Source: an uncultured Alphaproteobacteria bacterium
GTDB taxonomy: Bacteria; Pseudomonadota; Alphaproteobacteria; RF32; CAG-239
Length of the DNA: 60,724 nt
NCBI GenBank assembly: GCA_944392865.1
Contig: CALXYD010000004.1
Location: forward strand, 1 to 60,724
Direction of reading: 5' to 3'
In this document: piece after piece, positions 1-60,724 of the stretch
Layout of the letters: every line of letters starts with the position of its first letter
How positions within the stretch are numbered: position 1 is the stretch's first letter
The notes under the pieces: model-generated
The model's input: only the letters and a program-made list of their open reading frames with translations
Databases searched by the model: none
Told to the model about the DNA's origin: nothing
Made by a program: the position numbers and the translations under genes

Positions 1-276
1 ACAACGAAACGAATCGGCAATGCCGTTATCCGCAATAAGAGCCGGCGAAGACTGCGCGCTATTGTCAGGGAAGTTTTACAGACATACGCCTTACCGCAAG
101 TGGATTATGTCTTTATAGCAAGAAACACCACCGCGTCTTGTTGTTTCAAAGAGTTGCGCGGCGATGTGGTTTATGCGATAAAGCGCATCAATAAAAATTT
201 TATACCTCCCCAAAAGGAAGGCGGACAGAACAACGCGCCCCTTTTGCAAGAAAACCTTTCAGCAGAAGGCAATTAA
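1..276 (+). CDS. rnpA: Ribonuclease P protein component, 5'-truncated by the window edge
   Basis: Frame 1 reads [24 protein letters not shown]...DYVFIAR, the RNR motif region. Stop TAA at 274-276. Lies directly upstream of yidD-yidC. Not in the ORF track; translated by hand. Confidence 0.93.
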
Positions 277-277
277 A

Positions 278-562
278 ATGTTTTCCGCTTTATACAGGCA
301 AATAAAATCGCTGTTGCTTAAATTCCTATTACTTTATAAAAAATGGATATCGCCAATGTTACCGCATGCTTGCCGCTATGTGCCAACGTGTTCGGAATAT
401 ATGTATCAGGCTATTTCCGAATACGGGATAGTCAAAGGCGGTTGGATGGGCGTTAAAAGGCTGTTGCGGTGTCATCCGTGGGGCGGCTCCGGCTATGATC
501 CCGTCCCTTTGCCTAACAAGGCTTCAGAAAAATCAAATACGCTGAATAAAGACTCGGATTAA
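278..562 (+). CDS. yidD: Membrane protein insertion efficiency factor YidD
   Basis: [10 protein letters not shown] and [17 protein letters not shown] motifs; rnpA-yidD-yidC order. Confidence 0.95.
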
Positions 563-652
563 CTGCCCTAAATGCTTTACAAACCGGCTTTTTTATATTA
601 GTAATTGGGGAATGTTTGATACAAAAAAAGGACTTTAGGAGATACTATACAA

Positions 653-2335
653 ATGAAAGATGAATTAAAATCGTTGTCTCTGGCAATTCTGTTATCTTTT
701 GTTGCCATTTATACCGTTAATTATTTCTTTGGGACAACGCCAAAGCAGATAGCGCAAAACCAGGCTTCCGCAACAATGCAGGTTGCGGAACAAATGAAGG
801 AACTTTCCTCTCCTGAGCCCCAGCCGGCCAATGAAGTTTTGAAAAGTCCGGAAGACGTTGTCAAAGAGGATAGCCGTATTGCTTTTCAGAACAATGCCGT
901 TTCCGGCTCCATACGCTTACGCGGAAGCCGGTTTGACGATTTATATCTCAAAAAATATGATGTTACATTAGATGAAAACAGCCCCAAAGTTGAGCTACTT
1001 AAGCCGGCGCAGACGGCTAATCAATATTTTGCCGATTTGGGCTGGCTTTCATTGGATAAAAATTTATTGTTACCAGATGCAAACACTCTCTGGACAAGCA
1101 AAGACTCCGACTTAACGGAAAAGAAGCCTATTGTTTTGTTCTGGAATAACGGCAAAGGGCTTTTATTTACGAGAAAAATCTCAATAGATGACAATTATCT
1201 TTTTACGATAACCGATACGGTGGAAAATAATACCGACAAGGAAATAGACCTTTTTCCGTATGCCCTTATCAGCAGAAATATTAAAGATATGGTGCAAACG
1301 CGTTCGGTTGTGCACGAAGGCATGAACGGGGTTGTTGACGGAACGTTGCGCGAATTTACCTTTGCCGACCTGGACAAGGGGGATAGCGAAAGCTTTGAGA
1401 CAAAAGGCGGATGGCTCGGCTTTTCCGACAGATATTGGTTTTCGGCGCTTATTCTCGGCAATGATGACAAAGCAACGGTAAACTTTAAGAATAACGGCAA
1501 CTTTAATTATCAGGTTGATTTTCTCGGAGCAAGGGTAATTATTCCGGCACATCAGGAAAAATCTTATACCTATACCTTATTCTCCGGCGCCAAAGAGGTT
1601 AAATTGTTGGATAAATATACCGAAGAGCGTAATATTCCCAAGTTTGATTTGGCGGTTGATTTCGGTTGGTATTATTTTCTGACTAAACCTTTCTTTTATA
1701 TTCTGGATTATTTATACAGTTTTCTCGGCAATATGGGCTGGGCCATTCTGTTGTTTGCGGCGTTGCTCAGGCTGTTGATGTTCCCGATTGTCAATAAATC
1801 TTATACCAATATGGCCAAAATGAGAGCTATTCAACCTAAGATTATTGATATTCGCGAGAAATACGGCGATAATAAATTGATGATTCAACAGGCAACGCTT
1901 GATTTGTATAAAAAAGAAAAAATCAATCCGGCCGCAGGTTGCTTACCCCTGTTTATTCAAATTCCGATTTTCTTTTCACTCTATAAGGTATTGAATATTG
2001 CCATTGAAATCCGGCATGCACCTTTTATCGGCTGGATAAAAGACTTGTCGGCGCCGGATCCGCTTACGCTTTCGCAAATGCTTCATTTTTATGTGCCCGG
2101 CTTCCTGGATATCGGGTTATGGCCAATCTTTATGGGAATTACAATGTGGATACAGCAAAAGCTTAATCCGGCACCGGTTAATAAAGATCAGGCGATGATG
2201 TTTGCGCTAATGCCGGTATTCTTTACCTTTATGCTTGGGCATTTTGCTTCAGGTCTGGTTATCTACTGGACACTCAGCAATATTTTATCTATTATCCAGC
2301 AAAAGGTTATTCTCTATAAAAACGGAGTGTCGTAA
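653..2335 (+). CDS. yidC: Membrane protein insertase YidC
   Basis: N-terminal TM, large periplasmic domain, DFGWYYFLTKP, GCLPLFIQIPIFFSLY and WIKDLSAPDP motifs, C-terminal TMs; AGGAG RBS upstream. Confidence 0.97.
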   Translation: MKDELKSLSLAILLSFVAIYTVNYFFGTTPKQIAQNQASATMQVAEQMKELSSPEPQPANEVLKSPEDVVKEDSRIAFQNNAVSGSIRLRGSRFDDLYLKKYDVTLDENSPKVELLKPAQTANQYFADLGWLSLDKNLLLPDANTLWTSKDSDLTEKKPIVLFWNNGKGLLFTRKISIDDNYLFTITDTVENNTDKEIDLFPYALISRNIKDMVQTRSVVHEGMNGVVDGTLREFTFADLDKGDSESFETKGGWLGFSDRYWFSALILGNDDKATVNFKNNGNFNYQVDFLGARVIIPAHQEKSYTYTLFSGAKEVKLLDKYTEERNIPKFDLAVDFGWYYFLTKPFFYILDYLYSFLGNMGWAILLFAALLRLLMFPIVNKSYTNMAKMRAIQPKIIDIREKYGDNKLMIQQATLDLYKKEKINPAAGCLPLFIQIPIFFSLYKVLNIAIEIRHAPFIGWIKDLSAPDPLTLSQMLHFYVPGFLDIGLWPIFMGITMWIQQKLNPAPVNKDQAMMFALMPVFFTFMLGHFASGLVIYWTLSNILSIIQQKVILYKNGVS

Positions 2336-2964
2336 TGGCGGAGAATCGAGAAGTATTGTTGAATAGCGGCAAAGAACTTTTTAAGAAGAAATGTTCGTTT
2401 GTTTTGAGTGTTGCGAATTTGAAACAGCTGCCGGACGGAGACAGAGTTGAGGTGGCTTTTGCCGGACGTTCCAATGTTGGAAAATCCAGCTTGCTTAACG
2501 CCCTGTTTGGGCAGAAAAAACTGGCAAAAACATCCTCCACCCCCGGGCGGACGCAACAGTTAAACTACTTTAATTTAGATGATAAAATTTATCTGGTGGA
2601 TTTGCCCGGTTACGGCTTTGCCAAAGCTCCGAAAGATATTGTTAAAAACTGGCAACAGCTCATCAATGCTTATCTTGTCGGACGGGCGACTTTGCGGCGC
2701 GTTTTTTTGCTGATAGATTCCCGGCATGGCATAAAAAAAATTGATGAAGAGATTATGGATATGCTGGATAAAGCGGCCGTTACTTACCAAATTGTCCTGA
2801 CTAAAGCGGATAAAATCAGCGATAAGGCGCTTGAAAAAATCATCAATGAGACCGAAAATAAGATAAAAAGCCATACTGCCGCTTATGTCAGCGTTTTAAA
2901 AACAAGCGCGGAGAAGAATTTATTTATTGACGAGGTTAAAGCTGAAATAGCCTCGTTGCTTTAG
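2335..2964 (+). CDS. engB: Ribosome biogenesis GTPase YihA/EngB
   Basis: G1 GRSNVGKSS, PGRT, G3 DLPGYG, G4 TKAD; follows yidC. Confidence 0.96.
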   Translation: MAENREVLLNSGKELFKKKCSFVLSVANLKQLPDGDRVEVAFAGRSNVGKSSLLNALFGQKKLAKTSSTPGRTQQLNYFNLDDKIYLVDLPGYGFAKAPKDIVKNWQQLINAYLVGRATLRRVFLLIDSRHGIKKIDEEIMDMLDKAAVTYQIVLTKADKISDKALEKIINETENKIKSHTAAYVSVLKTSAEKNLFIDEVKAEIASLL

Positions 2965-3941
2965 GTTATTTCGGTTATACCGCGAATATTGCCATCGCGG
3001 ACAATCTGGACGACGTGCAGTTTACGGCGCATTTCCTCTATTGTTTTTTCCACATCTATATGCGGCTGGGTGCGCATTATACGTTTGACAAATGCTTCAT
3101 ACGCTGCCGTTGAACTTTCTGCGTGGATGGTTGCCAAGCAATTATCGTGTCCCGAGCCCATCAGCTCCCAAATTGCACCGGCGTTACTGGTTGAAATTTC
3201 ACCGCCGATAATTGCATCCGGCGTAAAACGCACAATCAAGTCAATAACTTTAGAGTAGTCCATACTGTTGGTTTGCTCCGTTCGGGACAACACGATGTGG
3301 ACGTGATTAGGCTGGGGGACATTTAATTCACGCGTATCTTCAACGGTTATGACCCGTTTATGAATATCCAGCAACTTTAACAGATTATTCAGCAGCGTTG
3401 TTTTACCGGTACCGGTACCACCGCTTACCAAAATATGGTCACCGCGGCGTAAGGCCAACAACAGGCGTTCATACGCATCATCCGGGTCTTTGATGTTTTT
3501 CAGCGGGTTTATTTCTTTTAATTTTTTCCCCTGCTCCAAACCATAATCGCCAAAACCAAAAGCTACGTCGTCGGTATGAAGACGGATGGTAATGGCGACA
3601 CCGCCGGTGGCGGAATCGTCCAAGTCGTATTCAATATTTTTGCCGGCGACTCCGGTAAAACGATGTCCGCCGGGGATACGGGCATAAACAACCGGTGAAC
3701 CGTTTATCGGGTCAAATTCCTGATCGTTCAGATTGGCTATAATATGAAGCAAATTTATCAGATATTCCCGGCTTAATTTCGGGTCTTTGTAATTTACCCA
3801 GGGGAAAGCCCTTTTGCCACGCAGACGAAGCCAAATATCGCCCGGATGGTTGATGGCGACTTCTTCAATATTTTCCTGTTCGTACCAATAGGCCAGCGGT
3901 CTTAAAACAGAACAAAGAACTTCGTCTTCCAACTTTCCCAT
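2961..3941 (-). CDS. virB11: VirB11-family type IV secretion ATPase
   Basis: Walker A GGTGTGKTT, Asp box EDTRE, Walker B-like PDAIIGGE, His box GH..LATIHA, N-terminal EEVAINHPG; directly downstream of virB10. Confidence 0.9.
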   Translation of the reverse strand: MGKLEDEVLCSVLRPLAYWYEQENIEEVAINHPGDIWLRLRGKRAFPWVNYKDPKLSREYLINLLHIIANLNDQEFDPINGSPVVYARIPGGHRFTGVAGKNIEYDLDDSATGGVAITIRLHTDDVAFGFGDYGLEQGKKLKEINPLKNIKDPDDAYERLLLALRRGDHILVSGGTGTGKTTLLNNLLKLLDIHKRVITVEDTRELNVPQPNHVHIVLSRTEQTNSMDYSKVIDLIVRFTPDAIIGGEISTSNAGAIWELMGSGHDNCLATIHAESSTAAYEAFVKRIMRTQPHIDVEKTIEEMRRKLHVVQIVRDGNIRGITEIT

Positions 3942-3972
3942 AATCTTATCCTCAAAAATATTTTACTTCTAT

Positions 3973-4001
3973 ATTTTAGCATAAGTTAACATTTCAGTCA
4001 A
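3973..4001 (-). promoter_or_regulatory. Putative sigma70-type promoter of virB11
   Basis: Minus strand TTGACT-N17-TAAAAT with extended -10 TG, in the virB10-virB11 gap. A one-mismatch CtrA-like box (TTTA-N7-TTAAC, 3975-3990) overlaps it. Confidence 0.65.
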
Positions 4002-4013
4002 GTTACTGTTTGG

Positions 4014-7000
4014 TTAGTATAACGGCGGTATTCCTTCCACTTCTTCCGATAATTCATCCTCGCTCGGTGGAACACCGGTTATTGAGCCATCGGCTGCCGG
4101 CGGAGGAAGCGCGCCTGTGTTATTTTGGCCTGTATTTCTCCGTTGATTATTATTTTGCGGTTCTTCGCTTATTAGCGGAGTTCCACCACCGCCACTGTTA
4201 TCTTGATTAGAAGTTCCTCGGTTACTCTGGCCTCCAAGAATAACTTTCCTGCTACCACCACCATTATTGCTCTCAACAGTTGATGTAGTGGTTGTTCCTG
4301 TTCCACCGCCAACGACTTCTTCTGTAACTAATCCGCCCTGTCCGGAGCTTGGAATATCCGTCGCAACGCCTCTTTCAATATCTTTGGTGCTTCTTAGCCA
4401 CAAATCTCGCATCGGATATATGATAATTCTGGTACCTGCCGGAATATACGTTACGGATTGAATTTGCGATTTGCTGTCAATAATCTGTTGCAGTATCTGA
4501 TCCATTTTATCCATAAACTGTTGACGCGCATCAGAAGCCGCTTGTTGTTTTGAATTTTCAACTTCTCCCGTGCTTTCTTCATCAACAGCCATCATATAGG
4601 TAATGGCTGAGCTTGCCAGAGTTCCGACAATCGGCAATGTATATTTTTTAACTAACTGTTCATCAACATAACCAAGCGCGCCGCCGCCCCGTCCTTGCGC
4701 ATCGCCAGTTTGTGATGTTCCGGCATCCAAAATAAAAGCTATGCCATCCGGACGGATAATTCTCGACCAGGCGATTTCAAGTTTCACGCCACCGCTGGTA
4801 CTATCAAACCGATCTTCACCGTCAATGTCTTGCAAACCGCCAATAATACGGCTTCCGGCAGGTATAATTACATTTCTCCCCGTATCACCGTATATATTCC
4901 GTTCAACAATCGCTGTAACCGGAGCAGAACCAAAGGAAATCAGCGAACGCGCCATTACGGCAGGAATCGGTTTATCCGCAGTAATCATATTGTCCATATT
5001 TACACGCAAAGTTGAAACGGCGCGGGGAATACCCCAATCATCCTGCCAGCCGGTATAAGAGGCAGCGTTAAAGCCCGGTGTAACAACTGCCGCGGCCATT
5101 GTTTGACGACGCTCATTTTGCAGCTGAGCCAAAATTGCAGCGCGTTGCGGATTATATCTGCCACCAGGTCCGATACCTCCGCCCGGTCCGACAAAGGTTG
5201 CTTCATCTGTATTATCATAAGGATTTATTGTTGTGTTCCTAACCACCGCATCAATCCACCTAGCCCTAGTATTGGCTCCTAGCGTATCCTGAACTTGAGG
5301 TTTTTGTAATTGCCCGACAGTATTTCCATCGTTATCAATAACTTCCCCGTTTTCATTTACACGACCGATAGTTTCCCCGTTATCGTCTACAACTGTATTA
5401 TCGCCCAGAACATCGCCGATAATGTTTCCGCCCGGCGTTACGGCTATGCCAAGAAATCCCCTATTTCTTCTCTGTTCAATCAACGCCTCATCTTCCGGCG
5501 TTTCCTCTGGCGCATCGGCCGCACTTTCAATCTCTTCGTTTTCATTTATCATTTCCGTGGCAGCCGGTTGGTCATCAGATGAGCTTTCTTCATTATTTTG
5601 GTTTTTATTATCGCCTGTTTTTTCCTCGTTTTCTTTTTCTCTATCTGATTCTGACTGTTCATCCTCATCTTCCGGCTCAGCAGGGCGTTGATAATATTGC
5701 AGGCGTTCCGCTTTGGCTATGATATTCCCGCCGGCATTTTTTATATCGCCGTTAGGTTGCAGCTGTCCGACCTCAATGTTTTTGACATCTAAAACAGATC
5801 CGTCCAGTTTAAGGTGGCCGATAATCTCATGCGCGGCATTTCTTATTTCATAATCCCGGGCGCCTCGTCCGATTAAATTTTGTTTTTTATCAACAACGAA
5901 TCCATTGTAGATTGTTCCTTTCATCTCGCCCATAATGCTATAAACACGTCCGTTTTTCGCAATATAGCCGATGGTTTTTCCATCGTTGTCATATACATAT
6001 AAGTCATACAAAGCAAAGCCGTTTTTACTTCCCTTTATAACAACTTCGCCATTATATTGGACGATACCCAAGATTTCGCCGGCATCCGAAACGACTCTTC
6101 CGTCCGGTTTAACCCGCCCGAGATACACGTTATTACTGTCAAAGGCTACCGTATATTTAAACGGGACGCCAACATTTTCTCCGTTTTTAGCAAGAATACT
6201 GCCGTCAATATCACGAACGGCAATTTGCACACCGGAATTATCAACAACGTTACCATAGAAATCCGTATAACCGATAATTTTATTATTAAATCCCATAATC
6301 GGCGTATATGATATTGTCTGGCCGACAATTTCTTTTTGAGGGTTGCGTACCAGACCATCGGCACCTACACACCCCATATTTTGATTAGAATAGTTTAGGA
6401 CATTTCCCAGCGGGCCAGATATACCGAGCATCTCTCCTTTTTTACCGCTAACTGCCTGAGGAACAACAATATGGCCGATTACATTTTCAGTTTCATTCAT
6501 TATCTGCCCATTAGTTAAGACCATCCCCAGGTATGCACCGGCGGATGTTCTGGCTTCACCAGAATCAGAAACGACGCCTAAAAACTTACATTCCGGCGAG
6601 ACTACGGCACCGAGAGGCGCGGCACCGCCGTATAGTGCACCCATATTGTCCAGAGCGTTGCCATTAGAACTTATTTTGCCGATATTTTCCGTTCCATCGA
6701 CAATTTTTCCATCCAAAAGATTATAGCCGAGATAATCGCCGTTAATACTTACGCTGACAGGGGAAGCACCTGCTCGTCCGTATATTTCCGTATTTTTTCC
6801 TGACAGCCCTACGGCGTTACCGTCCGGCAAAATTTTAGCGATTTTCTGATCCCGCATATTGACCACTTGATAAACCGGCGTAACGAATCCCAATGTTGCC
6901 CCTTCAAAATTGGTAACATACTTGTCTTCAATAACTTTTCCCAGCAGCTTATTATTTTTATCTAAGAACATACCGGATCCGGTTAACTTGGCAATTTCAT

Positions 7001-8387
7001 TTAAGGAAGAATTTTCCGTTTGTCCGTTTCCGGTGGTGTATGACAGCATATTCCCTTCGGCTGAAAATATATGCCCCAAGGGATAGTTTCTGCCATTTAA
7101 ATTTCCGGTTTCATCATAGACATAGCCATACGGCGATGTTTTATAAACTTTTCCATTAAACGGGAGTATGGAATTTATACCGCTAACTCCGATAAATTCA
7201 TTAGAGTTGTTAAAATTCAGACGCGCATCCATTATCCGTCCCAACTGGTTGCCATTGGTATCAAAAGCACTCTTTTGTACCATTTGCCCCAAATCAACCC
7301 CTTCCAATGATACAACCCGTCCGCCTACGGCTGCATTTGCTTTAAGCTCGCCTAAATAATCAAAAACCGGACCTTCGGCATTTATAACACCGACAACTTC
7401 GCCTTTTTCATTGACGACATTGCCGGAGGCTCCGATTTTTCCTACGATGTTCCTTCCGCGAGCAATCTCTCCTTTTGCCGTAATCCGGCCTAAGTATTTT
7501 CCTTCCAATGTATTGGCCGTAGCAGACAGACTTACGGTAAAACCGATAACCTTGCCATCTTTATTTATAACGCGTCCGCCATTAACGGCGCGGGCAATAG
7601 TCGCCCCTTTATCGGTAACTTCTCCGTTATAACTGACAACGCCAATATATTTTCCATCAAGATTAAAGGCATAGCCGCTCTCTGCCACCTGCCCGATGAT
7701 TTTTCCATCGGCAGCATAGACGAATCCGTTGGCGTGAATATTTCCGACTGTTTTTTTATTTACATCAATGACTTTTCCGTCCGGGGCAATACTGCCCAAG
7801 AATTTGCCGGTTGACGAAACAACGATTTTAGAAGTAATCAGTCTGCCTGCCAATGCGACTTTACGGTCAGTTCCAGCGGTAAAGACATAGCCGGAAGCGG
7901 TTACATATCCCGTATTCTCGCCGACTAAATTATAAAACCGTCCGTCACCGGATACTCTGCCGGTAATCTGCCCGGCATCGTCATAAACAAGCCCCGGAGA
8001 AACAACAGCGCCCAGAATATCATAGTTATCATTTACGACCAAGCCGTTCGGCAAAACTTTTCCTACCAACGTATCATTTACGGCCGTTACGGAACCGTCA
8101 TTGCTGACTTTACCCAAAATGCTGTTATTATAGGAAATCGCAACGCCCTGAGGCACAACGCCGCCAATGATATTTTTCTCATCGTTATAAACAAAGCCGT
8201 CTGCGGTTATATGGCCAATTAATTCATTGTCAAAATTGATAACCGTGCCGTCGGGAATAACCTTTCCGATTAAATCGCCGTTAAAATTAAGCGCGCTCAT
8301 ATCGGCGGCGATTGCTCTGGCGGCAATCCCCATCAAAACGATTAAGCTTGTGATAAATCTGCTTAATTTTAACTTGTTAATGTGCAA
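4014..8387 (-). CDS. virB10: Giant VirB10/TrbI-domain protein with ~900-aa N-terminal beta-hairpin repeat region
   Basis: C-terminal TrbI motifs (IPAVMARSL, VERNIYGDTGRNVIIPAGSRIIG, IAWSRIIRPDG, DAQGRGG..GYVD, IPAGTRIIIYPMRDL). N-terminal signal-like peptide, GxVxxxxGxxIG repeats and an acidic linker. TTG start with GGAGG RBS. Confidence 0.9.
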   Translation of the reverse strand: MHINKLKLSRFITSLIVLMGIAARAIAADMSALNFNGDLIGKVIPDGTVINFDNELIGHITADGFVYNDEKNIIGGVVPQGVAISYNNSILGKVSNDGSVTAVNDTLVGKVLPNGLVVNDNYDILGAVVSPGLVYDDAGQITGRVSGDGRFYNLVGENTGYVTASGYVFTAGTDRKVALAGRLITSKIVVSSTGKFLGSIAPDGKVIDVNKKTVGNIHANGFVYAADGKIIGQVAESGYAFNLDGKYIGVVSYNGEVTDKGATIARAVNGGRVINKDGKVIGFTVSLSATANTLEGKYLGRITAKGEIARGRNIVGKIGASGNVVNEKGEVVGVINAEGPVFDYLGELKANAAVGGRVVSLEGVDLGQMVQKSAFDTNGNQLGRIMDARLNFNNSNEFIGVSGINSILPFNGKVYKTSPYGYVYDETGNLNGRNYPLGHIFSAEGNMLSYTTGNGQTENSSLNEIAKLTGSGMFLDKNNKLLGKVIEDKYVTNFEGATLGFVTPVYQVVNMRDQKIAKILPDGNAVGLSGKNTEIYGRAGASPVSVSINGDYLGYNLLDGKIVDGTENIGKISSNGNALDNMGALYGGAAPLGAVVSPECKFLGVVSDSGEARTSAGAYLGMVLTNGQIMNETENVIGHIVVPQAVSGKKGEMLGISGPLGNVLNYSNQNMGCVGADGLVRNPQKEIVGQTISYTPIMGFNNKIIGYTDFYGNVVDNSGVQIAVRDIDGSILAKNGENVGVPFKYTVAFDSNNVYLGRVKPDGRVVSDAGEILGIVQYNGEVVIKGSKNGFALYDLYVYDNDGKTIGYIAKNGRVYSIMGEMKGTIYNGFVVDKKQNLIGRGARDYEIRNAAHEIIGHLKLDGSVLDVKNIEVGQLQPNGDIKNAGGNIIAKAERLQYYQRPAEPEDEDEQSESDREKENEEKTGDNKNQNNEESSSDDQPAATEMINENEEIESAADAPEETPEDEALIEQRRNRGFLGIAVTPGGNIIGDVLGDNTVVDDNGETIGRVNENGEVIDNDGNTVGQLQKPQVQDTLGANTRARWIDAVVRNTTINPYDNTDEATFVGPGGGIGPGGRYNPQRAAILAQLQNERRQTMAAAVVTPGFNAASYTGWQDDWGIPRAVSTLRVNMDNMITADKPIPAVMARSLISFGSAPVTAIVERNIYGDTGRNVIIPAGSRIIGGLQDIDGEDRFDSTSGGVKLEIAWSRIIRPDGIAFILDAGTSQTGDAQGRGGGALGYVDEQLVKKYTLPIVGTLASSAITYMMAVDEESTGEVENSKQQAASDARQQFMDKMDQILQQIIDSKSQIQSVTYIPAGTRIIIYPMRDLWLRSTKDIERGVATDIPSSGQGGLVTEEVVGGGTGTTTTSTVESNNGGGSRKVILGGQSNRGTSNQDNSGGGGTPLISEEPQNNNQRRNTGQNNTGALPPPAADGSITGVPPSEDELSEEVEGIPPLY

Positions 8388-8388
8388 A

Positions 8389-11300
8389 TCAGTTCCTCCG
8401 ATTTTGAGCGACTTCGTCTAACACATATCCAGCCACCTGGTTTTTACCGTTCACATACGAACCGTTACTTTTCAGATAGCCTATCCGGCCGTTAGTCAGG
8501 CTAAGGACACGGCCGTCAGGAGCCAAGCGCCCAAAATATTTCCCGTCATTTCCCAGTATATTAGCACCTATTTTATAGGTATGTCCCATAATTTTTCCAT
8601 TGTTATCTACAACTAAATTAGAAGAAATAACTTTACCAATAACGGAATGCTCAAAGTTCAGGGCTTTTCCTTCAGCATTTATATAACCGATGACTTTATC
8701 TTCATCGCTAATGATGATATCTCCTTCAATGATTTCGCCTATCAACACACCTTTATTATTGACGGCTTGCCCTGTGCTCAAAATTCGGCCAATCGGCTGG
8801 TTGTCGGTGGATATAATGCTACCATCCGGTGCAACCTGCCCAATGACGTGTCCGGAATAATTCAAGATAACACCTCTTTTTAAGACGCTGTAATTTTTAT
8901 TAGATGCGCCTCCCGGCAAAACCGTCGTCTCTATTTTATCATCAATTCCGATAATATCGCCCAGAGCATTGAGATACCCTTTTACATTTCCCTGCACGTC
9001 AATAACAATATTTTCCTCAATGACTTCGCCGACCAATTGCTTATTTTTATTCAATACATGGCCATCAGCGCCGACATAACCGCTCAAATTGCCGTCGACA
9101 TCAATAACCGTTCCTTTTTTGCTGACATAACCTAAATACGAACCATCATAGCCAATTCCTACCCCCGTGCGGACTATTCCCCCTTTGTAGTTTCCTTTTT
9201 CATCAAACATCCGCCCTTTGGCATCAATTTGCCCGAGCTCCGTTCCTAAAACGTCTATCACTTTGCCATTATCATTAACCAAGCCGATATAATTTCCGTT
9301 CATATCAACGACATTTCCTTTGGGTAGCAGCCGACCGGTTTTGCGTGCATAAAATCCGCTTCCGTCATAGACGAATTTATCTACGGCAATTCCCTGCTGA
9401 TTATAGACATATCCGTCCGCAAACATGTGCCCAATAACCTTGCCATTGGCGTCTACGATAATGTTCTTTTCCGGCAGCAGAACACCTTTGATTTCCTTTT
9501 TGGGATTTACCAACAAGCTACCCAACAATATTTTTGTATTCGGAATTACCGCCGTGCTGTCATAACCAAAAGGCGACAGGTTATTAACAAACTCTCCCTC
9601 CAGCGTATAGGCCTGAGTTTTATCAACAACTTCACCAATGATAAAGCCGTCTTTATTCAGGATTTCCCCTTCAAAATTAGCACATCCGACGGCTGTATTG
9701 CCAGATTTGACAATACCGTCATTACCGACAATGCCCATCATCTCTCCGTTATAGTATAGTGCATACGCCGGTTCATGAACTTTTCCGACAACTTTGCCGT
9801 CCGGGTTCAGAACACTGCCATCCGGATTGACGCACCCCACATATCCTCCGTCATTGTTGCGAACATATCCGTCTTGTCCGGCTTTGCCGATGATGTTACA
9901 CTTTTCATCTCTTACCCAGCCGATTTTAGCAATATCACCAGCATAGTCGCCGTTGCTGTCAACGATACTGCGGTCAAAGAGCATACGATATTCGGTATTT
10001 TGACCGTCTTTCTTTACTCTGGCATCTCTATCCACATAACCTAATTGTTTACAGCCCCACCCGACGGCAAGTCCGCCGATAACCGTTTTTCCGATAATAT
10101 TATCGCCTTCAGCGGTGCGTATTAAAGATGACGGCAGCACCTTTCCGATAACTTCGTTTTTGTTGTTTACCACTTCCCCTCGGTTATTTATGGCTCCCAG
10201 GCTATATCCGTTCGGCGACATCGGTATCATATCTTTCTTTATGACAGCGCCGATTTTTATACCTCGTGAAGTGATAACATTGCCTTCTTCGTCCAGATAA
10301 CCAATTACTAAACCATCCGCATTATAAACTTTTCCATCAGCCCCGACATAACCGATAACATTGCCGTTTTCGTCAACAGCAAGGTTGGCATATCCGCCGA
10401 CAGTTCCGACCACCCGGCCATTTTCATCTATCGTAAATTCCGTATAATCCCCGATGCGTCCGATAATATTGCCGTTTGCGTCTTTTATGGTTCCGTCTTC
10501 CTGCAGTTTGCCGATAACCTTGCCATTTAAATCATAGGCGATACCATTTTCATCGACATAACCAATCACATTTCCATTTTCATCCAGAATTGCCCGGCGG
10601 CGGACAACTTGCAAATTGCCATCGCCATCTTCGGCAAGACGTCCGATTACCTCGCCATCTGTTCCGTAAACAGTGCCGTCAGCCGCAACGAATCCTATTG
10701 TTTTTCCATCGTTACCGATAACCCGACCCTTGTCGTCTACATAGCCGATAATATTTCCGTTTTCATCTACGACAACTTTTGCCATATCTCCGGCCTTGCC
10801 GATGATATTGCCGTCTTTATCGTGTATCGTGCCATCTTCCCCGAGATAACCGATTAAATTCCCGTTGAAATCCCTGACCGTGCCATCGTCATCTATGTAG
10901 CCGATAACATTACCGTTTTCATCCAGCGCCAACCTCTTTTTTATGTCGGCTTTGCCCAAAACTTCTCCGGTCAAACCAACGATATTGCCATTCTCATCAA
11001 CAAAACCCAAAAGTTCGCCGTTCTCTTTATAAACATTTCCGTCTTCGCCGATATAGCCGATAACATTGCCATTTTCATCTACCGCAAGTTCAGCCATTTT
11101 TCCCACTTTGCCGATGACACGCCCATATTGGTCGGTTATTGTTCCGTCCGGATTGGCTTTACCGATGATATTGCCGTTAAAGTCCCGCACATTTCCGTCT
11201 TCATCAACATAGCCGATAACGTTACCGTCTTTGTCGTATGCCAGCCGGCCGACTTTTCCGGCCGTTCCGATTATCTCTCCCGTGTTGTTCAGAATATTGC

Positions 11301-14300
11301 CGTTTTCATCAACATAGCCTATCGTATTGCCGTTAAAATCTTTAACAGAGCCGTCTTCGTCTATGTAACCGATAATATTGCCATCTTTATCATAAGCCAG
11401 ATTTTTTGCGTCACCGACACTTCCGATTATCTTGCCATCGACTCCGACAATATTTCCATCCTTGTCAACAACGCCTATGACATTGCCATTCTCGTCAATT
11501 ACCCGGCCATTCTCATCAACATAGCCAATAATATTGCCGTCTTTATCATACGCAAGTTTATGCTCCAATCCGGCTTTACCGATAATATTGCCGTCTTTAT
11601 CAACAATATTTCCGTCTTTATCAAGTTTACCGATAATATTTCCCTTAAAATCTTTAACCGTTCCATCCGGCTCAATATACCCGATGACTTTACCATTCTT
11701 ATCCAGAGCCAGTCGCCGCCCTTCGCCAATTTTACCGATAATTTCTCCATTAGCGCCGATGACATTACCATCTTTGTCGACATAGCCGACAACTTTTCCA
11801 TCCGGACCAATAACATTACCGTTTTCATCAACATAGCCGATAACGTTACCGTTTTTATCATAAGCAAGCTTTACGCTTTTACAAGCGGTGCAGATTATTT
11901 CGCCGACGGCAATAACTTCGCCTTTTTCGTTAACATAGCCAATGAGTTTGTTTTCTTTATCATAGGCAAAATTATTTGCCTTCATAAAGCCGATATGCTC
12001 GTTGCCATTGTTACGCAGCGTTTTATTATCCTTATCCAACCGCCCGATAATATTATGTTTGGCGGCTAAAACATTGCCTTTTGCGTCAACAAGTCCGATG
12101 ACTTTGTTTTCATTTCCGCGAACATAGTTTTTATCATCAACATAACCGATTATCATTTTGTCGGCGTTACTGACGACATTTAACATCACACCGGTTTTGC
12201 CAGCCAAGCGGCCGCGGGAATCGATAATATCCGTCCCTTTTCTCTGTCCTATAACCTTTCCAGAAAAGTCTTTAACAACATTTTTATCGTCAACATAACC
12301 TATTATTCCCTTTCCTTGCGTGCCATAGGCAACTCTTTTGCGAATACACGTCCTGCCGATTTTTTTGTCGCCGGCTTTGATTATATTGCCATTTTTATCA
12401 ACAAAGCCGATTATATTTCCTTTTTCATCTTTTACCCGCCCGTGTTCGTCAATATAACCGATAACATTGCCATTTTTATCCATCGCGACTCGATTGAAAT
12501 CCCCGGCTTTACCAATAATCCGCCCTTTGGTATCAACAATAGTCCCGTCTGCGGTCATTTTACCGATTAAGTTGCCTTTGAAGTCTTTAACCGTGCCATC
12601 CGGCGTCACATATCCTATAACATTGCCGTCTTTGTCATACGCCAAGCGCTTATAATTGCCGGCGCTCCCCAGAACTTCTCCGCTAGAGGCTATGATATTG
12701 CCGTTTTTATCAACCACGCCGATGATTTTGCCATCACAGTCAATAACTCTCTTTTTATCATCTATATATCCGATAAACACACCTTTGGAATTAAAGGCTA
12801 TTTCCTTTGTCTCTCCGACTTTGCCGATGACTTTGCCGCTTTTATCTACAACGTTGCCATTTTTATCGGCTGTACCCAAAGTTACGCCGCCGCACCCCTT
12901 AACAGTACCGTCAGAATCGACGTATCCGATAAATTTACCATTCAAATCATACGCCAACGGACGCGATGTTCCTGCTTTGCCGATTACTTTTCCGTTTGTA
13001 CCGATAATTTTCCCGTCGGCATCAACAAACCCTAACAGCTTTCCGTCCTTGCCGATAACGCGCCCATTTTCATCAACAATACCGATAACATTGCCGTTTT
13101 TATCATACGCCAATGTTGCATAATCGCCGGCTTTGCCTATTTTACGGCCGTTTTTATCAATAATTTCGCCTTTATCGTTGACCTTACCGATGATATTGCC
13201 CTCAAAATCAACAACGTTTCCGTTGTCATCTATGTAACCTATCGGTTTACCGTCTTTTCCTAAAGCAATCCGCTTACGGGCAACGCCGCTCTTGTCCTGT
13301 CCGGCTTCAATTATGTTGCCGTTTTCATCTACGGTTCCTATCAGCTTGCCATTTTTATCAAATACCCGCCCCTGCTCGTCTATGTAGCCGATTACTTTGC
13401 CATTTTTATCTAATGCCAAGCGACGGGTGGCGCCAGCTTTGCCAATTATTTTTCCGTTTTTATCAATGATATTTCCGTCTTTATCAACTTTGCCGATAAT
13501 GTTTCCGTCAAAATCCCTGACTGTTCCGTCCTTGTCAATATATCCGATAACATTGCCGTCTTTGTCCAAAGCCAAACGCCGACTGGCGCCGACTTTGCCG
13601 ATAACTTTCGGTTTATTTCCGTCTTTGGAAAACTTTACAACTTTACCATTTTCATCAATGTAACCGATGGCTTTGCCGTCTTTATCATAAACAATTTTCC
13701 GACTCTCGCCGTTTGCACCGATTTTTTCTTCTTCAACGCGGTAAACATTGCCGTTTTCATCAACATAGCCAACAATATTTCCGTCTTTATCCACCACGCT
13801 GTTATCCGGCATAACAACCCCAAGAACATTGCCGTTTTCATCAACAACGATATTTCCGGAAGACGTTACTTTTCCGATAACATTGCCGTTTTCATCCACG
13901 ACTTCGCCGTTTTCATTCAACCGGCCAATTACTTTTTTGGGGTCATTTATATCAACAACCGTTCCGTCAGGTAAAACGCGGCCAATAATTTTTCCGTTTT
14001 CATCATATACGAATCCGGCTTCTACGGCTTTGCCGATAACTTCGCCTTTGCTATTGACGATTGTCCCGTCCGGTAATGCTTTTCCGATAACTTCCCCTTG
14101 CAGGTCAACAACCGTTCCGTCTGTTTTGACATATCCGATAATGTTTCCGTCTTTATCATAGGCTAATTTCATATTTTGGGCAACACCGATGATATTTCCG
14201 TCTGCGTCAACAATCAGGCCGTCTTCATTAACTCTACCGATAATGTTGCCGTCTTTATCATGCACATTTCCGGCTTCATCAATATAGCCGATAATTTCTC

Positions 14301-14982
14301 CGTTCGGCCCGATAGCTAACCGATGCGCACCGACACCGCCGCTACCAATGGCGCACCCCGACGAAGCATCACATATCTGTTGAGAATCATCGGGAAATAC
14401 CGCACTACCTTTAATACTGACTTCTTCTGATTTTGCGCTTGATTCATCTAATCTTGTTTCATACCAGATAATTTTGAAATTGTTTTGCACATTGCCGGGG
14501 AAATGCGGCGTCCAGGAGATCAGCACATTACACGTTTCATCACCGCGCAAATCGCGATTGCGGCACTTATCCCTGAACTCAAAACCGTCTTCCGTTTCTT
14601 CTACCAATTCAACCCGGACAATATGGATACTTTCGCTGCCATCCGTACCGATAGTCAAAACACTCTGATTTTGCGTGTCTACGCCCAAAATAAACCGATT
14701 CATATTTATTTGCGAAGGCGTTACTTTTATGGGTTTTGCTCTTTCGGTAAAACCGGTTTCTTCCGTTTCTATAATTACAGGCTCTTCGGCAATAGACACA
14801 TCCGGAAGAATATCTTGATTTTCCACAAAATCCGGGGTGTTTTCTTCCGGGTTATACTGCTTAACTTCGGTGGAGATAATCAATAACCCAAACAGGAAGA
14901 AAAGCCCGGAAATAATTCCGATTATCAGAATTATCTTTCGGGTTTTTCTTTCATATTCTTCAAAACGGGTATTTTCGTTCAT
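8389..14982 (-). CDS. ~2197-aa membrane-anchored protein: N-terminal TM, Ig-like (ASH/choice-of-anchor-D-like) domain, ~1950 aa of beta-hairpin repeats
   Basis: Start re-placed at ATG 14982, giving an ATGA overlap with the virB9 stop. TM KIILIIGIISGLFFLFGLLII; CRNRDLRGDETCNVLISWTPHFPG Ig-like signature; very many DxxGxxIGxV units. Lies between virB9 and virB10. Confidence 0.85.
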   Translation of the reverse strand: MNENTRFEEYERKTRKIILIIGIISGLFFLFGLLIISTEVKQYNPEENTPDFVENQDILPDVSIAEEPVIIETEETGFTERAKPIKVTPSQINMNRFILGVDTQNQSVLTIGTDGSESIHIVRVELVEETEDGFEFRDKCRNRDLRGDETCNVLISWTPHFPGNVQNNFKIIWYETRLDESSAKSEEVSIKGSAVFPDDSQQICDASSGCAIGSGGVGAHRLAIGPNGEIIGYIDEAGNVHDKDGNIIGRVNEDGLIVDADGNIIGVAQNMKLAYDKDGNIIGYVKTDGTVVDLQGEVIGKALPDGTIVNSKGEVIGKAVEAGFVYDENGKIIGRVLPDGTVVDINDPKKVIGRLNENGEVVDENGNVIGKVTSSGNIVVDENGNVLGVVMPDNSVVDKDGNIVGYVDENGNVYRVEEEKIGANGESRKIVYDKDGKAIGYIDENGKVVKFSKDGNKPKVIGKVGASRRLALDKDGNVIGYIDKDGTVRDFDGNIIGKVDKDGNIIDKNGKIIGKAGATRRLALDKNGKVIGYIDEQGRVFDKNGKLIGTVDENGNIIEAGQDKSGVARKRIALGKDGKPIGYIDDNGNVVDFEGNIIGKVNDKGEIIDKNGRKIGKAGDYATLAYDKNGNVIGIVDENGRVIGKDGKLLGFVDADGKIIGTNGKVIGKAGTSRPLAYDLNGKFIGYVDSDGTVKGCGGVTLGTADKNGNVVDKSGKVIGKVGETKEIAFNSKGVFIGYIDDKKRVIDCDGKIIGVVDKNGNIIASSGEVLGSAGNYKRLAYDKDGNVIGYVTPDGTVKDFKGNLIGKMTADGTIVDTKGRIIGKAGDFNRVAMDKNGNVIGYIDEHGRVKDEKGNIIGFVDKNGNIIKAGDKKIGRTCIRKRVAYGTQGKGIIGYVDDKNVVKDFSGKVIGQRKGTDIIDSRGRLAGKTGVMLNVVSNADKMIIGYVDDKNYVRGNENKVIGLVDAKGNVLAAKHNIIGRLDKDNKTLRNNGNEHIGFMKANNFAYDKENKLIGYVNEKGEVIAVGEIICTACKSVKLAYDKNGNVIGYVDENGNVIGPDGKVVGYVDKDGNVIGANGEIIGKIGEGRRLALDKNGKVIGYIEPDGTVKDFKGNIIGKLDKDGNIVDKDGNIIGKAGLEHKLAYDKDGNIIGYVDENGRVIDENGNVIGVVDKDGNIVGVDGKIIGSVGDAKNLAYDKDGNIIGYIDEDGSVKDFNGNTIGYVDENGNILNNTGEIIGTAGKVGRLAYDKDGNVIGYVDEDGNVRDFNGNIIGKANPDGTITDQYGRVIGKVGKMAELAVDENGNVIGYIGEDGNVYKENGELLGFVDENGNIVGLTGEVLGKADIKKRLALDENGNVIGYIDDDGTVRDFNGNLIGYLGEDGTIHDKDGNIIGKAGDMAKVVVDENGNIIGYVDDKGRVIGNDGKTIGFVAADGTVYGTDGEVIGRLAEDGDGNLQVVRRRAILDENGNVIGYVDENGIAYDLNGKVIGKLQEDGTIKDANGNIIGRIGDYTEFTIDENGRVVGTVGGYANLAVDENGNVIGYVGADGKVYNADGLVIGYLDEEGNVITSRGIKIGAVIKKDMIPMSPNGYSLGAINNRGEVVNNKNEVIGKVLPSSLIRTAEGDNIIGKTVIGGLAVGWGCKQLGYVDRDARVKKDGQNTEYRMLFDRSIVDSNGDYAGDIAKIGWVRDEKCNIIGKAGQDGYVRNNDGGYVGCVNPDGSVLNPDGKVVGKVHEPAYALYYNGEMMGIVGNDGIVKSGNTAVGCANFEGEILNKDGFIIGEVVDKTQAYTLEGEFVNNLSPFGYDSTAVIPNTKILLGSLLVNPKKEIKGVLLPEKNIIVDANGKVIGHMFADGYVYNQQGIAVDKFVYDGSGFYARKTGRLLPKGNVVDMNGNYIGLVNDNGKVIDVLGTELGQIDAKGRMFDEKGNYKGGIVRTGVGIGYDGSYLGYVSKKGTVIDVDGNLSGYVGADGHVLNKNKQLVGEVIEENIVIDVQGNVKGYLNALGDIIGIDDKIETTVLPGGASNKNYSVLKRGVILNYSGHVIGQVAPDGSIISTDNQPIGRILSTGQAVNNKGVLIGEIIEGDIIISDEDKVIGYINAEGKALNFEHSVIGKVISSNLVVDNNGKIMGHTYKIGANILGNDGKYFGRLAPDGRVLSLTNGRIGYLKSNGSYVNGKNQVAGYVLDEVAQNRRN
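10450..13580 (-). repeat. Degenerate intragenic tandem repeat, 156-bp (52-aa) unit made of three ~17-aa subunits
   Basis: Consecutive units such as KLAYDKDGNIIGYVDENGRVIDENGNVIGVVDKDGNIVGVDGKIIGSVGDAK are 52 aa long. CTTTATCATA occurs at 11385 and 11541, 156 bp apart. Boundaries approximate. Confidence 0.85.
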
Positions 14983-17051
14983 TGCACTCTGACCACGCTG
15001 CAAAAGATTCCGTTACGTCCTAACTGGCTGCAGATATTATCTCCTTCCTCCAACGATTTGACCGGCCCTACGCGAAGGTGAAAGACCTCTTTTCCTTGTC
15101 CGTCGGCGGGCGTATCTACGGAATAGAACGGTTGGTATCTGCCAATTGTAGCCGAGTAATTTTTGGAAATATCGTTCCATAATTTTTCCAGATTATTGAC
15201 ATCCTCGTCCGTTCCCAATTCAATAGATATATTGCTGTCATTTACACTTTCAAAAACTTTCCCGTTACGAAATTCTTTCAGAAGTTCTTCCATTTCGGCA
15301 GTTAAGACCGTATTACCACCCTCAATATCTTCTTTAGGCGTAATCAATATCGGGCTGGAGTTATTTACAGAACCACCCATGGTTGGCGTATTGCTATTCG
15401 GCACGTTCGCAACATTATTTGTTGTTGCGGCGTGAGGCTGTTGAGTGTTGCCGCTTTTATTACCACTACCGGCAGATATGCCGTTTGCCCCACTCCCGGC
15501 TGAAGTTTCCGTTTGCGTATTTGTCGGAGCGGAAGGAATATTTATTCCCGGCGCCGGAGCAACAACCGGTGCAACTTTAGGCATAGAGTTAAGCATTGTT
15601 TCATCATTAAGGCTTGCGGAAGCAGCCGATTGCCCCATTGTCTTTGCGCCATTGCCTACACTATTTCCAACATTATTTCCATTAGCGCCTGCGTTATTGT
15701 ATCCGCCGTTGACAACATTGTTTCCTCCCTGGTTGTCGTTATTTTGCCTGAAATTTCCATTTCTCATGCCTGAATTATTTGCCGGCGGCACGGCACGTTG
15801 GCCGCTGATTATATCTTCATAACTTAATCCGCTATCTTCCGTTGCCGATCTGTTTGATGAACCGGCAAACGTATTATTGCCAAAGAAACCGACATTTGAG
15901 GATGAGCCTTTGCCTGATGCTTGTCCGCTATGACCATTTGTTCCGCCGACACCATAAACATCTTCATATTCGCCATCCGAACCATCTCCGGGTTGCGAGG
16001 CATAGGCATTTTGTAAATCCCATTCGTTTGTTTTGGCATAAATCGTATTTTCCAACCCATCCGAATCGGCGCGACGCAATTTTAAGCAGACAATTCTCTT
16101 TCCGCTACGCAACACCATATCCCCCATACCTTCAACAATTATCAGACGGTTATTGGGGCCGGCGGTGCGGAAACCTACCGGTGTTTCGGAACGTTCAACA
16201 ATCAGGGTTACAATCGGGCGCTGAATAGCCGTCAAAGCTTTATCGCCCAAGTCTATATAGGTAAATATGTTATCACGCCAAACACGTTCCGGGGCTATGA
16301 TTATATCGTCCGGATTTGGGACATACACTTCTATATCAAAACGGAATTTTGTCGGGTCAACAGGGATTTTTTCAATCCAGTCCTCTTTTTGAAGATTGCG
16401 CGTAAAGGTAGCATCTTCGCTACTTCCATCTGCGCTGTAATCGTTTGCGTTAAGATGACCGCCTCCGGCTCCTCCGCCCATGACGTCGGAAATTCCACCG
16501 CGTTTTTTTACAACCTCTATATCAATTATTGCATTAGTAATTCTGTCGGTATTAACAGTTTCGCTTTGAACATAGAACACATATTTGTTCCCGGAGCGAC
16601 CGAAGACAATCATATTGGTATCAACGCCGACAAACTGCGACGAATCAGGATAAACCAACAGGCTGGACGGCCCTTGTATTTCCGCGTTAAATGATTGGCC
16701 ATCACCGATATATACATTTTCAATTACTTCCCAACTCGGAAAATTGATGAGCGTATACATTCCTTCACGCACTCTTACCGGCAGAACAAGATCAGGCGTC
16801 CAATAATATTTGGTATATCCCGGCCGTGTCTGCCCTTCACCCATGTGTTGCAAAGGGTCTTTCCATGCGCTTTGCATCATTCCCAACGACCCCACGCCGC
16901 CTAAATAATTCAAATTTGTTGCCGCATAATTCCCCTGGCTCTGGTCAGCATTTTGATCCAGATTATCCTTAGTAACTTGCGCCAGAGCCACGTTTGCAAC
17001 CAGAACAGAAGCCAGAACCGTCAGAAAAAAGATATTCGCTATTTTTACCAT
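14979..17051 (-). CDS. virB9: VirB9/TrbG outer-membrane core protein fused to a C-terminal SPOR domain
   Basis: Signal peptide; VirB9 N-domain (VRVREGMYTLINFP..E.I..VYIGD, DTNMIVFG); C-domain (APERVWRDNIFTYID, MVLRSGKRIVCLK); Asn/Gly-rich linker; SPOR-like tail (IELGT...FHLRVGPVKSLEEGDNICSQLGRNGIFCSVV). Confidence 0.88.
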   Translation of the reverse strand: MVKIANIFFLTVLASVLVANVALAQVTKDNLDQNADQSQGNYAATNLNYLGGVGSLGMMQSAWKDPLQHMGEGQTRPGYTKYYWTPDLVLPVRVREGMYTLINFPSWEVIENVYIGDGQSFNAEIQGPSSLLVYPDSSQFVGVDTNMIVFGRSGNKYVFYVQSETVNTDRITNAIIDIEVVKKRGGISDVMGGGAGGGHLNANDYSADGSSEDATFTRNLQKEDWIEKIPVDPTKFRFDIEVYVPNPDDIIIAPERVWRDNIFTYIDLGDKALTAIQRPIVTLIVERSETPVGFRTAGPNNRLIIVEGMGDMVLRSGKRIVCLKLRRADSDGLENTIYAKTNEWDLQNAYASQPGDGSDGEYEDVYGVGGTNGHSGQASGKGSSSNVGFFGNNTFAGSSNRSATEDSGLSYEDIISGQRAVPPANNSGMRNGNFRQNNDNQGGNNVVNGGYNNAGANGNNVGNSVGNGAKTMGQSAASASLNDETMLNSMPKVAPVVAPAPGINIPSAPTNTQTETSAGSGANGISAGSGNKSGNTQQPHAATTNNVANVPNSNTPTMGGSVNNSSPILITPKEDIEGGNTVLTAEMEELLKEFRNGKVFESVNDSNISIELGTDEDVNNLEKLWNDISKNYSATIGRYQPFYSVDTPADGQGKEVFHLRVGPVKSLEEGDNICSQLGRNGIFCSVVRVQ

Positions 17052-17069
17052 AATGCCTATCCCAAAGCG

Positions 17070-17840
17070 TTAATTTGTTTTACGTTCAACCTGTCTGTAA
17101 TCCAACACCGTGAACCCCAGCGGATTTTTCAAGCGTTCGCCGAATCTTACCTTTTTGGCGCGATACATTATCTTTACAGAAGCTACCCAAACACTCAATC
17201 GCGGCGTTTCATATTCCGGCATCATATCTTCCACCCTAAATTCCACCTGCCACCAGGTTTCGCCCTTAGCACCGCCAACTTCGGTTACTGATGATATTTT
17301 TATATTACGCGTTATATTATGTTTTCTTATCAACTCCAACGCCGCATCGGCAAAATTTTTACGAAAGCTGTCATACACGCCGGTTGATGACATTTCTTGT
17401 ATCGTGCTGCCGGTTCCCCATCTTCTTTCCATCTCATCAATATCGTTTACGAGCGTATTGCGGAGCAAGATGTATTCACGCACAAATATCTCGGTCAAAT
17501 ATTTATGGTCGTAAATATTTTTTACCGGTTCAATTCTGTATATCTGGTCTTTTTTATCAGAAAAGCTGAACAAATACGGTTCAACACGGTAAAGCGGCAT
17601 AATAGCAAAAATAACGTAGGTCAAAATAAGATTGCAACACATACTCACGGCAAAGATGATTGCAAAAGCACGCGCCGTCCACAAATATCTCTTCTCCGTT
17701 GAGTTCTCTACCACGACATCTGCGTTGCGGCGGCGCTGAGCCCGCGCAGCGGCACCTGCCGGAGATGTCGGATGTCCGCCTTTTCCCTCAAGCAGCAGTT
17801 TTTTTGTTTTATCTGAAGATATTTGTTCCTGTCCGGCCAT
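17070..17840 (-). CDS. virB8: VirB8 family protein (copy adjacent to virB9)
   Basis: Single TM followed by MPLYRVEPY, FVREYILLR and C-terminal NPLGFTVLDYR. Confidence 0.9.
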   Translation of the reverse strand: MAGQEQISSDKTKKLLLEGKGGHPTSPAGAAARAQRRRNADVVVENSTEKRYLWTARAFAIIFAVSMCCNLILTYVIFAIMPLYRVEPYLFSFSDKKDQIYRIEPVKNIYDHKYLTEIFVREYILLRNTLVNDIDEMERRWGTGSTIQEMSSTGVYDSFRKNFADAALELIRKHNITRNIKISSVTEVGGAKGETWWQVEFRVEDMMPEYETPRLSVWVASVKIMYRAKKVRFGERLKNPLGFTVLDYRQVERKTN

Positions 17841-17856
17841 TTATCTGCCCTCTTTT

Positions 17857-18045
17857 CTAGCTCAGAGCCACAAACCAATCCGGCAGAGTTTTAGGCAATT
17901 CAACCTCTATACAGGCGCACGGCGACAGTTTTAATTCATATACATCCTTACCAATTCCGACAGGTTCCGGCTCATAATAATCGCCAATCAAACTGCAAGC
18001 GGCTAAAACAACTACGGCGAAAGCCAAAATTAAAGCTTTATACAT
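17857..18045 (-). CDS. virB7: Small lipoprotein, probable VirB7
   Basis: 62 aa, lipobox LAAC, later SPCAC; lies between two virB8 genes; GAGAGGGG RBS. Confidence 0.7.
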   Translation of the reverse strand: MYKALILAFAVVVLAACSLIGDYYEPEPVGIGKDVYELKLSPCACIEVELPKTLPDWFVALS

Positions 18046-18189
18046 AATACCCCTCTCTTTTAAATATTCTTTCTTTATATATTTAAATCTTTTAATTTTA
18101 AAAGTCTAACGAGAAAACAAATTGCCGCCACTTATCAACAGGCTATATTGTTTGTGAGGAGATTATATCAGAGCAATGCTTAATATTGA

Positions 18190-18948
18190 TTAAATGTCTA
18201 TTTCACTTTGGAAATAACTGTAAACGACAAAACCCAACGGATTTAACAGGCGACGGTAGGCCGTCCTGCGCCCGGGATCAACATAGCCACGAATATTCGC
18301 CGTCCAATACCTTTCCGTGATAACCGGCGTTACATCGCTCTTTCGGCTTATAAAATCGCTTTTAAATGTGTAGTCATAGGTTTTAAATTCTATCTTCCAG
18401 GTATTACTTTTTTCACCGCCGGTTCGTTCCACCGAAAGGATTTCCACCGAGCGGCTTGAATTATTTTCGGTCATTTCTTTTTGCAACAGCGGATAGACTT
18501 TTTCAAATTCTTTATACACATCATAGGTTGACAGATAGGATACAAGACCACCCCACAGCCAGCGATTGTTCATTTCCCTTTCGTCTTTAATATAAGTGTT
18601 GCGGAGCTCAACATATTGTTTCATAAAATTGACCATCATCTGCTCACGCGACTCCATCCAATGGTTAATATACTCCCTTTTTACAATGGATTTGGAATCG
18701 GATAGCACCACATACATCTGCGGATCAATCATTATTTCCGGTGCCAGTTTTTGAATAGCAAATGTTGTGCAGACGCCATATAAAAGGGAGCAAGTCGCAA
18801 GCAAGGCCATCAATCTCGCAATCCATTTATAGTAAACCATTTTTGCCCGACGTACTTCTACCACATCTTCGGTAATAAACTCCGGGGCTTCCCTTGTCTT
18901 TCCTTTATCGGTCAGACGGAGAATTTTCTGGTTTGCGATATTTGCCAT
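18190..18948 (-). CDS. virB8: VirB8 family protein (second paralog)
   Basis: Single TM, FMKQYVELRN, RSVEILSV, W.IEF and C-terminal NPLGFVVYSY; alignable by eye with 17070-17840. Confidence 0.85.
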   Translation of the reverse strand: MANIANQKILRLTDKGKTREAPEFITEDVVEVRRAKMVYYKWIARLMALLATCSLLYGVCTTFAIQKLAPEIMIDPQMYVVLSDSKSIVKREYINHWMESREQMMVNFMKQYVELRNTYIKDEREMNNRWLWGGLVSYLSTYDVYKEFEKVYPLLQKEMTENNSSRSVEILSVERTGGEKSNTWKIEFKTYDYTFKSDFISRKSDVTPVITERYWTANIRGYVDPGRRTAYRRLLNPLGFVVYSYFQSEIDI

Positions 18949-18971
18949 TGCCTGCGCTTATGCTCCTTTTT

Positions 18972-21900
18972 TTAGTAAACCGGACAGTAGGCGACGGCCT
19001 GGCTTTGATTGTCCATAGACATCAAGCCCTCTTCTTCAGCTGTTCTTACTGCCGTTTTGTTGATTTCAGCCTTTTCGGCGGCTTCCGCTGCGGAAGCACC
19101 TGTCGCATCCGGCTGAATGGTGGCTAATTCATCCGGATCGCCTGCTCCATCCTCTCCATCTACCGGTGCGCCAAGGGCAGCAAAGTAGTTTTCAATTTTA
19201 TTCAGGCGTTCCTGAACGCGATCTTTATCGGTCTCGTTAATTTCAAGGTTATTATACCCGGCGTGTTCGCCAAGTTCATCGCTATAACCCTGTTTTGCTT
19301 TACGAATCGCTTCATTTTTCAGTTCGTCAAGTTTACAGAAAATCTGGTCATAGTATGAACCGTCTTCGTTTTTCATCCCGCAGCTAACACTATAGACATC
19401 ATCTGATGAATCTTTTGCCAAACCGCCATTTTCCATAATCAGCTGGGCACATTCAGCAGCTTTTGCATTGACGCATTCGCTATCGGATGTATCTTCGCAA
19501 AGTTCTTCGCCGCTGACACTCTCGCCAAGATTATGCATTTGCTGGCATAAGTTCTCCAGAGCGTCGATAACATCTTCTTTGTTGTTATCCAGGGTCTTTT
19601 CGGCATTGCGCTCTGCATTCACCGCCTCCAGGAACGAACCGATAACATTGCGCTTAAACGTTGCTAAGTCGGCGAGTTGGCGTTTTATGCTGTTCTCCTG
19701 ATTTTCATCGTTCAGCAGATAGTCATAGATGTTACGCAACATAGGACGATATTCCAAGTTACCATTTAGGAATTGTCCGAGTTCGCTGTATTTCTCATAC
19801 ATCGGTTCATCCGTGCTGCCCAAACCGTCTTGCAAGGCCTTGGAATCGTCATCATCAAGTGGATTATGGTCTGCCAGCAACTGGCGCACACCACTTTTGT
19901 GATTAGCGACTTCCTGACAGGTCTGCACCGTTGCGCCGGACGGTATGGAGCTACGCTGTTTAAAGCTCATATCGCCAACACCATCGCCACCACCAACATC
20001 AATCACTTTGTTAGAGCTGATGTTTACAATCTTGCCTTTGTTATCCTGTTTACCAAGTTTGCACGGATATACGCCGGCTCGCCCTATAATCGCGCGGTAG
20101 TGGGATTCTTCCGCTCCCGGGATATCGGCATTGTTGATGTAATCTTTCAGCTTTTCCCTACCGTAAGAGCGCTCAACAAACGTCTGCTGATACAGCCCAT
20201 CCTTGCGGAAGTTCGGTGTTGCTAACAAGTAACGCCAAGTTTCCGGCAGATACTCAATCGCTTCTGCAATCTCTATCGTTGTGTGCTTGTATTTTTTATC
20301 TACCAGCGTTGATGGAGACGGCTTGTTATCCTTCTTCGGCACATCGTCATAATCCATTGCGCTAAAGTAGAATACTTCTCTTAGCGGAGCCAGATTCAGC
20401 AACGGTTTGCGCGGGGCTTTGTAATCGCGGCCGTTGTTGCTGTCTACATCTTCGCTAATTGACGGTATCAGTTCTTCCTTCTGCTTACCAAAGGTCGGGA
20501 CGGTTATTGTATACAAACCGCGTGCCGGCAGGCCTACATAATAGTTATCGTCGGTGACTATATCTGCCGGAATACCAAAACTTTCTTCAAGTTTGATACC
20601 TGCCAAATCCAGTTTTGCCTGGTTTTCCGCCTGTTTCAGCTTTTCAATCAAGGCGTAATGCTCGGCTGTTACGGATTGTCCGCCGTTTGCCACTCCATCA
20701 TCGGCATAATTTTCGTGGATGTAGATTTCTTCGGACGGTTCGGTTCCTTCTTCGCCGGTTACACCCCATTTTTCCATAACGGCGGTAATCTCATCGGCGG
20801 CCGAATCGACTTCTTTCTTAATCGTCGTATCCGCGTCTTTGATATATTTATCCTTGATGAGCTCCATGGCGTCTTCTTTGACAATGTCTTTAAGTTTCAA
20901 GGCTATTGAGGCCGGCGTGTAAACGCCATCCGGAATACCCTCAGCCGCAAGAGCGCCGTTGGCAATGACAAATTTGTCTACTACGCCATTGCTTTCCAAC
21001 ATTGCCGGATACTGCCCCCATTTGCCGCCTGAGAACCAGCGTTCTTCAATACTATCCAGGATAATACCCTTCAAATCGCTTTGAACCCGAGCGTCGTCAT
21101 TAACGCCATCGTGGTCGTTTTTATCCACGGTACTGTATAACACGCGCGCCATTGTCCAGGACAAATTATCATACTTATAGTCATTTGTCTGATATTTATC
21201 TTTACAGTCTAAAACGCCGAGTCTCCGCTCTTTAGTGCACCACGGTCTGCGTGTGTTCTCCATACGCGCCGGGTCGCTAACATCGTTTTGGACTTCAAGT
21301 TTCTTTTCAAACAGCTCGTTTTCGGCCTCTATTTTTTCCTGCCATGCCGTTGCCTCTTTAATATAGGTATCGGCAAACGTTTGGGCATACTCGCGAATTT
21401 CTTCGCTTTTGGCATCTATTTTTTCCTGTTGAACATCAAGAAAACTCTGTGCATCATCCATCTCCTCTTGGGCTTCGGTGATGTCGTCTTCTGTATCCAT
21501 TACGTTCTCGAAAATCTTATCCACGTCCAAGCCTTCATACAATTCTTTTTGCATTTCATCTTTACTTTTTCCGGTCGCAACATTGCGCCAACCGTTGCAT
21601 TCGCTGATATTTTCCGGTGCATTCGCACAGAGGAAGGCCAATTCCTCTTTCATCGCCGGAATTATACCGATTATTTCCGCAAGGGTCGGATTTTTTATTT
21701 TTTCCAAATCTTCTCCCGCTCCTCTCAGCAAAGAATCCAAATCGTTTTGCAGGCTTTCCGGTTTCGGGTTGCGATCTTTTAATCTGGCTTCCAACGCCGG
21801 AACACGGACATTCTCAAGGTTATCCAAGTCTTTGACTAAACCTGAGATGTGTTCAATGGAGCGTTGGCGTTCCTGAACAAATTTATTTTTATCTTCCGTT

Positions 21901-24533
21901 GCCTCGTCCAAATCTTTACTATATCGGCCTCTGTCTTCAATGGCTTTGCGCAACTCGTTTTTCAGTTCTGCCATTTTCTTTTCATACTCTTTTACCAGAT
22001 TTTTCAGCGCTTCTTCCGCTTCAAGACGCACCTCCAAAACCGGTTTGAGGTAATCCGAGGCGACTTTGCGGCCGGCGCTTTTGGCATTGGTATAAAGGTG
22101 CGTGGTTTGCGCATCAAGACCATTTATGCCACCCGGACAGGTTGCCTCGTAAGCTCCGCCATTTTTCCAGCTGCCTACGACGGCCGGCATATATCTCTGC
22201 ACTAAGAATTTGGTGCTGAAATCCCATATACCCGGGCATTGTCCGTCATTTACCTCAATCGCAGAATAAGGCGTGCTGGGTTTGGGGAAAGCACAACCGC
22301 CAGTAGAGGTTATTATTCGTTGGTCATACGTTTCACTTTTTTGTGTTCCGTCACAATCAACAGTTTTGGTTCCGTTAATATATCCGCTATCGTTGCTTCC
22401 AGAAATGTTACACGGGACAATTTTTGGACATGTGTAAGCAATTCCTTCAGAATTATAGCAAGTGCATTGGATGGTTTTTTGAGCTGAGCAACTTGCCGAA
22501 TCGCCACTTGAACCGGTGCAAGAACCACTGTATCCATCATTTGTGCAGAACTCTTGAAAAGCATCTTCTACTGTCGCTTCGGTTGTCAATTTGCAGGCGG
22601 TTATGGCCGGAAGGACTTTTTCAATGACGCCGGGGTCACTTTCCTGCAACGCCTGAGTGGTCGCAACGCGATAGGACATCATTCCCTCGTCCACCATTTT
22701 AACAATCATCCGCATATTGCGATATTTGTTGCGCAAATATTCGGATTGTAAATTCTTTTGGTCATTCCACGGATCAAATTTTAATATGCCGTCTTCCGTC
22801 ATCTTCATAATGTGGTCGTAACCGATACGCCAGCTCTTTTCGGCTTTAATGCGGTTTTCGGTTTCAATGTCATCAGCTACCGTGCCGTCCATTAAGAAAT
22901 CTGTATCATCATAATCCAAATTGCTATCTTGGGCAACGGTTTCATACCCTTCTTTCGGAAGCAGTGTCTGGTTGTAATCAGCCGTCGGCGCTTTCGGTTC
23001 GGTATCCGCAGTTACGGTATCCAAAACGCAGGCGACATAATTTTTATTTTCCACTTCAACTTCTTTACCGCTTTCGTCCTTGACCATATATTTACAGGTT
23101 TCGCCTTCCGTATATCCTTCCGGACAACTTCCAACTTCATAATAGCCGTCACATTCATCTATTTTTGAACTGCCGATAATTGTGTCGGTGGTGTCTTCCT
23201 GATATTCTTCAATGACCGTGCGGGAAAGAGAGCCTTCCACACGTTTTTCGTGTTCGTTGGCGATGGCCGGTTGACTACTACCCTCACCATACCATAACGT
23301 TTTACCCTGACCGCCACTATATTTATCCAAGAAGCCGATAACGCATTTTTCACTCTGAGTCAGAACATCCAACATACGCTGATGTATTTCTTTGGCTTTC
23401 AGATATTTACGATATTGCAATTTATAGTCATCAAGCTGAGCTTTCAGATTGTGCAAGCTGATTGCCTGAGAAATCTGGTCGTCAATCGGTTGCAGCTTGC
23501 CCAAGATGGCCGTATCATCCGTATTTTTCAGCTCTGCCCTATCCTCGTTGAAATCTGCGCAATCTTTTCCGCCGCTTTCACAGGCCTCGCTACGCTTATA
23601 GATACCACCAAGCATTGTTCCGTCCGCCAAGGTGTATTCGCGGCTGTCATTATAGGCAAAACGGTAGCCATTATCAAGATAATCTGCTGCCGAGCTCTGC
23701 TCTTCCGGCTCTATCGGGTCAACCATATCTATCTGCATGGCCGCGACAAACTGAGCTTCTGTTGCCGTCAAGTCCTGCACAATGCGCATCAGACGGTCGT
23801 ATACCGTTGTTACGATATAGGCGTTCAGCATTTCGCCATACTGGCCGGGGTTGGTGCTGCTCTCCGAATCGCCCAGCTCATCTTCGGTTTGTTGAGGATT
23901 GATGTAGGCCATTGTCAGACCAAAGAAGACGCAATTTTCCGGCGTGCTTTCTTTATAAAAACCTTTTTGGCAACGGTCTAAGCGGTCAATGGTTTTTTCA
24001 ACCAAGCTCAGATAGTCTTCGGTTACACGGCCGACCAAATAGGTTTCCATTATGATGTCTTGTTGATATTCAGCCGTTTTTTTCTTAAACGCGGTTTTGA
24101 CCGAAGAGTAGTTATCCGGATAGCTGCTTTGGGGGGGATATACTAAAAACAGCGTATTATATGCGTTAAAGAACTCTTCTTCGTTCAAACTATCCGCGCT
24201 AATGCCCAGTTTTTCACTCGCCTGCAATTTGCCTTTGCCCGGCGCTTTGTTTTTTCCGCCTTCTTTTGAGCCTTTGAACTGCGCAACGGCAAAATTTGCC
24301 GCTTTTTTCAAAACTTCAAGTTTCTGCGTGTTAAATTCGGCTTTTACCGTCTGAAGTTCACGATAAGCCGCTTTCACATTGGAAACGATTTTATTGGCGT
24401 TGCCCGGAATATCTACTTCAATATCCCATGGCATCGGCGGAATAAGAAAGAATGCATCCGCTTTTTTTGCTTCCGCTCCCAAGATAAGCACACTCAGAAA
24501 CAGGCATTGTAATAATTTTACGATCTTAGTCAT
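18972..24533 (-). CDS. 1853-aa secreted Cys-rich/coiled-coil protein in the T4SS operon, putative VirB5-like tip adhesin
   Basis: Signal peptide ending ADA, then P-x-P-W-D and a helical segment; roughly 35 Cys by hand count; long coiled coils; overlaps the upstream gene by 8 bp. Function is inferred. Confidence 0.6.
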   Translation of the reverse strand: MTKIVKLLQCLFLSVLILGAEAKKADAFFLIPPMPWDIEVDIPGNANKIVSNVKAAYRELQTVKAEFNTQKLEVLKKAANFAVAQFKGSKEGGKNKAPGKGKLQASEKLGISADSLNEEEFFNAYNTLFLVYPPQSSYPDNYSSVKTAFKKKTAEYQQDIIMETYLVGRVTEDYLSLVEKTIDRLDRCQKGFYKESTPENCVFFGLTMAYINPQQTEDELGDSESSTNPGQYGEMLNAYIVTTVYDRLMRIVQDLTATEAQFVAAMQIDMVDPIEPEEQSSAADYLDNGYRFAYNDSREYTLADGTMLGGIYKRSEACESGGKDCADFNEDRAELKNTDDTAILGKLQPIDDQISQAISLHNLKAQLDDYKLQYRKYLKAKEIHQRMLDVLTQSEKCVIGFLDKYSGGQGKTLWYGEGSSQPAIANEHEKRVEGSLSRTVIEEYQEDTTDTIIGSSKIDECDGYYEVGSCPEGYTEGETCKYMVKDESGKEVEVENKNYVACVLDTVTADTEPKAPTADYNQTLLPKEGYETVAQDSNLDYDDTDFLMDGTVADDIETENRIKAEKSWRIGYDHIMKMTEDGILKFDPWNDQKNLQSEYLRNKYRNMRMIVKMVDEGMMSYRVATTQALQESDPGVIEKVLPAITACKLTTEATVEDAFQEFCTNDGYSGSCTGSSGDSASCSAQKTIQCTCYNSEGIAYTCPKIVPCNISGSNDSGYINGTKTVDCDGTQKSETYDQRIITSTGGCAFPKPSTPYSAIEVNDGQCPGIWDFSTKFLVQRYMPAVVGSWKNGGAYEATCPGGINGLDAQTTHLYTNAKSAGRKVASDYLKPVLEVRLEAEEALKNLVKEYEKKMAELKNELRKAIEDRGRYSKDLDEATEDKNKFVQERQRSIEHISGLVKDLDNLENVRVPALEARLKDRNPKPESLQNDLDSLLRGAGEDLEKIKNPTLAEIIGIIPAMKEELAFLCANAPENISECNGWRNVATGKSKDEMQKELYEGLDVDKIFENVMDTEDDITEAQEEMDDAQSFLDVQQEKIDAKSEEIREYAQTFADTYIKEATAWQEKIEAENELFEKKLEVQNDVSDPARMENTRRPWCTKERRLGVLDCKDKYQTNDYKYDNLSWTMARVLYSTVDKNDHDGVNDDARVQSDLKGIILDSIEERWFSGGKWGQYPAMLESNGVVDKFVIANGALAAEGIPDGVYTPASIALKLKDIVKEDAMELIKDKYIKDADTTIKKEVDSAADEITAVMEKWGVTGEEGTEPSEEIYIHENYADDGVANGGQSVTAEHYALIEKLKQAENQAKLDLAGIKLEESFGIPADIVTDDNYYVGLPARGLYTITVPTFGKQKEELIPSISEDVDSNNGRDYKAPRKPLLNLAPLREVFYFSAMDYDDVPKKDNKPSPSTLVDKKYKHTTIEIAEAIEYLPETWRYLLATPNFRKDGLYQQTFVERSYGREKLKDYINNADIPGAEESHYRAIIGRAGVYPCKLGKQDNKGKIVNISSNKVIDVGGGDGVGDMSFKQRSSIPSGATVQTCQEVANHKSGVRQLLADHNPLDDDDSKALQDGLGSTDEPMYEKYSELGQFLNGNLEYRPMLRNIYDYLLNDENQENSIKRQLADLATFKRNVIGSFLEAVNAERNAEKTLDNNKEDVIDALENLCQQMHNLGESVSGEELCEDTSDSECVNAKAAECAQLIMENGGLAKDSSDDVYSVSCGMKNEDGSYYDQIFCKLDELKNEAIRKAKQGYSDELGEHAGYNNLEINETDKDRVQERLNKIENYFAALGAPVDGEDGAGDPDELATIQPDATGASAAEAAEKAEINKTAVRTAEEEGLMSMDNQSQAVAYCPVY

Positions 24534-25881
24534 TGGTATCCCCTCCCTCTAACCATTGATACTCTTCTGCATTTACTTCAAAACTTTCGGTAGCCGTTAC
24601 CGCCTCGTTTGCCGTTCCGGCCTTTTTGATTAAGTCATCCACATATTCTTTGGTGAGAATATATTTATCTAAGTTAAATTCTAAATAATTGCCGTTCGGC
24701 GTCTTCTCCATTTCCGCATCCAACAGAGCCCTTGCCGCCATATATTGCAGACGGGCGCTTTGCAATTTGGCATACATCAAAAGGGCTCGCATATTTTCAA
24801 TTCTCGTCGCGGAATACGAAGATATTGCCTCCAACTCATTAGCCGCTTTGGGCGTGTTCTCAAAATATTCATCAATTATGGTTGTGCGAACCGGTATCTC
24901 ACGCCTTAAACTTGCCGTAACCTGCAAGAGGTGAGCTGCCGTATTGACCAAAGTATATTTACGCTCACGCGTTGCCGCATCTATTTTGGTCTGATGTTCT
25001 ATCCGGCTTTTTTCATCAGCTGCACTGCTTAATTTCTCCGGATCATAGAAATAACGCTCCATAAAGTCTTTGTAATCTTCTTCGGTCGGACTGAACTTGT
25101 CTACAATATCGTCTTGATTTTGCATACTCCACTCCAGCTCTTCCGCACCTTCGGTTTTATCAACGAAAGTTTCATCTTCTTCATCGGCATCAAGTTCCTC
25201 AATCCGTTCCTGAAAAGAAACATATTTCGGGTCAGCCTCTGTTCCGACTTTGGCTTTTTCCGTCTGCAAGACAGTTAATTGCGCCGCTAAAATTTTTTGC
25301 AAGCCTTCCAGCTCCTTGCAAGCCGTTTCCAAAGCTTTGTATTCCATTTCGGCAGTTATATACTCGTCATACGCCTGTTCTGATTGGCCGGGAATATGTT
25401 TTACCTGTTCATAAGCCTGTTTTAACTGCGCCGCTTTTGCTTTTGTTTCGTTTTTCTCTCTTTCCTTTTCCGCTTTCTTTTCGGTCGTTTCTTTTATGCT
25501 GGCCTGCGTCATTTCAATTTTTACGGTGTAGTACTGATTTTGCGCCGTAACATACTGTTCCTGCTCAGCCTCCAGCTTTTCTTTATTTTTCTGTTTTGTC
25601 CCTTTTGTAAGCTGGCTCATTTTCTTTTTAATGACAGGCATTGCAAAGGTATTGAACTTATCAACGCCCAAATCAAATAACATCTTCTTGTTTATTCCCT
25701 GCGCGCTTAACTGCTTGGCCTGAGAAACGTGCTGAGATATGTTCGTGGTTGCATCGCTAACTTTTCCAACCCAATCGCTGATTTTTGCAGCCAATGTCGC
25801 CGCATCGATAATCAAAGCATACGATGGTGTCGCAGAACCTAACATAAAACAGAAAGCCCATATTGCTGTTGTCTTTTTCAT
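24526..25881 (-). CDS. Secreted coiled-coil protein, VirB5/TrbJ-like
   Basis: Signal peptide ending SYA, then LIIDAATLA and all-helical/coiled-coil composition; ATGA overlap with the upstream gene. Confidence 0.6.
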   Translation of the reverse strand: MKKTTAIWAFCFMLGSATPSYALIIDAATLAAKISDWVGKVSDATTNISQHVSQAKQLSAQGINKKMLFDLGVDKFNTFAMPVIKKKMSQLTKGTKQKNKEKLEAEQEQYVTAQNQYYTVKIEMTQASIKETTEKKAEKEREKNETKAKAAQLKQAYEQVKHIPGQSEQAYDEYITAEMEYKALETACKELEGLQKILAAQLTVLQTEKAKVGTEADPKYVSFQERIEELDADEEDETFVDKTEGAEELEWSMQNQDDIVDKFSPTEEDYKDFMERYFYDPEKLSSAADEKSRIEHQTKIDAATRERKYTLVNTAAHLLQVTASLRREIPVRTTIIDEYFENTPKAANELEAISSYSATRIENMRALLMYAKLQSARLQYMAARALLDAEMEKTPNGNYLEFNLDKYILTKEYVDDLIKKAGTANEAVTATESFEVNAEEYQWLEGGDTND

Positions 25882-26588
25882 TCTCCGCTCTCCTCTGCTT
25901 CTATGGTTTGGGTTGACATTTCTGCTGCGGCCGCTCCGCTAACCATGTAGGCGCGTAACTCCAAAATACGATTTAACCGTTGTTGCGTGGCTATATCAAC
26001 GACATTTTGGGCGCTTAATATCTCGTCTATATTATTATTTTTGAAATTTTGCTGGTATAAAGAACCGTCTTCCATCAGAATACTTTGGCGTGTTGCCACC
26101 GCTTTGGCGAATAACAACGCCGTATCATCGGATAGTATCGCATTCAGCTGGCGCCGATTTTCATTCAGATTTTCCAAATCTTTCCCCCGTCCGCGATGGT
26201 ATATGTATGTATCCTGAATAGTTTTTATCAATGAAACATCTAATTTTTCGTTTAAGTCTCCGTCAGAAAGCTCTTCAGCCCCCGGCATTACGCGTATCTC
26301 GTCCATTGTTTCAACATAAAATTGTTTGGCATCTTTTCCCCATGTTTCCAAGGCTTTCGTATCGCAACTCTTGGGATTTTTATAACAACTTTTAGCCAGT
26401 TCAAAACCTTGACGAGCTCTTTTTTCAATTTCTCTTGCTTTTTTTGCATACTCTTGGATTTTATTTTTATAGTCTTCTGCCTGTTCAAGCACAGACTCTA
26501 TCTTTGCCATAATATCAAATATGGCATAAGCTTCCCGCGTATACATGAACAGGGATAATACCAAAGCTATACATAATTTTTTTCTCAT
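25878..26588 (-). CDS. Secreted helical protein, VirB5/TrbJ-like (canonical size)
   Basis: 236 aa, signal ending AYA, then IFD and a coiled coil; C-terminal SAQNVVDIATQQRLNRILELRA resembles the TrbJ/VirB5 tail; TGATG coupling to the upstream gene. Confidence 0.6.
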   Translation of the reverse strand: MRKKLCIALVLSLFMYTREAYAIFDIMAKIESVLEQAEDYKNKIQEYAKKAREIEKRARQGFELAKSCYKNPKSCDTKALETWGKDAKQFYVETMDEIRVMPGAEELSDGDLNEKLDVSLIKTIQDTYIYHRGRGKDLENLNENRRQLNAILSDDTALLFAKAVATRQSILMEDGSLYQQNFKNNNIDEILSAQNVVDIATQQRLNRILELRAYMVSGAAAAEMSTQTIEAEESGE

Positions 26589-28801
26589 CAGCTTTCTCCT
26601 GCCGTGGACTGGCCAAAGTAATTGTAATCAAAGGTCATTAAGTCCTTTAATATTCCCGTCTGCTGATTTTGGGCATCTGCATCAATAATGCTTAAAATCT
26701 GCAGGGTTGTATAGTAATTCATTTGCGCACCGGCCGAATAGTCATCTCTGGCCGTGGTGCTTTCTTTTATACCTTTTTGCATTGTTACGATGTTTTCGTC
26801 ATCCGCATTCGGCAGTTGTTCCGGATTCGCATAGTCCAAGCTGGATTTATAATTATTGATGATTGCCAAAGTCAGATTGTTAAATGCCGAATCATTATAA
26901 GCTTTCATCTGACGGTTGCGCCAAATCCTTTTACCAAATTCGCCGCCTCCTTCGCTTGCTTTTCCGTCTATGGTGCCACGGCTTGCCCCTTCGGCATACT
27001 TAAACAGGCAATCAGCCAAATTCTGTTCCTTTTCGGTAATCAGGCTGGCATTGTATTTATTTTTGGCGGAAACGGATATATCTTTTGCACGCAGATCGCA
27101 AATTGACAGGATTACGTTGGAAAATATGGCTCTATCCTTTACACCATAATCCGTTTCCTCACTGTCCAGATCACTGCTCTGCATTGTTCCCCAATTTTGA
27201 TTGGTGGCTGTTGCATATTCCGAATCACGTCCATCCAAATATAACTCCAGACCTTCAGTAAAATCCTTAATCATATTTTTTGCGCGGCTTAACGCATCAA
27301 CCCGGCGAATCTCGCTCCAAAGTTTGGGCGCTTCAATGTCCGTCATGCTCATTAACGATATAGCACTACGCGTATTGTCCACATCTTTTAGAGTTTTGCG
27401 CAACATATACAACGTTCCTTTGTTGCTATCGTCATCCGGCTCTAAAGCGCTCCATGTTGCTGCATTTTGTTTGGCGCGGCTGGTGTTGGCAATGTTTGCC
27501 ATACTGTAATCTTCCAAAAGATGTTTATATACGCCGTTCTTTTTATATGGAGAATATAAAAGGTCATCATATAAGTTCGGATAAAGTTCGGGATCTCCTT
27601 TTGCCTTTATAACGCATTCTCTCAAATCTCCCGGACTTTCTTCAATTTCCCCTACATCAAGGTTATCGCAAGCTAATTCTGCCGGCAACAAAAAGCTGCC
27701 GTCCGTTTCAGAAAATATACCGGTCAACAGTGCGGTTGAATGTTCCGAATGAAAATTGAAAGCATAATTTTTGGTTGCTTTTTTTTTCCATAAGCTTGAT
27801 GTTTTTTCGCTACCATCCGAATAGTCGCCGGTATCACTGGAGGCATCCAAAATGCTTTCGGACAAGTCGTCTAATCTATCAGCAATACCTTGTGCCTCAT
27901 TGACAAGGTCGTCTATCAGGGTTTCATCAATTCCGGCTTCCAAAGAGGCCACGCTCTGTTTGAAGTCTTCACCGGCTTTTGTTAAATCTTCACGGGTTAT
28001 TTTACCGGCATAGAAATCGCTTACCGCCTGACTATACGAATCAAGTGCCTCTGCTACCTTTTTACTATGCTGTTCATTATAATTTTCTTTGGCTTCGGTA
28101 ATAATCGCGGTGCTTTTTTCTTTTAAGTCCTCAATATCTTTTTTGATAGTATCGGCTTCTTTGTTAAGTTCTTCTTTCTTTTCCTCGTCCAGCTTTTCAT
28201 TACCGTCAACAGTCGCCATCATTATATCAAGTTCACTGTTAACTTTATTAAGAGAATCGTTAATTTCCTGGCTTGCCTCGTCTAAACTCTCGTTTACGTT
28301 CTGACGAATTGCCTCAGATTCTTCTTGTGCCGTATCTATTGTTTCCTGCACTTCTTCTTCAACAGCGCCGGCATCAACCTGCTCGTTTACACTGTTCACC
28401 AAATTTTCGGCATTTTCCTTTTCTTTTTCTGTTGCGCCATTGAGCATAGCATCCAGTTCTTCAGCGCGTTCTTCCAGATTGTTTAATGTATCTTTTGCAT
28501 CACTAATCGTTCTGGTTACCGTATCTTTTATATTCGTGATAGTGCCCTTTAAATCAGTGGCATATTTTTTTACCGATGCAACCTGTTCGCCGACCATTGT
28601 TATCGTTTTGTTTATTTCCTGTAACTGGCTGGTTGCGTTGCTTACCTGGCCTATTCCGTTGGCTATGGTTTGAGCAAATGAAGTAACTTCCGTCAAGTCA
28701 ATCACAGGCCAAATAAACGCATGAGCAGGACGCCATACAAACAGGCTACCGCATATTATAGCGTATGCTGCTATTTTTTTTGATGCTATCCCTTTTTTCA
28801 T
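26588..28801 (-). CDS. Secreted protein with VirB5/TrbJ-like N-terminus (737 aa)
   Basis: Signal ending AHA, then FIWPVID (PVxD motif typical of VirB5/TrbJ mature N-termini), long helical region and a Cys-containing C-terminal domain; GGGAGGG RBS. Confidence 0.65.
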   Translation of the reverse strand: MKKGIASKKIAAYAIICGSLFVWRPAHAFIWPVIDLTEVTSFAQTIANGIGQVSNATSQLQEINKTITMVGEQVASVKKYATDLKGTITNIKDTVTRTISDAKDTLNNLEERAEELDAMLNGATEKEKENAENLVNSVNEQVDAGAVEEEVQETIDTAQEESEAIRQNVNESLDEASQEINDSLNKVNSELDIMMATVDGNEKLDEEKKEELNKEADTIKKDIEDLKEKSTAIITEAKENYNEQHSKKVAEALDSYSQAVSDFYAGKITREDLTKAGEDFKQSVASLEAGIDETLIDDLVNEAQGIADRLDDLSESILDASSDTGDYSDGSEKTSSLWKKKATKNYAFNFHSEHSTALLTGIFSETDGSFLLPAELACDNLDVGEIEESPGDLRECVIKAKGDPELYPNLYDDLLYSPYKKNGVYKHLLEDYSMANIANTSRAKQNAATWSALEPDDDSNKGTLYMLRKTLKDVDNTRSAISLMSMTDIEAPKLWSEIRRVDALSRAKNMIKDFTEGLELYLDGRDSEYATATNQNWGTMQSSDLDSEETDYGVKDRAIFSNVILSICDLRAKDISVSAKNKYNASLITEKEQNLADCLFKYAEGASRGTIDGKASEGGGEFGKRIWRNRQMKAYNDSAFNNLTLAIINNYKSSLDYANPEQLPNADDENIVTMQKGIKESTTARDDYSAGAQMNYYTTLQILSIIDADAQNQQTGILKDLMTFDYNYFGQSTAGES

Positions 28802-28874
28802 AATGCCCTCCCTTAACCTTACGGACTAATAATGTTTTATACACAAATTATTGACATACTCTTAATTTATCCAG

Positions 28875-30893
28875 TTATTTTGTTCCGGCTTTTTTTATGT
28901 CTTCAGCCAATCGGGAAAAGTTATCCCGCAGCGTCTTTTCATCGCGGTTTATTTCTGCCAGCACGCTCTTATCCGGCATAACATCTATTGTTGCAATATC
29001 TTGCTTTAGTTTTTCGCCTGCTGCCGAAACTTCTGCGGCAGATATATTTCCGTGAACATAGCCATCGACAACCTTTTCATAATTGTTTATGCCGTCAGCG
29101 ATTTTTTCCTGATATTCCTGATTATAATTGTCTTTTGCCGCTTCGGTTACAGCCAATGCCCGGTCAGATACCCGCTGTTGCTCCTTTTTCAGCTCGATCA
29201 GCCTTGCCGAAAATTCTTTTTTATCTGCCGGGGCAATGTCCTTCGTTTTTGCAATCACTTCTTCCAGGCGGTCAAAAACTTTGAGACTGTCCTGTGCTGT
29301 TTTGTTCAGAGAACGTATGGACGCGTCAAAAGCATCGTTTACCTGCTCTGCAACTTTAAGACTTTCTTCCTTTACGGCATCAAATCCTGCCTGAAGTTCA
29401 TCTTTTACTGCTTCATCCACGACATCGGGGATTTCTTCTTCCTCCTCCTCTTCTTCTACCGGCTCATTACTATTGTTCTCTTGTTCCTGTTCTTGCTTTT
29501 CTTTCTTCTCCTTCTTCTTCGCCTTATAATCATTATATTTATCTTTGGCTTTATTATACCCCTCTTCGGCCTTGTTTGCTCCTTTAACGGCATCGCCTTG
29601 TTTTTTGTCGACGTCTTCTATTGTGTCTCTGATACCGCCGGTATCGATAACATCCATCTCATCAACATCATCCAATGCGCCATCAAGATTTTCTGCAACA
29701 TTGCCTAAGTCTTCGGTAGCTTTATTCAGCTTATCCATAAGGTTACCCGAACCTTCGCCGGTGTATTTATCTTTAAGCTCGTCCCAAAGCCCTTCTTCTT
29801 CAGCTTTGTCCCATTCACCTTTCAGATTATCGGCACCTTCCTTGCCCTTATTGGTCAAATCGGTCAGACGCTCCTGGTTATTGTTAATATCGTTCATTGT
29901 ATCTCTGACTTCGCCGGTATCAACAAGTCCTGTTTCATCAACTTTATCAAGAGCATTGTTTAAGTTGTCAGTTACGCCGCTTAAATCTTCCGACGCGTTA
30001 TTCATCTTATCCAGCCAATTGCCAGACTCTTCGCCGGTATATTTATCTTTAAGCTGATCCCAAAGCTTTTCATCTTCAGCTTTATTCCATTCACCCTTGA
30101 GGTTCTCGGCGCCTTCTTTGCCCTGGTTAGCTAAATCGGTCAAGCCTTCCTGCTTGTTGTTGATATCATTCATTGTATCTCTGATTTCGCTTGTATCTAT
30201 CAATCCCGTCTTATCGGCAGCATCAAGAGCCTTGTTCGCATCATCAACCAAGCCAGAAACTTGTTCGGACTTTTCATTGACCTTATCCCAGAAATCTTTT
30301 TTGGGCTTTTCTTCTTCGGTTTTTTCCTTATCTTCTTCTTTTGCTTTATCTTTTTCTCCGCATTCTTCTCCTTCTTTACATCCTCCTTGGTTTTTATCTA
30401 AGAAATCCTGTGCCTGGTGCGCGCCTTGTTGCGCCGAATCTATGCCAGAGGATACTTGTTTGTTGAGGTCTTCAGCCGTTTCCAATACACCATTTGTCTG
30501 ATTTGCCAAATCGTTTGCCAAACCACTTTGTATATTGTTGGCCTCGTTCAAGGTATCTGTTACACTGCTTAAATCCACATCAACCCCCGGAACAAGATTC
30601 ATTGTGCCTTGAACTTCATTTACGATTGATGTGATATTACCTATACTTTTTTGCAATTCCTGACTGAATTGGTTTATGGTATCAATACTTTCGCCGATGG
30701 CTTTTAATGCACCTTCCAACTGTGCAAGCTGTTCCTTTGCCGCGCTCAAACTATCTACGGTTGTCGTAACATTTTGGACAATCGGTATAATTTCGCCAAA
30801 ATCGAATACCGGCCAAAAAGCGTAAGCCGGCTTGTTCAGAAAAAGCGAAAAGCAACAACAAAGTATAGCAATCTGCCGCTTACATTCTCCCAT
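28875..30893 (-). CDS. Secreted protein with VirB5/TrbJ-like N-terminus and internal 92-aa repeats; paralog of 26588-28801
   Basis: Start re-placed at ATG 30893 (GGGAGGGG RBS, promoter just upstream). Signal ending AYA, then FWPVFD; acidic helical repeats. Confidence 0.65.
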   Translation of the reverse strand: MGECKRQIAILCCCFSLFLNKPAYAFWPVFDFGEIIPIVQNVTTTVDSLSAAKEQLAQLEGALKAIGESIDTINQFSQELQKSIGNITSIVNEVQGTMNLVPGVDVDLSSVTDTLNEANNIQSGLANDLANQTNGVLETAEDLNKQVSSGIDSAQQGAHQAQDFLDKNQGGCKEGEECGEKDKAKEEDKEKTEEEKPKKDFWDKVNEKSEQVSGLVDDANKALDAADKTGLIDTSEIRDTMNDINNKQEGLTDLANQGKEGAENLKGEWNKAEDEKLWDQLKDKYTGEESGNWLDKMNNASEDLSGVTDNLNNALDKVDETGLVDTGEVRDTMNDINNNQERLTDLTNKGKEGADNLKGEWDKAEEEGLWDELKDKYTGEGSGNLMDKLNKATEDLGNVAENLDGALDDVDEMDVIDTGGIRDTIEDVDKKQGDAVKGANKAEEGYNKAKDKYNDYKAKKKEKKEKQEQEQENNSNEPVEEEEEEEEIPDVVDEAVKDELQAGFDAVKEESLKVAEQVNDAFDASIRSLNKTAQDSLKVFDRLEEVIAKTKDIAPADKKEFSARLIELKKEQQRVSDRALAVTEAAKDNYNQEYQEKIADGINNYEKVVDGYVHGNISAAEVSAAGEKLKQDIATIDVMPDKSVLAEINRDEKTLRDNFSRLAEDIKKAGTK
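29520..30300 (-). repeat. Intragenic tandem repeat, ~3 copies of 276 bp (92 aa)
   Basis: TATTTATCTTTAAGCT at 29764 and 30040, 276 bp apart. Peptides RDTMNDINN and LKDKYTGE each occur twice; the third copy is diverged. Boundaries approximate. Confidence 0.88.
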
Positions 30894-30927
30894 AATACCC
30901 CTCCCAGTCAATAATATATTTTGGTGG

Positions 30928-30956
30928 ATTATAGCACGTATTTCCTTTTTTGTCAA
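30928..30956 (-). promoter_or_regulatory. Perfect-consensus sigma70 promoter upstream of the VirB5-like gene array
   Basis: Minus strand TTGACA (30956-30951), 17-nt spacer, TATAAT (30933-30928), preceded by the extended -10 TG. Confidence 0.85.
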
Positions 30957-30961
30957 CAAAA

Positions 30962-33415
30962 TTATGCTCCCATACCATCCAGATACTTCGTTACAAAGCC
31001 ATCTTCACCAAATTCTTTAACAAGACTTTCAACTAACAACACGTTTTTAATACCGGAATTATATAATTTCAGATATGGCCCAAGACCACTTAAATTTACA
31101 TCCAGGATAACGGACTCGCCTTCGCCGTTTTCGCCGGCATCCGGCCTCTTCAGCAAAATGGCATACGGGCAATCACGGTATGACTTGCCGCTGATGAAAT
31201 CATATTCGCTGTCGGTTAAGTTCCATTTGGCATAAGATTCCGGCGTTGCCTGCGTATTGCGGAAAAATATCATTGTTTTACATTGACCACGGACAGCGTC
31301 GCCAACGCCCAGCTCGTCAACAATATTCGGCTGTTGAAACGCACAGAGGTAGGCCTGGCGCTTTTTACGCCCTTCTTGCAAACCCTTGATAAAATTATCC
31401 CGGAACATTTCATGCTTTAACATCGGCGCCGTTTCATCAATCATAATCAGTGCCGGAGAACCGGTTTCCGTGCTTTCGGACTGAATACGGTGCATAATGT
31501 AGCTAATAGAGGCCGCTGCCAGTGTGTCATCGTCAAAAATTTCCGTAAAATCAAAAGCAACGAAACGATTTGAGCTTAAATCCAAGCTGTCGTGTTCGGC
31601 ATTAAAAATATTGCCGTATTGGTCAGGGTTAATCCAACGATACAGTTCGCGGCGCATTGTCCCGGTCGGTGAAAAACAGCTTTTATACAGATTTTTCAAC
31701 ACTCTTTCTTCCGGGCGCAGATAATCAAACGCCGTGGTTACGGCACGGGCGGCCTCACGCTCCGATAGCGCGTCGGTTGCCATGGTAATTGATTTCAGCC
31801 AATTGCGGAGAAAAGCACGGTTGCTCATGCTGTCACGCGTATCAAACGGATTTAAGGAAACGTTTTTACGGTCGCCGCTAAATCCGACATAAGCTCCCTT
31901 TACCATGTGGGTAAAGATTTCAGCACCACGGTGGCGGTCAAAGAAATATACGCGCAAATCGCCATGCCGCATTGCCTGCCCGGCAAGAAACGTCAGCAAA
32001 GTCGTTTTACCTTGTCCGGTCGGTCCGACAATGCAACAGTGCGCCACCGCCGATTCTGCCGCGGATATATGAAACTGGAAACGATACGGCGAACCGCTCA
32101 TCGTGCGGAAAACCGTAATTGCCCCCTCGCCCCAGTCGCTTCGGGGCAGACCGGTTGACAGTTGCTCAAACGAAACCGCGAGAGAAACAACGCGCGACAG
32201 ATAAAAGTATGTCCGCCCGCAAACATCATATCCCGGAAACTGGTTAAAGAATGTCGCCTGGGCAATCCAGTTTTCACGCACCGGCGTAACACTGAATAAA
32301 CGGCAAATACGCTGAATTTCACTTTCGCCAAACTCAATTTCTTTTATCGTATCCCCTTTGAGAATAAAACTCATTGAGTATTCAACCAAAGACTGGTGGT
32401 CGGCGTCGCTGTCTTCTATGGCGGCAAGCGCTTCGCTGTATTGAGATACAACATCTGATGAAAAACTGGTTACTTCCGACATTTTTTGCTGTTGCACCAA
32501 TATCATCCGGGCTTTAGGCTTAAACAACGGATGAACGTTATGCAAAACCGTCATTTCACAGTCTATCGCCAAAAGGGAAGATATCATACTTTCATCCATA
32601 TAATCGCCGGAATTGCGTATACCCATTGTTAAAGCAAATTTTTCCTTGCCGCCGGAGAAAAATTTGATAATGCCTTCCTCGCCGGTGAAATGTATGCCAT
32701 CAGCGGTTAAAAGTTCTTTCAGTTGGTAGCCTTGGGCGTTGTGAGCCTTAGGTTTTGGACGGCTAATCGGATTTAAGACGCGGACAAACGGATAAATCGG
32801 GCTCATTTCCGCCGGGCTTTCATCATCTTCAAACATTACTTTGATACCGTAATCGTTTAAGTTCGCAACGACTGATTGCGAAGCGTAGTTCAAATCTTTT
32901 ACGGCATCTTTTTTATCTTCTATGGATAAAACGATATAATGGTCATTTTTATAAACACGGCTCAGGCTTTCACGCCATTTATCATCAACTATTTTCAACC
33001 ATTTGTTGCCAAAATCCGCCTTGTTTTGTTCCATCGGGACGCGGTCGCGAATAGTTATAACCCGACAAGTTATTTGCAGGTCGGCCATATTGTCCAGCCA
33101 GGCCTTGCGCGCTTCAAACATAGATAACACGGTTTCTTCGCGCGCAGAAGTCAAATCCACTCCTTCAACTTTGAACACGCGCACATAAGAACCGTTTGTG
33201 CACCTCAGGGTTGAGCCGTCCGAAAGCAGACTGTCAAACGGAAGAAAGTCGGCAACGCGCGATTCACTCGGTTGCGGCAACACCCAAGTTCCGACTTTTG
33301 AAACAAGAGAAACAGCAATGGCAGCCGCAGCTATAATTCCCAAAATAGCAACGACCGTGTCCGCACTTTGCAGACCCGCCATAAACAATGTATAAAAATC
33401 AAAATTAAGGTTCAA
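30962..33415 (-). CDS. virB4: VirB4 type IV secretion ATPase
   Basis: 817 aa; Walker A GPTGQGKT, FFDRHRGAEIF, SLNPF, Walker B IMIDE, GRKK, FQQP; overlaps virB3 by 11 bp. Confidence 0.93.
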   Translation of the reverse strand: MNLNFDFYTLFMAGLQSADTVVAILGIIAAAAIAVSLVSKVGTWVLPQPSESRVADFLPFDSLLSDGSTLRCTNGSYVRVFKVEGVDLTSAREETVLSMFEARKAWLDNMADLQITCRVITIRDRVPMEQNKADFGNKWLKIVDDKWRESLSRVYKNDHYIVLSIEDKKDAVKDLNYASQSVVANLNDYGIKVMFEDDESPAEMSPIYPFVRVLNPISRPKPKAHNAQGYQLKELLTADGIHFTGEEGIIKFFSGGKEKFALTMGIRNSGDYMDESMISSLLAIDCEMTVLHNVHPLFKPKARMILVQQQKMSEVTSFSSDVVSQYSEALAAIEDSDADHQSLVEYSMSFILKGDTIKEIEFGESEIQRICRLFSVTPVRENWIAQATFFNQFPGYDVCGRTYFYLSRVVSLAVSFEQLSTGLPRSDWGEGAITVFRTMSGSPYRFQFHISAAESAVAHCCIVGPTGQGKTTLLTFLAGQAMRHGDLRVYFFDRHRGAEIFTHMVKGAYVGFSGDRKNVSLNPFDTRDSMSNRAFLRNWLKSITMATDALSEREAARAVTTAFDYLRPEERVLKNLYKSCFSPTGTMRRELYRWINPDQYGNIFNAEHDSLDLSSNRFVAFDFTEIFDDDTLAAASISYIMHRIQSESTETGSPALIMIDETAPMLKHEMFRDNFIKGLQEGRKKRQAYLCAFQQPNIVDELGVGDAVRGQCKTMIFFRNTQATPESYAKWNLTDSEYDFISGKSYRDCPYAILLKRPDAGENGEGESVILDVNLSGLGPYLKLYNSGIKNVLLVESLVKEFGEDGFVTKYLDGMGA

Positions 33416-33695
33416 ATTTGTGCCCTTTCACCTTATACAAATTTTTCGGAACGACATTTGTCAACCCGAAAGCCTGTATCATTCCGGATAAGTGAGGGTC
33501 TTTGGCGCCCAAAGCAATAACTATCAAGTGTCCGATTACTATACTGATAATGAAAATCAGCGGGTTGACGTTCGCTATTCCTATCGCCATAAACATAAAC
33601 GGTATCTGCAAGCCGGCATTCAGCGCTGTCGGCAAGACCGGCCCCCAAAATAATTTCGGAGGATTGGCGACTGCTTTCAGTATCATATCTCTCAT
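33405..33695 (-). CDS. virB3: VirB3 inner-membrane protein
   Basis: 96 aa; KAVANPPKLFWGP, two hydrophobic segments, KDP motif; directly upstream of virB4. Confidence 0.85.
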   Translation of the reverse strand: MRDMILKAVANPPKLFWGPVLPTALNAGLQIPFMFMAIGIANVNPLIFIISIVIGHLIVIALGAKDPHLSGMIQAFGLTNVVPKNLYKVKGHKFEP

Positions 33696-33806
33696 AAGAC
33701 CTGCTCCTTTTACCCTTACGGTGATTCTAAGCCGGCAAATCTTACAAAATTATTAAATTCAGCTATTTTTTATTATGATAATAAGATTAAAATAACCGGC
33801 GGACGT

Positions 33807-34178
33807 TTAACTTCCCAAACTGCTATGCGAAACATCCTTCATGTAAGTATCACCAAATTTTGACTCTAAATGCGCATGACTGCCGGAAAAATAGTCTATA
33901 ATAGCGCCGGTAGCCGACAACATAAACAGACTGATGAAAATATATCCCAAATGTTTGAAATTGATTTTGCCGCTGATGGCCAAAAACGTAAACATTATTA
34001 TACCAAAACAAGAGATAACATAGGCCAGCACGCGTAACTGTATCGCAAATGCTGACGTTTTATCTCTCAGCGCTTTAAACACACCGCCCTCTTCATCTGC
34101 CAACGCCGTATTGCAAAACATTATCGTAAAAACAATGCATAAAAGGCTTAAAACAAGTATTTTTTTATTCCTGTTCAT
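33807..34178 (-). CDS. virB2: VirB2/TrbC-like pilin (copy 3)
   Basis: Signal ending ALA, two hydrophobic helices joined by GKINFKHL; AGGAGG RBS; upstream of virB3. Confidence 0.75.
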   Translation of the reverse strand: MNRNKKILVLSLLCIVFTIMFCNTALADEEGGVFKALRDKTSAFAIQLRVLAYVISCFGIIMFTFLAISGKINFKHLGYIFISLFMLSATGAIIDYFSGSHAHLESKFGDTYMKDVSHSSLGS

Positions 34179-34187
34179 TTTTTCCTC

Positions 34188-34517
34188 CTATGCCCCAGTC
34201 ATTACGTTATTCGGAATTGCACTGGCGGCACTTTCATCCGTAAACATCGCAACAAAGCCGGCGCAGAGGCTGATAACAACCAAGCCGATAATTATGGCGG
34301 TCAGCCATTTCCAGTTAATGTTGCCAAAAAAACCGCCGATACATACGGCTATAATACCAACCGCGGAAGCCGGATAGATAATTTCACGCAGACCTTCAAA
34401 AATTTTATTGCCGGCCTTTGTCAAATCGCCAAAAGCTCCGGCTGCAAACGAAGATGTCGGTATAAGCATTACCGCAATAACAAGCATCAACCGTATATAT
34501 GTTGCATATTTTACCAT
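34188..34517 (-). CDS. virB2: VirB2/TrbC-like pilin (copy 2)
   Basis: Signal ending SFA, two hydrophobic helices joined by GNINWKWL; GGAGG RBS. Confidence 0.8.
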   Translation of the reverse strand: MVKYATYIRLMLVIAVMLIPTSSFAAGAFGDLTKAGNKIFEGLREIIYPASAVGIIAVCIGGFFGNINWKWLTAIIIGLVVISLCAGFVAMFTDESAASAIPNNVMTGA

Positions 34518-34547
34518 AATGAGGCCTCCCTCCCGATTATTATAGGC

Positions 34548-34556
34548 ATTATAGCA
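34548..34556 (-). promoter_or_regulatory. Extended -10 element upstream of virB2 copies 2 and 3
   Basis: Minus strand TGCTATAAT about 30 bp above the start codon; no good -35. Confidence 0.5.
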
Positions 34557-34690
34557 TAAATATCAAAAAAATTCCAGCAAAAAAGACACTGTGACTATTC
34601 GCCTATTACATTGTTTTTACTTTATTTATTTTCCTGTAACAAAAATTTCACACTTTGAGTTATTTTACGCATATTTTTCTTATCGGATAT

Positions 34691-34721
34691 AAAAAGAGCG
34701 CCGCTAAGCGACGCTCTTTTT
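34691..34721 (-). terminator. Intrinsic terminator after virB2 copy 1
   Basis: AAAAAGAGCG-CCGC-TAA-GCGA-CGCTCTTTTT inverted repeat with A/T tracts on both sides, 16 bp past the stop codon. Confidence 0.85.
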
Positions 34722-34737
34722 ATTGTTTATTTTTTTA

Positions 34738-35094
34738 TTAGATACCGGTACCGGAGTTACCGAACGAGTCATTCATTGACGTGGAGCTGATGTTACCACC
34801 GGTTGCGTAGTTAACAACAGCACCGGCAGCGGCCAGAATAGCCAAGCCGACGGCAAGACCCGCAAACCACGTCCATTTTACTTTTCCGAAAATGGCCTGG
34901 AACGCGATACCAATCAAACCGAAAGCGCCAACCACGAAAATTATGACTTTAACGTTGGTGAACAACAGCAAAGCTTTATTCAAAGCCAGCTGCATAACAC
35001 TTTCCCCTGCTGCAGCAAACGACGCTGACGCAAATACGACCGTAAATACGAGCACCCAAGAGCACAGCGCCATCATTTTCTTTAAGTTTTTCAT
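34738..35094 (-). CDS. virB2: VirB2/TrbC-like pilin (copy 1, probable major pilin)
   Basis: Start re-placed at ATG 35094 (AGGAGA RBS). Signal peptide, then two hydrophobic helices joined by GKVKWTWF. Has its own promoter and terminator. Confidence 0.8.
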   Translation of the reverse strand: MKNLKKMMALCSWVLVFTVVFASASFAAAGESVMQLALNKALLLFTNVKVIIFVVGAFGLIGIAFQAIFGKVKWTWFAGLAVGLAILAAAGAVVNYATGGNISSTSMNDSFGNSGTGI

Positions 35095-35125
35095 ATCAAT
35101 TCTCCTAAATTCATTATACATTATT

Positions 35126-35154
35126 ACTTTACCCCAAAAATGAAAAAATTTCAA
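35126..35154 (-). promoter_or_regulatory. Putative sigma70 promoter of virB2 copy 1
   Basis: Minus strand TTGAAA-N17-TAAAGT. Confidence 0.5.
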
Positions 35155-35316
35155 GCTTTTTAATCGCCTCATACAATCAGACAAATGATTGTTTTTAATA
35201 TTTTTTTACACCCTGTAACAAAACTTTCACACTCACATTTTGCCGATTTTCGGGCTTTTGAGAGCTCAAGAATCCCTTTTGACGCGATTTTGTTGTTATT
35301 AGTTACATAAATGTAC

Positions 35317-35354
35317 TTGCTAATGATTCTAAACAATGTTTAAAATACAGTTAA
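35317..35354 (+). promoter_or_regulatory. Putative promoter overlapped by a CtrA-like box
   Basis: TTGCTA-N18-TAAAAT (35317-35346) and TTAA-AATACAG-TTAA (35340-35354). The region is AT-rich, so a chance match is possible. Confidence 0.45.
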
Positions 35355-35402
35355 TATTTTTAAATGCGGCTGATTATTTGCAGATTAGGAAGCGAATTAC
35401 CT

Positions 35403-36806
35403 ATGAAAGGTATGGCAAATTTTGTTATAGGCTTTGGCCTTTCTTTGCTTAGCGTGTCGGTAGCGGGACAGCTATATTCGTCGTCATCGCAAAGTTCGTT
35501 TCGCCCCAATATTCGCCACAATATAAAGATTGACTTGTTCAAACCCAGTGACCGTGTTGCGCCGCTTAACGACAATCTTGTTATTGCCGAAGTTAAGAAA
35601 GAAACACTTTTCGCTTCCGCGCCAACCGTGTCTACGCCTAATTCCAACATTTTCGCAGCGTTCCCCCCGGCTGAAGCCGATATTTTGGACGATACGGGTC
35701 TGCAAGGATTGGAAATTGCCTATTCGCCGGAACAGAATATTGACGGGGCAGATGACGCAGAAATATTGAGCATCAATATTGATGACGATATTATTCCCAT
35801 TGATTACGAAACCGCCAGCAACAACGATTTTGGCATTGAAATAGCGCAAAGCGACGATGACAACAAAGTGGCCATGTTACCAACACATCCGCTTGCGGAA
35901 GAAGAGACTTTTGCGGCCGACAACCCCTGGGTTGTAGCAAGGGGCAGCAAGCATATTGACAATAAGAAGCTACTTGAAAAATATCAAGACAATGAACCTG
36001 AGGATTTGTTTACCGATAACGCTCAAAAAATTGCGGAAACCGATGAAAACATCTCGTATAAAGTTGCAGAGAGAATTAAACAGAGCATTATATTCCCCAT
36101 TCCCGATGAGATATTAAATGATGAAAATCTGACGCCGACATTTATTTCCGACGTCTCAGCAACAAAAAAAGACACAAGCAAAAAGAATGCGCGCGCCAAA
36201 GCCGCTCCTACCCAAAAAGAAAAAAATATTATAAGCACAGAAAACAGCGAGTTAAAGGTTTTACCAAAAAAGCCGGTAGCAAAAGCAGAGGAAAAGAAAG
36301 AATCCGGTTTTCTTAACAGTATTTCTTCCTGGTTTACCGATAAGAAAGAAACACAGCAGCCAGACAAACCCAGAAACAAACCAAAAAAAGCCGCATCCTA
36401 CAGCAGCCAGGGAGAAACTCCGCAACCGCAGACAAACAACTCCAGCAACGATGCTTTAGTCAGCTTTTATGAAACATTACAACAAACAAAAGAAGAACAA
36501 GCGAAGCGGAAGATTGTTCCTTCAGAGCTTAAACTTTCTTTCCAACCGGGGAGAGCGGAAATTTCCGGCCAGACATTGCGCTGGTTAAAAGCTTTCTCCG
36601 AAAAAGCGCAGGAGGACGCCTCCTATCTGCAAATCCGTTTAGATGCGACTGCGTCTATTGAATTGCAGAAAAAGAGACTCAACCTTCTGTATACTATTTT
36701 TATGAATAACGGCGTTGATCCCAAGAAAATAGACACAGTCTTTTCTTTGACGGAACCCAACGCTTTTGTTATCCGGACTTTACAACTGAAAAAGCGCACG
36801 CGATAG
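35403..36806 (+). CDS. Exported/anchored protein with long acidic-disordered linker and C-terminal degenerate OmpA-C-like domain
   Basis: Hydrophobic N-terminus from the probable ATG at 35403. C-terminus LSFQPGRAEIS..LRWLKAF..LQIR..ELQKKRLNLLYTIFMNNGVDPKKI follows the OmpA_C pattern but lacks the GHTD motif. Confidence 0.55.
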   Translation: MKGMANFVIGFGLSLLSVSVAGQLYSSSSQSSFRPNIRHNIKIDLFKPSDRVAPLNDNLVIAEVKKETLFASAPTVSTPNSNIFAAFPPAEADILDDTGLQGLEIAYSPEQNIDGADDAEILSINIDDDIIPIDYETASNNDFGIEIAQSDDDNKVAMLPTHPLAEEETFAADNPWVVARGSKHIDNKKLLEKYQDNEPEDLFTDNAQKIAETDENISYKVAERIKQSIIFPIPDEILNDENLTPTFISDVSATKKDTSKKNARAKAAPTQKEKNIISTENSELKVLPKKPVAKAEEKKESGFLNSISSWFTDKKETQQPDKPRNKPKKAASYSSQGETPQPQTNNSSNDALVSFYETLQQTKEEQAKRKIVPSELKLSFQPGRAEISGQTLRWLKAFSEKAQEDASYLQIRLDATASIELQKKRLNLLYTIFMNNGVDPKKIDTVFSLTEPNAFVIRTLQLKKRTR

Positions 36807-36856
36807 ACCGTATTTTCCGATAACAAATAAAACGTCTTATAAATAAAGCGTTAAGC

Positions 36857-36904
36857 TTGATAAATAAAAATTTAATATTTATGGTAGAGTTAAGAGTGGG
36901 TTAA
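36857..36904 (+). promoter_or_regulatory. Putative pil operon promoter with full-consensus CtrA-like box
   Basis: TTGATA-N17-TATGGT (36857-36885) followed by GTTAA-GAGTGGG-TTAA (36889-36904), which reads TTAA-N7-TTAAC on the minus strand. Confidence 0.55.
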
Positions 36905-36919
36905 ACAGTAGGTTACATT

Positions 36920-38035
36920 ATGAAAAAGAGTTATTTATTACCGTTTTGTTTTTTATGTGTATGCGGTGTTTCCGCGTGTAGCGGCGTTTCAGGCAACAAT
37001 GAGCAAGTGGACATAATTATCCCGGAAGAGGAAGCCCCTGTCATTGACGCTACGGTTAACCCTTATAACCGGTGTGGCGTTAACGGGATTAGCTGCAACG
37101 ATACAGCGTTGACCAACTACACCAAAACCGAAGCAGACTACCGGGCTTACGGAGAGAGGACTAAGCGCGACCACCTGTATACGACTTCCGGAGCGGGGAA
37201 TAACCTTACGGCAACCATACAGCCCGGCCTTGAAGACGATGTTGTTGTTCCAAAGGTTGTCGTCCGTGATACCGTGAGAGCAAAGAATACCCGCAAATAT
37301 ATGGTTGATGACGGTGTGTTTAGCGAGACAGGGTCGCTGGAGCTAGAGACACAGCCCGAGGAATATGCTTTTTCGGCGCCAATTCTCCCGAAAAAAGAGG
37401 AACCTAAAGCTGAAGTGCAACCAGAGCCGCAGCCTGAGACCATCAAAAACAGCAAAGGGCAGGTTATTATACGCAAGCCGGCAACAAAACAGAATCAGAT
37501 TAAGCGCGGCGATAACGTTAAGACAGTTGAAATTCGCGAAGTCAAGGTAAATTCTGAAGATGGAGAAACATACGAAATTGTATGCGAAGAAGAATGCGAT
37601 GATATTTTAAATGATGACGTTATTACTTCGGAATTTACGGAAGAATCTTTTGATATTGCCGATTATGTTGAAGAAACCGGTGATGACGATATTGAATTTA
37701 CCGATGTCGGAAAAGAAAAGAAAATGGTTGCCGATGTATCCATTGACGAAGTTCAGATTGGCGATGACACCGTATTGACCTGGGAGGCTGAAGAAGGTGA
37801 GAATCTGCGTGAGCTTCTGACAAAGTGGAGCGCTATGTCCGGCTGGAAGTTGCTTTGGAACACGAATCGCAATTATATTTTAAGTGCCGGCGTTATGTTC
37901 AAGGGTAAATTTGCCGATGTCAGCTCTGCGCTTATCCGTGCATTTGCAAGGGCAAGGCCGGCGCCTATCGCCACTTATTATAAAGGTAACCGTGTTATAG
38001 TTGTTGAAACAATGGAGAACGAGAATGCTTACTAA
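36920..38035 (+). CDS. Lipoprotein with C-terminal TcpQ domain (PilL/TcpQ-like, type IVb pilus)
   Basis: Lipobox VSAC; C-terminal WEAEEGENLRELLTKWSAMSGWKLLWNTNRNY..F.GKF..Y.GNRVIVV matches the TcpQ pattern; precedes the secretin gene. Confidence 0.8.
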   Translation: MKKSYLLPFCFLCVCGVSACSGVSGNNEQVDIIIPEEEAPVIDATVNPYNRCGVNGISCNDTALTNYTKTEADYRAYGERTKRDHLYTTSGAGNNLTATIQPGLEDDVVVPKVVVRDTVRAKNTRKYMVDDGVFSETGSLELETQPEEYAFSAPILPKKEEPKAEVQPEPQPETIKNSKGQVIIRKPATKQNQIKRGDNVKTVEIREVKVNSEDGETYEIVCEEECDDILNDDVITSEFTEESFDIADYVEETGDDDIEFTDVGKEKKMVADVSIDEVQIGDDTVLTWEAEEGENLRELLTKWSAMSGWKLLWNTNRNYILSAGVMFKGKFADVSSALIRAFARARPAPIATYYKGNRVIVVETMENENAY

Positions 38036-39629
38036 CAACAAAATTTTAATCGGGTTTGCAGGTATTTTGTTAATGGGCGTTGCCTCGTGCTCCCTGCCAA
38101 CGGATTATGATGCCGCACTTGAGCGAGATGTGGACGCGACGATTAAGTATAAAGAAGATGCAAAAGCGCCGCAAACTGTTGCCGATACAGATGTTATTCG
38201 TATCAAAGATGATATATGGCTTGGCGATACGAGTGAAATTGAGTATGAAGGCGACAAACCTCTGCCGGGATATCTGGAGACAGCCGACGGCGTTACTTTG
38301 GTTAGCAACCGCCCGATTACGCTCTATGAAATCGGGAGCATGATAAGCCAGATAAGTTCAATTAAAATCCGCTTTGCGCCGCAATTGGAAGGTCCGGCAA
38401 AAGCGGCGGCAGATAAAAATGCGCCTACGGTTGAAAAAGTTGGGTCAAAATGGTCTGATACATCAAGGATGCTTGTTTCCTACAAAGGTTCGCTCAGCGG
38501 TTTGTTAGACGAAGTTTGTTCCCACTTCGGCGTATGGTGGAAGTATGAACACGGTGAGATTTACATTTACAAATATACAACAAAAACCTTTACGCTTTAT
38601 TCATTGCCGACAAAGCCGTCAATGACTTCGAGCGTTAGCAGCTCTTCAGGCGGCGGCAGTATTACGAGCGGTGTTTCCGGTATTGATTTGTGGGCGAATA
38701 TTATTACCGCAGTTAAGTCTATGCTAGGTTCCGGTTCCAGCCTGATTACAGATCAGATGAACGGTACGTTGACGATTACTGCAACGCCTACGGAAATAAA
38801 GAAAGTTGCAAAATTTATAAATGAGCAAAATATCCGACTGTCCAGACAAGTGGCAATCAGCGTCAAAGTTTTGCAAGTTGAAGTTGACGAATCGCGCGGG
38901 TTCGGGTTTGATTTGGATGCGGCGTTTAGAGACAGAACGGCTTCCGGCGGAAATATCACGCTCGGCGATAATAACTTTGGTCCGACAGGCTTGGTTGATG
39001 GCAACAGTGGTATGTCCATGAAAATATTGAGCGGAGATATTACGGTTAATGCAGCTATACAAGCTTTGTCCACCCAAGGCGTAACCACGTTGGTGACCAG
39101 TGGTACGGTTACAACGATGAATAATAAGCCGGCACCTATTCAGGTTGTTAAGACACAGAATTACATTTCCGAATACACCAAAACGAATAACGGTACCGTG
39201 GGCGGTGAGGCCAGTTACGATGTTACGGTTGAAACCGAAGAAATTGAGACAGGTTTTACGTTAGATGTTTTACCGCGCATTATGGATCACGGGCGTTTGA
39301 TGATGCTGTTTAGTTTGAACTTGTCAGATTTGCTTGATTTGGAAAATGTTAGTTTGGACAGCTCGGAAGAATCCGGCTATATTCAGAATCCGATTATTGA
39401 GGAACGCGGATTCTCTCAAGAAGTGGCTTTGAAGTCTGGCGAAACTCTGGTTCTTTCCGGTTATGAACGTGTTGAAACAACCAGCGATAAAGCCGGATTA
39501 GGCGAAGCAAATAACAATATCATCGGCGGTCATGAAAAAGTTGATAAGACGCGTAGTATTGTGGTTATTTTGTTAACGCCGATTGTATTAGAATCGCCTT
39601 TAATGCCGGAATCACGTATGAAATTTTAG
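38025..39629 (+). CDS. pilN: Type IVb pilus lipoprotein secretin, PilN/BfpB family
   Basis: Probable ATG at 38025, lipobox VASC, YKGSLSGLLDEV, Ser-rich spacer, RQVAISVKVLQV, TMNNKPAPIQV, GFTLDVLP, LKSGETLVLSGYE, VILLTP. Confidence 0.9.
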   Translation: MLTNNKILIGFAGILLMGVASCSLPTDYDAALERDVDATIKYKEDAKAPQTVADTDVIRIKDDIWLGDTSEIEYEGDKPLPGYLETADGVTLVSNRPITLYEIGSMISQISSIKIRFAPQLEGPAKAAADKNAPTVEKVGSKWSDTSRMLVSYKGSLSGLLDEVCSHFGVWWKYEHGEIYIYKYTTKTFTLYSLPTKPSMTSSVSSSSGGGSITSGVSGIDLWANIITAVKSMLGSGSSLITDQMNGTLTITATPTEIKKVAKFINEQNIRLSRQVAISVKVLQVEVDESRGFGFDLDAAFRDRTASGGNITLGDNNFGPTGLVDGNSGMSMKILSGDITVNAAIQALSTQGVTTLVTSGTVTTMNNKPAPIQVVKTQNYISEYTKTNNGTVGGEASYDVTVETEEIETGFTLDVLPRIMDHGRLMMLFSLNLSDLLDLENVSLDSSEESGYIQNPIIEERGFSQEVALKSGETLVLSGYERVETTSDKAGLGEANNNIIGGHEKVDKTRSIVVILLTPIVLESPLMPESRMKF

Positions 39630-39640
39630 GGGAATAAGCC

Positions 39641-40918
39641 GTGGCGGAAGATGAAGACAATACATTATTAGATGCGGATGATCCGTCAGCAGAAGGCAGT
39701 AAAGAATGGGCTTCCAGCTTTACTGTTGACGGTGTTCAGTATGCGGCAAGCATTTTTTGGGAAAGTCTGCAGAATGTCGAGGCTCCTTTTCTTGATGCGA
39801 AAGAAGCAGCGGAAAATGTATTAGTCGGCGCGGATTTGTTCTGTGTTAAGCACGGTAAATCTCCGCAGCTCGGTTTGGCTCTTTCGTCACAGGGTTTCAA
39901 GAAAGGTATGAAAGTTGCCGCCGTTGCCGCGGTTACGGCGATGAGCGATGCTTCGTCACTTCTGGCTGTCTTTAAGGTTGATGCCGGATACTGGTATTTA
40001 TGCGTCAGAAATGATGTTATCTTGTCTGACGGCGATGTTCTCTTTGTAAAAGAGGAAGACGCTCGCGAGCAATTTATGTCAATGCTTTCCGTTCCGGATT
40101 GGTCACGGAAAATTGCTCCAGAAGAGTGGGGAATTGATGAAACCGAGCAGAAGAGCCTATCAGAGGTTTTTGCGCAAGGACTTGATGTCCAGTTGGAAAA
40201 AATCAACGCTTTGCGCGGCGCGGAATTAGCCATTGTCGTTGTTTTATCAATTGCTGCCGGTGCATGGCTGGTTATGTTTATTGCCAATACCTTTTTTGCG
40301 ACAAAAACACAGGAAAATAAAGTCGTTACCCGAAGGGCGCAAAAGAAAGTTGTTAAAGAGGTTGAGAAGATTGTTCCGGCACCTTGGGAATCGATGGTTG
40401 ATACGGAGTGGCTTTTAGATAATTGCCGAGACAGAATCCAAGCGCTGGTTGCTATTTCAACTCCGGGGTGGGTGAACGGCGGCGTTACATGTTCGGCCTC
40501 CGGCGTGGTTACATCGTGGCGTCGCGAAATGGGGCGCTTGTCTTGGATTGAACTGGCATTATCTTACTCGGGAATGACCTTTACGAATAAAACGATTGAC
40601 CCCAGGGGAACATCCGTTACCGTATCTCTTCCTTTTCAATCGGTAAAGAAGGTCAATTCTATCCCGACAAAAAATATGACACAGCTTAGAAATATGATAA
40701 ATGACTTGTTTCAGACGCTTAATATGTCCATTTCTTTGACGGAAGGGCAAGTTCGCGCCGGAAAGAAAGTTTATGGTTCTTTAAATTTCAGGCTTAATTC
40801 TACATACGATCCAAATGTTTGGAAACCGATGTTAACAAAATTTTCAGGACTTAAGGTTAATAATATACGTTATAATAACGGCGTATGGAATTATGAGGGG
40901 ACAATTTATGTTCAGTAG
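39641..40918 (+). CDS. pilO: Type IVb pilus accessory protein PilO-like
   Basis: Cytoplasmic N-domain with YAASIFW and YWYLCVRNDVILSDGD, central TM, then PAPW, GW...C and W.YEGTIY; lies after pilN. Confidence 0.75.
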   Translation: MAEDEDNTLLDADDPSAEGSKEWASSFTVDGVQYAASIFWESLQNVEAPFLDAKEAAENVLVGADLFCVKHGKSPQLGLALSSQGFKKGMKVAAVAAVTAMSDASSLLAVFKVDAGYWYLCVRNDVILSDGDVLFVKEEDAREQFMSMLSVPDWSRKIAPEEWGIDETEQKSLSEVFAQGLDVQLEKINALRGAELAIVVVLSIAAGAWLVMFIANTFFATKTQENKVVTRRAQKKVVKEVEKIVPAPWESMVDTEWLLDNCRDRIQALVAISTPGWVNGGVTCSASGVVTSWRREMGRLSWIELALSYSGMTFTNKTIDPRGTSVTVSLPFQSVKKVNSIPTKNMTQLRNMINDLFQTLNMSISLTEGQVRAGKKVYGSLNFRLNSTYDPNVWKPMLTKFSGLKVNNIRYNNGVWNYEGTIYVQ

Positions 40919-42527
40919 GAAGCAAAATATATTCTTGAAATTATTTGTTTTTGCCCTGTTAGCGGCATCGATGCCTGTATATGCGGAAAATGCGCCGGTC
41001 ATATCCGTCAGCGATGCTAATTTGCCTATCAATGTCTCGGATAAAACAAATAATGCCCCTAGTACTAATAGCGGCAAACAGGCGCTTGTTTCGCCATCAA
41101 AGGCTAAAAGTGTTTCTACGAATGCCCCGAAAGCAACTGCTCCTGCCGTATCGAATCCGGCGCAAGCGGCTTCTATGATACAGAATGCGAATCTGCCAAC
41201 TTCAAATGATAATGATTTGGCAAACGCTAACACATCAATGCAATCGGTATCTGCATCAGTTCCGGCGAAAGGTTCAGCTAACGCCGGTATGCCCGTGGCG
41301 GCACCTGCGGCAGCAAAAACACAAGATCAAGGCTCAGCCCCTGCCCTTCCGGCGGCCGGAGCGTATCCTGCAGCAAATAATAATGCCGCGACAGCTGCTG
41401 ATTTTAATTTTGATTTAAAAATGAAATCTATCAATGCGCCGGCTCAACCGGCAGCTCCTCAGAAAGCCGATTCTCCTGCGTCAGCGTCTGCTTTAAATGA
41501 TGCTGATTTACCTAAGGACATTCAATATAAAGCGAATCCGGTAGAAGCTTTAGGAAACAGCGTTTTATCACAAATGGACAGCGATTTGTTCTCACAGATG
41601 TCTGAGATTGAAAAAAGTACGACTTTGCTTACCCTTGAGTTGCGTAGAGAAAAAATCCGCAATGAAATTGAGGCTCAACGTGCTATCCGTAAAAAAAATG
41701 CGGAAGATTTAGAGAGGCAGAAAGAAGAACGCAGATTGCAATCTTTAGAAAAAGAGAAGCAAATTGAAGCGCAAGTCTTAAAAGAAAAACAGGCACTATT
41801 AGATAAAGAGCAACTGTTTGAGATTTTGAAGCAACGCAAACTGTTAAATGCTTATATGAACCAAATGTTGGTTAATCAGCAAAAATGGCTTAAAGAAAAG
41901 GAAAGCCTGTATGCGCAAATTGCGGCAGTTGAAAGCGAGAAAAAAGAGCTTATAGAATTGTTTAAGCAACGTATCGGAAAAGTTTTGGACGCTTCGGCGA
42001 AAAATATTCAGGTTGCGGAAGCCGCAAAAGCGAATTTTGAACGTATTGTTAAGAATTTAAAGGCCAGAAACGAACAACTTCGTAAACGTGTTGCCGCAGA
42101 TGCGCAGATTATCAAAAATGCTAAAAACAGCTTATACCTCAAATCACAATCGATTGATGAGCTGAAGAGTAAAAATGCGGCAGTGGCAGCAATGATGGCT
42201 TCAGCAACGGCATCTGATGCAAGCGATGATGTTTTAGCTGAGGAGGATATGGCTGTGGAAGAAGAAGCACCGGCAAAGTTGAGTTCGCAATATGCTATTT
42301 TAGGCATTAGCGGCAGAGCCAATGATATGGTTGTTGAAGTTATTGATATAAACGGACAACCGTTATCGTTGAAAATAGGTTCCCCATTACCGACGGGACA
42401 TATTGTCAGTGAAATCGGTGCCGATTATGCCAAATTCAGCAGAGATGGCGAAGATGATTACTTGTATGTCGGGCGAACCATTGACGGTTATATTCCGACG
42501 CTTAAAGAGGATACGAAAAAGAAATAG
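40908..42527 (+). CDS. pilP: Elongated PilP-like protein (signal peptide, Ala/Pro linker, long coiled coil, C-terminal PilP beta domain)
   Basis: Probable ATG at 40908 (GAGGGG RBS). C-terminal ILGISGR..V.V....G....LKIGSPLPTGHIVSEI matches the type IVb PilP pattern; lies between pilO and pilQ. Confidence 0.65.
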   Translation: MFSRKQNIFLKLFVFALLAASMPVYAENAPVISVSDANLPINVSDKTNNAPSTNSGKQALVSPSKAKSVSTNAPKATAPAVSNPAQAASMIQNANLPTSNDNDLANANTSMQSVSASVPAKGSANAGMPVAAPAAAKTQDQGSAPALPAAGAYPAANNNAATAADFNFDLKMKSINAPAQPAAPQKADSPASASALNDADLPKDIQYKANPVEALGNSVLSQMDSDLFSQMSEIEKSTTLLTLELRREKIRNEIEAQRAIRKKNAEDLERQKEERRLQSLEKEKQIEAQVLKEKQALLDKEQLFEILKQRKLLNAYMNQMLVNQQKWLKEKESLYAQIAAVESEKKELIELFKQRIGKVLDASAKNIQVAEAAKANFERIVKNLKARNEQLRKRVAADAQIIKNAKNSLYLKSQSIDELKSKNAAVAAMMASATASDASDDVLAEEDMAVEEEAPAKLSSQYAILGISGRANDMVVEVIDINGQPLSLKIGSPLPTGHIVSEIGADYAKFSRDGEDDYLYVGRTIDGYIPTLKEDTKKK

Positions 42528-42551
42528 TTTTAGGAATCCGGGTAAACAGAT

Positions 42552-44210
42552 ATGGCAGAAGAGCAAAAAGATACGACAAAGCAACAGCAAAGCCCTGAAT
42601 CTAATTTTGAAGATGAAGATGGCGGCGCTTCGCAAGTTAAGAAAGTTAACTTGTTTGACCAGTTGTTTGCCAATAATAATAAATTATTGACGGTCAACGG
42701 TTCGGATTTTGCCATTTCAAATGAAACACGGCGCTTGCTGGCGTTGTTTTCCGACGGAACTTTTCTGGTATCCAAGGATAACCGTTTTGATGGTGCGGTT
42801 TATAACTTTGAAGCTAATGTCAAACGGCGGAAAATTCCGATTAAGCCGCCGAGGTTCGTTACCTTAAATGAGATTGCTGCTATTTATGCATACGCTGAAC
42901 GCGGCGCAGGTACAGTTGATGTGTCTGCCGAAGAAGCCGAAGATATGCAGATGCAAATCGACTTCATCAATATTATTCAAAGAGCCTCGCAAAAAAAAGT
43001 TTCCGACGTACACATTATCGTCGGTTCGTCTTCGACAGTTTTGTTTCGTGAAAACGGTATTATGGTTAAACAAAACGAATACGGCGGAGAGTGGGGCGAA
43101 GCGTTTGTGCGTTCGGTTTTTGCGTCAGCGGATATTTCCGACTCCAACTATTCGCAAAACGAATTTCAGGGTGCGCAAAAGCTAGGTTCTACACCGTTAC
43201 GTGGCTCTAAAGGAAAGTTGATGTTGCCGCATAACGTGTTGGCCATTCGTTTGCAATTTAACCCTATCGCGTTCGGTTCACAATATTTGGTTATGCGTCT
43301 TCTGTATGCCGATGACAACCCTGAAGGCAGCTCAGATTTGCGTTCTCTCGGGCTTGGCAAATACGAAGAAGATTTATTCTATAAAATGCGCAGTATGGCG
43401 GTCGGCTTGAACGTTGTTGCCGGACCGACGGGTTCCGGAAAATCAACAACGTTGCAAAGAAATATGATTAAACTACTGCAAGAAAAAAATTATCAGATAA
43501 ATCTGCTGACCGTGGAAGACCCGCCGGAGTATCCTATTCCAGGGGCGCGGCAGATGCCAGTTACCAATGCCAATACAGAAGAAGAAAAGAATGAACAGTT
43601 TACGAAGGCTTTGTCTGCAGCGCTCCGTTCCGACCCGGATGTTATTCTTGTTGGTGAAACGCGTTCTCTGTCTACGGCGGAATTAACTTTTAAGGGCGCA
43701 CTTTCCGGCCACGGCGTGTGGACAACATTGCACGCGAACTCAGCGCCGGCGATTGTTACCCGTTTGCGCGATATGGGTATCCAACCATATTTGCTGAATG
43801 ACCCGGAATTGGTTAAGGGACTTGTTTCTCAACGTTTGTTCCGTAAACTTTGCCCCAATTGCCGCCAGTCGATTAAGACAAAAGAAGGTTCTCCTGAATT
43901 TGAGCGCTTGCGCAATGCTTTGGGCGATTATGGTATAGATAACGTTTATGTCAGTGGCCCTGGCTGCAAAGCATGCGGTTATAAAGGCTTTAAGGGAAGA
44001 ATGGCTGTTGATGAGATTATTTTGCCGGATTCACACTTTTTGAAACTGATGATTGATAATGAAACGGCTAAAGCTATTGACTATTGGGTCAGCGAACTTA
44101 ACGGCCGTCCGTTAAAAGATGCCGCGATTGAGCGTATGATTAAAGGGCAAATTGATATGGACGAAGTTGAGCGTTGGTGCGGATTGATTGACCAGCGTCC
44201 GGTATACTAA
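42552..44210 (+). CDS. pilQ: Type IVb pilus assembly ATPase, PilQ/GspE family
   Basis: SDVHI, Walker A GPTGSGKST, EDPPE, ALRSDPDVILVGETR, TTLHAN, and the Zn tetracysteine CPNC...CKAC. Confidence 0.9.
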   Translation: MAEEQKDTTKQQQSPESNFEDEDGGASQVKKVNLFDQLFANNNKLLTVNGSDFAISNETRRLLALFSDGTFLVSKDNRFDGAVYNFEANVKRRKIPIKPPRFVTLNEIAAIYAYAERGAGTVDVSAEEAEDMQMQIDFINIIQRASQKKVSDVHIIVGSSSTVLFRENGIMVKQNEYGGEWGEAFVRSVFASADISDSNYSQNEFQGAQKLGSTPLRGSKGKLMLPHNVLAIRLQFNPIAFGSQYLVMRLLYADDNPEGSSDLRSLGLGKYEEDLFYKMRSMAVGLNVVAGPTGSGKSTTLQRNMIKLLQEKNYQINLLTVEDPPEYPIPGARQMPVTNANTEEEKNEQFTKALSAALRSDPDVILVGETRSLSTAELTFKGALSGHGVWTTLHANSAPAIVTRLRDMGIQPYLLNDPELVKGLVSQRLFRKLCPNCRQSIKTKEGSPEFERLRNALGDYGIDNVYVSGPGCKACGYKGFKGRMAVDEIILPDSHFLKLMIDNETAKAIDYWVSELNGRPLKDAAIERMIKGQIDMDEVERWCGLIDQRPVY

Positions 44211-44223
44211 GAGGTAATTGTAT

Positions 44224-45342
44224 ATGAAAAAAGATGAAGCAAATAACGGCTCTTTTAATAAAGCGATGAAGTCTCTAAATTCTTTAGAGGTTTCTTTTGC
44301 CCAGTTCAGAGTTGGAATGGCAGGCAAGGCTCGTCTTAAGGTATACAAAAAGCTCGCATCGCTTTTGCGAAACAGGTTTTCGTTAATGAACGCGCTGGAT
44401 ATTATGTATGACAGTATTACGGATAACGGCAAACATCCCGGCGAACCGATGGCTATTGCAATAGCTTCTTGGGGTAAATCCCTCCAAAACGGTTATGCTT
44501 TTTCCGACGCACTCAAAGGCTGGGCTCCGAGCCGTGAGCGTTTGATGCTTTCCGTTGGCGATATGTCGGACTTGGAAAGCGCGTTGCTAAATTTGATTAA
44601 AGTTGCTGAGGGAACGGAACGTATGCTGAAGCCGATTATCGGTGCGATTGCTTATCCTTCTTTTCTGCTGTTGATGTCGGTGTTAATTATTTATGCTATC
44701 GGTGCATATATGGTGCCGCCGATGATTGATGCGGCGCCCGGTGCGCGTTGGACTGGTACGGCAAAGGATTTGGTTGCGGTTTCTTCTTGGATTCAAAAGA
44801 ATTGGTTGTTGGCCTTTTCTTTCTTTCCAGCATTATTTCTTCTGATTTATGCTACTATCGGCGTTTGGACGGGGCCGACCAGAAAAGCCATTGACGATTG
44901 CCCGCCGTGGTCGCTTTATAAGATGTTTATGGGCATTACCTGGTTGCTTTCTTTGTCTGCGCTTATCAAAGGCGGGGTGCCGATTTCTGTTGCATTGACT
45001 TCATTACGCAAGGACTCGAACCGTTACCTGCGTGAACGTATTGACAGAGCTATGGATTTTATTAAGAACGGTGACAACCTCGGGCAGGCATTATCAAAAT
45101 CCAAGCTTAACTTTCCGGATAAAGAAATTGTTGCCGACTTGCGTATTTATGCTGAATTGGATAATTTTGAAGAGGCTTTGGACAGGCTGGCAAATGACTG
45201 GCTTGATGAATCGGCGGAAGCGGTTGAGCAGAAAGCGTCTATTTTAAATATGGTCGCGATGTTCGCTATTTCCGGTATTATTGCCTGGGCGGTTTTTGGC
45301 GTGTTTGAAATGCAAGACCAAATTACCAGCGCGATGGGGTAA
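44224..45342 (+). CDS. pilR: Type IVb pilus inner-membrane platform protein, PilR/GspF family
   Basis: Two GspF-like domains (LQNGYAFSDAL, IKNGDNLGQAL), AIAYP before a TM, three TMs in total; probable ATG at 44224. Confidence 0.88.
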   Translation: MKKDEANNGSFNKAMKSLNSLEVSFAQFRVGMAGKARLKVYKKLASLLRNRFSLMNALDIMYDSITDNGKHPGEPMAIAIASWGKSLQNGYAFSDALKGWAPSRERLMLSVGDMSDLESALLNLIKVAEGTERMLKPIIGAIAYPSFLLLMSVLIIYAIGAYMVPPMIDAAPGARWTGTAKDLVAVSSWIQKNWLLAFSFFPALFLLIYATIGVWTGPTRKAIDDCPPWSLYKMFMGITWLLSLSALIKGGVPISVALTSLRKDSNRYLRERIDRAMDFIKNGDNLGQALSKSKLNFPDKEIVADLRIYAELDNFEEALDRLANDWLDESAEAVEQKASILNMVAMFAISGIIAWAVFGVFEMQDQITSAMG

Positions 45343-45349
45343 TGTGACG

Positions 45350-46018
45350 ATGCTTTTTGATTATCCGCCATTGAAACGTATCTTTAACAAATCGGTTGCG
45401 TTTTGCGGTTCTGTAAAAATTACCGTTTGTCGTTATTATGACAAGCGTGAAGAGTATCTTTCCCGGCTCAAAGAATTTGTTGTAAATAAAAAAGAGTTAA
45501 TCCTAAAAGCCGGACTTCCCTTTTTGATTATTATTTTCGGCATTTACACCTGCTCCTCTTCACAAAAGGATATTACCCGCAATATTTCCGATATTTTTAC
45601 AATTGCCGAAGATATGCGCTCTTATTATGCCGATAAACCGGATTACTGGGGCTTGTCCACGGAATCGGTTTTGAAAAACAGGATTGTGCAAGGACGTTTT
45701 ATAAAGGGGAATAAGCTTGTTTTATCCGGCGGTTTAAATATTCTTGTCGGGCAAGGTCTCACGGCGGAAACGGTTATGCCCCGTTCTCAAACATTTGATA
45801 TTGTTGCGCCGGCTCTAACGAAAGCACAATGTATATCATACGCTGAATATCCTCTAACAAAAGAGCAATTGGTAAATATTGAACAAATAATTATTGGTAA
45901 TGACAGCCGCGAGATCAGCTTTACTTGGGGCGGCGAATATTCACTTCCGGTACAAACATATAAAACTAAAGATATTTGTGCAGAAGGAAAAAATACCGTA
46001 ATATGGACGTTAAAATAA
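45350..46018 (+). CDS. PilS-like type IVb pilin-fold protein with atypical leader
   Basis: Hydrophobic helix then YWGLS, GG..I.V, F.I....L.KAQC and C-terminal C..GKN, the two-Cys pattern of PilS-like pilins; follows pilR. No clear Gly(-1)/Glu(+5) site and the start is uncertain. Confidence 0.6.
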   Translation: MLFDYPPLKRIFNKSVAFCGSVKITVCRYYDKREEYLSRLKEFVVNKKELILKAGLPFLIIIFGIYTCSSSQKDITRNISDIFTIAEDMRSYYADKPDYWGLSTESVLKNRIVQGRFIKGNKLVLSGGLNILVGQGLTAETVMPRSQTFDIVAPALTKAQCISYAEYPLTKEQLVNIEQIIIGNDSREISFTWGGEYSLPVQTYKTKDICAEGKNTVIWTLK

Positions 46019-46020
46019 AT

Positions 46021-60724: not shown

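Follow-up and report, generated by a model that had tools for sequence, protein, structure and literature searches.

A putative giant VirB10 with β-flower repeat arrays, split between two adjacent genes in an uncultured alphaproteobacterium

Within a window of 60,724 nt (the whole stretch of DNA analysed) from an uncultured Alphaproteobacteria bacterium, we identified an ORF of 1457 aa that encodes, in order, a Sec-type signal peptide, 50 β-hairpins, an acidic linker, 3 further hairpins, a TrbI/VirB10 barrel and a low-complexity tail (Table 1). The gene directly upstream carries a membrane anchor, and relatives encode both parts in one chain, in the same order and operon slot, indicating gene fission. 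A giant bitopic VirB10 has probably been divided between two adjacent genes that are coupled in translation, and the ORF would be the half nearer the outer membrane. VirB10, thought always to be one chain across both membranes, would here be made in two pieces. In a 2025 review (PMC12857230), VirB10 is described as the only known subunit physically bridging the inner- and outer-membrane complexes of the T4SS (type IV secretion system).

Table 1. Features of the two VirB10 genes and their neighbours, in window coordinates
Feature	Position	Strand	Basis
VirB11-type ATPase, 326 aa	2961..3941	-	Pfam T2SSE 1.3e-25
ORF, 1457 aa	4014..8387	-	TTG start
Low-complexity G/S/T/N-rich tail, 126 aa, aa 1332-1457 + stop codon	4014..4394	-	Read from sequence
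TrbI/VirB10 C-terminal barrel, aa 1135-1331	4395..4985	-	Pfam PF03743
Pre-barrel region, aa 1031-1134, with conserved GPGGGIGPGGRYNPQRAA motif	4986..5297	-	Alignment
Second small array, 3 hairpins, aa ~976-1030	5298..5462	-	AlphaFold2 + weak Bflower_2
Acidic disordered linker, aa ~899-975	5463..5693	-	Composition + pLDDT
Main β-hairpin array, aa 28-898, 50 hairpins of ~17 aa each	5694..8306	-	Pfam β-flower type, period, AlphaFold2
Predicted signal peptide, aa 1-27	8307..8387	-	Sequence + -3/-1 rule in homologues
Upstream gene, 2204 aa, putative anchored half of split VirB10	8389..15003	-	Pfam, homology, conserved synteny
Upstream-gene repeats, aa 228-2204 (~1970 aa)	8392..14322	-	Pfam Bflower_2
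Shine-Dalgarno GGAGGA, 6 nt 5' of TTG start, within last codons of upstream gene (R-R-N)	8394..8399	-	DNA
ASH/PapD-like β-sandwich, upstream half aa 92-202	14398..14730	-	AlphaFold2, Foldseek, BLASTP
Cytoplasmic tail (conserved NTRFEEYERKTRK) + TM helix, upstream half aa 1-45	14869..15003	-	Kyte-Doolittle (KD), AlphaFold2
VirB9/CagX homologue, 690 aa	14979..17051	-	Pfam CagX 1.1e-12; SPOR 5.9e-4

A sequence-only reading of this DNA had proposed a VirB10 three to four times the normal size with a TrbI domain at about 4400-5000, and both points hold: the chain is ~3.6x the length of the solved VirB10s among its PDB matches (TrwE, 395 aa; Xanthomonas VirB10, 406 aa), and PF03743 matches in that interval with 99.3 bits (cut-off 35; 3.2e-28) over profile positions 2-188 of 188. 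The barrel matches the sequences of ComB10 (2bhv, 1.7e-16), TrwE (7o3j, 1.2e-5), Xanthomonas VirB10 (6gyb) and, weakly, CagY (8cb2, E 4.5e-4); the ComB10 alignment extends through aa ~1256-1330, which bears on a possible helical antenna that would form the outer-membrane pore. The ORF does not reach the NCBIfam equivalogs T4SS_VirB10 (NF038091; 81.8 bits against a cut-off of 220) or T4SS_ComB10 (NF038092; 112 bits against 300), and on these scores we assign it to the VirB10 family as a member, not as an equivalog. Ahead of the barrel, columns G1040-P1053 are invariant or near-invariant in the alignment of relatives. The G/S/T/N-rich tail after the barrel is an addition to the earlier description; it ends in ALPPPAADG...IPPLY, and a terminal [LIM][FY] is kept in relatives.

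The repeats, earlier seen as ~900 aa of GxVxxxxGxxIG units followed by an acidic linker, belong to the β-flower families, with Bflower_2 (PF21785) reaching 185 bits in 7 stretches (cut-off 38), Bflower (PF21784) 49.6 bits (cut-off 25), and DUF3659 (PF12396) matching too. Autocorrelation with BLOSUM scores has its maxima at 17, 34 and 51 aa, and over 1000 shuffles the motifs Gxx[IVL]G (17 in the ORF vs 4.7 +/- 2.1, maximum 12) and [DNEQ]xxG (43 vs 27.6 +/- 4.2, maximum 41) are enriched. An AlphaFold2 model of aa 28-1080 (mean pLDDT 85.5, pTM 0.78) contains 100 strands, or 50 hairpins, with a 17-residue period over aa 30-892, most 10-residue blocks having pLDDT of about 90 or above; in a Foldseek search against the PDB it gives local Rhs/teneurin-type matches (TM about 0.1). 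The linker is acidic as first described (D+E 32% over aa 899-1005), with aa 906-963 (model residues 879-936) below pLDDT 50. The naming of the repeat family and three hairpins beyond the linker (strands at model residues 951-1001, block pLDDT 81-90, with a weak Bflower_2 match at 5283-5426) extend that description. Canonical VirB10 has a short proline-rich stretch as its spacer; in the 1457-aa ORF no proline-rich spacer is found, Pro making up 2% of the array and 6% of the linker. The β-flower proteins described in PMC10584680 (Durairaj et al. 2023) are known from prediction only, each a small solitary domain of ~96 aa, with lipoprotein signals in some. The fold is a shallow closed barrel, 8-, 10- or 12-stranded and of 4-, 5- or 6-fold symmetry, and the hairpins found here may close into such flowers or run on as a single body. 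The repeats identified here resemble this fold group (PF21784/PF21785/PF21786, sharing a clan with the C-terminal domain of Tubby) in scoring well above the cut-offs and in their [DNEQ]xxG enrichment, but differ in forming runs of 50 and ~115 tandem hairpins, in the ORF and upstream gene respectively, inside a T4SS subunit.

The N-terminus of the ORF combines an n-region MHINKLKLSR, with basic K5, K7 and R10, an h-region FITSLIVLMGIAA with a 13-residue core, inside the usual span of 7-15 residues, and a c-region RAIA, which places A-I-A at -3/-1 of the predicted cut site before ADMS; there is no lipobox Cys. A conserved mature start is present in 119/120 homologues, and in 109 of these 119 it follows a presequence of 15 aa or more. 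Among the 109, the residue at -1 is Ala (104), Ser (4) or Gly (1), and that at -3 is Ala (80), Val (19), Thr (6), Ser (3) or Leu (1); the presequence itself is free to vary and the mature start is highly conserved. This supports a Sec/SPase I signal peptide, presumably cleaved, as a family-wide trait, and agrees with the first impression of a Sec/SPI-like N-terminus and not a stop-transfer anchor, as does the low hydropathy: the KD maximum (19-residue window) is 1.82 in the secreted half vs 2.99 in the upstream TM helix, and across related loci 1.26-2.37 in secreted halves vs 2.88-3.28 in anchored halves. An uncleaved signal anchor, making the secreted half a type II inner-membrane protein, appears improbable: although FITSLIVLMGIAARAIAA is 18 residues long if Arg is tolerated and 19-residue windows do reach that maximum, the purely hydrophobic core has only 13 residues, small -3/-1 residues occur in 108-109 of 109 homologues right before the conserved start, the presequence varies, and the conserved cytoplasmic tail found in the upstream half is absent. 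A bitopic topology, with cytoplasmic tail and TM helix in the same chain, was not found in the 1457-aa chain; both elements are on the upstream gene product.

This upstream product appears to retain the ancestral VirB10 N-terminus, with the tail, one TM helix (KD 2.99 over aa 24-42; AlphaFold2 helix 13-45), an ASH/PapD-like domain and then ~1970 aa of hairpins (Bflower_2, 495 bits in 23 stretches; Bflower, 329 bits). The tail consensus, TxSExYxKKTNRIIL, is common to upstream halves and one-chain forms. The ASH/PapD-like domain (AlphaFold2 block pLDDT 77-91) matches the CEP192 ASH domain (6fvi, E 1e-6, TMt 0.58) and HYDIN PapD-like domain (2e6j, TMt 0.72, rmsd 3.0) in Foldseek, and by BLASTP aa 75-185 of the one-chain protein P0146 (E 4e-13) and the 579-aa protein P0186 (E 8e-4). 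The suggestion that this VirB10 is possibly detached from the inner membrane is not supported as put forward: the anchor lies on the upstream gene, which shares homology with the module at the N-terminus of one-chain forms, and the sequence-only reading had apparently seen one half of a split VirB10.

The junction between the two genes is conserved. The TTG start of the ORF lies 1 nt beyond the upstream stop; among the 28 junctions compared, GGAGGA stands in the last upstream codons, followed by the stop, in 25, and in most the TTG start is a few nt (mostly 1-4) past that stop. Conservation extends to both termini, with ...EVAxNRRN closing the upstream product and [AQ][DE]I[ST]A[LI][DN]FNG at the mature start, and the junction appears, from its sequence, to be built for coupled translation. 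An upstream TM N-terminus (KD at least 2.88) was present in 16/22 related loci, the others being edge-cut (5) or without upstream DNA (1), and the split recurs in 5 further genomes from 3 other genera of the same family. The share of repeats between upstream and downstream products varies widely (2204+1457, 1480+2325, 1397+2081, 1245+1886 and 1140+1542 aa), which shows a degree of independence in the evolution of the two arrays.

With only a stop and one base between the frames, the two ORFs might instead reflect a misassembly, a decaying pseudogene, or a single chain produced through read-through or frameshifting; the ORFs are in frame in one genus (g19), and in one genome (G190) an open frame of 2689 aa was reported by one tool. 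We regard artefact or decay as very improbable. In the DNA of G190 a TAA separates an ORF of 1140 aa from one of 1542 aa, and the same junction occurs in 28 genomes with its own Shine-Dalgarno, start codon and signal peptide. The stop-to-start spacing, and hence the frame relation, is 1, 3 or more nt depending on the genus, which fits no single recoding rule. The arrangement is the same in three independent DNA assemblies, a 2-kb junction stretch in contigs of 3 DNA runs from 3 studies having no indel and 8385-8399 unchanged; the junction is also bridged by a contig from one RNA library, which may hold DNA. The barrel is retained in 212/219 high-quality genomes of the order, and in 263/283 genomes of the order as a whole. 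Judged by sequence, the fission is conserved and not an error.

One-chain relatives of this split VirB10 were identified by an exhaustive barrel search, which gave 1797 proteins at E <= 1e-3, 150 of them listed. The 151 rows classified divide into giants with a signal peptide (13) or a TM helix (17), short forms whose N-terminus is hydrophobic (59), and fragments or others (62). The TM giants (1498-2406 aa) join tail, TM helix, ASH-like domain, β-flower array and TrbI in one chain; one-chain VirB10s of this build from related alphaproteobacterial families, 1930-2406 aa long, occupy the same VirB9-VirB10-VirB11 slot as the two genes in the window. In the genome G300 the order is VirB8, VirB8, VirB9(SPOR), a single 2222-aa TM/Bflower/TrbI gene and VirB11; aa 1-235 of the upstream half align with aa 11-240 of its product (E 2.7e-19), and aa 1000-1338 of the ORF (q1-339 of a 1000-1457 query) with aa 1690-2087 (E 2e-56). 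The halves thus align, one after the other, with a one-chain relative occupying the same slot, and are adjacent, on the same strand and conserved across species. The repeats cross-match everywhere, so the split point is not placeable on the one-chain forms. These forms (for example P0146, 2152 aa; P0162, 2363 aa; and the G300 protein) share with the split pair the barrel clade, tail motif, TM helix, ASH-like domain, repeat family, terminal [LIM]F and operon slot; unlike it they are single chains without an internal signal peptide, uncharacterised and from genomes or metagenomes only.

In the tree, a single clade (41 rows, SH-aLRT 96) that lies within the short TM forms unites all β-flower VirB10s, and the signal-peptide clade including the window protein (15 rows, support 99) sits among the TM giants, the nodes that nest it there having moderate support (83-88) in a quick search without bootstraps. 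After relabelling, split and one-chain states require 2 changes, and the data do not reject a single origin (p-AU 0.586). Fission is the direction that the tree favours. Regarding the novelty of the architecture, rarity does not stand: Bflower and TrbI are combined in all of the best 120 of 1056 matches, and the barrel is widespread in the order. All 120, however, are uncharacterised MAG proteins, so the novelty is not undercut by many characterised VirB10s, and we found no description of a split VirB10 of such build in the literature.

The split VirB10 could work as follows. The secreted half would be exported by Sec through its cleavable signal peptide, and its barrel, together with VirB9, positioned beneath the outer membrane. 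The anchored half's C-terminal hairpins would pack, in the periplasm, onto the N-terminal hairpins of the secreted half, and this non-covalent pairing may rebuild an envelope-spanning VirB10 with an array of ~2900 aa of hairpins instead of a short proline-rich spacer. Models of the anchored-half C-end with the mature secreted-half N-end lend some support to such binding, with ipSAE of 0.85, 0.85 and 0.84 in 3 runs, 220-226 contacts, at least 90% of them shared among runs, and partner pLDDT of 86-87; the modelled interface includes anchored-half residues 374-381 of 383 and mature secreted-half residues 1-4. The best of 3 controls reached ipSAE 0.00, the controls being unrelated proteins and not other β-hairpin arrays, so that generic packing of such arrays by the model may contribute, and the score expresses how confident the model itself is. 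In calibration of the tool, the mark was reached by 58/80 solved complexes and 2/110 mismatched pairs, counts that hold only roughly because the alignments were self-supplied.

It is also conceivable, if unlikely, that the secreted half acts alone in the outer-membrane complex, uncoupled from the inner membrane; the upstream TM/β-flower protein would then be a separate accessory that does not bind it, for instance one that forms a scaffold in the periplasm or attaches to the cell wall or a membrane. The secreted chain has no anchor of its own, the division of repeats varies widely between genes (from 2204+1457 to 1140+1542 aa), and the β-flower fold is without known function in what its describers report (PMC10584680). 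Against this stand the homology of the upstream protein to the N-terminal module of one-chain VirB10 in the same operon slot, a junction suited to coupled translation, the conservation of both junction termini, and a complex model that passes controls with unrelated proteins.

Compared with canonical bitopic VirB10 (Agrobacterium VirB10, pKM101 TraF, R388 TrwE), the split pair keeps the TrbI barrel and the position between VirB9 and VirB11, and the two genes together restore the order of tail, TM helix, periplasmic spacer and barrel. It differs in having two polypeptides, a barrel chain with a signal peptide and without a TM anchor, and a spacer of ~2900 aa of β-hairpins plus the ASH-like domain. 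CagY of H. pylori and DotG of Legionella are likewise much enlarged VirB10s of expanded T4SSs, but are single chains with other repeat types than β-flower; here Pfam identifies β-flower repeats and reports no CagY-type or pentapeptide repeat family.

The broader consequences are put forward tentatively, as a possibility we do not yet favour. A whole order of gut Alphaproteobacteria would have a chromosomal T4SS whose sole subunit bridging inner and outer membranes is built from two polypeptides with a non-covalent joint. That β-array joint could be a regulated clutch between inner-membrane motor and outer-membrane channel, ~14 copies of the ~390-kDa pair might build up a β-rich periplasmic sleeve of several megadaltons, without counterpart among solved T4SSs, and the AlphaFold-only β-flower repeat would gain its first functional setting.

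In the window the gene order is VirB8, VirB8, VirB9, upstream half, 1457-aa ORF and VirB11, the C-terminal SPOR match of the VirB9/CagX homologue being weak and just below cut-off. No relaxase with PF03432 or PF08751 was found in the 97.9%-complete genome, a likeness to the Rickettsiales vir homologue (rvh) T4SS. We know of no split or β-flower RvhB10. The T4SS genes are dispersed on the chromosome, with 5 tandem VirB6-like genes, 2 VirB8 and several VirB2-like genes, as in the rvh T4SS of Rickettsiales; unlike that system, one VirB9 and one VirB4 are seen in the T4SS set of this organism.

The sequence-only reading had reported a giant VirB10-type ORF with an N-terminal repeat array, and domain searches confirmed this, with a TrbI match at 99.3 bits and Bflower_2 matches at 185 bits over seven stretches, Bflower and DUF3659 matching too; the repeat unit is a 17-residue hairpin. 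Among solved structures, the barrel sequence matched ComB10 (E 1.7e-16), TrwE, Xanthomonas VirB10 and a CagY fragment, and its scores lie under the NCBI equivalog cut-offs. An AlphaFold2 model of aa 28-1080 (46 homologues in the alignment, mean pLDDT 85.5, pTM 0.78) has 100 strands in the main array, then a disordered linker, then six strands. The tail after the barrel closes with a conserved PPPxADG stretch and, at the very end, a hydrophobic residue plus an aromatic one (...PPLY in this ORF); ends found in split and one-chain relatives (proteins P0146 and P0162, loci L041 and L042) are ...PQLF, ...IVLF, ...PELF and ...ARMF.

Features of the two VirB10 halves and of neighbouring T4SS genes (nucleotide positions are those of the window; KD, 19-residue hydrophobicity score)
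Feature	Location	Strand	Evidence
Secreted half (ORF)	4014-8387	-	TTG start, 1457 aa
Signal-peptide-like N-terminus	aa 1-27 of ORF	-	sequence
β-hairpin array	aa 28-898 of ORF	-	Pfam, AlphaFold2
Acidic linker, ~75 aa	after aa 898 of ORF	-	composition; disordered in AlphaFold2 model
Three further hairpins	aa ~976-1030 of ORF	-	AlphaFold2
Conserved Gly/Pro-rich pre-barrel stretch	between three hairpins and barrel	-	sequence
TrbI/VirB10 barrel	aa 1135-1331 of ORF = 4395-4985	-	Pfam 99.3 bits vs cut-off 35
Low-complexity tail, 126 aa	4017-4394	-	sequence
Anchored half (upstream gene), 2204 aa	8389-15003	-	ends 1 nt ahead of ORF start
Cytoplasmic tail, basic/acidic, 23 aa	N-terminus of upstream gene product	-	sequence
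Strong TM helix	aa 24-42 of upstream half	-	KD 2.99; AF2 helix 13-45
Disordered spacer	upstream half, between TM helix and β-sandwich	-	AF2
β-sandwich, ASH/PapD-like by Foldseek	aa 92-202 of upstream half	-	6fvi E 1e-6; 2e6j TMt 0.72
β-flower hairpin repeats, running to C-terminal end of upstream half		-	Bflower_2 495 bits, 23 stretches
VirB9/CagX homologue	14979-17051	-	C-terminal SPOR (peptidoglycan-binding) match, 20.6 bits vs cut-off 21
Five consecutive genes, VirB4-VirB8 interval, 1853, 451, 236, 737, 694 aa	18972-30959	-	signal-peptide-like N-termini; no Pfam family above cut-off

For the N-terminus, we identified a conserved mature start, [DE][IM][ST]A[LIV][DNS][FYL], one residue past the predicted cut in 119 of 120 homologues. 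Ten of these 119 have presequences of less than 15 aa, probably because their starts were called too short. The remaining 109, with a median called presequence of 28 aa, have A (104), S (4) or G (1) at position -1 and A (80), V (19), T (6), S (3) or L (1) at position -3. The presequence varies across homologues and conservation starts exactly at the predicted cut; the window ORF has a hydrophobic core of 13 residues and no lipobox. Judged from sequence, this pattern is typical of signal peptides of the Sec/SPase I type and not of stop-transfer anchors, and we infer that the peptide is cleaved. We additionally noted lipobox-like N-termini (..LAAC, ..VSGC, ..VAAC) in short barrel relatives of 500-630 aa (P0199, P0203, P0211, P0214, P0218 and P0221), suggesting that VirB10-like barrels with a lipoprotein signal in place of the TM anchor may exist.

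The TM anchor is found on the adjoining upstream gene, whose array is 28% identical to that of the secreted half over 966 aa (E 3e-64), and 34 of the 35 Bflower_2 matches in this genome fall within these two genes. The earlier idea that this VirB10 may be detached from the inner membrane holds for the polypeptide itself and fails for the machine, the anchor being on the partner gene. The ORF product belongs to the VirB10 family but, as half of a fission, lacks a defining feature, the bitopic topology within a single chain.

An exhaustive barrel-only search returned 1797 proteins at E <= 1e-3, and 151 rows were classified. Among the matches listed, the nearest barrel relatives are signal-peptide forms resembling the window ORF, and the next nearest are at least 17 proteins of 1498-2406 aa (36-54% identity), each of which combines in one chain the tail motif SSSEQYxKKSNR, a TM helix (KD 2.5-3.5), the ASH-like domain also found in the upstream half, β-flower repeats and a TrbI barrel. 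Further out lie forms of 500-600 aa, such as P0186, with a TM, an ASH-like domain, a proline-rich stretch and a barrel, and with the repeats absent; the ASH-like domain alone matched the one-chain giant P0146 at E 4e-13 and P0186 at E 8e-4. In the one-chain protein of G300, a genome from another alphaproteobacterial family, aa 11-240 align with aa 1-235 of the upstream half (E 2.7e-19) and aa 1690-2087 with aa 1000-1338 of the window ORF (E 2e-56). The G300 operon consists of VirB8, VirB8, VirB9 with SPOR, one 2222-aa TM/Bflower/TrbI gene and VirB11, and the window has the same order, but with two genes in the slot of the single VirB10 gene. One-chain forms were found in other families of the class (33 genomes matched in a sample of 401). 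No fused forms above 2550 aa were recovered in a word-index search, the shorter one-chain forms of 1930-2406 aa coming from the exhaustive search only. A 2689-aa open frame in G190, a genome of the same family, was considered as a fusion and rejected, its DNA being two ORFs split by TAA. BLAST mapping of the fission point onto the one-chain forms gave no answer because the repeats cross-match.

We investigated the conservation of the split across 22 loci from gut and rumen MAGs, where an upstream gene with a TM N-terminus is present in 16, five loci being edge-cut and one having no upstream DNA. The split was also identified in five more genomes, which represent three further genera of this family, with the repeats divided differently (1480+2325, 1397+2081, 1245+1886, 1140+1542 and 1148+1534 aa), and in G389, from another family, as 1563+1760 aa. 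The window junction reads ...AAT CGG AGG AAC TGA T TTG..., and contains a Shine-Dalgarno sequence, GGAGGA, inside the upstream gene's final codons, 6 nt ahead of the TTG start. Of 28 junctions compared, 25 have GGAGGA; the others show GGAGAA, GAGGAG or a site lying further downstream. Stop-to-start spacing differs among genera, mostly within 1-4 nt, which rules out read-through or a fixed frameshift as the general mechanism. Three DNA runs, each from a different study, have contigs that carry the 2-kb junction stretch with no indels and the junction unchanged; one of them may be the source of this DNA. One contig from an RNA library (run X17), which cannot show a transcript, spans 7400-8489 and crosses the junction; the same run has no cover at 8539-8739, and three further RNA runs gave shares of 0.05. 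We conclude that the fission is real and old. At 8392-8400(-), the conserved C-terminal R-R-N of the anchored half is encoded by CGGAGGAAC, which doubles as the ribosome-binding site for the gene that follows, and this motif may be kept for an RNA signal, not for the protein.

Complex models paired the C-terminal 383 aa of the anchored half with the N-terminal 380 aa of the mature secreted half. The interface score (ipSAE) was 0.85, 0.85 and 0.84 over three runs, and 0.00 for the best of three controls, which were unrelated proteins, not other hairpin arrays. The models contain 220-226 contacts, with at least 90% agreement of contacts between runs and partner pLDDT of 86-87. In calibration the mark was reached by 58 of 80 solved complexes and 2 of 110 mismatched pairs, which is only a rough guide here because our own alignments were used. 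The modelled interface takes in the very C-terminus of the anchored half and residues 1-4 of the secreted half; a fold search found no similar solved complex.

The direction of change was examined on a tree built from 82 barrel segments by an IQ-TREE quick search, with SH-aLRT as the only support measure. Its rows came from the ORFs of nine loci and from the 151 classified proteins, and each had to contain an 'RPDG' anchor and be 300 aa or longer. Three rows (L035_70, L036_85 and L037_94) represent one-chain proteins truncated at the locus edge, and a fourth (L040_714, branch length 9.3) is an anchored half with a chance RPDG; for the change counts and topology test these four were relabelled or set aside, and all others kept. 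All β-flower VirB10s form a single clade of 41 rows (support 96) that sits beside P0186 within the short TM forms, and the signal-peptide clade of the window (15 rows, support 99) lies among the TM giants, with intervening nodes at 83-88. With corrected labels, the tree needs two changes between split and one-chain forms, and holding all 16 split rows together gave a slightly better likelihood (p-AU 0.586). From this placement and test, the simplest reading would be that a bitopic ancestor, giant by then, underwent fission once.

Part of a 2025 review (PMC12857230) describes VirB10 as the only subunit bridging the inner- and outer-membrane complexes, and treats it as the relay of energy and signals that leads from ATPases at the inner membrane to the gate at the outer membrane. 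A conserved natural fission of VirB10 poses directly the question of whether covalent continuity is needed, and provides a system where the two functions can be separated. We found no description of a two-part or β-flower VirB10 among the titles listed in the literature searches. The β-flower fold, for which excerpts of PMC10584680 give AlphaFold models only and no tested function, now has a defined machine and compartment. The likeness of the array to PDB structures consists only of local hairpin matches to Rhs/teneurin repeats by Foldseek; an Rhs/YD cocoon was rejected: E values reach 1e-10, but TM is ~0.1 and rmsd ~29 Å. RHS_repeat and YD Pfam matches on the upstream gene were likewise discounted, no single stretch being significant.

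The genome (1.58 Mb, 97.9% complete) contains one VirB10 barrel, and its T4SS locus further has three VirB2-like genes, VirB3, VirB4, two VirB8 genes, VirB9 and VirB11. Two of the five genes in the VirB4-VirB8 interval are coiled-coil-like. The SPOR match reaches 23.8 bits, over the cut-off, in the VirB9 orthologue of G300 (L042 3162-4685). The VirB6 position, on another contig (C10, L029 5848-14820), holds five tandem VirB6-like ORFs of 446, 591, 431, 475 and 1029 aa, of which only the last matched in a Pfam scan (TrbL, 25.1 bits vs a 25.9 cut-off); in a whole-genome search it reached 31.6 bits, over the cut-off, and the 446-aa ORF a sub-cut-off 16.4 bits. A weak Bflower_2 match lies just downstream of these ORFs (C10:31832-32107). 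VirD4 is on a third contig (C5:6818-8407), and this dispersal of T4SS genes recalls the Rickettsiales rvh system. Relaxases of PF03432 and PF08751 were not found in this 97.9% complete genome, a weak hint against conjugation.

The window DNA occurs mostly in chicken-gut metagenome runs, and the lineage is uncultured and has small genomes (~1.2-2.0 Mb); judged by record titles and run labels, it occurs in guts, among them those of chickens and ruminants. The barrel was found in 263 of the order's 283 genomes; among the high-quality ones the count was 212 of 219. The system, a likely core trait, is nearly universal in the lineage and is therefore probably central to the life of these bacteria.

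Beside the T4SS, we noted a type IVb-pilus-like locus at 35364-46018(+), encoding a TcpQ-domain protein, a secretin, a PilO-like protein, a T2SSE ATPase, a T2SSF platform and a weak bundlin-like pilin, with a second T2SSE-type ATPase on the opposite strand at 46021-46971(-). A tyrosine recombinase, XerC/D-like by domains, at 50573-51487(-) and an AddA/AddB-type helicase-nuclease pair at 53042-59327(+) resemble ordinary housekeeping genes.

Follow-up and report, generated by a model that had tools for sequence, protein, structure and literature searches.

The window, a 60,724-nucleotide stretch of DNA from an uncultured alphaproteobacterium, carries a vir locus on its minus strand (Table 1). 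Two virB8 paralogues and virB9 are followed by a very large gene, hereafter X, and then by virB10 and virB11, so that X and virB10 jointly fill the slot between virB9 and virB11. VirB9 comprises a CagX/VirB9 domain, a long low-complexity region and a C-terminal SPOR domain, and the NCBIfam VirB9 model matches it below cut-off. Across the genus, VirB11 identity is mostly 93–98% and falls to 77–79% in the most divergent genomes. VirB10 is matched by the ComB10 structure (PDB 2bhv) at E 7.7e-16, and the NCBIfam ComB10/VirB10 models match it below their cut-offs. X itself has no TrbI (PF03743) match at E ≤ 0.01.

Table 1. Genes and features of the vir locus, in window coordinates.
Feature	Position	Strand	Basis or remark
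virB11 ATPase	2961..3941	-	Pfam T2SSE E 1.3e-25
virB10, 1457 aa	4014..8387	-	Pfam TrbI E 3.2e-28, Bflower_2 E 3.8e-55
TrbI/VirB10 barrel domain, VirB10 residues 1135-1331	4395..4985	-	Pfam; sole TrbI match in genome
VirB10 irregular hairpin domain D2, residues 28-692	6312..8306	-	paralogue of X D1, by sequence
VirB10 signal-peptide-like N-terminus, residues 1-27	8307..8387	-	K/R n-region, 13-residue h-region, A-I-A
X, between virB9 and virB10	8389..14982	-	2197 aa + stop
X irregular hairpin domain D1, residues 1583-2197 (615 aa)	8392..10236	-	ends ...EVAQNRRN
Shine-Dalgarno (SD) GGAGGA for virB10	8394..8399	-	within final Arg-Arg-Asn codons of X
X regular beta-hairpin array, residues 221-1582	10237..14322	-	Pfam, autocorrelation, AF2
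X ASH/PapD-like Ig domain, residues about 85-200	14383..14730	-	AF2 + Foldseek
X acidic linker, residues 39-84, predicted disordered	14731..14868	-	AF2 pLDDT
X single TM helix (N-in membrane anchor), residues 17-38	14869..14934	-	uncharged stretch + AF2
X cytoplasmic tail, residues 1-16	14935..14982	-	10-sequence alignment A1
virB9, 690 aa	14979..17051	-	Pfam CagX E 1.1e-12, SPOR E 5.9e-4
virB8 paralogues, two	17070-17840 and 18190-18948	-	Pfam VirB8 E 2.9e-18, 2.1e-12

The longest frame of X in the ORF listing (8389..15003, minus strand) opens at an upstream TTG, and orthologue alignment places the start at the ATG at 14982, giving 2197 aa. As an earlier note on this DNA had stated, X is translationally coupled on both sides. 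At the virB9 junction (minus strand, ...gtgcaATGAacg), the X ATG at 14982-14980 and the virB9 TGA at 14981-14979 overlap as ATGA. At the virB10 junction (minus strand, cggaggaacTGAtTTG), the X stop at 8391-8389 is followed by a single T and then by the virB10 TTG at 8387, a gap of 1 nt. The NRRN tail of X is retained even though its codons no longer form a Shine-Dalgarno sequence in L072 (AGA AGA) and L087 (CGT CGG), which indicates that the tail is also constrained at the protein level. Contigs from RNA libraries (X8) bridge both X junctions; these may stem from library DNA.

Since the draft genome consists of 87 contigs, the two-gene layout might be put down to an assembly error or to a recent pseudogenizing mutation in the MAG. 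We find this scarcely credible. Window positions 7600-15400 are spanned by a contig from an independent DNA run of a different study (X5) with 72 substitutions and 0 gaps, and none of four runs lists an insertion or deletion; X is therefore not an assembly artefact. The same layout recurs in genomes of different species (65 of 80 loci), and X frames are intact across the order.

X opens with a module of cytoplasmic tail, membrane helix, linker and Ig-like domain. Tail positions T5, Y10, K13 and T14 are invariant in alignment A1. The 22 uncharged residues that follow (17-38) are preceded by K/R and coincide with an AF2 helix at residues 5-38, bearing out the one N-terminal TM segment claimed by the earlier note; all ten X orthologues share an uncharged stretch of 21–25 residues. 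Disorder of the linker is suggested by AF2 pLDDT below 50 at residues 41-44 and 51-79. Where the same note had put an Ig-like domain (about 14400-14735), AF2 predicts a beta-sandwich (residues 85-212, ~14383-14730) with per-block pLDDT of 83–93. Its best Foldseek match in the PDB is 6fvi (E 3.8e-7, probability 1.00), followed by 2e6j, 1m1s and 4lk4, and TMt against single-domain targets is 0.58–0.71; the predicted fold is that of an ASH/MSP/PapD Ig-like sandwich. Pfam ASH has no match in X itself, and in the G025 orthologue it reaches E 1.4e-5 and 25.7 bits, just under the cut-off of 27. The A1 profile matches many multi-Ig giant proteins (3930 proteins at E ≤ 0.001).

From the Ig domain to the C-terminus, X consists of beta-hairpin repeats, as the earlier note had described, and the DUF3659/beta-flower type that it named agrees with Pfam matches above curated cut-offs. 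Bflower_2 matches 23 stretches (E 1.9e-151, 495 bits, cut-off 38), Bflower reaches E 1e-99 (329 bits, cut-off 25), and DUF3659 (PF12396) matches 10 stretches at E 4.1e-66. Genome-wide there are 35 Bflower_2 matches, and all but one lie in X (26) or VirB10 (8). The regular array comprises about 25 super-repeats of 52 aa, each with three 17-aa hairpin units of the beta-flower/DUF3659 type; sequence autocorrelation peaks at lags of 52, 104 and 17, and DxxG or NxxG tips (e.g. DKDG, DENG) recur with the 17-aa period. AF2 models residues 1038-1349 as all-beta, with 34 short strands and no helix (pLDDT 81). Long strands 104 aa apart in this model hint at six-hairpin modules, as read from DSSP and pLDDT only at a pTM of 0.40. 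Foldseek found no PDB analogue of the repeats (TMq at most 0.17).

The hairpins also bear some likeness to Rhs/YD repeats. RHS_repeat scores 76 bits over the whole of X with no single stretch passing, and PDB 7q97 (Rhs/YD) matches the repeats at E 0.0025. Foldseek against Rhs shells gives a TMq of 0.12, and no toxin domain was found in X. We rejected X as an Rhs/YD-repeat protein, since the resemblance stops at the hairpins and does not extend to an Rhs shell with a toxin.

A long, repetitive, all-beta protein with local, weak likeness to Rhs/YD hairpins could instead be a T4SS-exported filament or adhesin, either surface-exposed or secreted, and part of the repeats of the VirB10 homologue CagY is reported to be surface exposed. 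Length variation between species would fit such a role: array length varies strongly, with X spanning 1031–3151 aa in 80 further loci and open frames of 1039–2734 aa across the order (151-genome sample). We nevertheless consider it very unlikely, and with it the surface filament suggested in the earlier note, because X has an uncleaved N-in membrane anchor: the N-terminus carries 21–25 hydrophobic residues, and no small-x-small cleavage motif was found there. Tandem repeats at the DNA level are limited to two 21-bp rows, and by their sequence the repeats are old, unlike recently recombining surface arrays. The conserved C-terminal tail and the tight coupling of X to virB10 likewise argue against a filament.

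X is a fixed part of the vir locus throughout the order. Its N-terminal module is present in 150 of 151 sampled genomes and in all 20 genera, with one match each; within the genus, X was recovered from 23 of 24 other genomes. Thirteen of 18 loci show the whole series virB8-virB9-X-virB10-virB11; of the remaining five, four run off a contig and one has the fused gene. Among 80 further loci, 65 are split, eight are cut, seven are too short to judge and none is fused. The earlier note had staked its reading on homologues being linked to vir genes, and they are: virB9 lies directly upstream of X in 79 of these 80 loci, and the ORF after X carries TrbI in all 65 loci of sufficient length.

In another set of 17 loci, X and virB10 mostly form a single gene: 11 have one ORF, two are split (G267, G319) and four are truncated at contig ends. 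The one-ORF VirB10s (1273–2831 aa; 11 genomes from six other alphaproteobacterial families) combine, in this order, a cytoplasmic tail, TM helix, ASH-type Ig domain, hairpin array, acidic/proline-rich linker and TrbI barrel. The profile of the X N-terminal module matches the first ~200 residues of these single ORFs, which also bear Bflower and TrbI (for example, G027, 1273 aa, TrbI E 1.3e-35; G358, 2468 aa, TrbI E 1.1e-29), and the cytoplasmic tail and TM helix of X are conserved with them. Because the same module forms the VirB10 N-terminus in these families, X is VirB10-derived rather than a gene of foreign origin. The earlier note's view that X resembles no canonical VirB subunit, and that it is a new subunit inserted between virB9 and virB10, thus does not hold. 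The break point could not be located on the one-ORF proteins, where repeat-driven alignments at 25–33% identity land in several places.

The virB10 product opens with a signal-peptide-like sequence, predicted to be of the Sec type. The -3/-1 rule holds in all 38 VirB10 orthologues, with an h-region of median length 13 (range 8–18), as judged by rule of thumb rather than by a dedicated predictor. D2 follows, beginning with the conserved mature N-terminus ADMSALNFNG. In BLASTP, D1 of X and VirB10 residues 28-900 are colinear from the first residues (25% identity over 674 columns, E 1e-40); by this comparison D1 is paralogous to D2, the mature VirB10 N-terminus. X is thus not simply a front half of VirB10, and some duplication was involved. 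The 300 aa nearest the junction are conservation peaks in both proteins (46 orthologue pairs): the last 300 aa of X are more conserved than its residues 1701-1900, VirB10 residues 1-300 are conserved as strongly as the TrbI domain, and X ends in NRRN in 69 of 72 loci.

We considered whether X and VirB10 might still be made as one polypeptide, through a programmed frameshift or read-through at CGG AGG AAC TGA T TTG. A conserved SD-like GGAGG lies just 5' of the stop, a layout akin to that of the prfB +1 frameshift site, and the frame offset in the window is +1. The X-virB10 gap, however, is -1, 1, 2, 4, 7, 17 or 19 nt in 37 loci, and in six more loci an in-frame start lies 3 nt past the stop; with spacing and frame so variable among orthologues, one recoding event could not account for all of them. 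Because all 38 virB10 orthologues also have a start codon of their own and encode a signal-peptide-like N-terminus, we regard recoding as highly improbable.

Combining these observations, we propose that X is probably the N-terminal half, anchored in the inner membrane, of a giant, lineage-specific VirB10 that has been split into two genes. In a tree of VirB8, VirB9, TrbI and VirB11 restricted to the ingroup, one branch parts the 15 split from the 11 fused rows (UFBoot 100, SH-aLRT 97). Adding four distant outgroups collapses the ingroup base, and the split then needs one or two changes, one in 34% of bootstrap trees. Polarity thus leans on the usual VirB10 architecture: the outgroup VirB10s (520–571 aa) are single ORFs with a TrbI domain, and we infer the direction from one gene to two by parsimony over that architecture rather than from rooting. 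One giant virB10 gene would have become two translationally coupled genes in an ancestor that the window's family shares with two sampled sister lineages, G267 and G319. The gene may simply have broken in two, or virB10 may have been duplicated and the copies have undergone reciprocal loss, a route with which the D1/D2 paralogy agrees. X would have retained the tail, TM helix, Ig domain, regular repeats and D1, and the new virB10 would have a Sec-type signal peptide followed by D2, the linker and the TrbI barrel.

How the two halves may fit together is suggested by a complex model of the last 300 aa of X and VirB10 residues 28-300. Three runs gave ipSAE values of 0.76, 0.76 and 0.77, agreeing in at least 84% of contacts with partner pLDDT of at least 81, and the best of three controls gave 0.00. 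Of 80 solved complexes, 58 reached the mark applied to ipSAE, as did 2 of 110 mismatched pairs, a calibration that is only approximate given self-made alignments. The predicted interface takes in the X tail (fragment residues 294-298) and VirB10 residues 28-31. The controls were unrelated proteins rather than other hairpin arrays, and homologous repeat arrays may co-fold generically, which lowers the weight of the model. For the proposed split VirB10, we envisage that X would remain in the inner membrane while VirB10 would be exported and join VirB9 in the outer-membrane core. Non-covalent binding between D1 and the beginning of D2, as modelled, would let the pair span the envelope like a single VirB10, its periplasmic hairpin scaffold being unusually large.

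X may also have acquired a role of its own. Some ~2150 of its residues lie in the periplasm beyond the TM helix, its array length differs greatly across species, and duplication, as in D1/D2, is a common route to new function. That X, though VirB10-derived, is an accessory subunit in its own right (a periplasmic cage, ring or strut) rather than an anchor half coupled to VirB10 nonetheless seems rather unlikely to us: it shares a conserved tail and TM helix with the one-ORF VirB10s, the two new termini are likewise conserved, and the complex model sets the X C-terminal region against the VirB10 N-terminus. The two readings are compatible and differ mainly in emphasis, and the periplasmic strut or cage put forward in the earlier note is a possible role.

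The proposed split VirB10 retains the canonical VirB10/TrbI (PF03743) plan on two polypeptides. X and VirB10 together provide a tail, one TM helix, a periplasmic spacer and a TrbI barrel in the virB9-virB11 slot; by sequence, the nearest solved relatives of VirB10 are ComB10 (2bhv), TrwE of R388 (7o3j) and Xanthomonas VirB10 (6gyb). The usual VirB10 spacer is a short proline-rich stretch, whereas here it comprises ~3000 residues of hairpin repeats and an Ig domain. Unlike in canonical VirB10, the TrbI-bearing piece opens with a signal-peptide-like sequence rather than a membrane anchor, and the N-terminal module matching the VirB10 N-terminus sits on X, apart from TrbI. The best-known oversized, repeat-bearing VirB10 is Helicobacter pylori CagY, a single polypeptide of ~1900 residues with long internal repeats of another kind, encoded beside the VirB9 homologue CagX. 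Legionella DotG/IcmE, a type IVB VirB10 homologue, likewise has a long pentapeptide-repeat insertion between anchor and TrbI-like domain on a single polypeptide. At the level of general descriptions of these proteins, the X/VirB10 pair resembles CagY as an enlarged, repeat-bearing VirB10 and DotG/IcmE in its long repeat insertion.

DUF3659 is a mostly fungal family, and our literature search found no text that names it together with "secretion system". Beta-flowers (PF21784, PF21785; clan CL0395) were described by Durairaj et al. (2023; PMC10584680) as stand-alone domains of ~96 residues with 8, 10 or 12 strands and [DNEQ]xxG hairpin tips; some are lipoproteins, and the parts of that paper that present the family describe no function. 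X repeats resemble them in Pfam scores far above cut-offs, in [DNEQ]xxG tips and in having no PDB analogue. Unlike the domains presented there, ~2800 residues of hairpins here lie within two T4SS proteins, where they may close into the shallow, rotationally symmetric barrels of 4-, 5- or 6-fold flowers. Beta-flower/DUF3659 hairpins thus form parts of T4SS proteins here, in a two-gene layout of X and virB10 that is maintained across an entire order of gut Alphaproteobacteria.

The 2197-residue protein encoded between virB9 and virB10, hereafter X, most probably descends from the N-terminal portion of a giant VirB10 with beta-flower repeats, whose gene was split in this lineage. Relatives with both parts in a single ORF point to this origin. 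In a genome of another family (G027), a 1273-aa ORF starts with a tail, transmembrane helix and Ig domain of the X type, together called the N-module; beta-flower repeats, a Pro/Glu linker and a TrbI domain follow. This giant VirB10 lies directly between virB9 and virB11. Among 17 distant loci (15 more loci fetched, plus L029 and L030), 11 loci from six families encode a one-ORF giant VirB10 of 1273–2831 aa, two are split as in the window (genomes G267 and G319), and four are cut by contig ends. G267 encodes an X of 1563 aa and a VirB10 of 1760 aa; the X of G319 is broken by a run of N. Pfam likewise places Bflower and TrbI within one ORF in the genome G358 and recovers the split architecture in G267. 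The window's own genome has a single TrbI domain, and 34 of its 35 Bflower_2 matches fall in X (26) or VirB10 (8). X has its front end in common with the VirB10 of sister lineages and its repeats in common with its own VirB10, which argues that it is no foreign insertion. The earlier note had seen in X a new structural subunit inserted into the system: a genuine, conserved structural protein of the type IV secretion system (T4SS) it is, but its novelty gives way to a probable VirB10 ancestry.

Features of the T4SS cluster, its surroundings and protein X (nucleotide positions in the window, or residues of X)
Feature	Position	Strand	Basis
Housekeeping genes yidD, yidC, YihA/EngB-type GTPase	1-2964	+	
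VirB10 C-terminal tail past TrbI	4014-4390	-	
Gene X, ATG to TGA	14982 to 8391-8389	-	
VirB10, TrbI domain	directly after X	-	Pfam/NCBIfam
VirB9, CagX + SPOR domains	14979-17051	-	Pfam/NCBIfam
VirB8 paralogues, two copies	17070-17840 and 18190-18948	-	Pfam/NCBIfam
Five ORFs between virB4 and virB8	18972-30959	-	
VirB4		-	Pfam/NCBIfam
VirB11	same cluster	-	Pfam/NCBIfam
VirB2-like pilins (TrbC/VirB2), two copies	33807-34178 and 34738-35184	-	Pfam/NCBIfam
TcpQ-domain protein, secretin, PilO-like protein, T2SSE ATPase, T2SSF platform protein	within 36920-46018	+	
X tail, charged, four residues invariant	residues 1-16		alignment
X transmembrane helix (TM), 22 uncharged residues, helix in AF2 model	residues 17-38		sequence + AF2
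X linker, predicted disordered	residues 39-84		AF2
X Ig domain, beta-sandwich, pLDDT 83-93	residues 85-212		AF2
X super-repeats, ~25 x 52 aa, three 17-aa hairpins apiece	from residue ~221		
D1, irregular hairpins, 17-aa period only, C-terminal end ...EVAQNRRN	last 615 residues of X (1583-2197)		

The X gene reads just as the earlier note described it. Its start codon overlaps the virB9 stop (ATGA), and a single T separates its own stop from the TTG of virB10, with GGAGGA lying within the final codons of X. A DNA contig from another study covers 7600–15400 with 72 substitutions and 0 gaps, and the four sequencing runs that we aligned show no indels against the window. Contigs from RNA libraries span both X junctions, only a weak hint of co-transcription because such libraries can contain DNA. 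Candidate length variants from read joints inside the X repeats were rejected, as the sides of the joints were short (23–36 letters).

X sits in a P-type T4SS cluster, whose genes were assigned with Pfam and NCBIfam. Housekeeping genes adjoin the cluster, which is therefore chromosomal, and no obvious mobile-element border appears on their side (yidD/yidC). A VirD4 homologue is present on another contig. This one cluster contains two copies of the pilin gene (TrbC/VirB2) and two of the VirB8 gene. The five ORFs between virB4 and virB8 received no usable family assignment from Pfam or NCBIfam: those of 1853, 451 and 236 aa have no match in either, and those of 737 and 694 aa have weak coiled-coil-type matches only. 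The 1853-aa ORF occupies what we take to be the place of a VirB6-like protein. In VirB9, both here and at L030:13107-14600, a low-complexity region of ~250 residues rich in Gly, Asn and Ser is accompanied by a SPOR (peptidoglycan-binding) domain at the C-terminus (match E 5.9e-4 in the window, E 6.8e-5 in G027). Past its TrbI domain, VirB10 ends in a Gly/Thr/Asn/Gln-rich tail of ~125 residues that is poorly conserved (24 bits per 100 aa against orthologues). Divergent from the T4SS lies a type IV pilus or type II secretion-like cluster.

Behind its membrane anchor, X consists of an Ig domain followed by a long array of beta-hairpins. The nearest PDB structures to the Ig domain, according to Foldseek, are the ASH/PapD-like domains of CEP192 and HYDIN, MSP, and the Ig domain of VesB. 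The repeats give an autocorrelation of 0.32 at lag 52 and 0.29 at lag 104, and Bflower_2, Bflower and DUF3659 all match them far above the Pfam cut-offs, bearing out a resemblance suggested in the earlier note. They are old at the DNA level, and Tandem Repeats Finder reports just two 21-bp rows. Modelled with AF2, six super-repeats form an all-beta structure of 34 short strands (pLDDT 81, pTM 0.40); the model rests on a shallow alignment because MAFFT shifted rows out of register (419 columns for 312 residues). Foldseek finds no PDB fold match to this model (TMq at most 0.17). The absence of a PDB analogue agrees with the account of the beta-flower fold by Durairaj et al. (PMC10584680).

The N-module is near-universal in the order as sampled. 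Within the genus, 23 of 24 further genomes have it. Sampling of the order recovered it from 150 of 151 genomes, representing 20 of 20 genera, with one match per genome and in open frames of 1039–2734 aa; in the class, 22 of 401 sampled genomes carry it. The sole genome of the 151 without a profile match, G092, is listed as 100% complete. Record titles describe the carriers as uncultured gut and rumen Alphaproteobacteria, and the window stretch was found in runs labelled chicken-gut or bird metagenomes. Genomes of the order measure 1.3–2.0 Mb. The presence of a T4SS in nearly every sampled genome suggests that the system is central to the lifestyle of this uncultured gut order.

Linkage to vir genes is equally consistent. 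The order virB8-virB9-X-virB10-virB11 is intact in 13 of 18 loci, the others being cut by contig ends (four) or fused (one), and virB9 lies directly upstream of X in 79 of 80 further loci, so homologues of X keep the vir association on which the earlier note had staked its claim. In 65 of these 80 loci X and TrbI are on separate consecutive ORFs; eight are cut and seven end too early to tell. Of the 72 loci whose 3' end is complete, 69 encode an X that terminates in NRRN. A census of fused versus split forms by N-module profile was discarded, swamped by unrelated multi-Ig giant proteins.

Each of the two proteins has a characteristic N-terminus. In all 38 VirB10 orthologues examined within the family, the protein opens like a signal peptide: its n-region has K/R, its h-region has a median length of 13 residues, and positions -3 and -1 are small. 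A conserved (A/Q)(D/E)I(S/T)A(I/L/V)(D/N)F(N/D)G comes directly after it. X orthologues have 21–25 hydrophobic residues without the small -3/-1 motif. This predicted uncleaved, N-in anchor makes it unlikely that X is a surface filament. The data also accommodate an autonomous cage or strut role, a reading that departs from that of a split VirB10 mainly in emphasis. Recoding could in principle yield X and VirB10 as one chain, but the gap between the genes varies among orthologues (-1, 1, 2, 4, 7, 17 or 19 nt in 37 loci), virB10 starts in frame in six further loci, and each virB10 comes with a start and a signal-like peptide of its own, all of which renders such a chain unlikely.

The facing ends of X and VirB10 resemble each other. 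D1 is colinear with residues 2–665 of mature VirB10 (mature numbering) in an alignment (25% identity, E 1e-40) that begins with the opening residues of each, so the two proteins carry paralogous domains at the junction. Scored over 46 orthologue pairs from other genera, the first 300 residues of VirB10 are as conserved as its TrbI domain (96–100 versus 92–98 bits per 100 aa), and the last 300 residues of X are more conserved than the preceding 200 (94–106 versus 68–78 bits). The virB10 Shine-Dalgarno sequence (CGG AGG) falls on codons of the NRRN tail of X; NRRN is kept in two loci that have their own downstream Shine-Dalgarno sequence and other Arg codons.

Structure prediction brings the two ends together. 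We modeled the last 300 residues of X with VirB10 residues 28–300, using a 38-row alignment for each, and obtained ipSAE values of 0.76, 0.76 and 0.77 against 0.00 for the best of three controls, which were unrelated proteins, so that generic co-folding of two hairpin arrays might also produce such values. Of 80 solved complexes, 58 attain this ipSAE mark, as do 2 of 110 mismatched pairs, a rough calibration as our own alignments were used. The runs share at least 84% of contacts, partner pLDDT is at least 81, and the predicted interface of ~220 contacts includes the X tail and the first residues of mature VirB10. The model thus supports binding of the C-terminal region of X to the N-terminus of VirB10. 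We regard it as possible, if somewhat short of probable, that these bacteria possess a natural two-piece VirB10, in which an inner-membrane anchor half (X) and an outer-membrane barrel half hold to each other solely through paralogous beta-hairpin (beta-flower-type) domains that pack non-covalently.

How such a split arose can be approached through phylogeny. An ingroup tree of concatenated VirB8, VirB9, TrbI and VirB11 was built on 26 rows: the 11 fused loci, all of them included, 13 chosen loci of the family, and G267 and G319. In it, a single branch parts split from one-ORF forms (UFBoot 100, SH-aLRT 97); a quick tree agrees, and the midpoint root falls on this branch. Adding four distant outgroups collapses the ingroup at its base, with long-branch warnings, and the split then takes one or two changes; the tree therefore gives no polarity. 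We infer fission rather than fusion because the outgroup VirB10s found here are single chains with an N-terminal anchor, as VirB10 is in textbook systems. Three of them (L130:1557-3194, L131:10334-12049, L132:10408-11970) are single ORFs of 520–571 aa with TrbI and without beta-flower repeats. These three start with an N-terminal anchor or lipobox, two being lipobox-like, and the one from G291 shows, between anchor and TrbI, a weak match to an Ig-like domain (Cep192_D4 or HYDIN Ig, E ~3e-4), which hints that the Ig domain may predate the repeat expansion. The queries used found no TrbI near virB11 in G236 or G181, and neither genome bears on the form of VirB10, although G181 (locus L129) is one of the four outgroup rows through its VirB8, VirB9 and VirB11. 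In L129, ~7 kb between virB9 and virB11 (~1533-8486) hold four ORFs of 289–611 aa, also without a TrbI match to these queries, and may represent one more divergent layout at the position of virB10.

Neither BLASTP with X and VirB10 segments nor HMMs of D1 and of D2, the hairpin domain of VirB10 (residues 28–692), assigned a break point on the one-ORF VirB10s: matches at 25–33% identity overlap in several places. The D1 HMM was built from four sequences only, other genera being missed by the motif pattern. G267 alone is colinear, D1 aligning to X residues 950–1557 and D2 to VirB10 residues 32–733. No NRRN-like or EITAIDF-like motif occurs inside the fused proteins. The split could have come about through a break between two tandem hairpin domains, or through duplication of virB10 and then reciprocal loss; the paralogy of D1 and D2 fits the second route.

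We found no earlier description of a split giant VirB10 in the literature searched, nor of the giant VirB10 subfamily itself, which combines an ASH Ig domain with up to ~2000 residues of beta-flower hairpins. The searches, with supplementary files outside their reach, returned no pairing of VirB10 with DUF3659, Bflower, PF21785 or PF12396, none of DUF3659 with a secretion system, no type IV secretion in RF32, Rs-D84 or CAG-239 and, among the matches listed, no split VirB10; one further search yielded microbiome surveys only. The beta-flower fold has been described from predicted structures only (PMC10584680). A split VirB10 would give this fold a testable role.

A split would also be of real interest to T4SS structural biology. 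VirB10 is the one T4SS subunit thought to cross both membranes as a single chain, and to communicate to the outer-membrane channel the energy state of the ATPases in the inner membrane. If it is naturally split and conserved as such, one half sitting in the inner membrane by its anchor while a predicted signal peptide exports the other, it would directly test the need for covalent continuity. If the two-piece reading is true, inner-membrane ATPases would signal to the outer-membrane channel without a continuous VirB10 chain, and the beta-flower fold, for which no function is known so far, would for the first time acquire a functional context: it would serve a secretion machine as a periplasmic scaffold that associates with itself. 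The machine itself is a core feature of an entire order of gut Alphaproteobacteria.

Follow-up and report, generated by a model that had tools for sequence, protein, structure and literature searches.

Type IV secretion machines have to cross the cell wall, and the core channel of type IVA systems has no module known to us that is dedicated to binding the wall. A gene in an uncultured alphaproteobacterium raises the question of whether the channel subunit can itself carry a domain of this type. In the 60,724-nucleotide stretch of DNA analysed here (the window), VirB9 continues after its C-domain into a long tail, which the initial annotation had read from the sequence as a SPOR domain.

Architecture of the VirB9 fusion

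The gene is a single open frame on the minus strand (open reading frame list and translation). Its product comprises, in order, a signal-peptide-like N-terminus, a VirB9/CagX core, a Gly/Asn/Ser-rich linker of ~280 amino acids and an 83-amino-acid C-terminal SPOR-fold domain.

14979..17051, minus strand: whole VirB9-linker-SPOR gene, 690 amino acids plus stop (open reading frame list, translation, Pfam CagX and SPOR)
16977..17051, minus strand: signal-peptide-like segment, residues 1-25, hydrophobic, ending ...VALAQ (read by eye from the translation)
16083..16814, minus strand: VirB9/CagX core, residues 80-323 (PF03524)
15996..16082, minus strand: conserved segment after the VirB9 C-domain, residues 324-352 (KLRRADSDGLENT...WDLQ), 87% mean identity in alignment A1
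15297..15995, minus strand: low-complexity, predicted disordered linker, residues 353-585 (composition, identity, pLDDT)
15231..15296, minus strand: short helix preceding the SPOR domain, residues 586-607 (...EELLKEFR...), in both models
14982..15230, minus strand: SPOR-fold domain, residues 608-690 (Pfam, model, structural matches)
15219..15221, minus strand: codon of E611, at the site where SPOR domains canonically have a glycan-contacting Gln

The initial annotation covered positions 14979-16060, which correspond to residues 331-690 and the stop codon, and proposed a VirB9 protein with a long linker and a SPOR-like C-terminus. This architecture is borne out by Pfam, operon context, fold and structural matches. 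The end of the VirB9 C-domain was correctly placed at ...IVCLK (residue 324), and the proposed SPOR span (14979-15240) lies close to the one measured here.

The CagX/VirB9 family PF03524 matches the core at 48.7 bits (cut-off 34.2) and all 18 members of alignment A1 match it. The NCBIfam VirB9 equivalog model TIGR02781 scores 34.1 bits against a cut-off of 217.7 and thus misses the equivalog threshold; a profile match to the VirB9 C-domain of PDB entry 6gyb is weak (E 0.18). Judged by the equivalog score, the window's VirB9 is a divergent relative and no equivalog of the Agrobacterium-type protein. It shares with canonical VirB9/TraO/TrwF of P-type systems (Xanthomonas, 6gyb) the CagX match and the position of the gene between virB8 and virB10. 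However, the Xanthomonas chain in 6gyb (255 amino acids) ends after the C-domain, in line with what the initial annotation had stated to be normal for VirB9, whereas the protein described here has 366 residues more.

Residues 2-19 form a helix in the full-length AlphaFold model. The SPOR tail would lie in the periplasm. The VirB9 N-domain is modelled at pLDDT 78-88 and the C-domain with low confidence in this monomer model, so the model does not fix the point at which the tail leaves the cap. The linker consists to 71% of N, G, S, P, Q, T and A (of 233 residues, G 38, N 37, S 28, A 22, T 17, V 15, P 14). It had been described as rich in Asn, Gly, Ser and Pro, which is accurate for the first three, but Pro is only modestly represented. 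With pLDDT below 40 and no secondary structure in the AlphaFold model, the linker is predicted to be disordered. It is followed by the short helix, which spans residues 585-595 in the full-length model and residues 4-10 in the model of the isolated tail, and has 50% mean identity among homologues.

The tail is a SPOR-fold domain

The Pfam SPOR family (PF05036) matches residues 618-688. The Pfam check gave a split result for the query itself: 20.6 bits by hmmscan (E 5.9e-4), just below the cut-off of 21, but 24.8 bits, above the cut-off, for the same stretch in a six-frame genome search. The family is matched by 18/18 aligned homologues at E<=0.01 (best 1.6e-5). A phmmer search of the 105-amino-acid tail against 1.84 billion representatives returned 135 matches, 17 of which carry CagX. 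Among the 134 that were scanned, non-VirB9 proteins account for 95, and the Pfam SPOR scores of these range from 42.8 to 117.9 bits; true multi-SPOR proteins are reached from E 6.5e-12.

The model of the tail has a beta-alpha-beta-beta-alpha-beta order, with pLDDT >=93 over residues 21-105, which is the order of elements of the RNP-like SPOR fold (a four-stranded antiparallel sheet with two backing helices). The top three Foldseek matches are the SPOR domains of CwlC and RlpA (E 2e-3 to 4e-3). In VIA-align, the model superposes on the RlpA SPOR crystal structures 6i05 and 6i09 with Z 10.2 and rmsd 2.0-2.1 Å over 75-76 residues; the SPOR domains of CwlC (Z 8.0), DedD (Z 5.9) and DamX (Z 5.3) are also matched. 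The best papillomavirus E2 DNA-binding-domain row (Z 6.7) falls below both RlpA and CwlC. Querying the PDB by sequence, with either the tail or its profile, yielded no SPOR entries.

The paired cysteines noted in the initial annotation are present as C674 and C684 and are invariant in alignments A1 and A4. The pair occurs in 186/186 aligned SPOR domains of the match set, a set chosen by likeness to the query, and the SPOR domain of the genome's own RlpA is without it. Because the homologues match Pfam, the tail search reaches multi-SPOR proteins and the AlphaFold model matches the RlpA SPOR domain, we conclude that the tail is a genuine SPOR-fold domain. Near-invariance in homologues, a confidently predicted fold and solved SPOR domains as top structural matches together place this assignment beyond chance.

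The fusion is an inherited core feature of the order

Of 150 other genomes belonging to the order, 149 gave a match to the fusion, in 20/20 genera and mostly in open frames of 515-690 amino acids. VirB9 and the tail share one frame at 80/80 Candidatus Enterousia-type loci, and the tail is near-invariant across all 120 homologues listed. The fusion is therefore an inherited core feature of the order. Over 17 homologues, mean identity is 85.0% in the SPOR part and 84.7% in the VirB9 core, while the linker has diverged to 20.8% with 27% gaps, which indicates selection on the SPOR part. The linker also keeps short conserved islands, for example an invariant P491-K492. Our literature search found no paper describing a VirB9-SPOR architecture.

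The canonical glutamine of the glycan-binding face is a glutamate

SPOR domains have a single glycan-contacting residue that is highly conserved, a Gln in strand 1 (RlpA Q270, equivalent to FtsN Q251 and DamX Q351), and in RlpA its amide donates hydrogen bonds to the NAM lactyl carboxylate and the NAG N-acetyl oxygen, as described in PMC6895207. In the window this Gln is replaced by E611. The pairing of E611 with Q270 comes from sequence alignments to other SPOR domains and from the start of the structural alignment, not from a residue-by-residue structural printout: the alignment begins with model residue 22 at RlpA 266, so that, provided strand 1 contains no gap, model residue 26 (E611) falls opposite Q270. 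In the phmmer alignments, 138 VirB9-linked tails have Glu at this site in 135 cases and Gln, Val and Asp in one case each, the Gln-keeping representative being P0147. Among 143 other SPOR domains, 107 have Gln and 30 have Glu, about 13 of these 30 being VirB9-tail fragments. In the window's own genome, RlpA and the membrane-anchored SPOR protein both retain Gln.

The SPOR sheet also carries a basic patch (RlpA R302/R309/R311; FtsN R285; PMC6895207). H658 and R660 of the tail fit the positions of R309 and R311 when the sequence pattern is placed in register by hand rather than by a computed alignment; these sites are R/R in most relatives and at 80/80 Enterousia-type loci. Part of the binding face thus appears to be retained through basic residues of strand 3. 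Since the sugar-contacting Gln is a Glu, the ligand of the tail is uncertain. In FtsN, the Q251E change weakens denuded-glycan binding and cuts septal localisation, the latter by no more than about two-fold (bioRxiv 10.1101/2024.05.13.594014); by this parallel, glycan binding by the tail may be poor or lost.

The initial annotation had suggested that the secretion system is targeted to the septum or new pole. The tails would then bind denuded glycans as FtsN, DamX and RlpA do, and new machines would be caught at the septum and end at the new pole. The true SPOR fold and the retained strand-3 residues fit this proposal, as do AmiC-type amidases, which produce denuded glycans and are present in 40/40 sampled relatives. 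P0147 retains Gln, and the mild effect reported for FtsN Q251E means that a Glu-type domain could still enrich at septa, more so in many copies. However, septal targeting is weakened because Glu replaces the Gln needed for denuded-glycan binding, and Glu in nearly all VirB9 tails next to Gln in the genome's other SPOR proteins suggests that selection has moved these tails away from the septal type. We consider septal capture distinctly improbable.

The Glu could also tune the domain to a different wall feature, such as a chemically modified glycan that favours a carboxylate, so that local wall chemistry would place or gate the machine. Glu cannot donate the hydrogen bonds made by the Gln of RlpA (as PMC6895207 describes them) but could serve as an acceptor for some other group or form a pair with it; its near-invariance suggests function over decay. 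This idea is pure inference, and we rate it as very unlikely.

Gene neighbourhood and a possible protein-binding role

The fusion gene lies in a one-strand type IV secretion operon in the order VirB8, lipoprotein, VirB8, VirB9-SPOR, VirB10-like pair, VirB11-type ATPase and VirB4.

17857..18045, minus strand: 62-amino-acid lipoprotein-like frame, a weak candidate VirB7 analogue (lipobox-like ...LAAC in the translation; LPAM_1 only at E 0.041)
17070..17840, minus strand: VirB8 paralogue directly upstream (PF04335, 66.9 bits)
14979..14982, minus strand: ATGA overlap, in which the TGA stop of the VirB9-SPOR gene shares bases with the ATG of the next gene (read from the sequence)
8389..15003, minus strand: downstream membrane-anchored beta-flower repeat protein, 2204 amino acids, front half of a split VirB10-like pair (Bflower_2 and Bflower repeats)
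4014..8387, minus strand: beta-flower repeats with a TrbI/VirB10 domain (PF03743, 99.3 bits); own GGAGG, TTG start and signal-peptide-like hydrophobic leader

The front half of the pair has a hydrophobic N-terminal segment visible in the translation, and Pfam detects no TrbI domain in it. The ATGA layout suggests that its translation is coupled to that of the fusion gene.

This overlap with a giant repeat protein is one reason to consider that the SPOR fold now serves to bind proteins or to self-associate and has no peptidoglycan role, for example docking the beta-flower repeats of the split VirB10 or forming a ring under the cap. The loss of the canonical Gln and the strong conservation of the domain are compatible with this, including polar residues of the sheet (S59 and D86 invariant in alignment A3, D61 nearly so). 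However, Glu also occurs in the other SPOR domains counted above and alone is no marker of a secretion-specific interface, and SPOR proteins that bind the wall typically have a long disordered tether, as PMC6895207 describes them. A purely protein-binding role seems unlikely to us. We are similarly doubtful of a broader idea, that these tails form a distinct 'E-type' SPOR class which is blind to denuded septal glycan and reads modified glycan or the split-VirB10 beta-flower arrays. If such a class existed, the placement or retention of the secretion machine would depend on a wall signal so far undescribed for any secretion system.

A proposed multivalent tether to peptidoglycan

A peptidoglycan tether, also raised in the initial annotation, is a reasonable reading of the fusion and the likeliest of those considered here. 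We give a probability of roughly 0.5 to the proposal that SPOR tails hold the outer-membrane core complex to peptidoglycan multivalently, with altered or weakened specificity. In this view the VirB9 subunit belongs to a chromosomal, vertically inherited secretion machine and has gained both parts of the tail of a SPOR protein, the disordered linker and the SPOR domain at the C-terminus, with VirB9 replacing the usual membrane anchor. Each VirB9 copy would contribute one tail, probably 14 per machine as in solved core complexes (entry 6gyb has 14 VirB9 chains). The tails would extend from the outer-membrane cap into the periplasm, each on a flexible tether of ~280 residues, and would anchor the core complex to the sacculus non-covalently. 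Because Gln is changed to Glu across nearly the whole family while the strand-3 basic residues are kept, weakened or altered glycan specificity is expected, and binding would rely on avidity instead of strong FtsN-like septal capture.

The initial annotation had also suggested that the tail compensates for a missing VirB1. This finds no support, because Pfam assigns the tail to the SPOR binding domain alone and to no hydrolase family, leaving compensation without a mechanistic basis. A search for SLT domains drew a blank on the window's contig. Elsewhere in the genome, contig C66 has a frame with an SLT domain that is about the size of VirB1 (220 amino acids), and contig C39 encodes the lytic transglycosylase of RlpA type, which carries a Gln-type SPOR of its own.

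Comparison with other wall-binding systems

The fusion puts a wall-binding-type domain on the channel subunit itself and keeps it throughout an order of uncultured gut Alphaproteobacteria with small genomes, as well as in Candidatus Enterousia. For SPOR domains the fusion provides a natural experiment, in which the residue regarded as the key glycan contact has been replaced, under strong selection, by a residue that weakens binding in the laboratory. The question this poses for Glu-type SPOR domains is whether they bind peptidoglycan, another ligand, or peptidoglycan only when many copies act together.

In type IVa pili, an outer-membrane machine subunit, the PilQ secretin, carries wall-binding AMIN domains with a proposed role in placing the machine at division sites and poles. 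They differ in fold and machine and have experimental support, whereas VirB9-SPOR is known from sequence and models. RlpA of Pseudomonas aeruginosa and E. coli, the best structural match, is likewise outer-membrane-associated with a C-terminal SPOR domain; this outer-membrane lipoprotein differs in having a lytic transglycosylase domain and the canonical Q270 in place of the VirB9 partner and Glu found here.

SPOR proteins are described in PMC6895207 as mostly a small folded domain joined to an anchor via a disordered low-complexity region, and FtsN, DamX and DedD share this arrangement with VirB9-SPOR. However, these are inner-membrane division proteins whose Gln is needed for septal localisation, while here the anchor is an outer-membrane channel subunit and a Q251E-type change is natural. 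CagX of Helicobacter pylori is also an enlarged VirB9 homologue with species-specific extra parts (PMC13417560), and the account of CagX on which we draw does not mention a SPOR domain. In the Legionella Dot/Icm outer-membrane complex, DotK and Dis1 provide a precedent with OmpA-like peptidoglycan-binding modules (PMC9302130), but as separate proteins of a type IVB system, whereas VirB9 itself bears the SPOR domain in the type IVA-like system described here.

Gene and operon context

The VirB9 gene lies in a type IV secretion system (T4SS) operon whose genes are all encoded on one strand. Residues 331-690 of its product, encoded by 14979-16060, comprise all of the sequence past the VirB9 C-domain.

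Features of the T4SS operon, in order of transcription
30962-33415, minus: VirB4
minus, after VirB4: four ORFs with no family match over the Pfam cut-offs
18972-24533, minus: 1853-aa ORF, after the four ORFs and directly upstream of the first VirB8
18190-18948, minus: first VirB8
minus, between the two VirB8 genes: 62-aa lipoprotein-like ORF, candidate VirB7 analogue
17070-17840, minus: second VirB8, directly before the VirB9-SPOR gene
14979-17051, minus: VirB9-linker-SPOR gene, single open frame of 690 aa
aa 80-323 of this product, minus: CagX/VirB9 domain (Pfam 48.7 bits, cut-off 34.2)
aa 618-688 of this product, minus: SPOR domain (Pfam 20.6 bits, cut-off 21, E 5.9e-4)
minus, next after the VirB9-SPOR gene: 2204-aa membrane-anchored beta-flower repeat protein
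minus, after the 2204-aa protein: 1457-aa protein with the same beta-flower repeats and a TrbI/VirB10 domain
minus, after the 1457-aa protein: VirB11-type ATPase

The stop codon of the VirB9-SPOR gene shares bases with an ATG of the downstream gene (ATGA).

The VirB9 tail is a SPOR-fold domain

Because the hmmscan score of the protein is borderline, the SPOR assignment was tested by three further routes. All 18 aligned homologues have Pfam SPOR matches at E<=0.01 (best 1.6e-5), and the tail itself scores 24.8 bits, over the cut-off, in a six-frame search of the genome. When the last 105 residues were compared by phmmer with 1.84 billion representative proteins, 135 matches were found at E<=0.001, the closest of which are VirB9 fusions or fragments of such fusions. 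CagX is present in 17 of the 135 (protein P0107, 13 proteins at a threshold of 1e-3 and three at 1e-5), and 95 of the 134 matches scanned are non-VirB9 proteins that score strongly with Pfam SPOR (42.8-117.9 bits). Most of these 95 contain SPOR twice or three times, and ankyrin or TPR repeats occur in some of them.

The AlphaFold model of the tail, built on a 28-sequence alignment, has a beta-alpha-beta-beta-alpha-beta order with pLDDT of 93 or more over residues 21-105. The top three Foldseek matches in the PDB are the SPOR domains of CwlC and RlpA, with modest E-values (1.9e-3 to 4.4e-3) and a TM-score of up to 0.79 to RlpA. VIA-align superposes 75 of 76 residues on the RlpA SPOR domain (Z 10.2, rmsd 2.0 Å) and gives Z 8.0 for CwlC; the best row for a papillomavirus E2 DNA-binding domain reaches Z 6.7. 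Searches of PDB sequences gave no match with the tail alone, chance-level rows without a SPOR entry with a profile of short tails, and only VirB9, weakly, with a profile that still included VirB9 columns. The link to SPOR depended on Pfam, on phmmer at large scale and on fold comparison. Together these three identify the tail, by sequence and predicted fold, as a true SPOR-fold domain, which bears out the SPOR-like domain recognised in the initial annotation. The paired cysteines noted there are also present (C674/C684) and invariant.

The model also resembles residues 85-166 of chain B of PDB entry 6ozd, an uncharacterised 'putative exported protein' of Burkholderia pseudomallei, at nearly the level of the RlpA SPOR domain (Z 9.9, rmsd 2.5 over 78 residues); judging by this fold match, 6ozd may contain an unannotated SPOR-like domain. 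In two metagenome proteins, P0122 and P0130, the partners of the VirB9-type SPOR tail are unrelated, namely a ParA-like ATPase and an acetolactate synthase small-subunit C-domain; both proteins look like assembly or gene-calling chimeras.

Conservation of the fusion

Mean identity across 17 homologues is 85.0% in the SPOR part, equal to that of the VirB9 core (84.7%), and 20.8% in the linker, with 27% gaps. In the full-length model, residues 330-583 lack secondary structure and stay under a pLDDT of 40; a short helix (585-595) and the SPOR domain (pLDDT 83-92) follow. Seven residue types (N/G/S/P/Q/T/A) make up 71% of the linker (aa 353-585, 15297-15995). Its earlier description as low-complexity and rich in Asn, Gly, Ser and Pro holds for Gly, Asn and Ser (38, 37 and 28 of 233 residues) and only modestly for Pro, of which there are 14. 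Within this 'disordered' linker the alignment of the 18 proteins contains short conserved islands (YEDVYG, FF..N.F, the invariant P491-K492 and NNSSP.LI). Most relatives keep a further island, TGQYDVK...YNN, in whose place the protein studied here has low-complexity sequence.

Of 8000 candidates scored in a word-index search, 1321 were relatives at E<=0.001. Among the matches listed, 120 of 120 (578-697 aa) have the tail, and a precomputed SPOR annotation is attached to just five of these 120. Within the genus, the protein has matches in 23 of the 24 further genomes; within the order, it has them in 149 of the 150 further genomes, covering 20 of 20 genera. Most genomes of the order have two matched stretches, and the VirB9 part lies within open frames of mostly 515-690 aa. 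The tail hits would fall among 156 further matches outside the listing, and it is therefore from these lengths that we infer a shared frame of VirB9 and tail in most of the genomes. The exceptions are single genomes with no match (G092), one weak match (G042), a match across two frames (G099) and a 322-aa frame (G164). Beyond the order, the class was sampled at 15 families, one of which is positive (genome G027, 497-aa ORF). The genomes of the order that were compared are small (1.3-2.0 Mb), and the genome studied here has 1.58 Mb in 87 contigs.

A search aimed at shorter proteins returned 178 matches, several of them complete-looking proteins of ~298 aa with ~45% identity, which were considered as tail-less close relatives. 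Genomic loci were then retrieved with a shorter relative; their titles mostly name Candidatus Enterousia or animal-gut Alphaproteobacteria MAGs. In 80 of these 80 loci VirB9 and tail occupy one frame of 502-564 aa, so the short proteins are truncated gene calls, and no close VirB9 relative without a tail was found at the loci checked.

No description of a VirB9-SPOR fusion was found in full-text literature searches outside subscription journals. 'VirB9' and 'SPOR domain' did not co-occur in full text, and a wider search found VirB9 in a reference list alone. Papers combining 'SPOR domain' and 'type IV secretion system' include none on a VirB9 fusion by title or abstract (one names an unrelated SPOR protein), and those combining 'Enterousia' and 'secretion' are microbiome surveys without the fusion. 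Peptidoglycan-binding-type domains are already known in T4SS outer complexes, in DotK and Dis1 according to the available text of PMC9302130, and VirB9-SPOR is therefore a new variation on that theme.

A glutamate at the glycan-contact position

The available part of one study (PMC6895207) describes RlpA Q270, equivalent to FtsN Q251 and DamX Q351, as the only residue highly conserved among SPOR domains. This Gln hydrogen bonds to the NAM lactyl group and the NAG N-acetyl oxygen, and a basic patch (R302, R309 and R311) provides the remaining side-chain contribution. In the VirB9 tail this place is taken by E611. Read from phmmer alignments of the tail to all SPOR domains of the match set, the position is Glu in 135 of 138 VirB9-linked tails (Gln in one, P0147, Val in one and Asp in one), whereas Gln predominates in the 143 other SPOR domains (107, against 30 with Glu, ~13 of the latter being VirB9-tail fragments); these counts come from mutually related proteins and should not be read as independent events. 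The structural alignment starts at model residue 22 (RlpA 266) and would, given no gap in strand 1, pair E611 (model residue 26) with Q270. The Gln is kept in RlpA (contig C39) and a membrane-anchored SPOR protein (C10) of the same genome. By sequence pattern, H658 and R660, both Arg in most relatives, appear to match R309 and R311.

P0147 (493 aa) is the sole VirB9-SPOR fusion in the set with the canonical strand-1 Gln; its Ala/Gly/Arg-rich composition suggests a different, higher-GC lineage.

According to the accessible text of a preprint (bioRxiv 10.1101/2024.05.13.594014), FtsN Q251E has reduced denuded-glycan binding and an apparent two-fold drop in septal localisation. Glycan-independent SPOR-SPOR contacts are proposed there too. 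The fold could have been re-used in VirB9 for protein binding or self-association; we consider this unlikely. That a Glu-type domain is tuned to another wall feature would fit the near-uniform Glu of these tails and seems to us very unlikely. Nothing on the Gln was found in the available part of a comparative SPOR preprint (10.1101/2022.07.01.498525).

Usual SPOR proteins consist of an anchor, a disordered linker and a SPOR domain, as outlined in the available text of PMC6895207; VirB9-SPOR has the same design, with VirB9 as the anchor. PDB entry 6gyb contains 14 VirB9 chains, so that the machine would carry many tails. We favour, with a probability of about one half, a multivalent, non-covalent tether by which the tails would fasten the outer-membrane core complex onto the sacculus; the glycan specificity of the SPOR domain would be weakened or altered.

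Wall enzymes

The proposal that the tail makes up for a missing VirB1 was not upheld, as no hydrolase family matches the tail. SLT had no match on the contig of the operon; an SLT-domain frame of 220 aa is located on contig C66 of the same genome, and RlpA on C39. A search of this assembly (97.9% complete, 87 contigs) for an AmiC-type amidase (PF01520) gave no match, from which it might be argued that denuded glycan is lacking. We dropped this argument, since 40 of the 40 relatives sampled have PF01520, which makes an assembly gap the likely cause. This group probably does produce denuded glycans. Septal capture via the SPOR domain, as first proposed, is to be weighed against the Glu at the canonical Gln position, and we hold it to be decidedly unlikely.

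Across contigs C39, C10, C66 and C76, the genome also encodes an Amidase_2 protein, RlpA with a Gln-type SPOR domain and the membrane-anchored SPOR protein.

Other features of the locus

VirB10 is represented by two genes (4014-15003, minus). The 2204-aa protein has an N-terminal membrane segment and otherwise beta-flower repeats only; the 1457-aa protein has its own signal-peptide-like start, further repeats and the TrbI/VirB10 domain. One giant VirB10 broken by a frameshift was considered, as the frames differ, but the second gene comes with a GGAGG, a TTG start and a signal-peptide-like leader of its own, and we therefore read them as two genes. In G027, the positive genome beyond the order, membrane segment, repeats and VirB10 domain are all in a single 1273-aa gene.

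The VirB8 paralogues (256 and 252 aa) flank the 62-aa lipoprotein-like ORF (17070-18948, minus). The 1853-aa ORF (18972-24533, minus), with no match in Pfam or NCBIfam, has a signal-peptide-like start and ends in ...CPVY; a 922-aa ORF in the same place in a relative (G025, locus L007, 5007-7775) ends in ...CPIY. A type IVb pilus cluster is located ~4 kb from the T4SS operon (36920-46018, plus) and comprises a TcpQ-like protein, a secretin, a PilO-like protein, a PilB/GspE-type ATPase, a GspF-type platform protein and a bundlin-like pilin.

Follow-up and report, generated by a model that had tools for sequence, protein, structure and literature searches.

Five consecutive minus-strand genes, P1 to P5, occupy the place of virB5 in a T4SS locus of an uncultured alphaproteobacterium. 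They lie between virB4 and two copies of virB8 in the window, by which we mean the whole 60,724-nucleotide stretch of DNA that was analyzed. Because of this position, their Sec-type signals, and the relationships among P1, P2, and P4, we read P1 to P5 as a VirB5-position module, and we lean toward its being a heteromeric stalk or pilus-tip module that docks on VirB6 paralogs. The hosting P-type T4SS of an uncultured alphaproteobacterial family would be chromosomal, inherited vertically, and rich in duplications. The original prediction described five VirB5/TrbJ-like paralogs; by sequence comparison, two of the five appear to be diverged VirB5 relatives and the other three distinct conserved families. 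The features of the locus, from high to low coordinates, are as follows.

33807..35184, minus strand: three TrbC/VirB2 pilin paralogs (34738-35184, 34188-34517, and 33807-34178)
33405..33695, minus strand: VirB3-sized open reading frame, 96 aa, one hydrophobic segment (called by position and size only)
30962..33415, minus strand: VirB4 ATPase (TIGR00929, E = 7e-112, plus PF03135), directly upstream of P1
28875..30893, minus strand: P1, 672 aa, predicted exported VirB5-like protein
29753..30288, no strand: tandem repeat in P1 (276-bp unit, 1.9 copies, 74% matches)
26588..28801, minus strand: P2, 737 aa, VirB5-like N-terminal helical region plus C-terminal domain
25878..26588, minus strand: P3, 236 aa, predicted exported, all-helical protein
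24526..25881, minus strand: P4, 451 aa, predicted exported coiled-coil protein
18972..24533, minus strand: P5, 1,853 aa, giant predicted exported protein
17070..18948, minus strand: two VirB8 paralogs (18190-18948 and 17070-17840), directly downstream of P5
2961..17051, minus strand: downstream block, with the four genes below
14979-17051, minus strand: VirB9-SPOR
8389-15003, minus strand: beta-flower protein, 2,204 aa
4014-8387, minus strand: beta-flower plus TrbI/VirB10 protein, 1,457 aa
2961-3941, minus strand: VirB11

P2 and P3 overlap by 1 nt, P3 and P4 by 4 nt, and P4 and P5 by 8 nt, giving four genes connected by three joints; the predicted run of five consecutive genes at these coordinates, four of them joined by overlaps, was thus borne out. 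Gaps of 68 nt (VirB4 to P1), 73 nt (P1 to P2), and 23 nt (P5 to virB8) separate the rest. P1 is counted from the ATG at 30893, which is preceded by GGGAGG and gives 672 aa; the longest frame starts from a TTG at 30959. The VirB4 gene is the only one found in a search of the genome. The VirB3-sized frame has no Pfam match and is 75 to 91% identical across the genus. PF04956 matched the three TrbC/VirB2 genes with E values of 2.7e-7, 1.9e-10, and 3e-4, and PF04335 matched the two VirB8 genes with E values of 2e-12 and 3e-18. The array is therefore in the virB5 position, as predicted, and a place between virB4 and virB6/virB8 fits VirB5. Each of P1 to P5 has a signal-peptide-like N terminus, read off the n/h/AxA pattern, with predicted cleavage sites (slash) and mature starts of AYA/FWPVFDF (P1), AHA/FIWPVID (P2), AYA/IFDIMA (P3), SYA/LIIDAA (P4), and ADA/FFLIPPMPWDIEVD (P5); the signal peptides and N termini quoted in the original prediction were correct for all five. 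In a Kyte-Doolittle scan, each protein has at most one hydrophobic segment, at the N terminus, so that none is polytopic, which also agrees with what had been predicted.

VirB5 proteins fold as a three-helix bundle with a small appendage (TraC 1R8I, CagL). The corresponding Pfam family, PF07996 (VirB5/TrbJ), has a gathering cutoff of 24.7 bits, and its only match in the genome is the N terminus of P2, at 20.3 bits; in a search of the window proteins, PF07996 was absent from the matches to P1 to P5 at E values up to 0.1. With the same limit, it matched 5 of 21 P1 orthologs (best E value, 3.9e-5), being the family most often matched among them, and 4 of 21 P2 orthologs (best E value, 6e-4), and no member whose score was seen reached the cutoff. 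As a VirB5 reference, 30 PF07996-positive open reading frames were collected from the phylum. Their mature proteins mostly start with [GAQ][IV]P[VT]x[D] and, in a minority, with [IV]V[HY]DP. A VirB5-type motif at residues 16 to 61 is present in 16 of the 2,874 genome open reading frames of at least 100 aa, and among these 16, read by eye, it directly follows an AxA site in P1 (FWPVFD) and P2 (IWPVID) only. P3 (IFD), P4 (LIID), and P5 (PMPWD) fit the motif loosely.

When signal peptides were removed and the proteins were compared with the VirB5 reference by hhalign, the probabilities were 89.6% for P1 (E = 1.9e-6; 50 columns) and 69.6% for P2 (E = 4e-5; 40 columns), and the family-wide P1/2 profile reached 90.2%. 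The predicted profile likeness to VirB5 ended there: P3, P4, and P5 gave 0.6, 3.4, and 1.2%, and the other family-wide profiles stayed below 4%, with P4 directly against VirB5 at a nonsignificant 3.5%. A VirB5 HMM that kept the signal peptides ranked P1 and P2 first and second of 4,080 open reading frames, and with a signal-peptide-stripped HMM, neither was among the genome matches at E values up to 10; much of the HMMER score is therefore signal peptide and motif. PDB-sequence profile searches returned coiled-coil noise only. The VirB5 similarity of P1 and P2 is limited to about 40 to 50 N-terminal columns, and in size P1, P2, P4, and P5 range from 2 to 8 times a canonical VirB5. These comparisons suggest that P1 and P2 are homologs of VirB5, diverged and enlarged, with a weak VirB5 signal that is confined to the N terminus.

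The relationship between P1 and P2 is plain. P1 is paralogous to P2 over the latter's N-terminal 330 aa (BLASTP E values of 1e-13 to 1e-15; P1 family versus P2 by hhalign, probability of 100% and E = 1.2e-44; identity of about 25 to 29%) and is lengthened by the 276-bp tandem repeat, which is why P1 has 672 aa here versus 348 to 501 aa in other species. P2 consists of the VirB5-like helical region (about residues 30 to 330) and a conserved Cys/aromatic-rich C-terminal domain (about residues 340 to 737); the 50 relatives found for that domain are all from the same lineage and are annotated without a name or as "hypothetical." The mature N terminus of P4, LIIDAATLAAKISDW, aligns in register with the mature N-terminal profiles of P1/2 in the family-wide comparison (93.0%; E = 3.6e-7; 56 columns), and the N-terminal residues of P4, about 56 of them, are probably related to those of P1 and P2. 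The P3-P4 hhalign value of 94.6% was obtained with signal peptides included; once these were removed, P3 and P5 scored below 5% against all other array members. Therefore, the predicted homology within the array stands for P1 and P2, which are VirB5 type and paralogous, and for the N terminus of P4, but not for P3 and P5, which have no significant similarity to VirB5, to P1, P2, or P4, or to each other.

P3 had no Pfam or NCBIfam match, and an exhaustive profile search yielded 90 relatives, with no Pfam family on any of the 42 that were scanned. Its AF2 model, built from 114 sequences (pLDDT of 73), has helices at residues 26 to 70, 77 to 89, 118 to 128, 137 to 172, and 187 to 224. A structural likeness of P3 to VirB5 or CagL, which had been anticipated, was not found: Foldseek gave nothing at E values of 0.001 or less and ranked CagL 33rd (E = 5.7), and VIA-align gave a best Z score of 7.3, with generic helical hairpins throughout and no specific structural match. 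P3 thus appears to be a family of its own, of VirB5 size. P5 contains many conserved cysteines, some invariant in the family, and a central coiled coil, and Pfam, NCBIfam, PDB-sequence, and Atlas searches returned nothing beyond coiled-coil noise; it, too, is probably its own family. Long coiled coils make up P1, P2, P4, and the middle of P5. Structure and complex predictions for the module were uninformative.

The five are genuine genes. Of 20 loci in other species of the genus, 18 have the complete order B4-P1-P2-P3-P4-P5-B8, and the remaining 2 are cut by contig ends and collinear. Outside the genus, 20 loci from other genera of the family were fetched, of which 18, representing 18 genera, were complete. 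A four-class module (VirB5-like, P3-like, P4-like, and giant P5-like) follows virB4 in most of these genera. All four classes had profile matches in 10 of the 18; in the other 8, the middle genes were weakly labeled, unlabeled, split, or missing, and in one locus (L102) no P3-like frame was called. In all 18, the first gene was P1/2-like, and a P5-like gene (1,135 to 1,855 aa) preceded virB8. The first genes in other genera start with QWPTLD, QIPVVD, LIPTVD, or QFPVFD, and some P5 orthologs start with GIPTID, GIPVIEP, or LLPPGPxTPTVD. Outside the family, one genome of another family also has a related array after virB4. The module is an old set of four classes, present across most of the family, and not a recent amplification; the five genes of this genus, instead of reflecting the fivefold expansion first proposed, result from duplication of the first module gene.

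This conservation bears on whether the proteins are cargo. Ptl exports pertussis toxin from the periplasm, and P1 to P5, above all P5, might likewise be Sec-exported substrates pushed out by the T4SS, since all five have export signals and are cotranscribed with the machine and P5 is large, cysteine rich, and without an assigned function. However, Pfam and NCBIfam show no toxin or enzyme domain in P1 to P5, most of the 18 genera and the other family's genome show the same classes in the same order by virB4, as is typical for parts of a machine, and P1, P2, and P4 have a VirB5-like N terminus in common. Furthermore, a VirD4 coupling protein is encoded on contig C5 of this genome, which allows the recruitment of cytoplasmic substrates. 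No finding supported the pertussis-toxin-like alternative offered in the original prediction, and we regard it as decidedly improbable.

Within the genus, P-protein identity is 29 to 74% versus 82 to 96% for VirB4. The dN/dS comparison that had been suggested, made on one close species pair, gave 0.05 to 0.10 for P1 to P5, 0.006 for VirB4, and 0.053 for VirB9. P1 to P5 are thus under purifying selection of roughly the same strength as VirB9, and whole-gene dN/dS for that pair showed no gene-wide positive selection on them. P1 to P5, or the VirB5-like ones among them, could be alternative tip adhesins, each capping its own pilus variant for its own target: the operon holds three VirB2 paralogs, the P proteins diverge fast, the length of P1 varies by repeat, and PMC2883598 and PMC4676284 present a TrwJ/TrwL duplication model of the same kind for Bartonella. 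We consider this very unlikely, given that the classes are not interchangeable (220 to 1,850 aa, with different sequences), that no gene-wide positive selection was seen in the one species pair, and that the classes, which are translationally coupled, stay together in most genera, a pattern that fits one assembly better.

A module docking on VirB6 paralogs can be set against the VirB6 genes themselves. Another contig of this genome, C10, carries a tandem run of five polytopic VirB6 paralogs, and such matches were found in 30 of 31 family genomes. The original prediction saw the array as a mirror image of Rickettsia, but here both components are multiplied. Counted by one rule, VirB6 has four paralogs in 12 of 16 other genera and five in 4 of 16. 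Module size tracks VirB6 copy number imperfectly: by crude counting of open reading frames and transmembrane segments in related, nonindependent genomes, the two are equal in 12 of 16 genera and in this genome (5 and 5), and the 4 mismatched genera have 6, 6, 5, and 8 module genes. In this genome, two VirB6 paralogs, with 446 and 591 aa, are co-orthologous to the first VirB6 of each of the four genera compared; therefore, both the first VirB6 and the VirB5-like gene that opens the module were doubled in this genus. The P1-to-P5 array itself contains no polytopic gene.

Accessory proteins expand the periplasmic part of the Cag and Dot/Icm machines, and P1 to P5 could similarly be a periplasmic scaffold that thickens or lengthens an expanded machine with giant beta-flower/VirB10 proteins and never leaves the envelope. 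Other oversized envelope parts are present (the VirB9-SPOR, the 2,204-aa beta-flower protein, and the 1,457-aa VirB10), long coiled coils run through four of the proteins, and purifying selection near the VirB9 level suits structural parts. Nevertheless, P1 and P2 have a VirB5-type N terminus and occupy the VirB5 slot, divergence as great as that of the P proteins relative to VirB4 is more usual in exposed parts, and the joint duplication of the first VirB6 and first module genes points to the stalk. We judge a scaffold unlikely.

Like VirB5/TrbJ proteins (PF07996; TraC of pKM101 and TrwJ of R388), P1 to P5 are encoded directly after virB4, have a Sec signal, and are all helical, and P1 and P2 share the mature hydrophobic-P-V-x-D start, a long helix after it, and weak profile matches. 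In contrast to them, P1 and P2 have three times the length, P2 carries an additional C-terminal domain of 400 aa, and P3, P4, and P5 are additional, without a counterpart in model systems. Helicobacter Cag has adjacent, exported, pilus-associated CagH, CagI, and CagL, which have a common C-terminal motif, in an enlarged T4SS with a giant VirB10; the likeness is that such a machine has a group of neighboring exported proteins that includes a VirB5-like one. No sequence similarity was found between Cag proteins and P1 to P5, in which the C-terminal motif was not apparent by eye. CagL is mentioned as a VirB5 homolog in PMC9259494.

VirB5 is usually single copy, as had been stated, with a published exception: in Bartonella Trw, according to PMC2883598, trwJ (VirB5) is tandemly amplified with trwI and trwH, trwL is also amplified, and there is no coupling protein. 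On that description, both loci have multiple genes for VirB5-like and for VirB2 proteins, which evolve faster than core parts. The Trw copies, in contrast, repeat the same three genes, whereas here only P1 and P2 are paralogous and the rest come from different families, VirB6 copies are at another locus (C10), and VirD4 is present. A Trw-type tandem virB5-virB6-virB7 unit was ruled out, as the array is without a polytopic gene and VirB6 is on C10. Rickettsiales rvh is described, in PMC4676284 and the preprint 10.1101/2025.08.29.673095, without VirB5 and with duplicated VirB4 and VirB9. In gene content as given there, scattered chromosomal loci, tandem virB6 with long extensions, duplicated virB8, and several virB2 are shared, and the rvh-like set is present here as five VirB6, two VirB8, three VirB2, and VirD4 on C5. 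Relative to those accounts, VirB5-like P1 and P2 fill the slot here, VirB4 is single, and virB3-virB4 precedes the secreted array and not the virB6 array. F-plasmid TraH, in the preprint 10.64898/2026.07.31.741991, is reported to be a functional VirB5 with only a local N-terminal helix-loop-helix in common, and so offers a precedent for a VirB5 known only by that element and its VirB6 fit; unlike P1 to P5, it is a single protein of an F-type system.

In R388, according to PMC9259494, VirB5 and VirB6 both form pentamers, the former seated on the latter so that each VirB5 lies between two VirB6 subunits; VirB5 is finally at the pilus tip. By the reading that we favor, P1 to P5 would be Sec exported into the periplasm, with P3 and P5 as lineage-specific partners cotranslated with P2 and P4. 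Their N-terminal segments may mount the module proteins on the stalk base of the VirB6 paralogs encoded elsewhere, pilus growth would carry them to the tip, and there the large, variable C-terminal parts would contact the target as adhesins.

Most genera have four classes, so a simple one-to-one filling of a fivefold stalk fails. More speculatively, and doubtfully, each VirB6 paralog might pair with its own VirB5-position protein in a hetero-oligomeric stalk, with four ancestral pairs and a fifth added in this genus when the first VirB6 and first module genes were duplicated together. If so, this genus would have five different VirB6 proteins and five tip subunits for a fivefold stalk and an asymmetric pilus tip bearing a 1,853-aa adhesin. 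Such pairing would also offer a structural explanation for the hitherto unexplained multiplications of VirB6 in alphaproteobacterial (rvh-like) systems and would suggest that rvh-like systems contain unrecognized VirB5 substitutes.

The window carries one type IV secretion system (T4SS) operon on its minus strand, running from ~35.2 kb down to ~3.0 kb. Three TrbC/VirB2 genes come first, followed by a VirB3-sized ORF (96 aa), VirB4, five genes in the VirB5 position (P1 to P5), two VirB8 genes, a VirB9 gene with a SPOR domain, genes for a 2204-aa and a 1457-aa protein, and VirB11. Because yidC and a GTPase gene lie on its flanks, the operon is chromosomal. Its main features are as follows.

30962-33415, minus: VirB4
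28875-30893, minus: P1, 672 aa, counted from an ATG behind a GGGAGG
26588-28801, minus: P2, 737 aa
25878-26588, minus: P3, 236 aa
24526-25881, minus: P4, 451 aa
18972-24533, minus: P5, 1853 aa
14979-17051, minus: VirB9 homolog with a SPOR domain (peptidoglycan-binding) at its C-terminus, scoring slightly below the cut-off (E 6e-4)
4014-15003, minus: two giant proteins between VirB9 and VirB11

Overlaps of 1, 4 and 8 nt link P2 through P5. Each of the five proteins has a basic N-terminus followed by a hydrophobic stretch that ends in AxA, and none has a hydrophobic segment beyond it. The array is thus as the original prediction described it: five genes with overlaps and N-terminal export signals, none of them polytopic.

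In the 2204-aa giant protein, beta-flower, DUF3659 and RHS-like repeats occur by the dozen, and the 1457-aa one is a TrbI/VirB10 domain fused to beta-flower repeats. In other genera, VirB9 is followed by a ~1150- to 1400-aa protein beginning MSKEVLTHSE and by one that carries EITAIDFNGDLIG repeats. A 72- to 75-aa lipoprotein-like ORF (LSACG...ELKLSPCAC) separates the two virB8 genes in several genera (loci L085, L097, L098 and L099) and is likely VirB7; in the window, a 349-nt gap between the two virB8 genes (17841-18189) occupies the same place. A cluster of type IVb pilus-like genes (35364-46018, plus strand) diverges from the operon and comprises a 480-aa ORF without a family, a TcpQ-domain protein, a secretin, a PilO-like protein, a 544-aa ORF without a family, a T2SSE ATPase and a T2SSF platform protein. 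A T4SS beside a thin-pilus cluster is reminiscent of IncI plasmids. Listed next are a last member of this cluster, on the other strand, and two features beyond it.

46021-46971, minus: second T2SSE-type ATPase
50573-51487, minus: tyrosine recombinase (XerC/D-like), an ordinary chromosomal gene
53042-59327, plus: AddAB-type helicase-nuclease pair, ordinary chromosomal genes

P1 to P5 are real, conserved genes. A P2 homolog was present in all 24 other genomes of the genus and in none of 16 genomes taken one each from 16 other families of the class; a search for related loci with P2 alone as the query gave no match. The order B3-B4-P1-P2-P3-P4-P5-B8-B8-B9 was whole in 18 of the 20 loci fetched from the genus, and the remaining two, cut by contig ends, were collinear as far as the sequence runs. 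Across these loci, identity to the window protein was 82-96% for VirB4, 54-85% for VirB8 and only 29-74% for P1 to P5. Since change at synonymous sites has reached saturation between the window and its relatives, dN/dS was taken from the one close pair of other species that was available (loci L014 and L028). The values were 0.087, 0.059, 0.052, 0.070 and 0.096 for P1 to P5 in order, compared with 0.006 for VirB4, 0.021 and 0.035 for the two VirB8 proteins and 0.053 for VirB9. P1 to P5 are therefore under purifying selection that is looser than that on the ATPase VirB4.

We next consider the claim that the five are paralogs, which held in part. BLASTP linked only P1 and P2, through two alignments (N-terminus to N-terminus, and P1 481-671 to P2 127-322; E 1e-13 to 1e-15). 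When family alignments were compared with hhalign, for which we give probabilities as percentages, P1 matched the first 330 residues of P2 at 100% (E 1.2e-44, 326 columns). A 276-bp tandem repeat makes P1 long in the window's species, compared with 348-501 aa for its orthologs. Comparisons that included the signal peptides also paired P3 with P4 (94.6%) and P4 with P2 (96%, 46 columns), and with signal peptides removed, every pair other than P1-P2 fell to 18.5% or less. Profiles built more broadly, from the first 160 residues of the mature proteins across the family and with P1 and P2 as a joint class (P1/2), aligned P1/2 with P4 in register (93.0%, E 3.6e-7, 56 columns) and left P3 and P5 below 5% against everything. 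Paralogy thus stands for P1 and P2, P4 has an N-terminal region in common with them, and P3 and P5 fall outside.

The second question is the relationship to VirB5. As a reference we used 30 PF07996-positive ORFs from 2 of 201 class genomes and 29 of 401 phylum genomes, whose mature N-termini are mostly GIPVID, QVPVID, GVPTFD and similar, with a minority of [IV]V[HY]DP. The mature starts of P1 (FWPVFD) and P2 (IWPVID) match this pattern. A VirB5-type motif lies near the N-terminus of 16 of the 2874 ORFs of the genome and, judging the 16 by eye, directly behind AxA in P1 and P2 only. PF07996 hit a single place in the genome, the P2 N-terminus, at 20.3 bits, below the 24.7 cut-off. No other family is matched by as many P1 members, and in orthologs scanned singly PF07996 was found at E up to 0.1 in 5 of 21 for P1 and 4 of 21 for P2. 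With signal peptides removed, hhalign against the VirB5 reference gave 89.6% for P1 (E 1.9e-6, 50 columns), 69.6% for P2 (40 columns) and 0.6-3.4% for P3, P4 and P5. Among 4080 ORFs, the top two for a VirB5 HMMER profile that included signal peptides were P1 (27.1 bits) and then P2 (18.9 bits); the stripped profile found neither at E up to 10. The similarity never reaches past about the first helix. A precedent is F-plasmid TraH, which a 2026 preprint (10.64898/2026.07.31.741991) presents as a tip-located VirB5 equivalent whose likeness to VirB5 is a local N-terminal helix-loop-helix only. That precedent makes a VirB5 reading of P1 and P2 respectable, without being proof for them. We read P1 and P2 as probable, strongly diverged relatives of VirB5; P3 and P5 resemble it loosely, and in the motif only.

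Searches for other relatives or folds returned little that was specific. Pfam and NCBIfam gave coiled-coil noise only for P1 to P5 (apolipoprotein, SMC, Rad50), and PF26039 is a precomputed label on some P2 relatives. Sequence-profile searches of the PDB with the P2, P3, P4 and P5 alignments reached nothing beyond designed helical bundles, haemagglutinin HA2, tropomyosin and similar proteins; in the ESM Atlas, P3 led to unnamed clusters with no usable structural neighbour and P5 had no usable match. Through a word index, the P3 alignment retrieved 60 close relatives, among which the only names were two generic ones; an exhaustive profile search raised the number to 90 proteins, with E up to 1e-10 for 46. 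The more distant relatives, about 45 proteins of 215-285 aa, aligned end to end. No Pfam family was found in any of 42 P3 relatives scanned. The 13 loci retrieved with five distant relatives as queries are mostly titled uncultured Alphaproteobacteria MAGs, with one labelled a Lachnospiraceae bin, and the P3 profile matched 7 of 401 class genomes: the window's own, two of a sister genus and four weakly. The AF2 model of P3, unusable with 21 sequences (pLDDT 52), reached pLDDT 73 with 114 and is all-helical, with two long C-terminal helices. Foldseek against the PDB found no match to it at E up to 0.001, and VIA-align, run on 48,161 chains, returned generic helical hairpins throughout, the best at Z 7.3. 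A complex prediction of the P2 N-domain and P4 with P3 as partner scored 0.11 against a mark of 0.32 in a run without controls and weighs neither for nor against. In a set of 194 ORFs, the stripped VirB5 HMMER profile gave a weak signal (E 6e-4 to 0.3) for a small number of P3-class proteins from other genera; hhalign with the deep P3 profile gave 0.8%, and we reject the signal as composition noise.

Next, we followed the gene set between virB4 and virB8, here called the module, through the bacterial family. Of 31 genomes sampled from it, 29 have a VirB4, and DNA behind virB4 was fetched from 20 genomes of other genera, with 18 loci extending to virB8. In all 18, the first gene is P1/2-like (276-808 aa), with canonical mature starts (QWPTLD, QIPVVD, LIPTVD, GLPTVD or QFPVFD), and the last is P5-like (1135-1855 aa). 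The middle usually holds a P3-like gene of ~215-260 aa and a P4-like gene of ~390-630 aa. Profiles matched all four classes in 10 loci; in the other 8, middle genes were weakly labelled, unlabelled, split or missing, and in one locus, L102, no P3-like ORF was called. Omitting two apparently spurious ORFs of <100 aa, the module has 4 genes in 9 loci, 3 in 2, 5 in 4, 6 in 2 and 8 in 1. In a sister genus, it encodes proteins of 363, 230, 583 and 1281 aa; the first (GIPVTDPG) has a P1-like N-terminus and a C-terminus resembling the P2 C-domain, and the last begins FGIPVIEP. The window's genus has five module genes because the first was duplicated. A Sec-exported cargo resembling pertussis toxin would be another role for P1 to P5; no domain found by Pfam or NCBIfam favours it and the constant gene order speaks against it, which leaves it distinctly improbable.

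Outside the family, genome G043, from another family of the class, has VirB3 and a VirB4 that is 56% identical to that of the window. Behind this VirB4 are five exported proteins of 230, 571, 262, 596 and 590 aa (locus L073, G043:C26, 4489-13820, minus strand), two with VirB5-type starts (FTVPTLD and GWPTVD); there is no virB8 nearby, and housekeeping genes come next. Among plasmids, the closest VirB4 belongs to one of Microvirga and is 35.8% identical. Behind it stand a VirB5 of 273 aa, a polytopic protein of 228 aa, an exported protein of 428 aa and a lipoprotein of 58 aa.

The VirB6 genes lie elsewhere. PF04610 hit one place in the window's genome (G000), on contig C10; VirD4 is on contig C5, and VirB4 is single.

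G000 C10 ~31850-40820 (locus L074 7848-16820), minus: five tandem polytopic VirB6 paralogs of 446, 591, 431, 475 and 1029 aa

Each paralog has 6-8 hydrophobic segments, their mutual similarity ranges from E 1e-3 to 1e-77, and the 1029-aa one has a long C-terminal extension. Downstream are a helix-turn-helix (HTH) regulator and a 984-aa protein without a family. VirB6-paralog matches occurred in 30 of 31 family genomes, and tandem arrays of 4-5 genes extend across the whole family. We compared arrays for 16 of the 18 genera, leaving out G808 and G823, by a crude rule that counts ORFs matching the five-paralog profile with at least 4 hydrophobic segments; short adjacent ORFs in some arrays may be split genes. 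So counted, 12 genomes have 4 paralogs and 4 have 5. Module and VirB6 counts agree in 12 of the 16, and also in G000 (5 and 5); the mismatches, VirB6 versus module genes, are 4 and 6 (twice), 4 and 5, and 5 and 8. We attach no test statistic to these counts because related genomes are not independent. In all four genera compared, the best match of both the 446- and 591-aa paralogs was the first VirB6 of the array, and the 431-, 475- and 1029-aa paralogs correspond to positions 2, 3 and 4. In the window's genus, then, both the VirB6 at position 1 and the VirB5-like gene that opens the module have been doubled.

In model T4SSs, the stalk and pilus tip are homopentamers of one VirB6 and one VirB5. 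For the R388 stalk, the published account (PMC9259494) describes a VirB5 pentamer atop a VirB6 pentamer, each VirB5 held by two VirB6 subunits, and proposes that the pilus grows between them, taking VirB5 to the tip. Several observations make us lean toward P1 to P5 being a stalk-tip or pilus-tip module of the machine, with location and binding inferred: their place in the operon and their export, VirB5-type N-termini in P1, P2 and P4, coupled translation of P2 to P5, the nearly family-wide constancy of the module and its history in parallel with VirB6. The VirB6 paralogs would be the docking site of the N-terminal segments, and the large divergent C-terminal parts would be turned toward the target. 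A purely periplasmic scaffold is an unlikely alternative reading of the five. It also seems improbable that they are alternative adhesins at the tips of different pilus variants, the kind of model put forward for Bartonella Trw (PMC2883598 and PMC4676284).

The window's system is like the rvh T4SS of Rickettsiales in having tandem virB6, a double virB8 and several virB2, and unlike Trw, in which the same three genes were amplified as one unit. A preprint (10.1101/2025.08.29.673095) describes rvh as without VirB5 and the reason for its duplications as unknown, and calls it a "mystery" why alphaproteobacterial T4SS components duplicate and how a pilus grows without VirB5. A literature search, partly under presumed taxon names, found no paper on the T4SS of the window's lineage. 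What we read as new is that four to five different exported proteins form a module in the VirB5 position, with a number that appears coupled to that of the VirB6 paralogs. The P3-, P4- and P5-like proteins define at least three families that lack any annotation. Taken together, the family offers a natural comparison, combining rvh-like multiplication of VirB2, VirB6 and VirB8 with a conserved exported set in the VirB5 slot, and that set of four to five proteins tracks VirB6 paralog number in most genomes.
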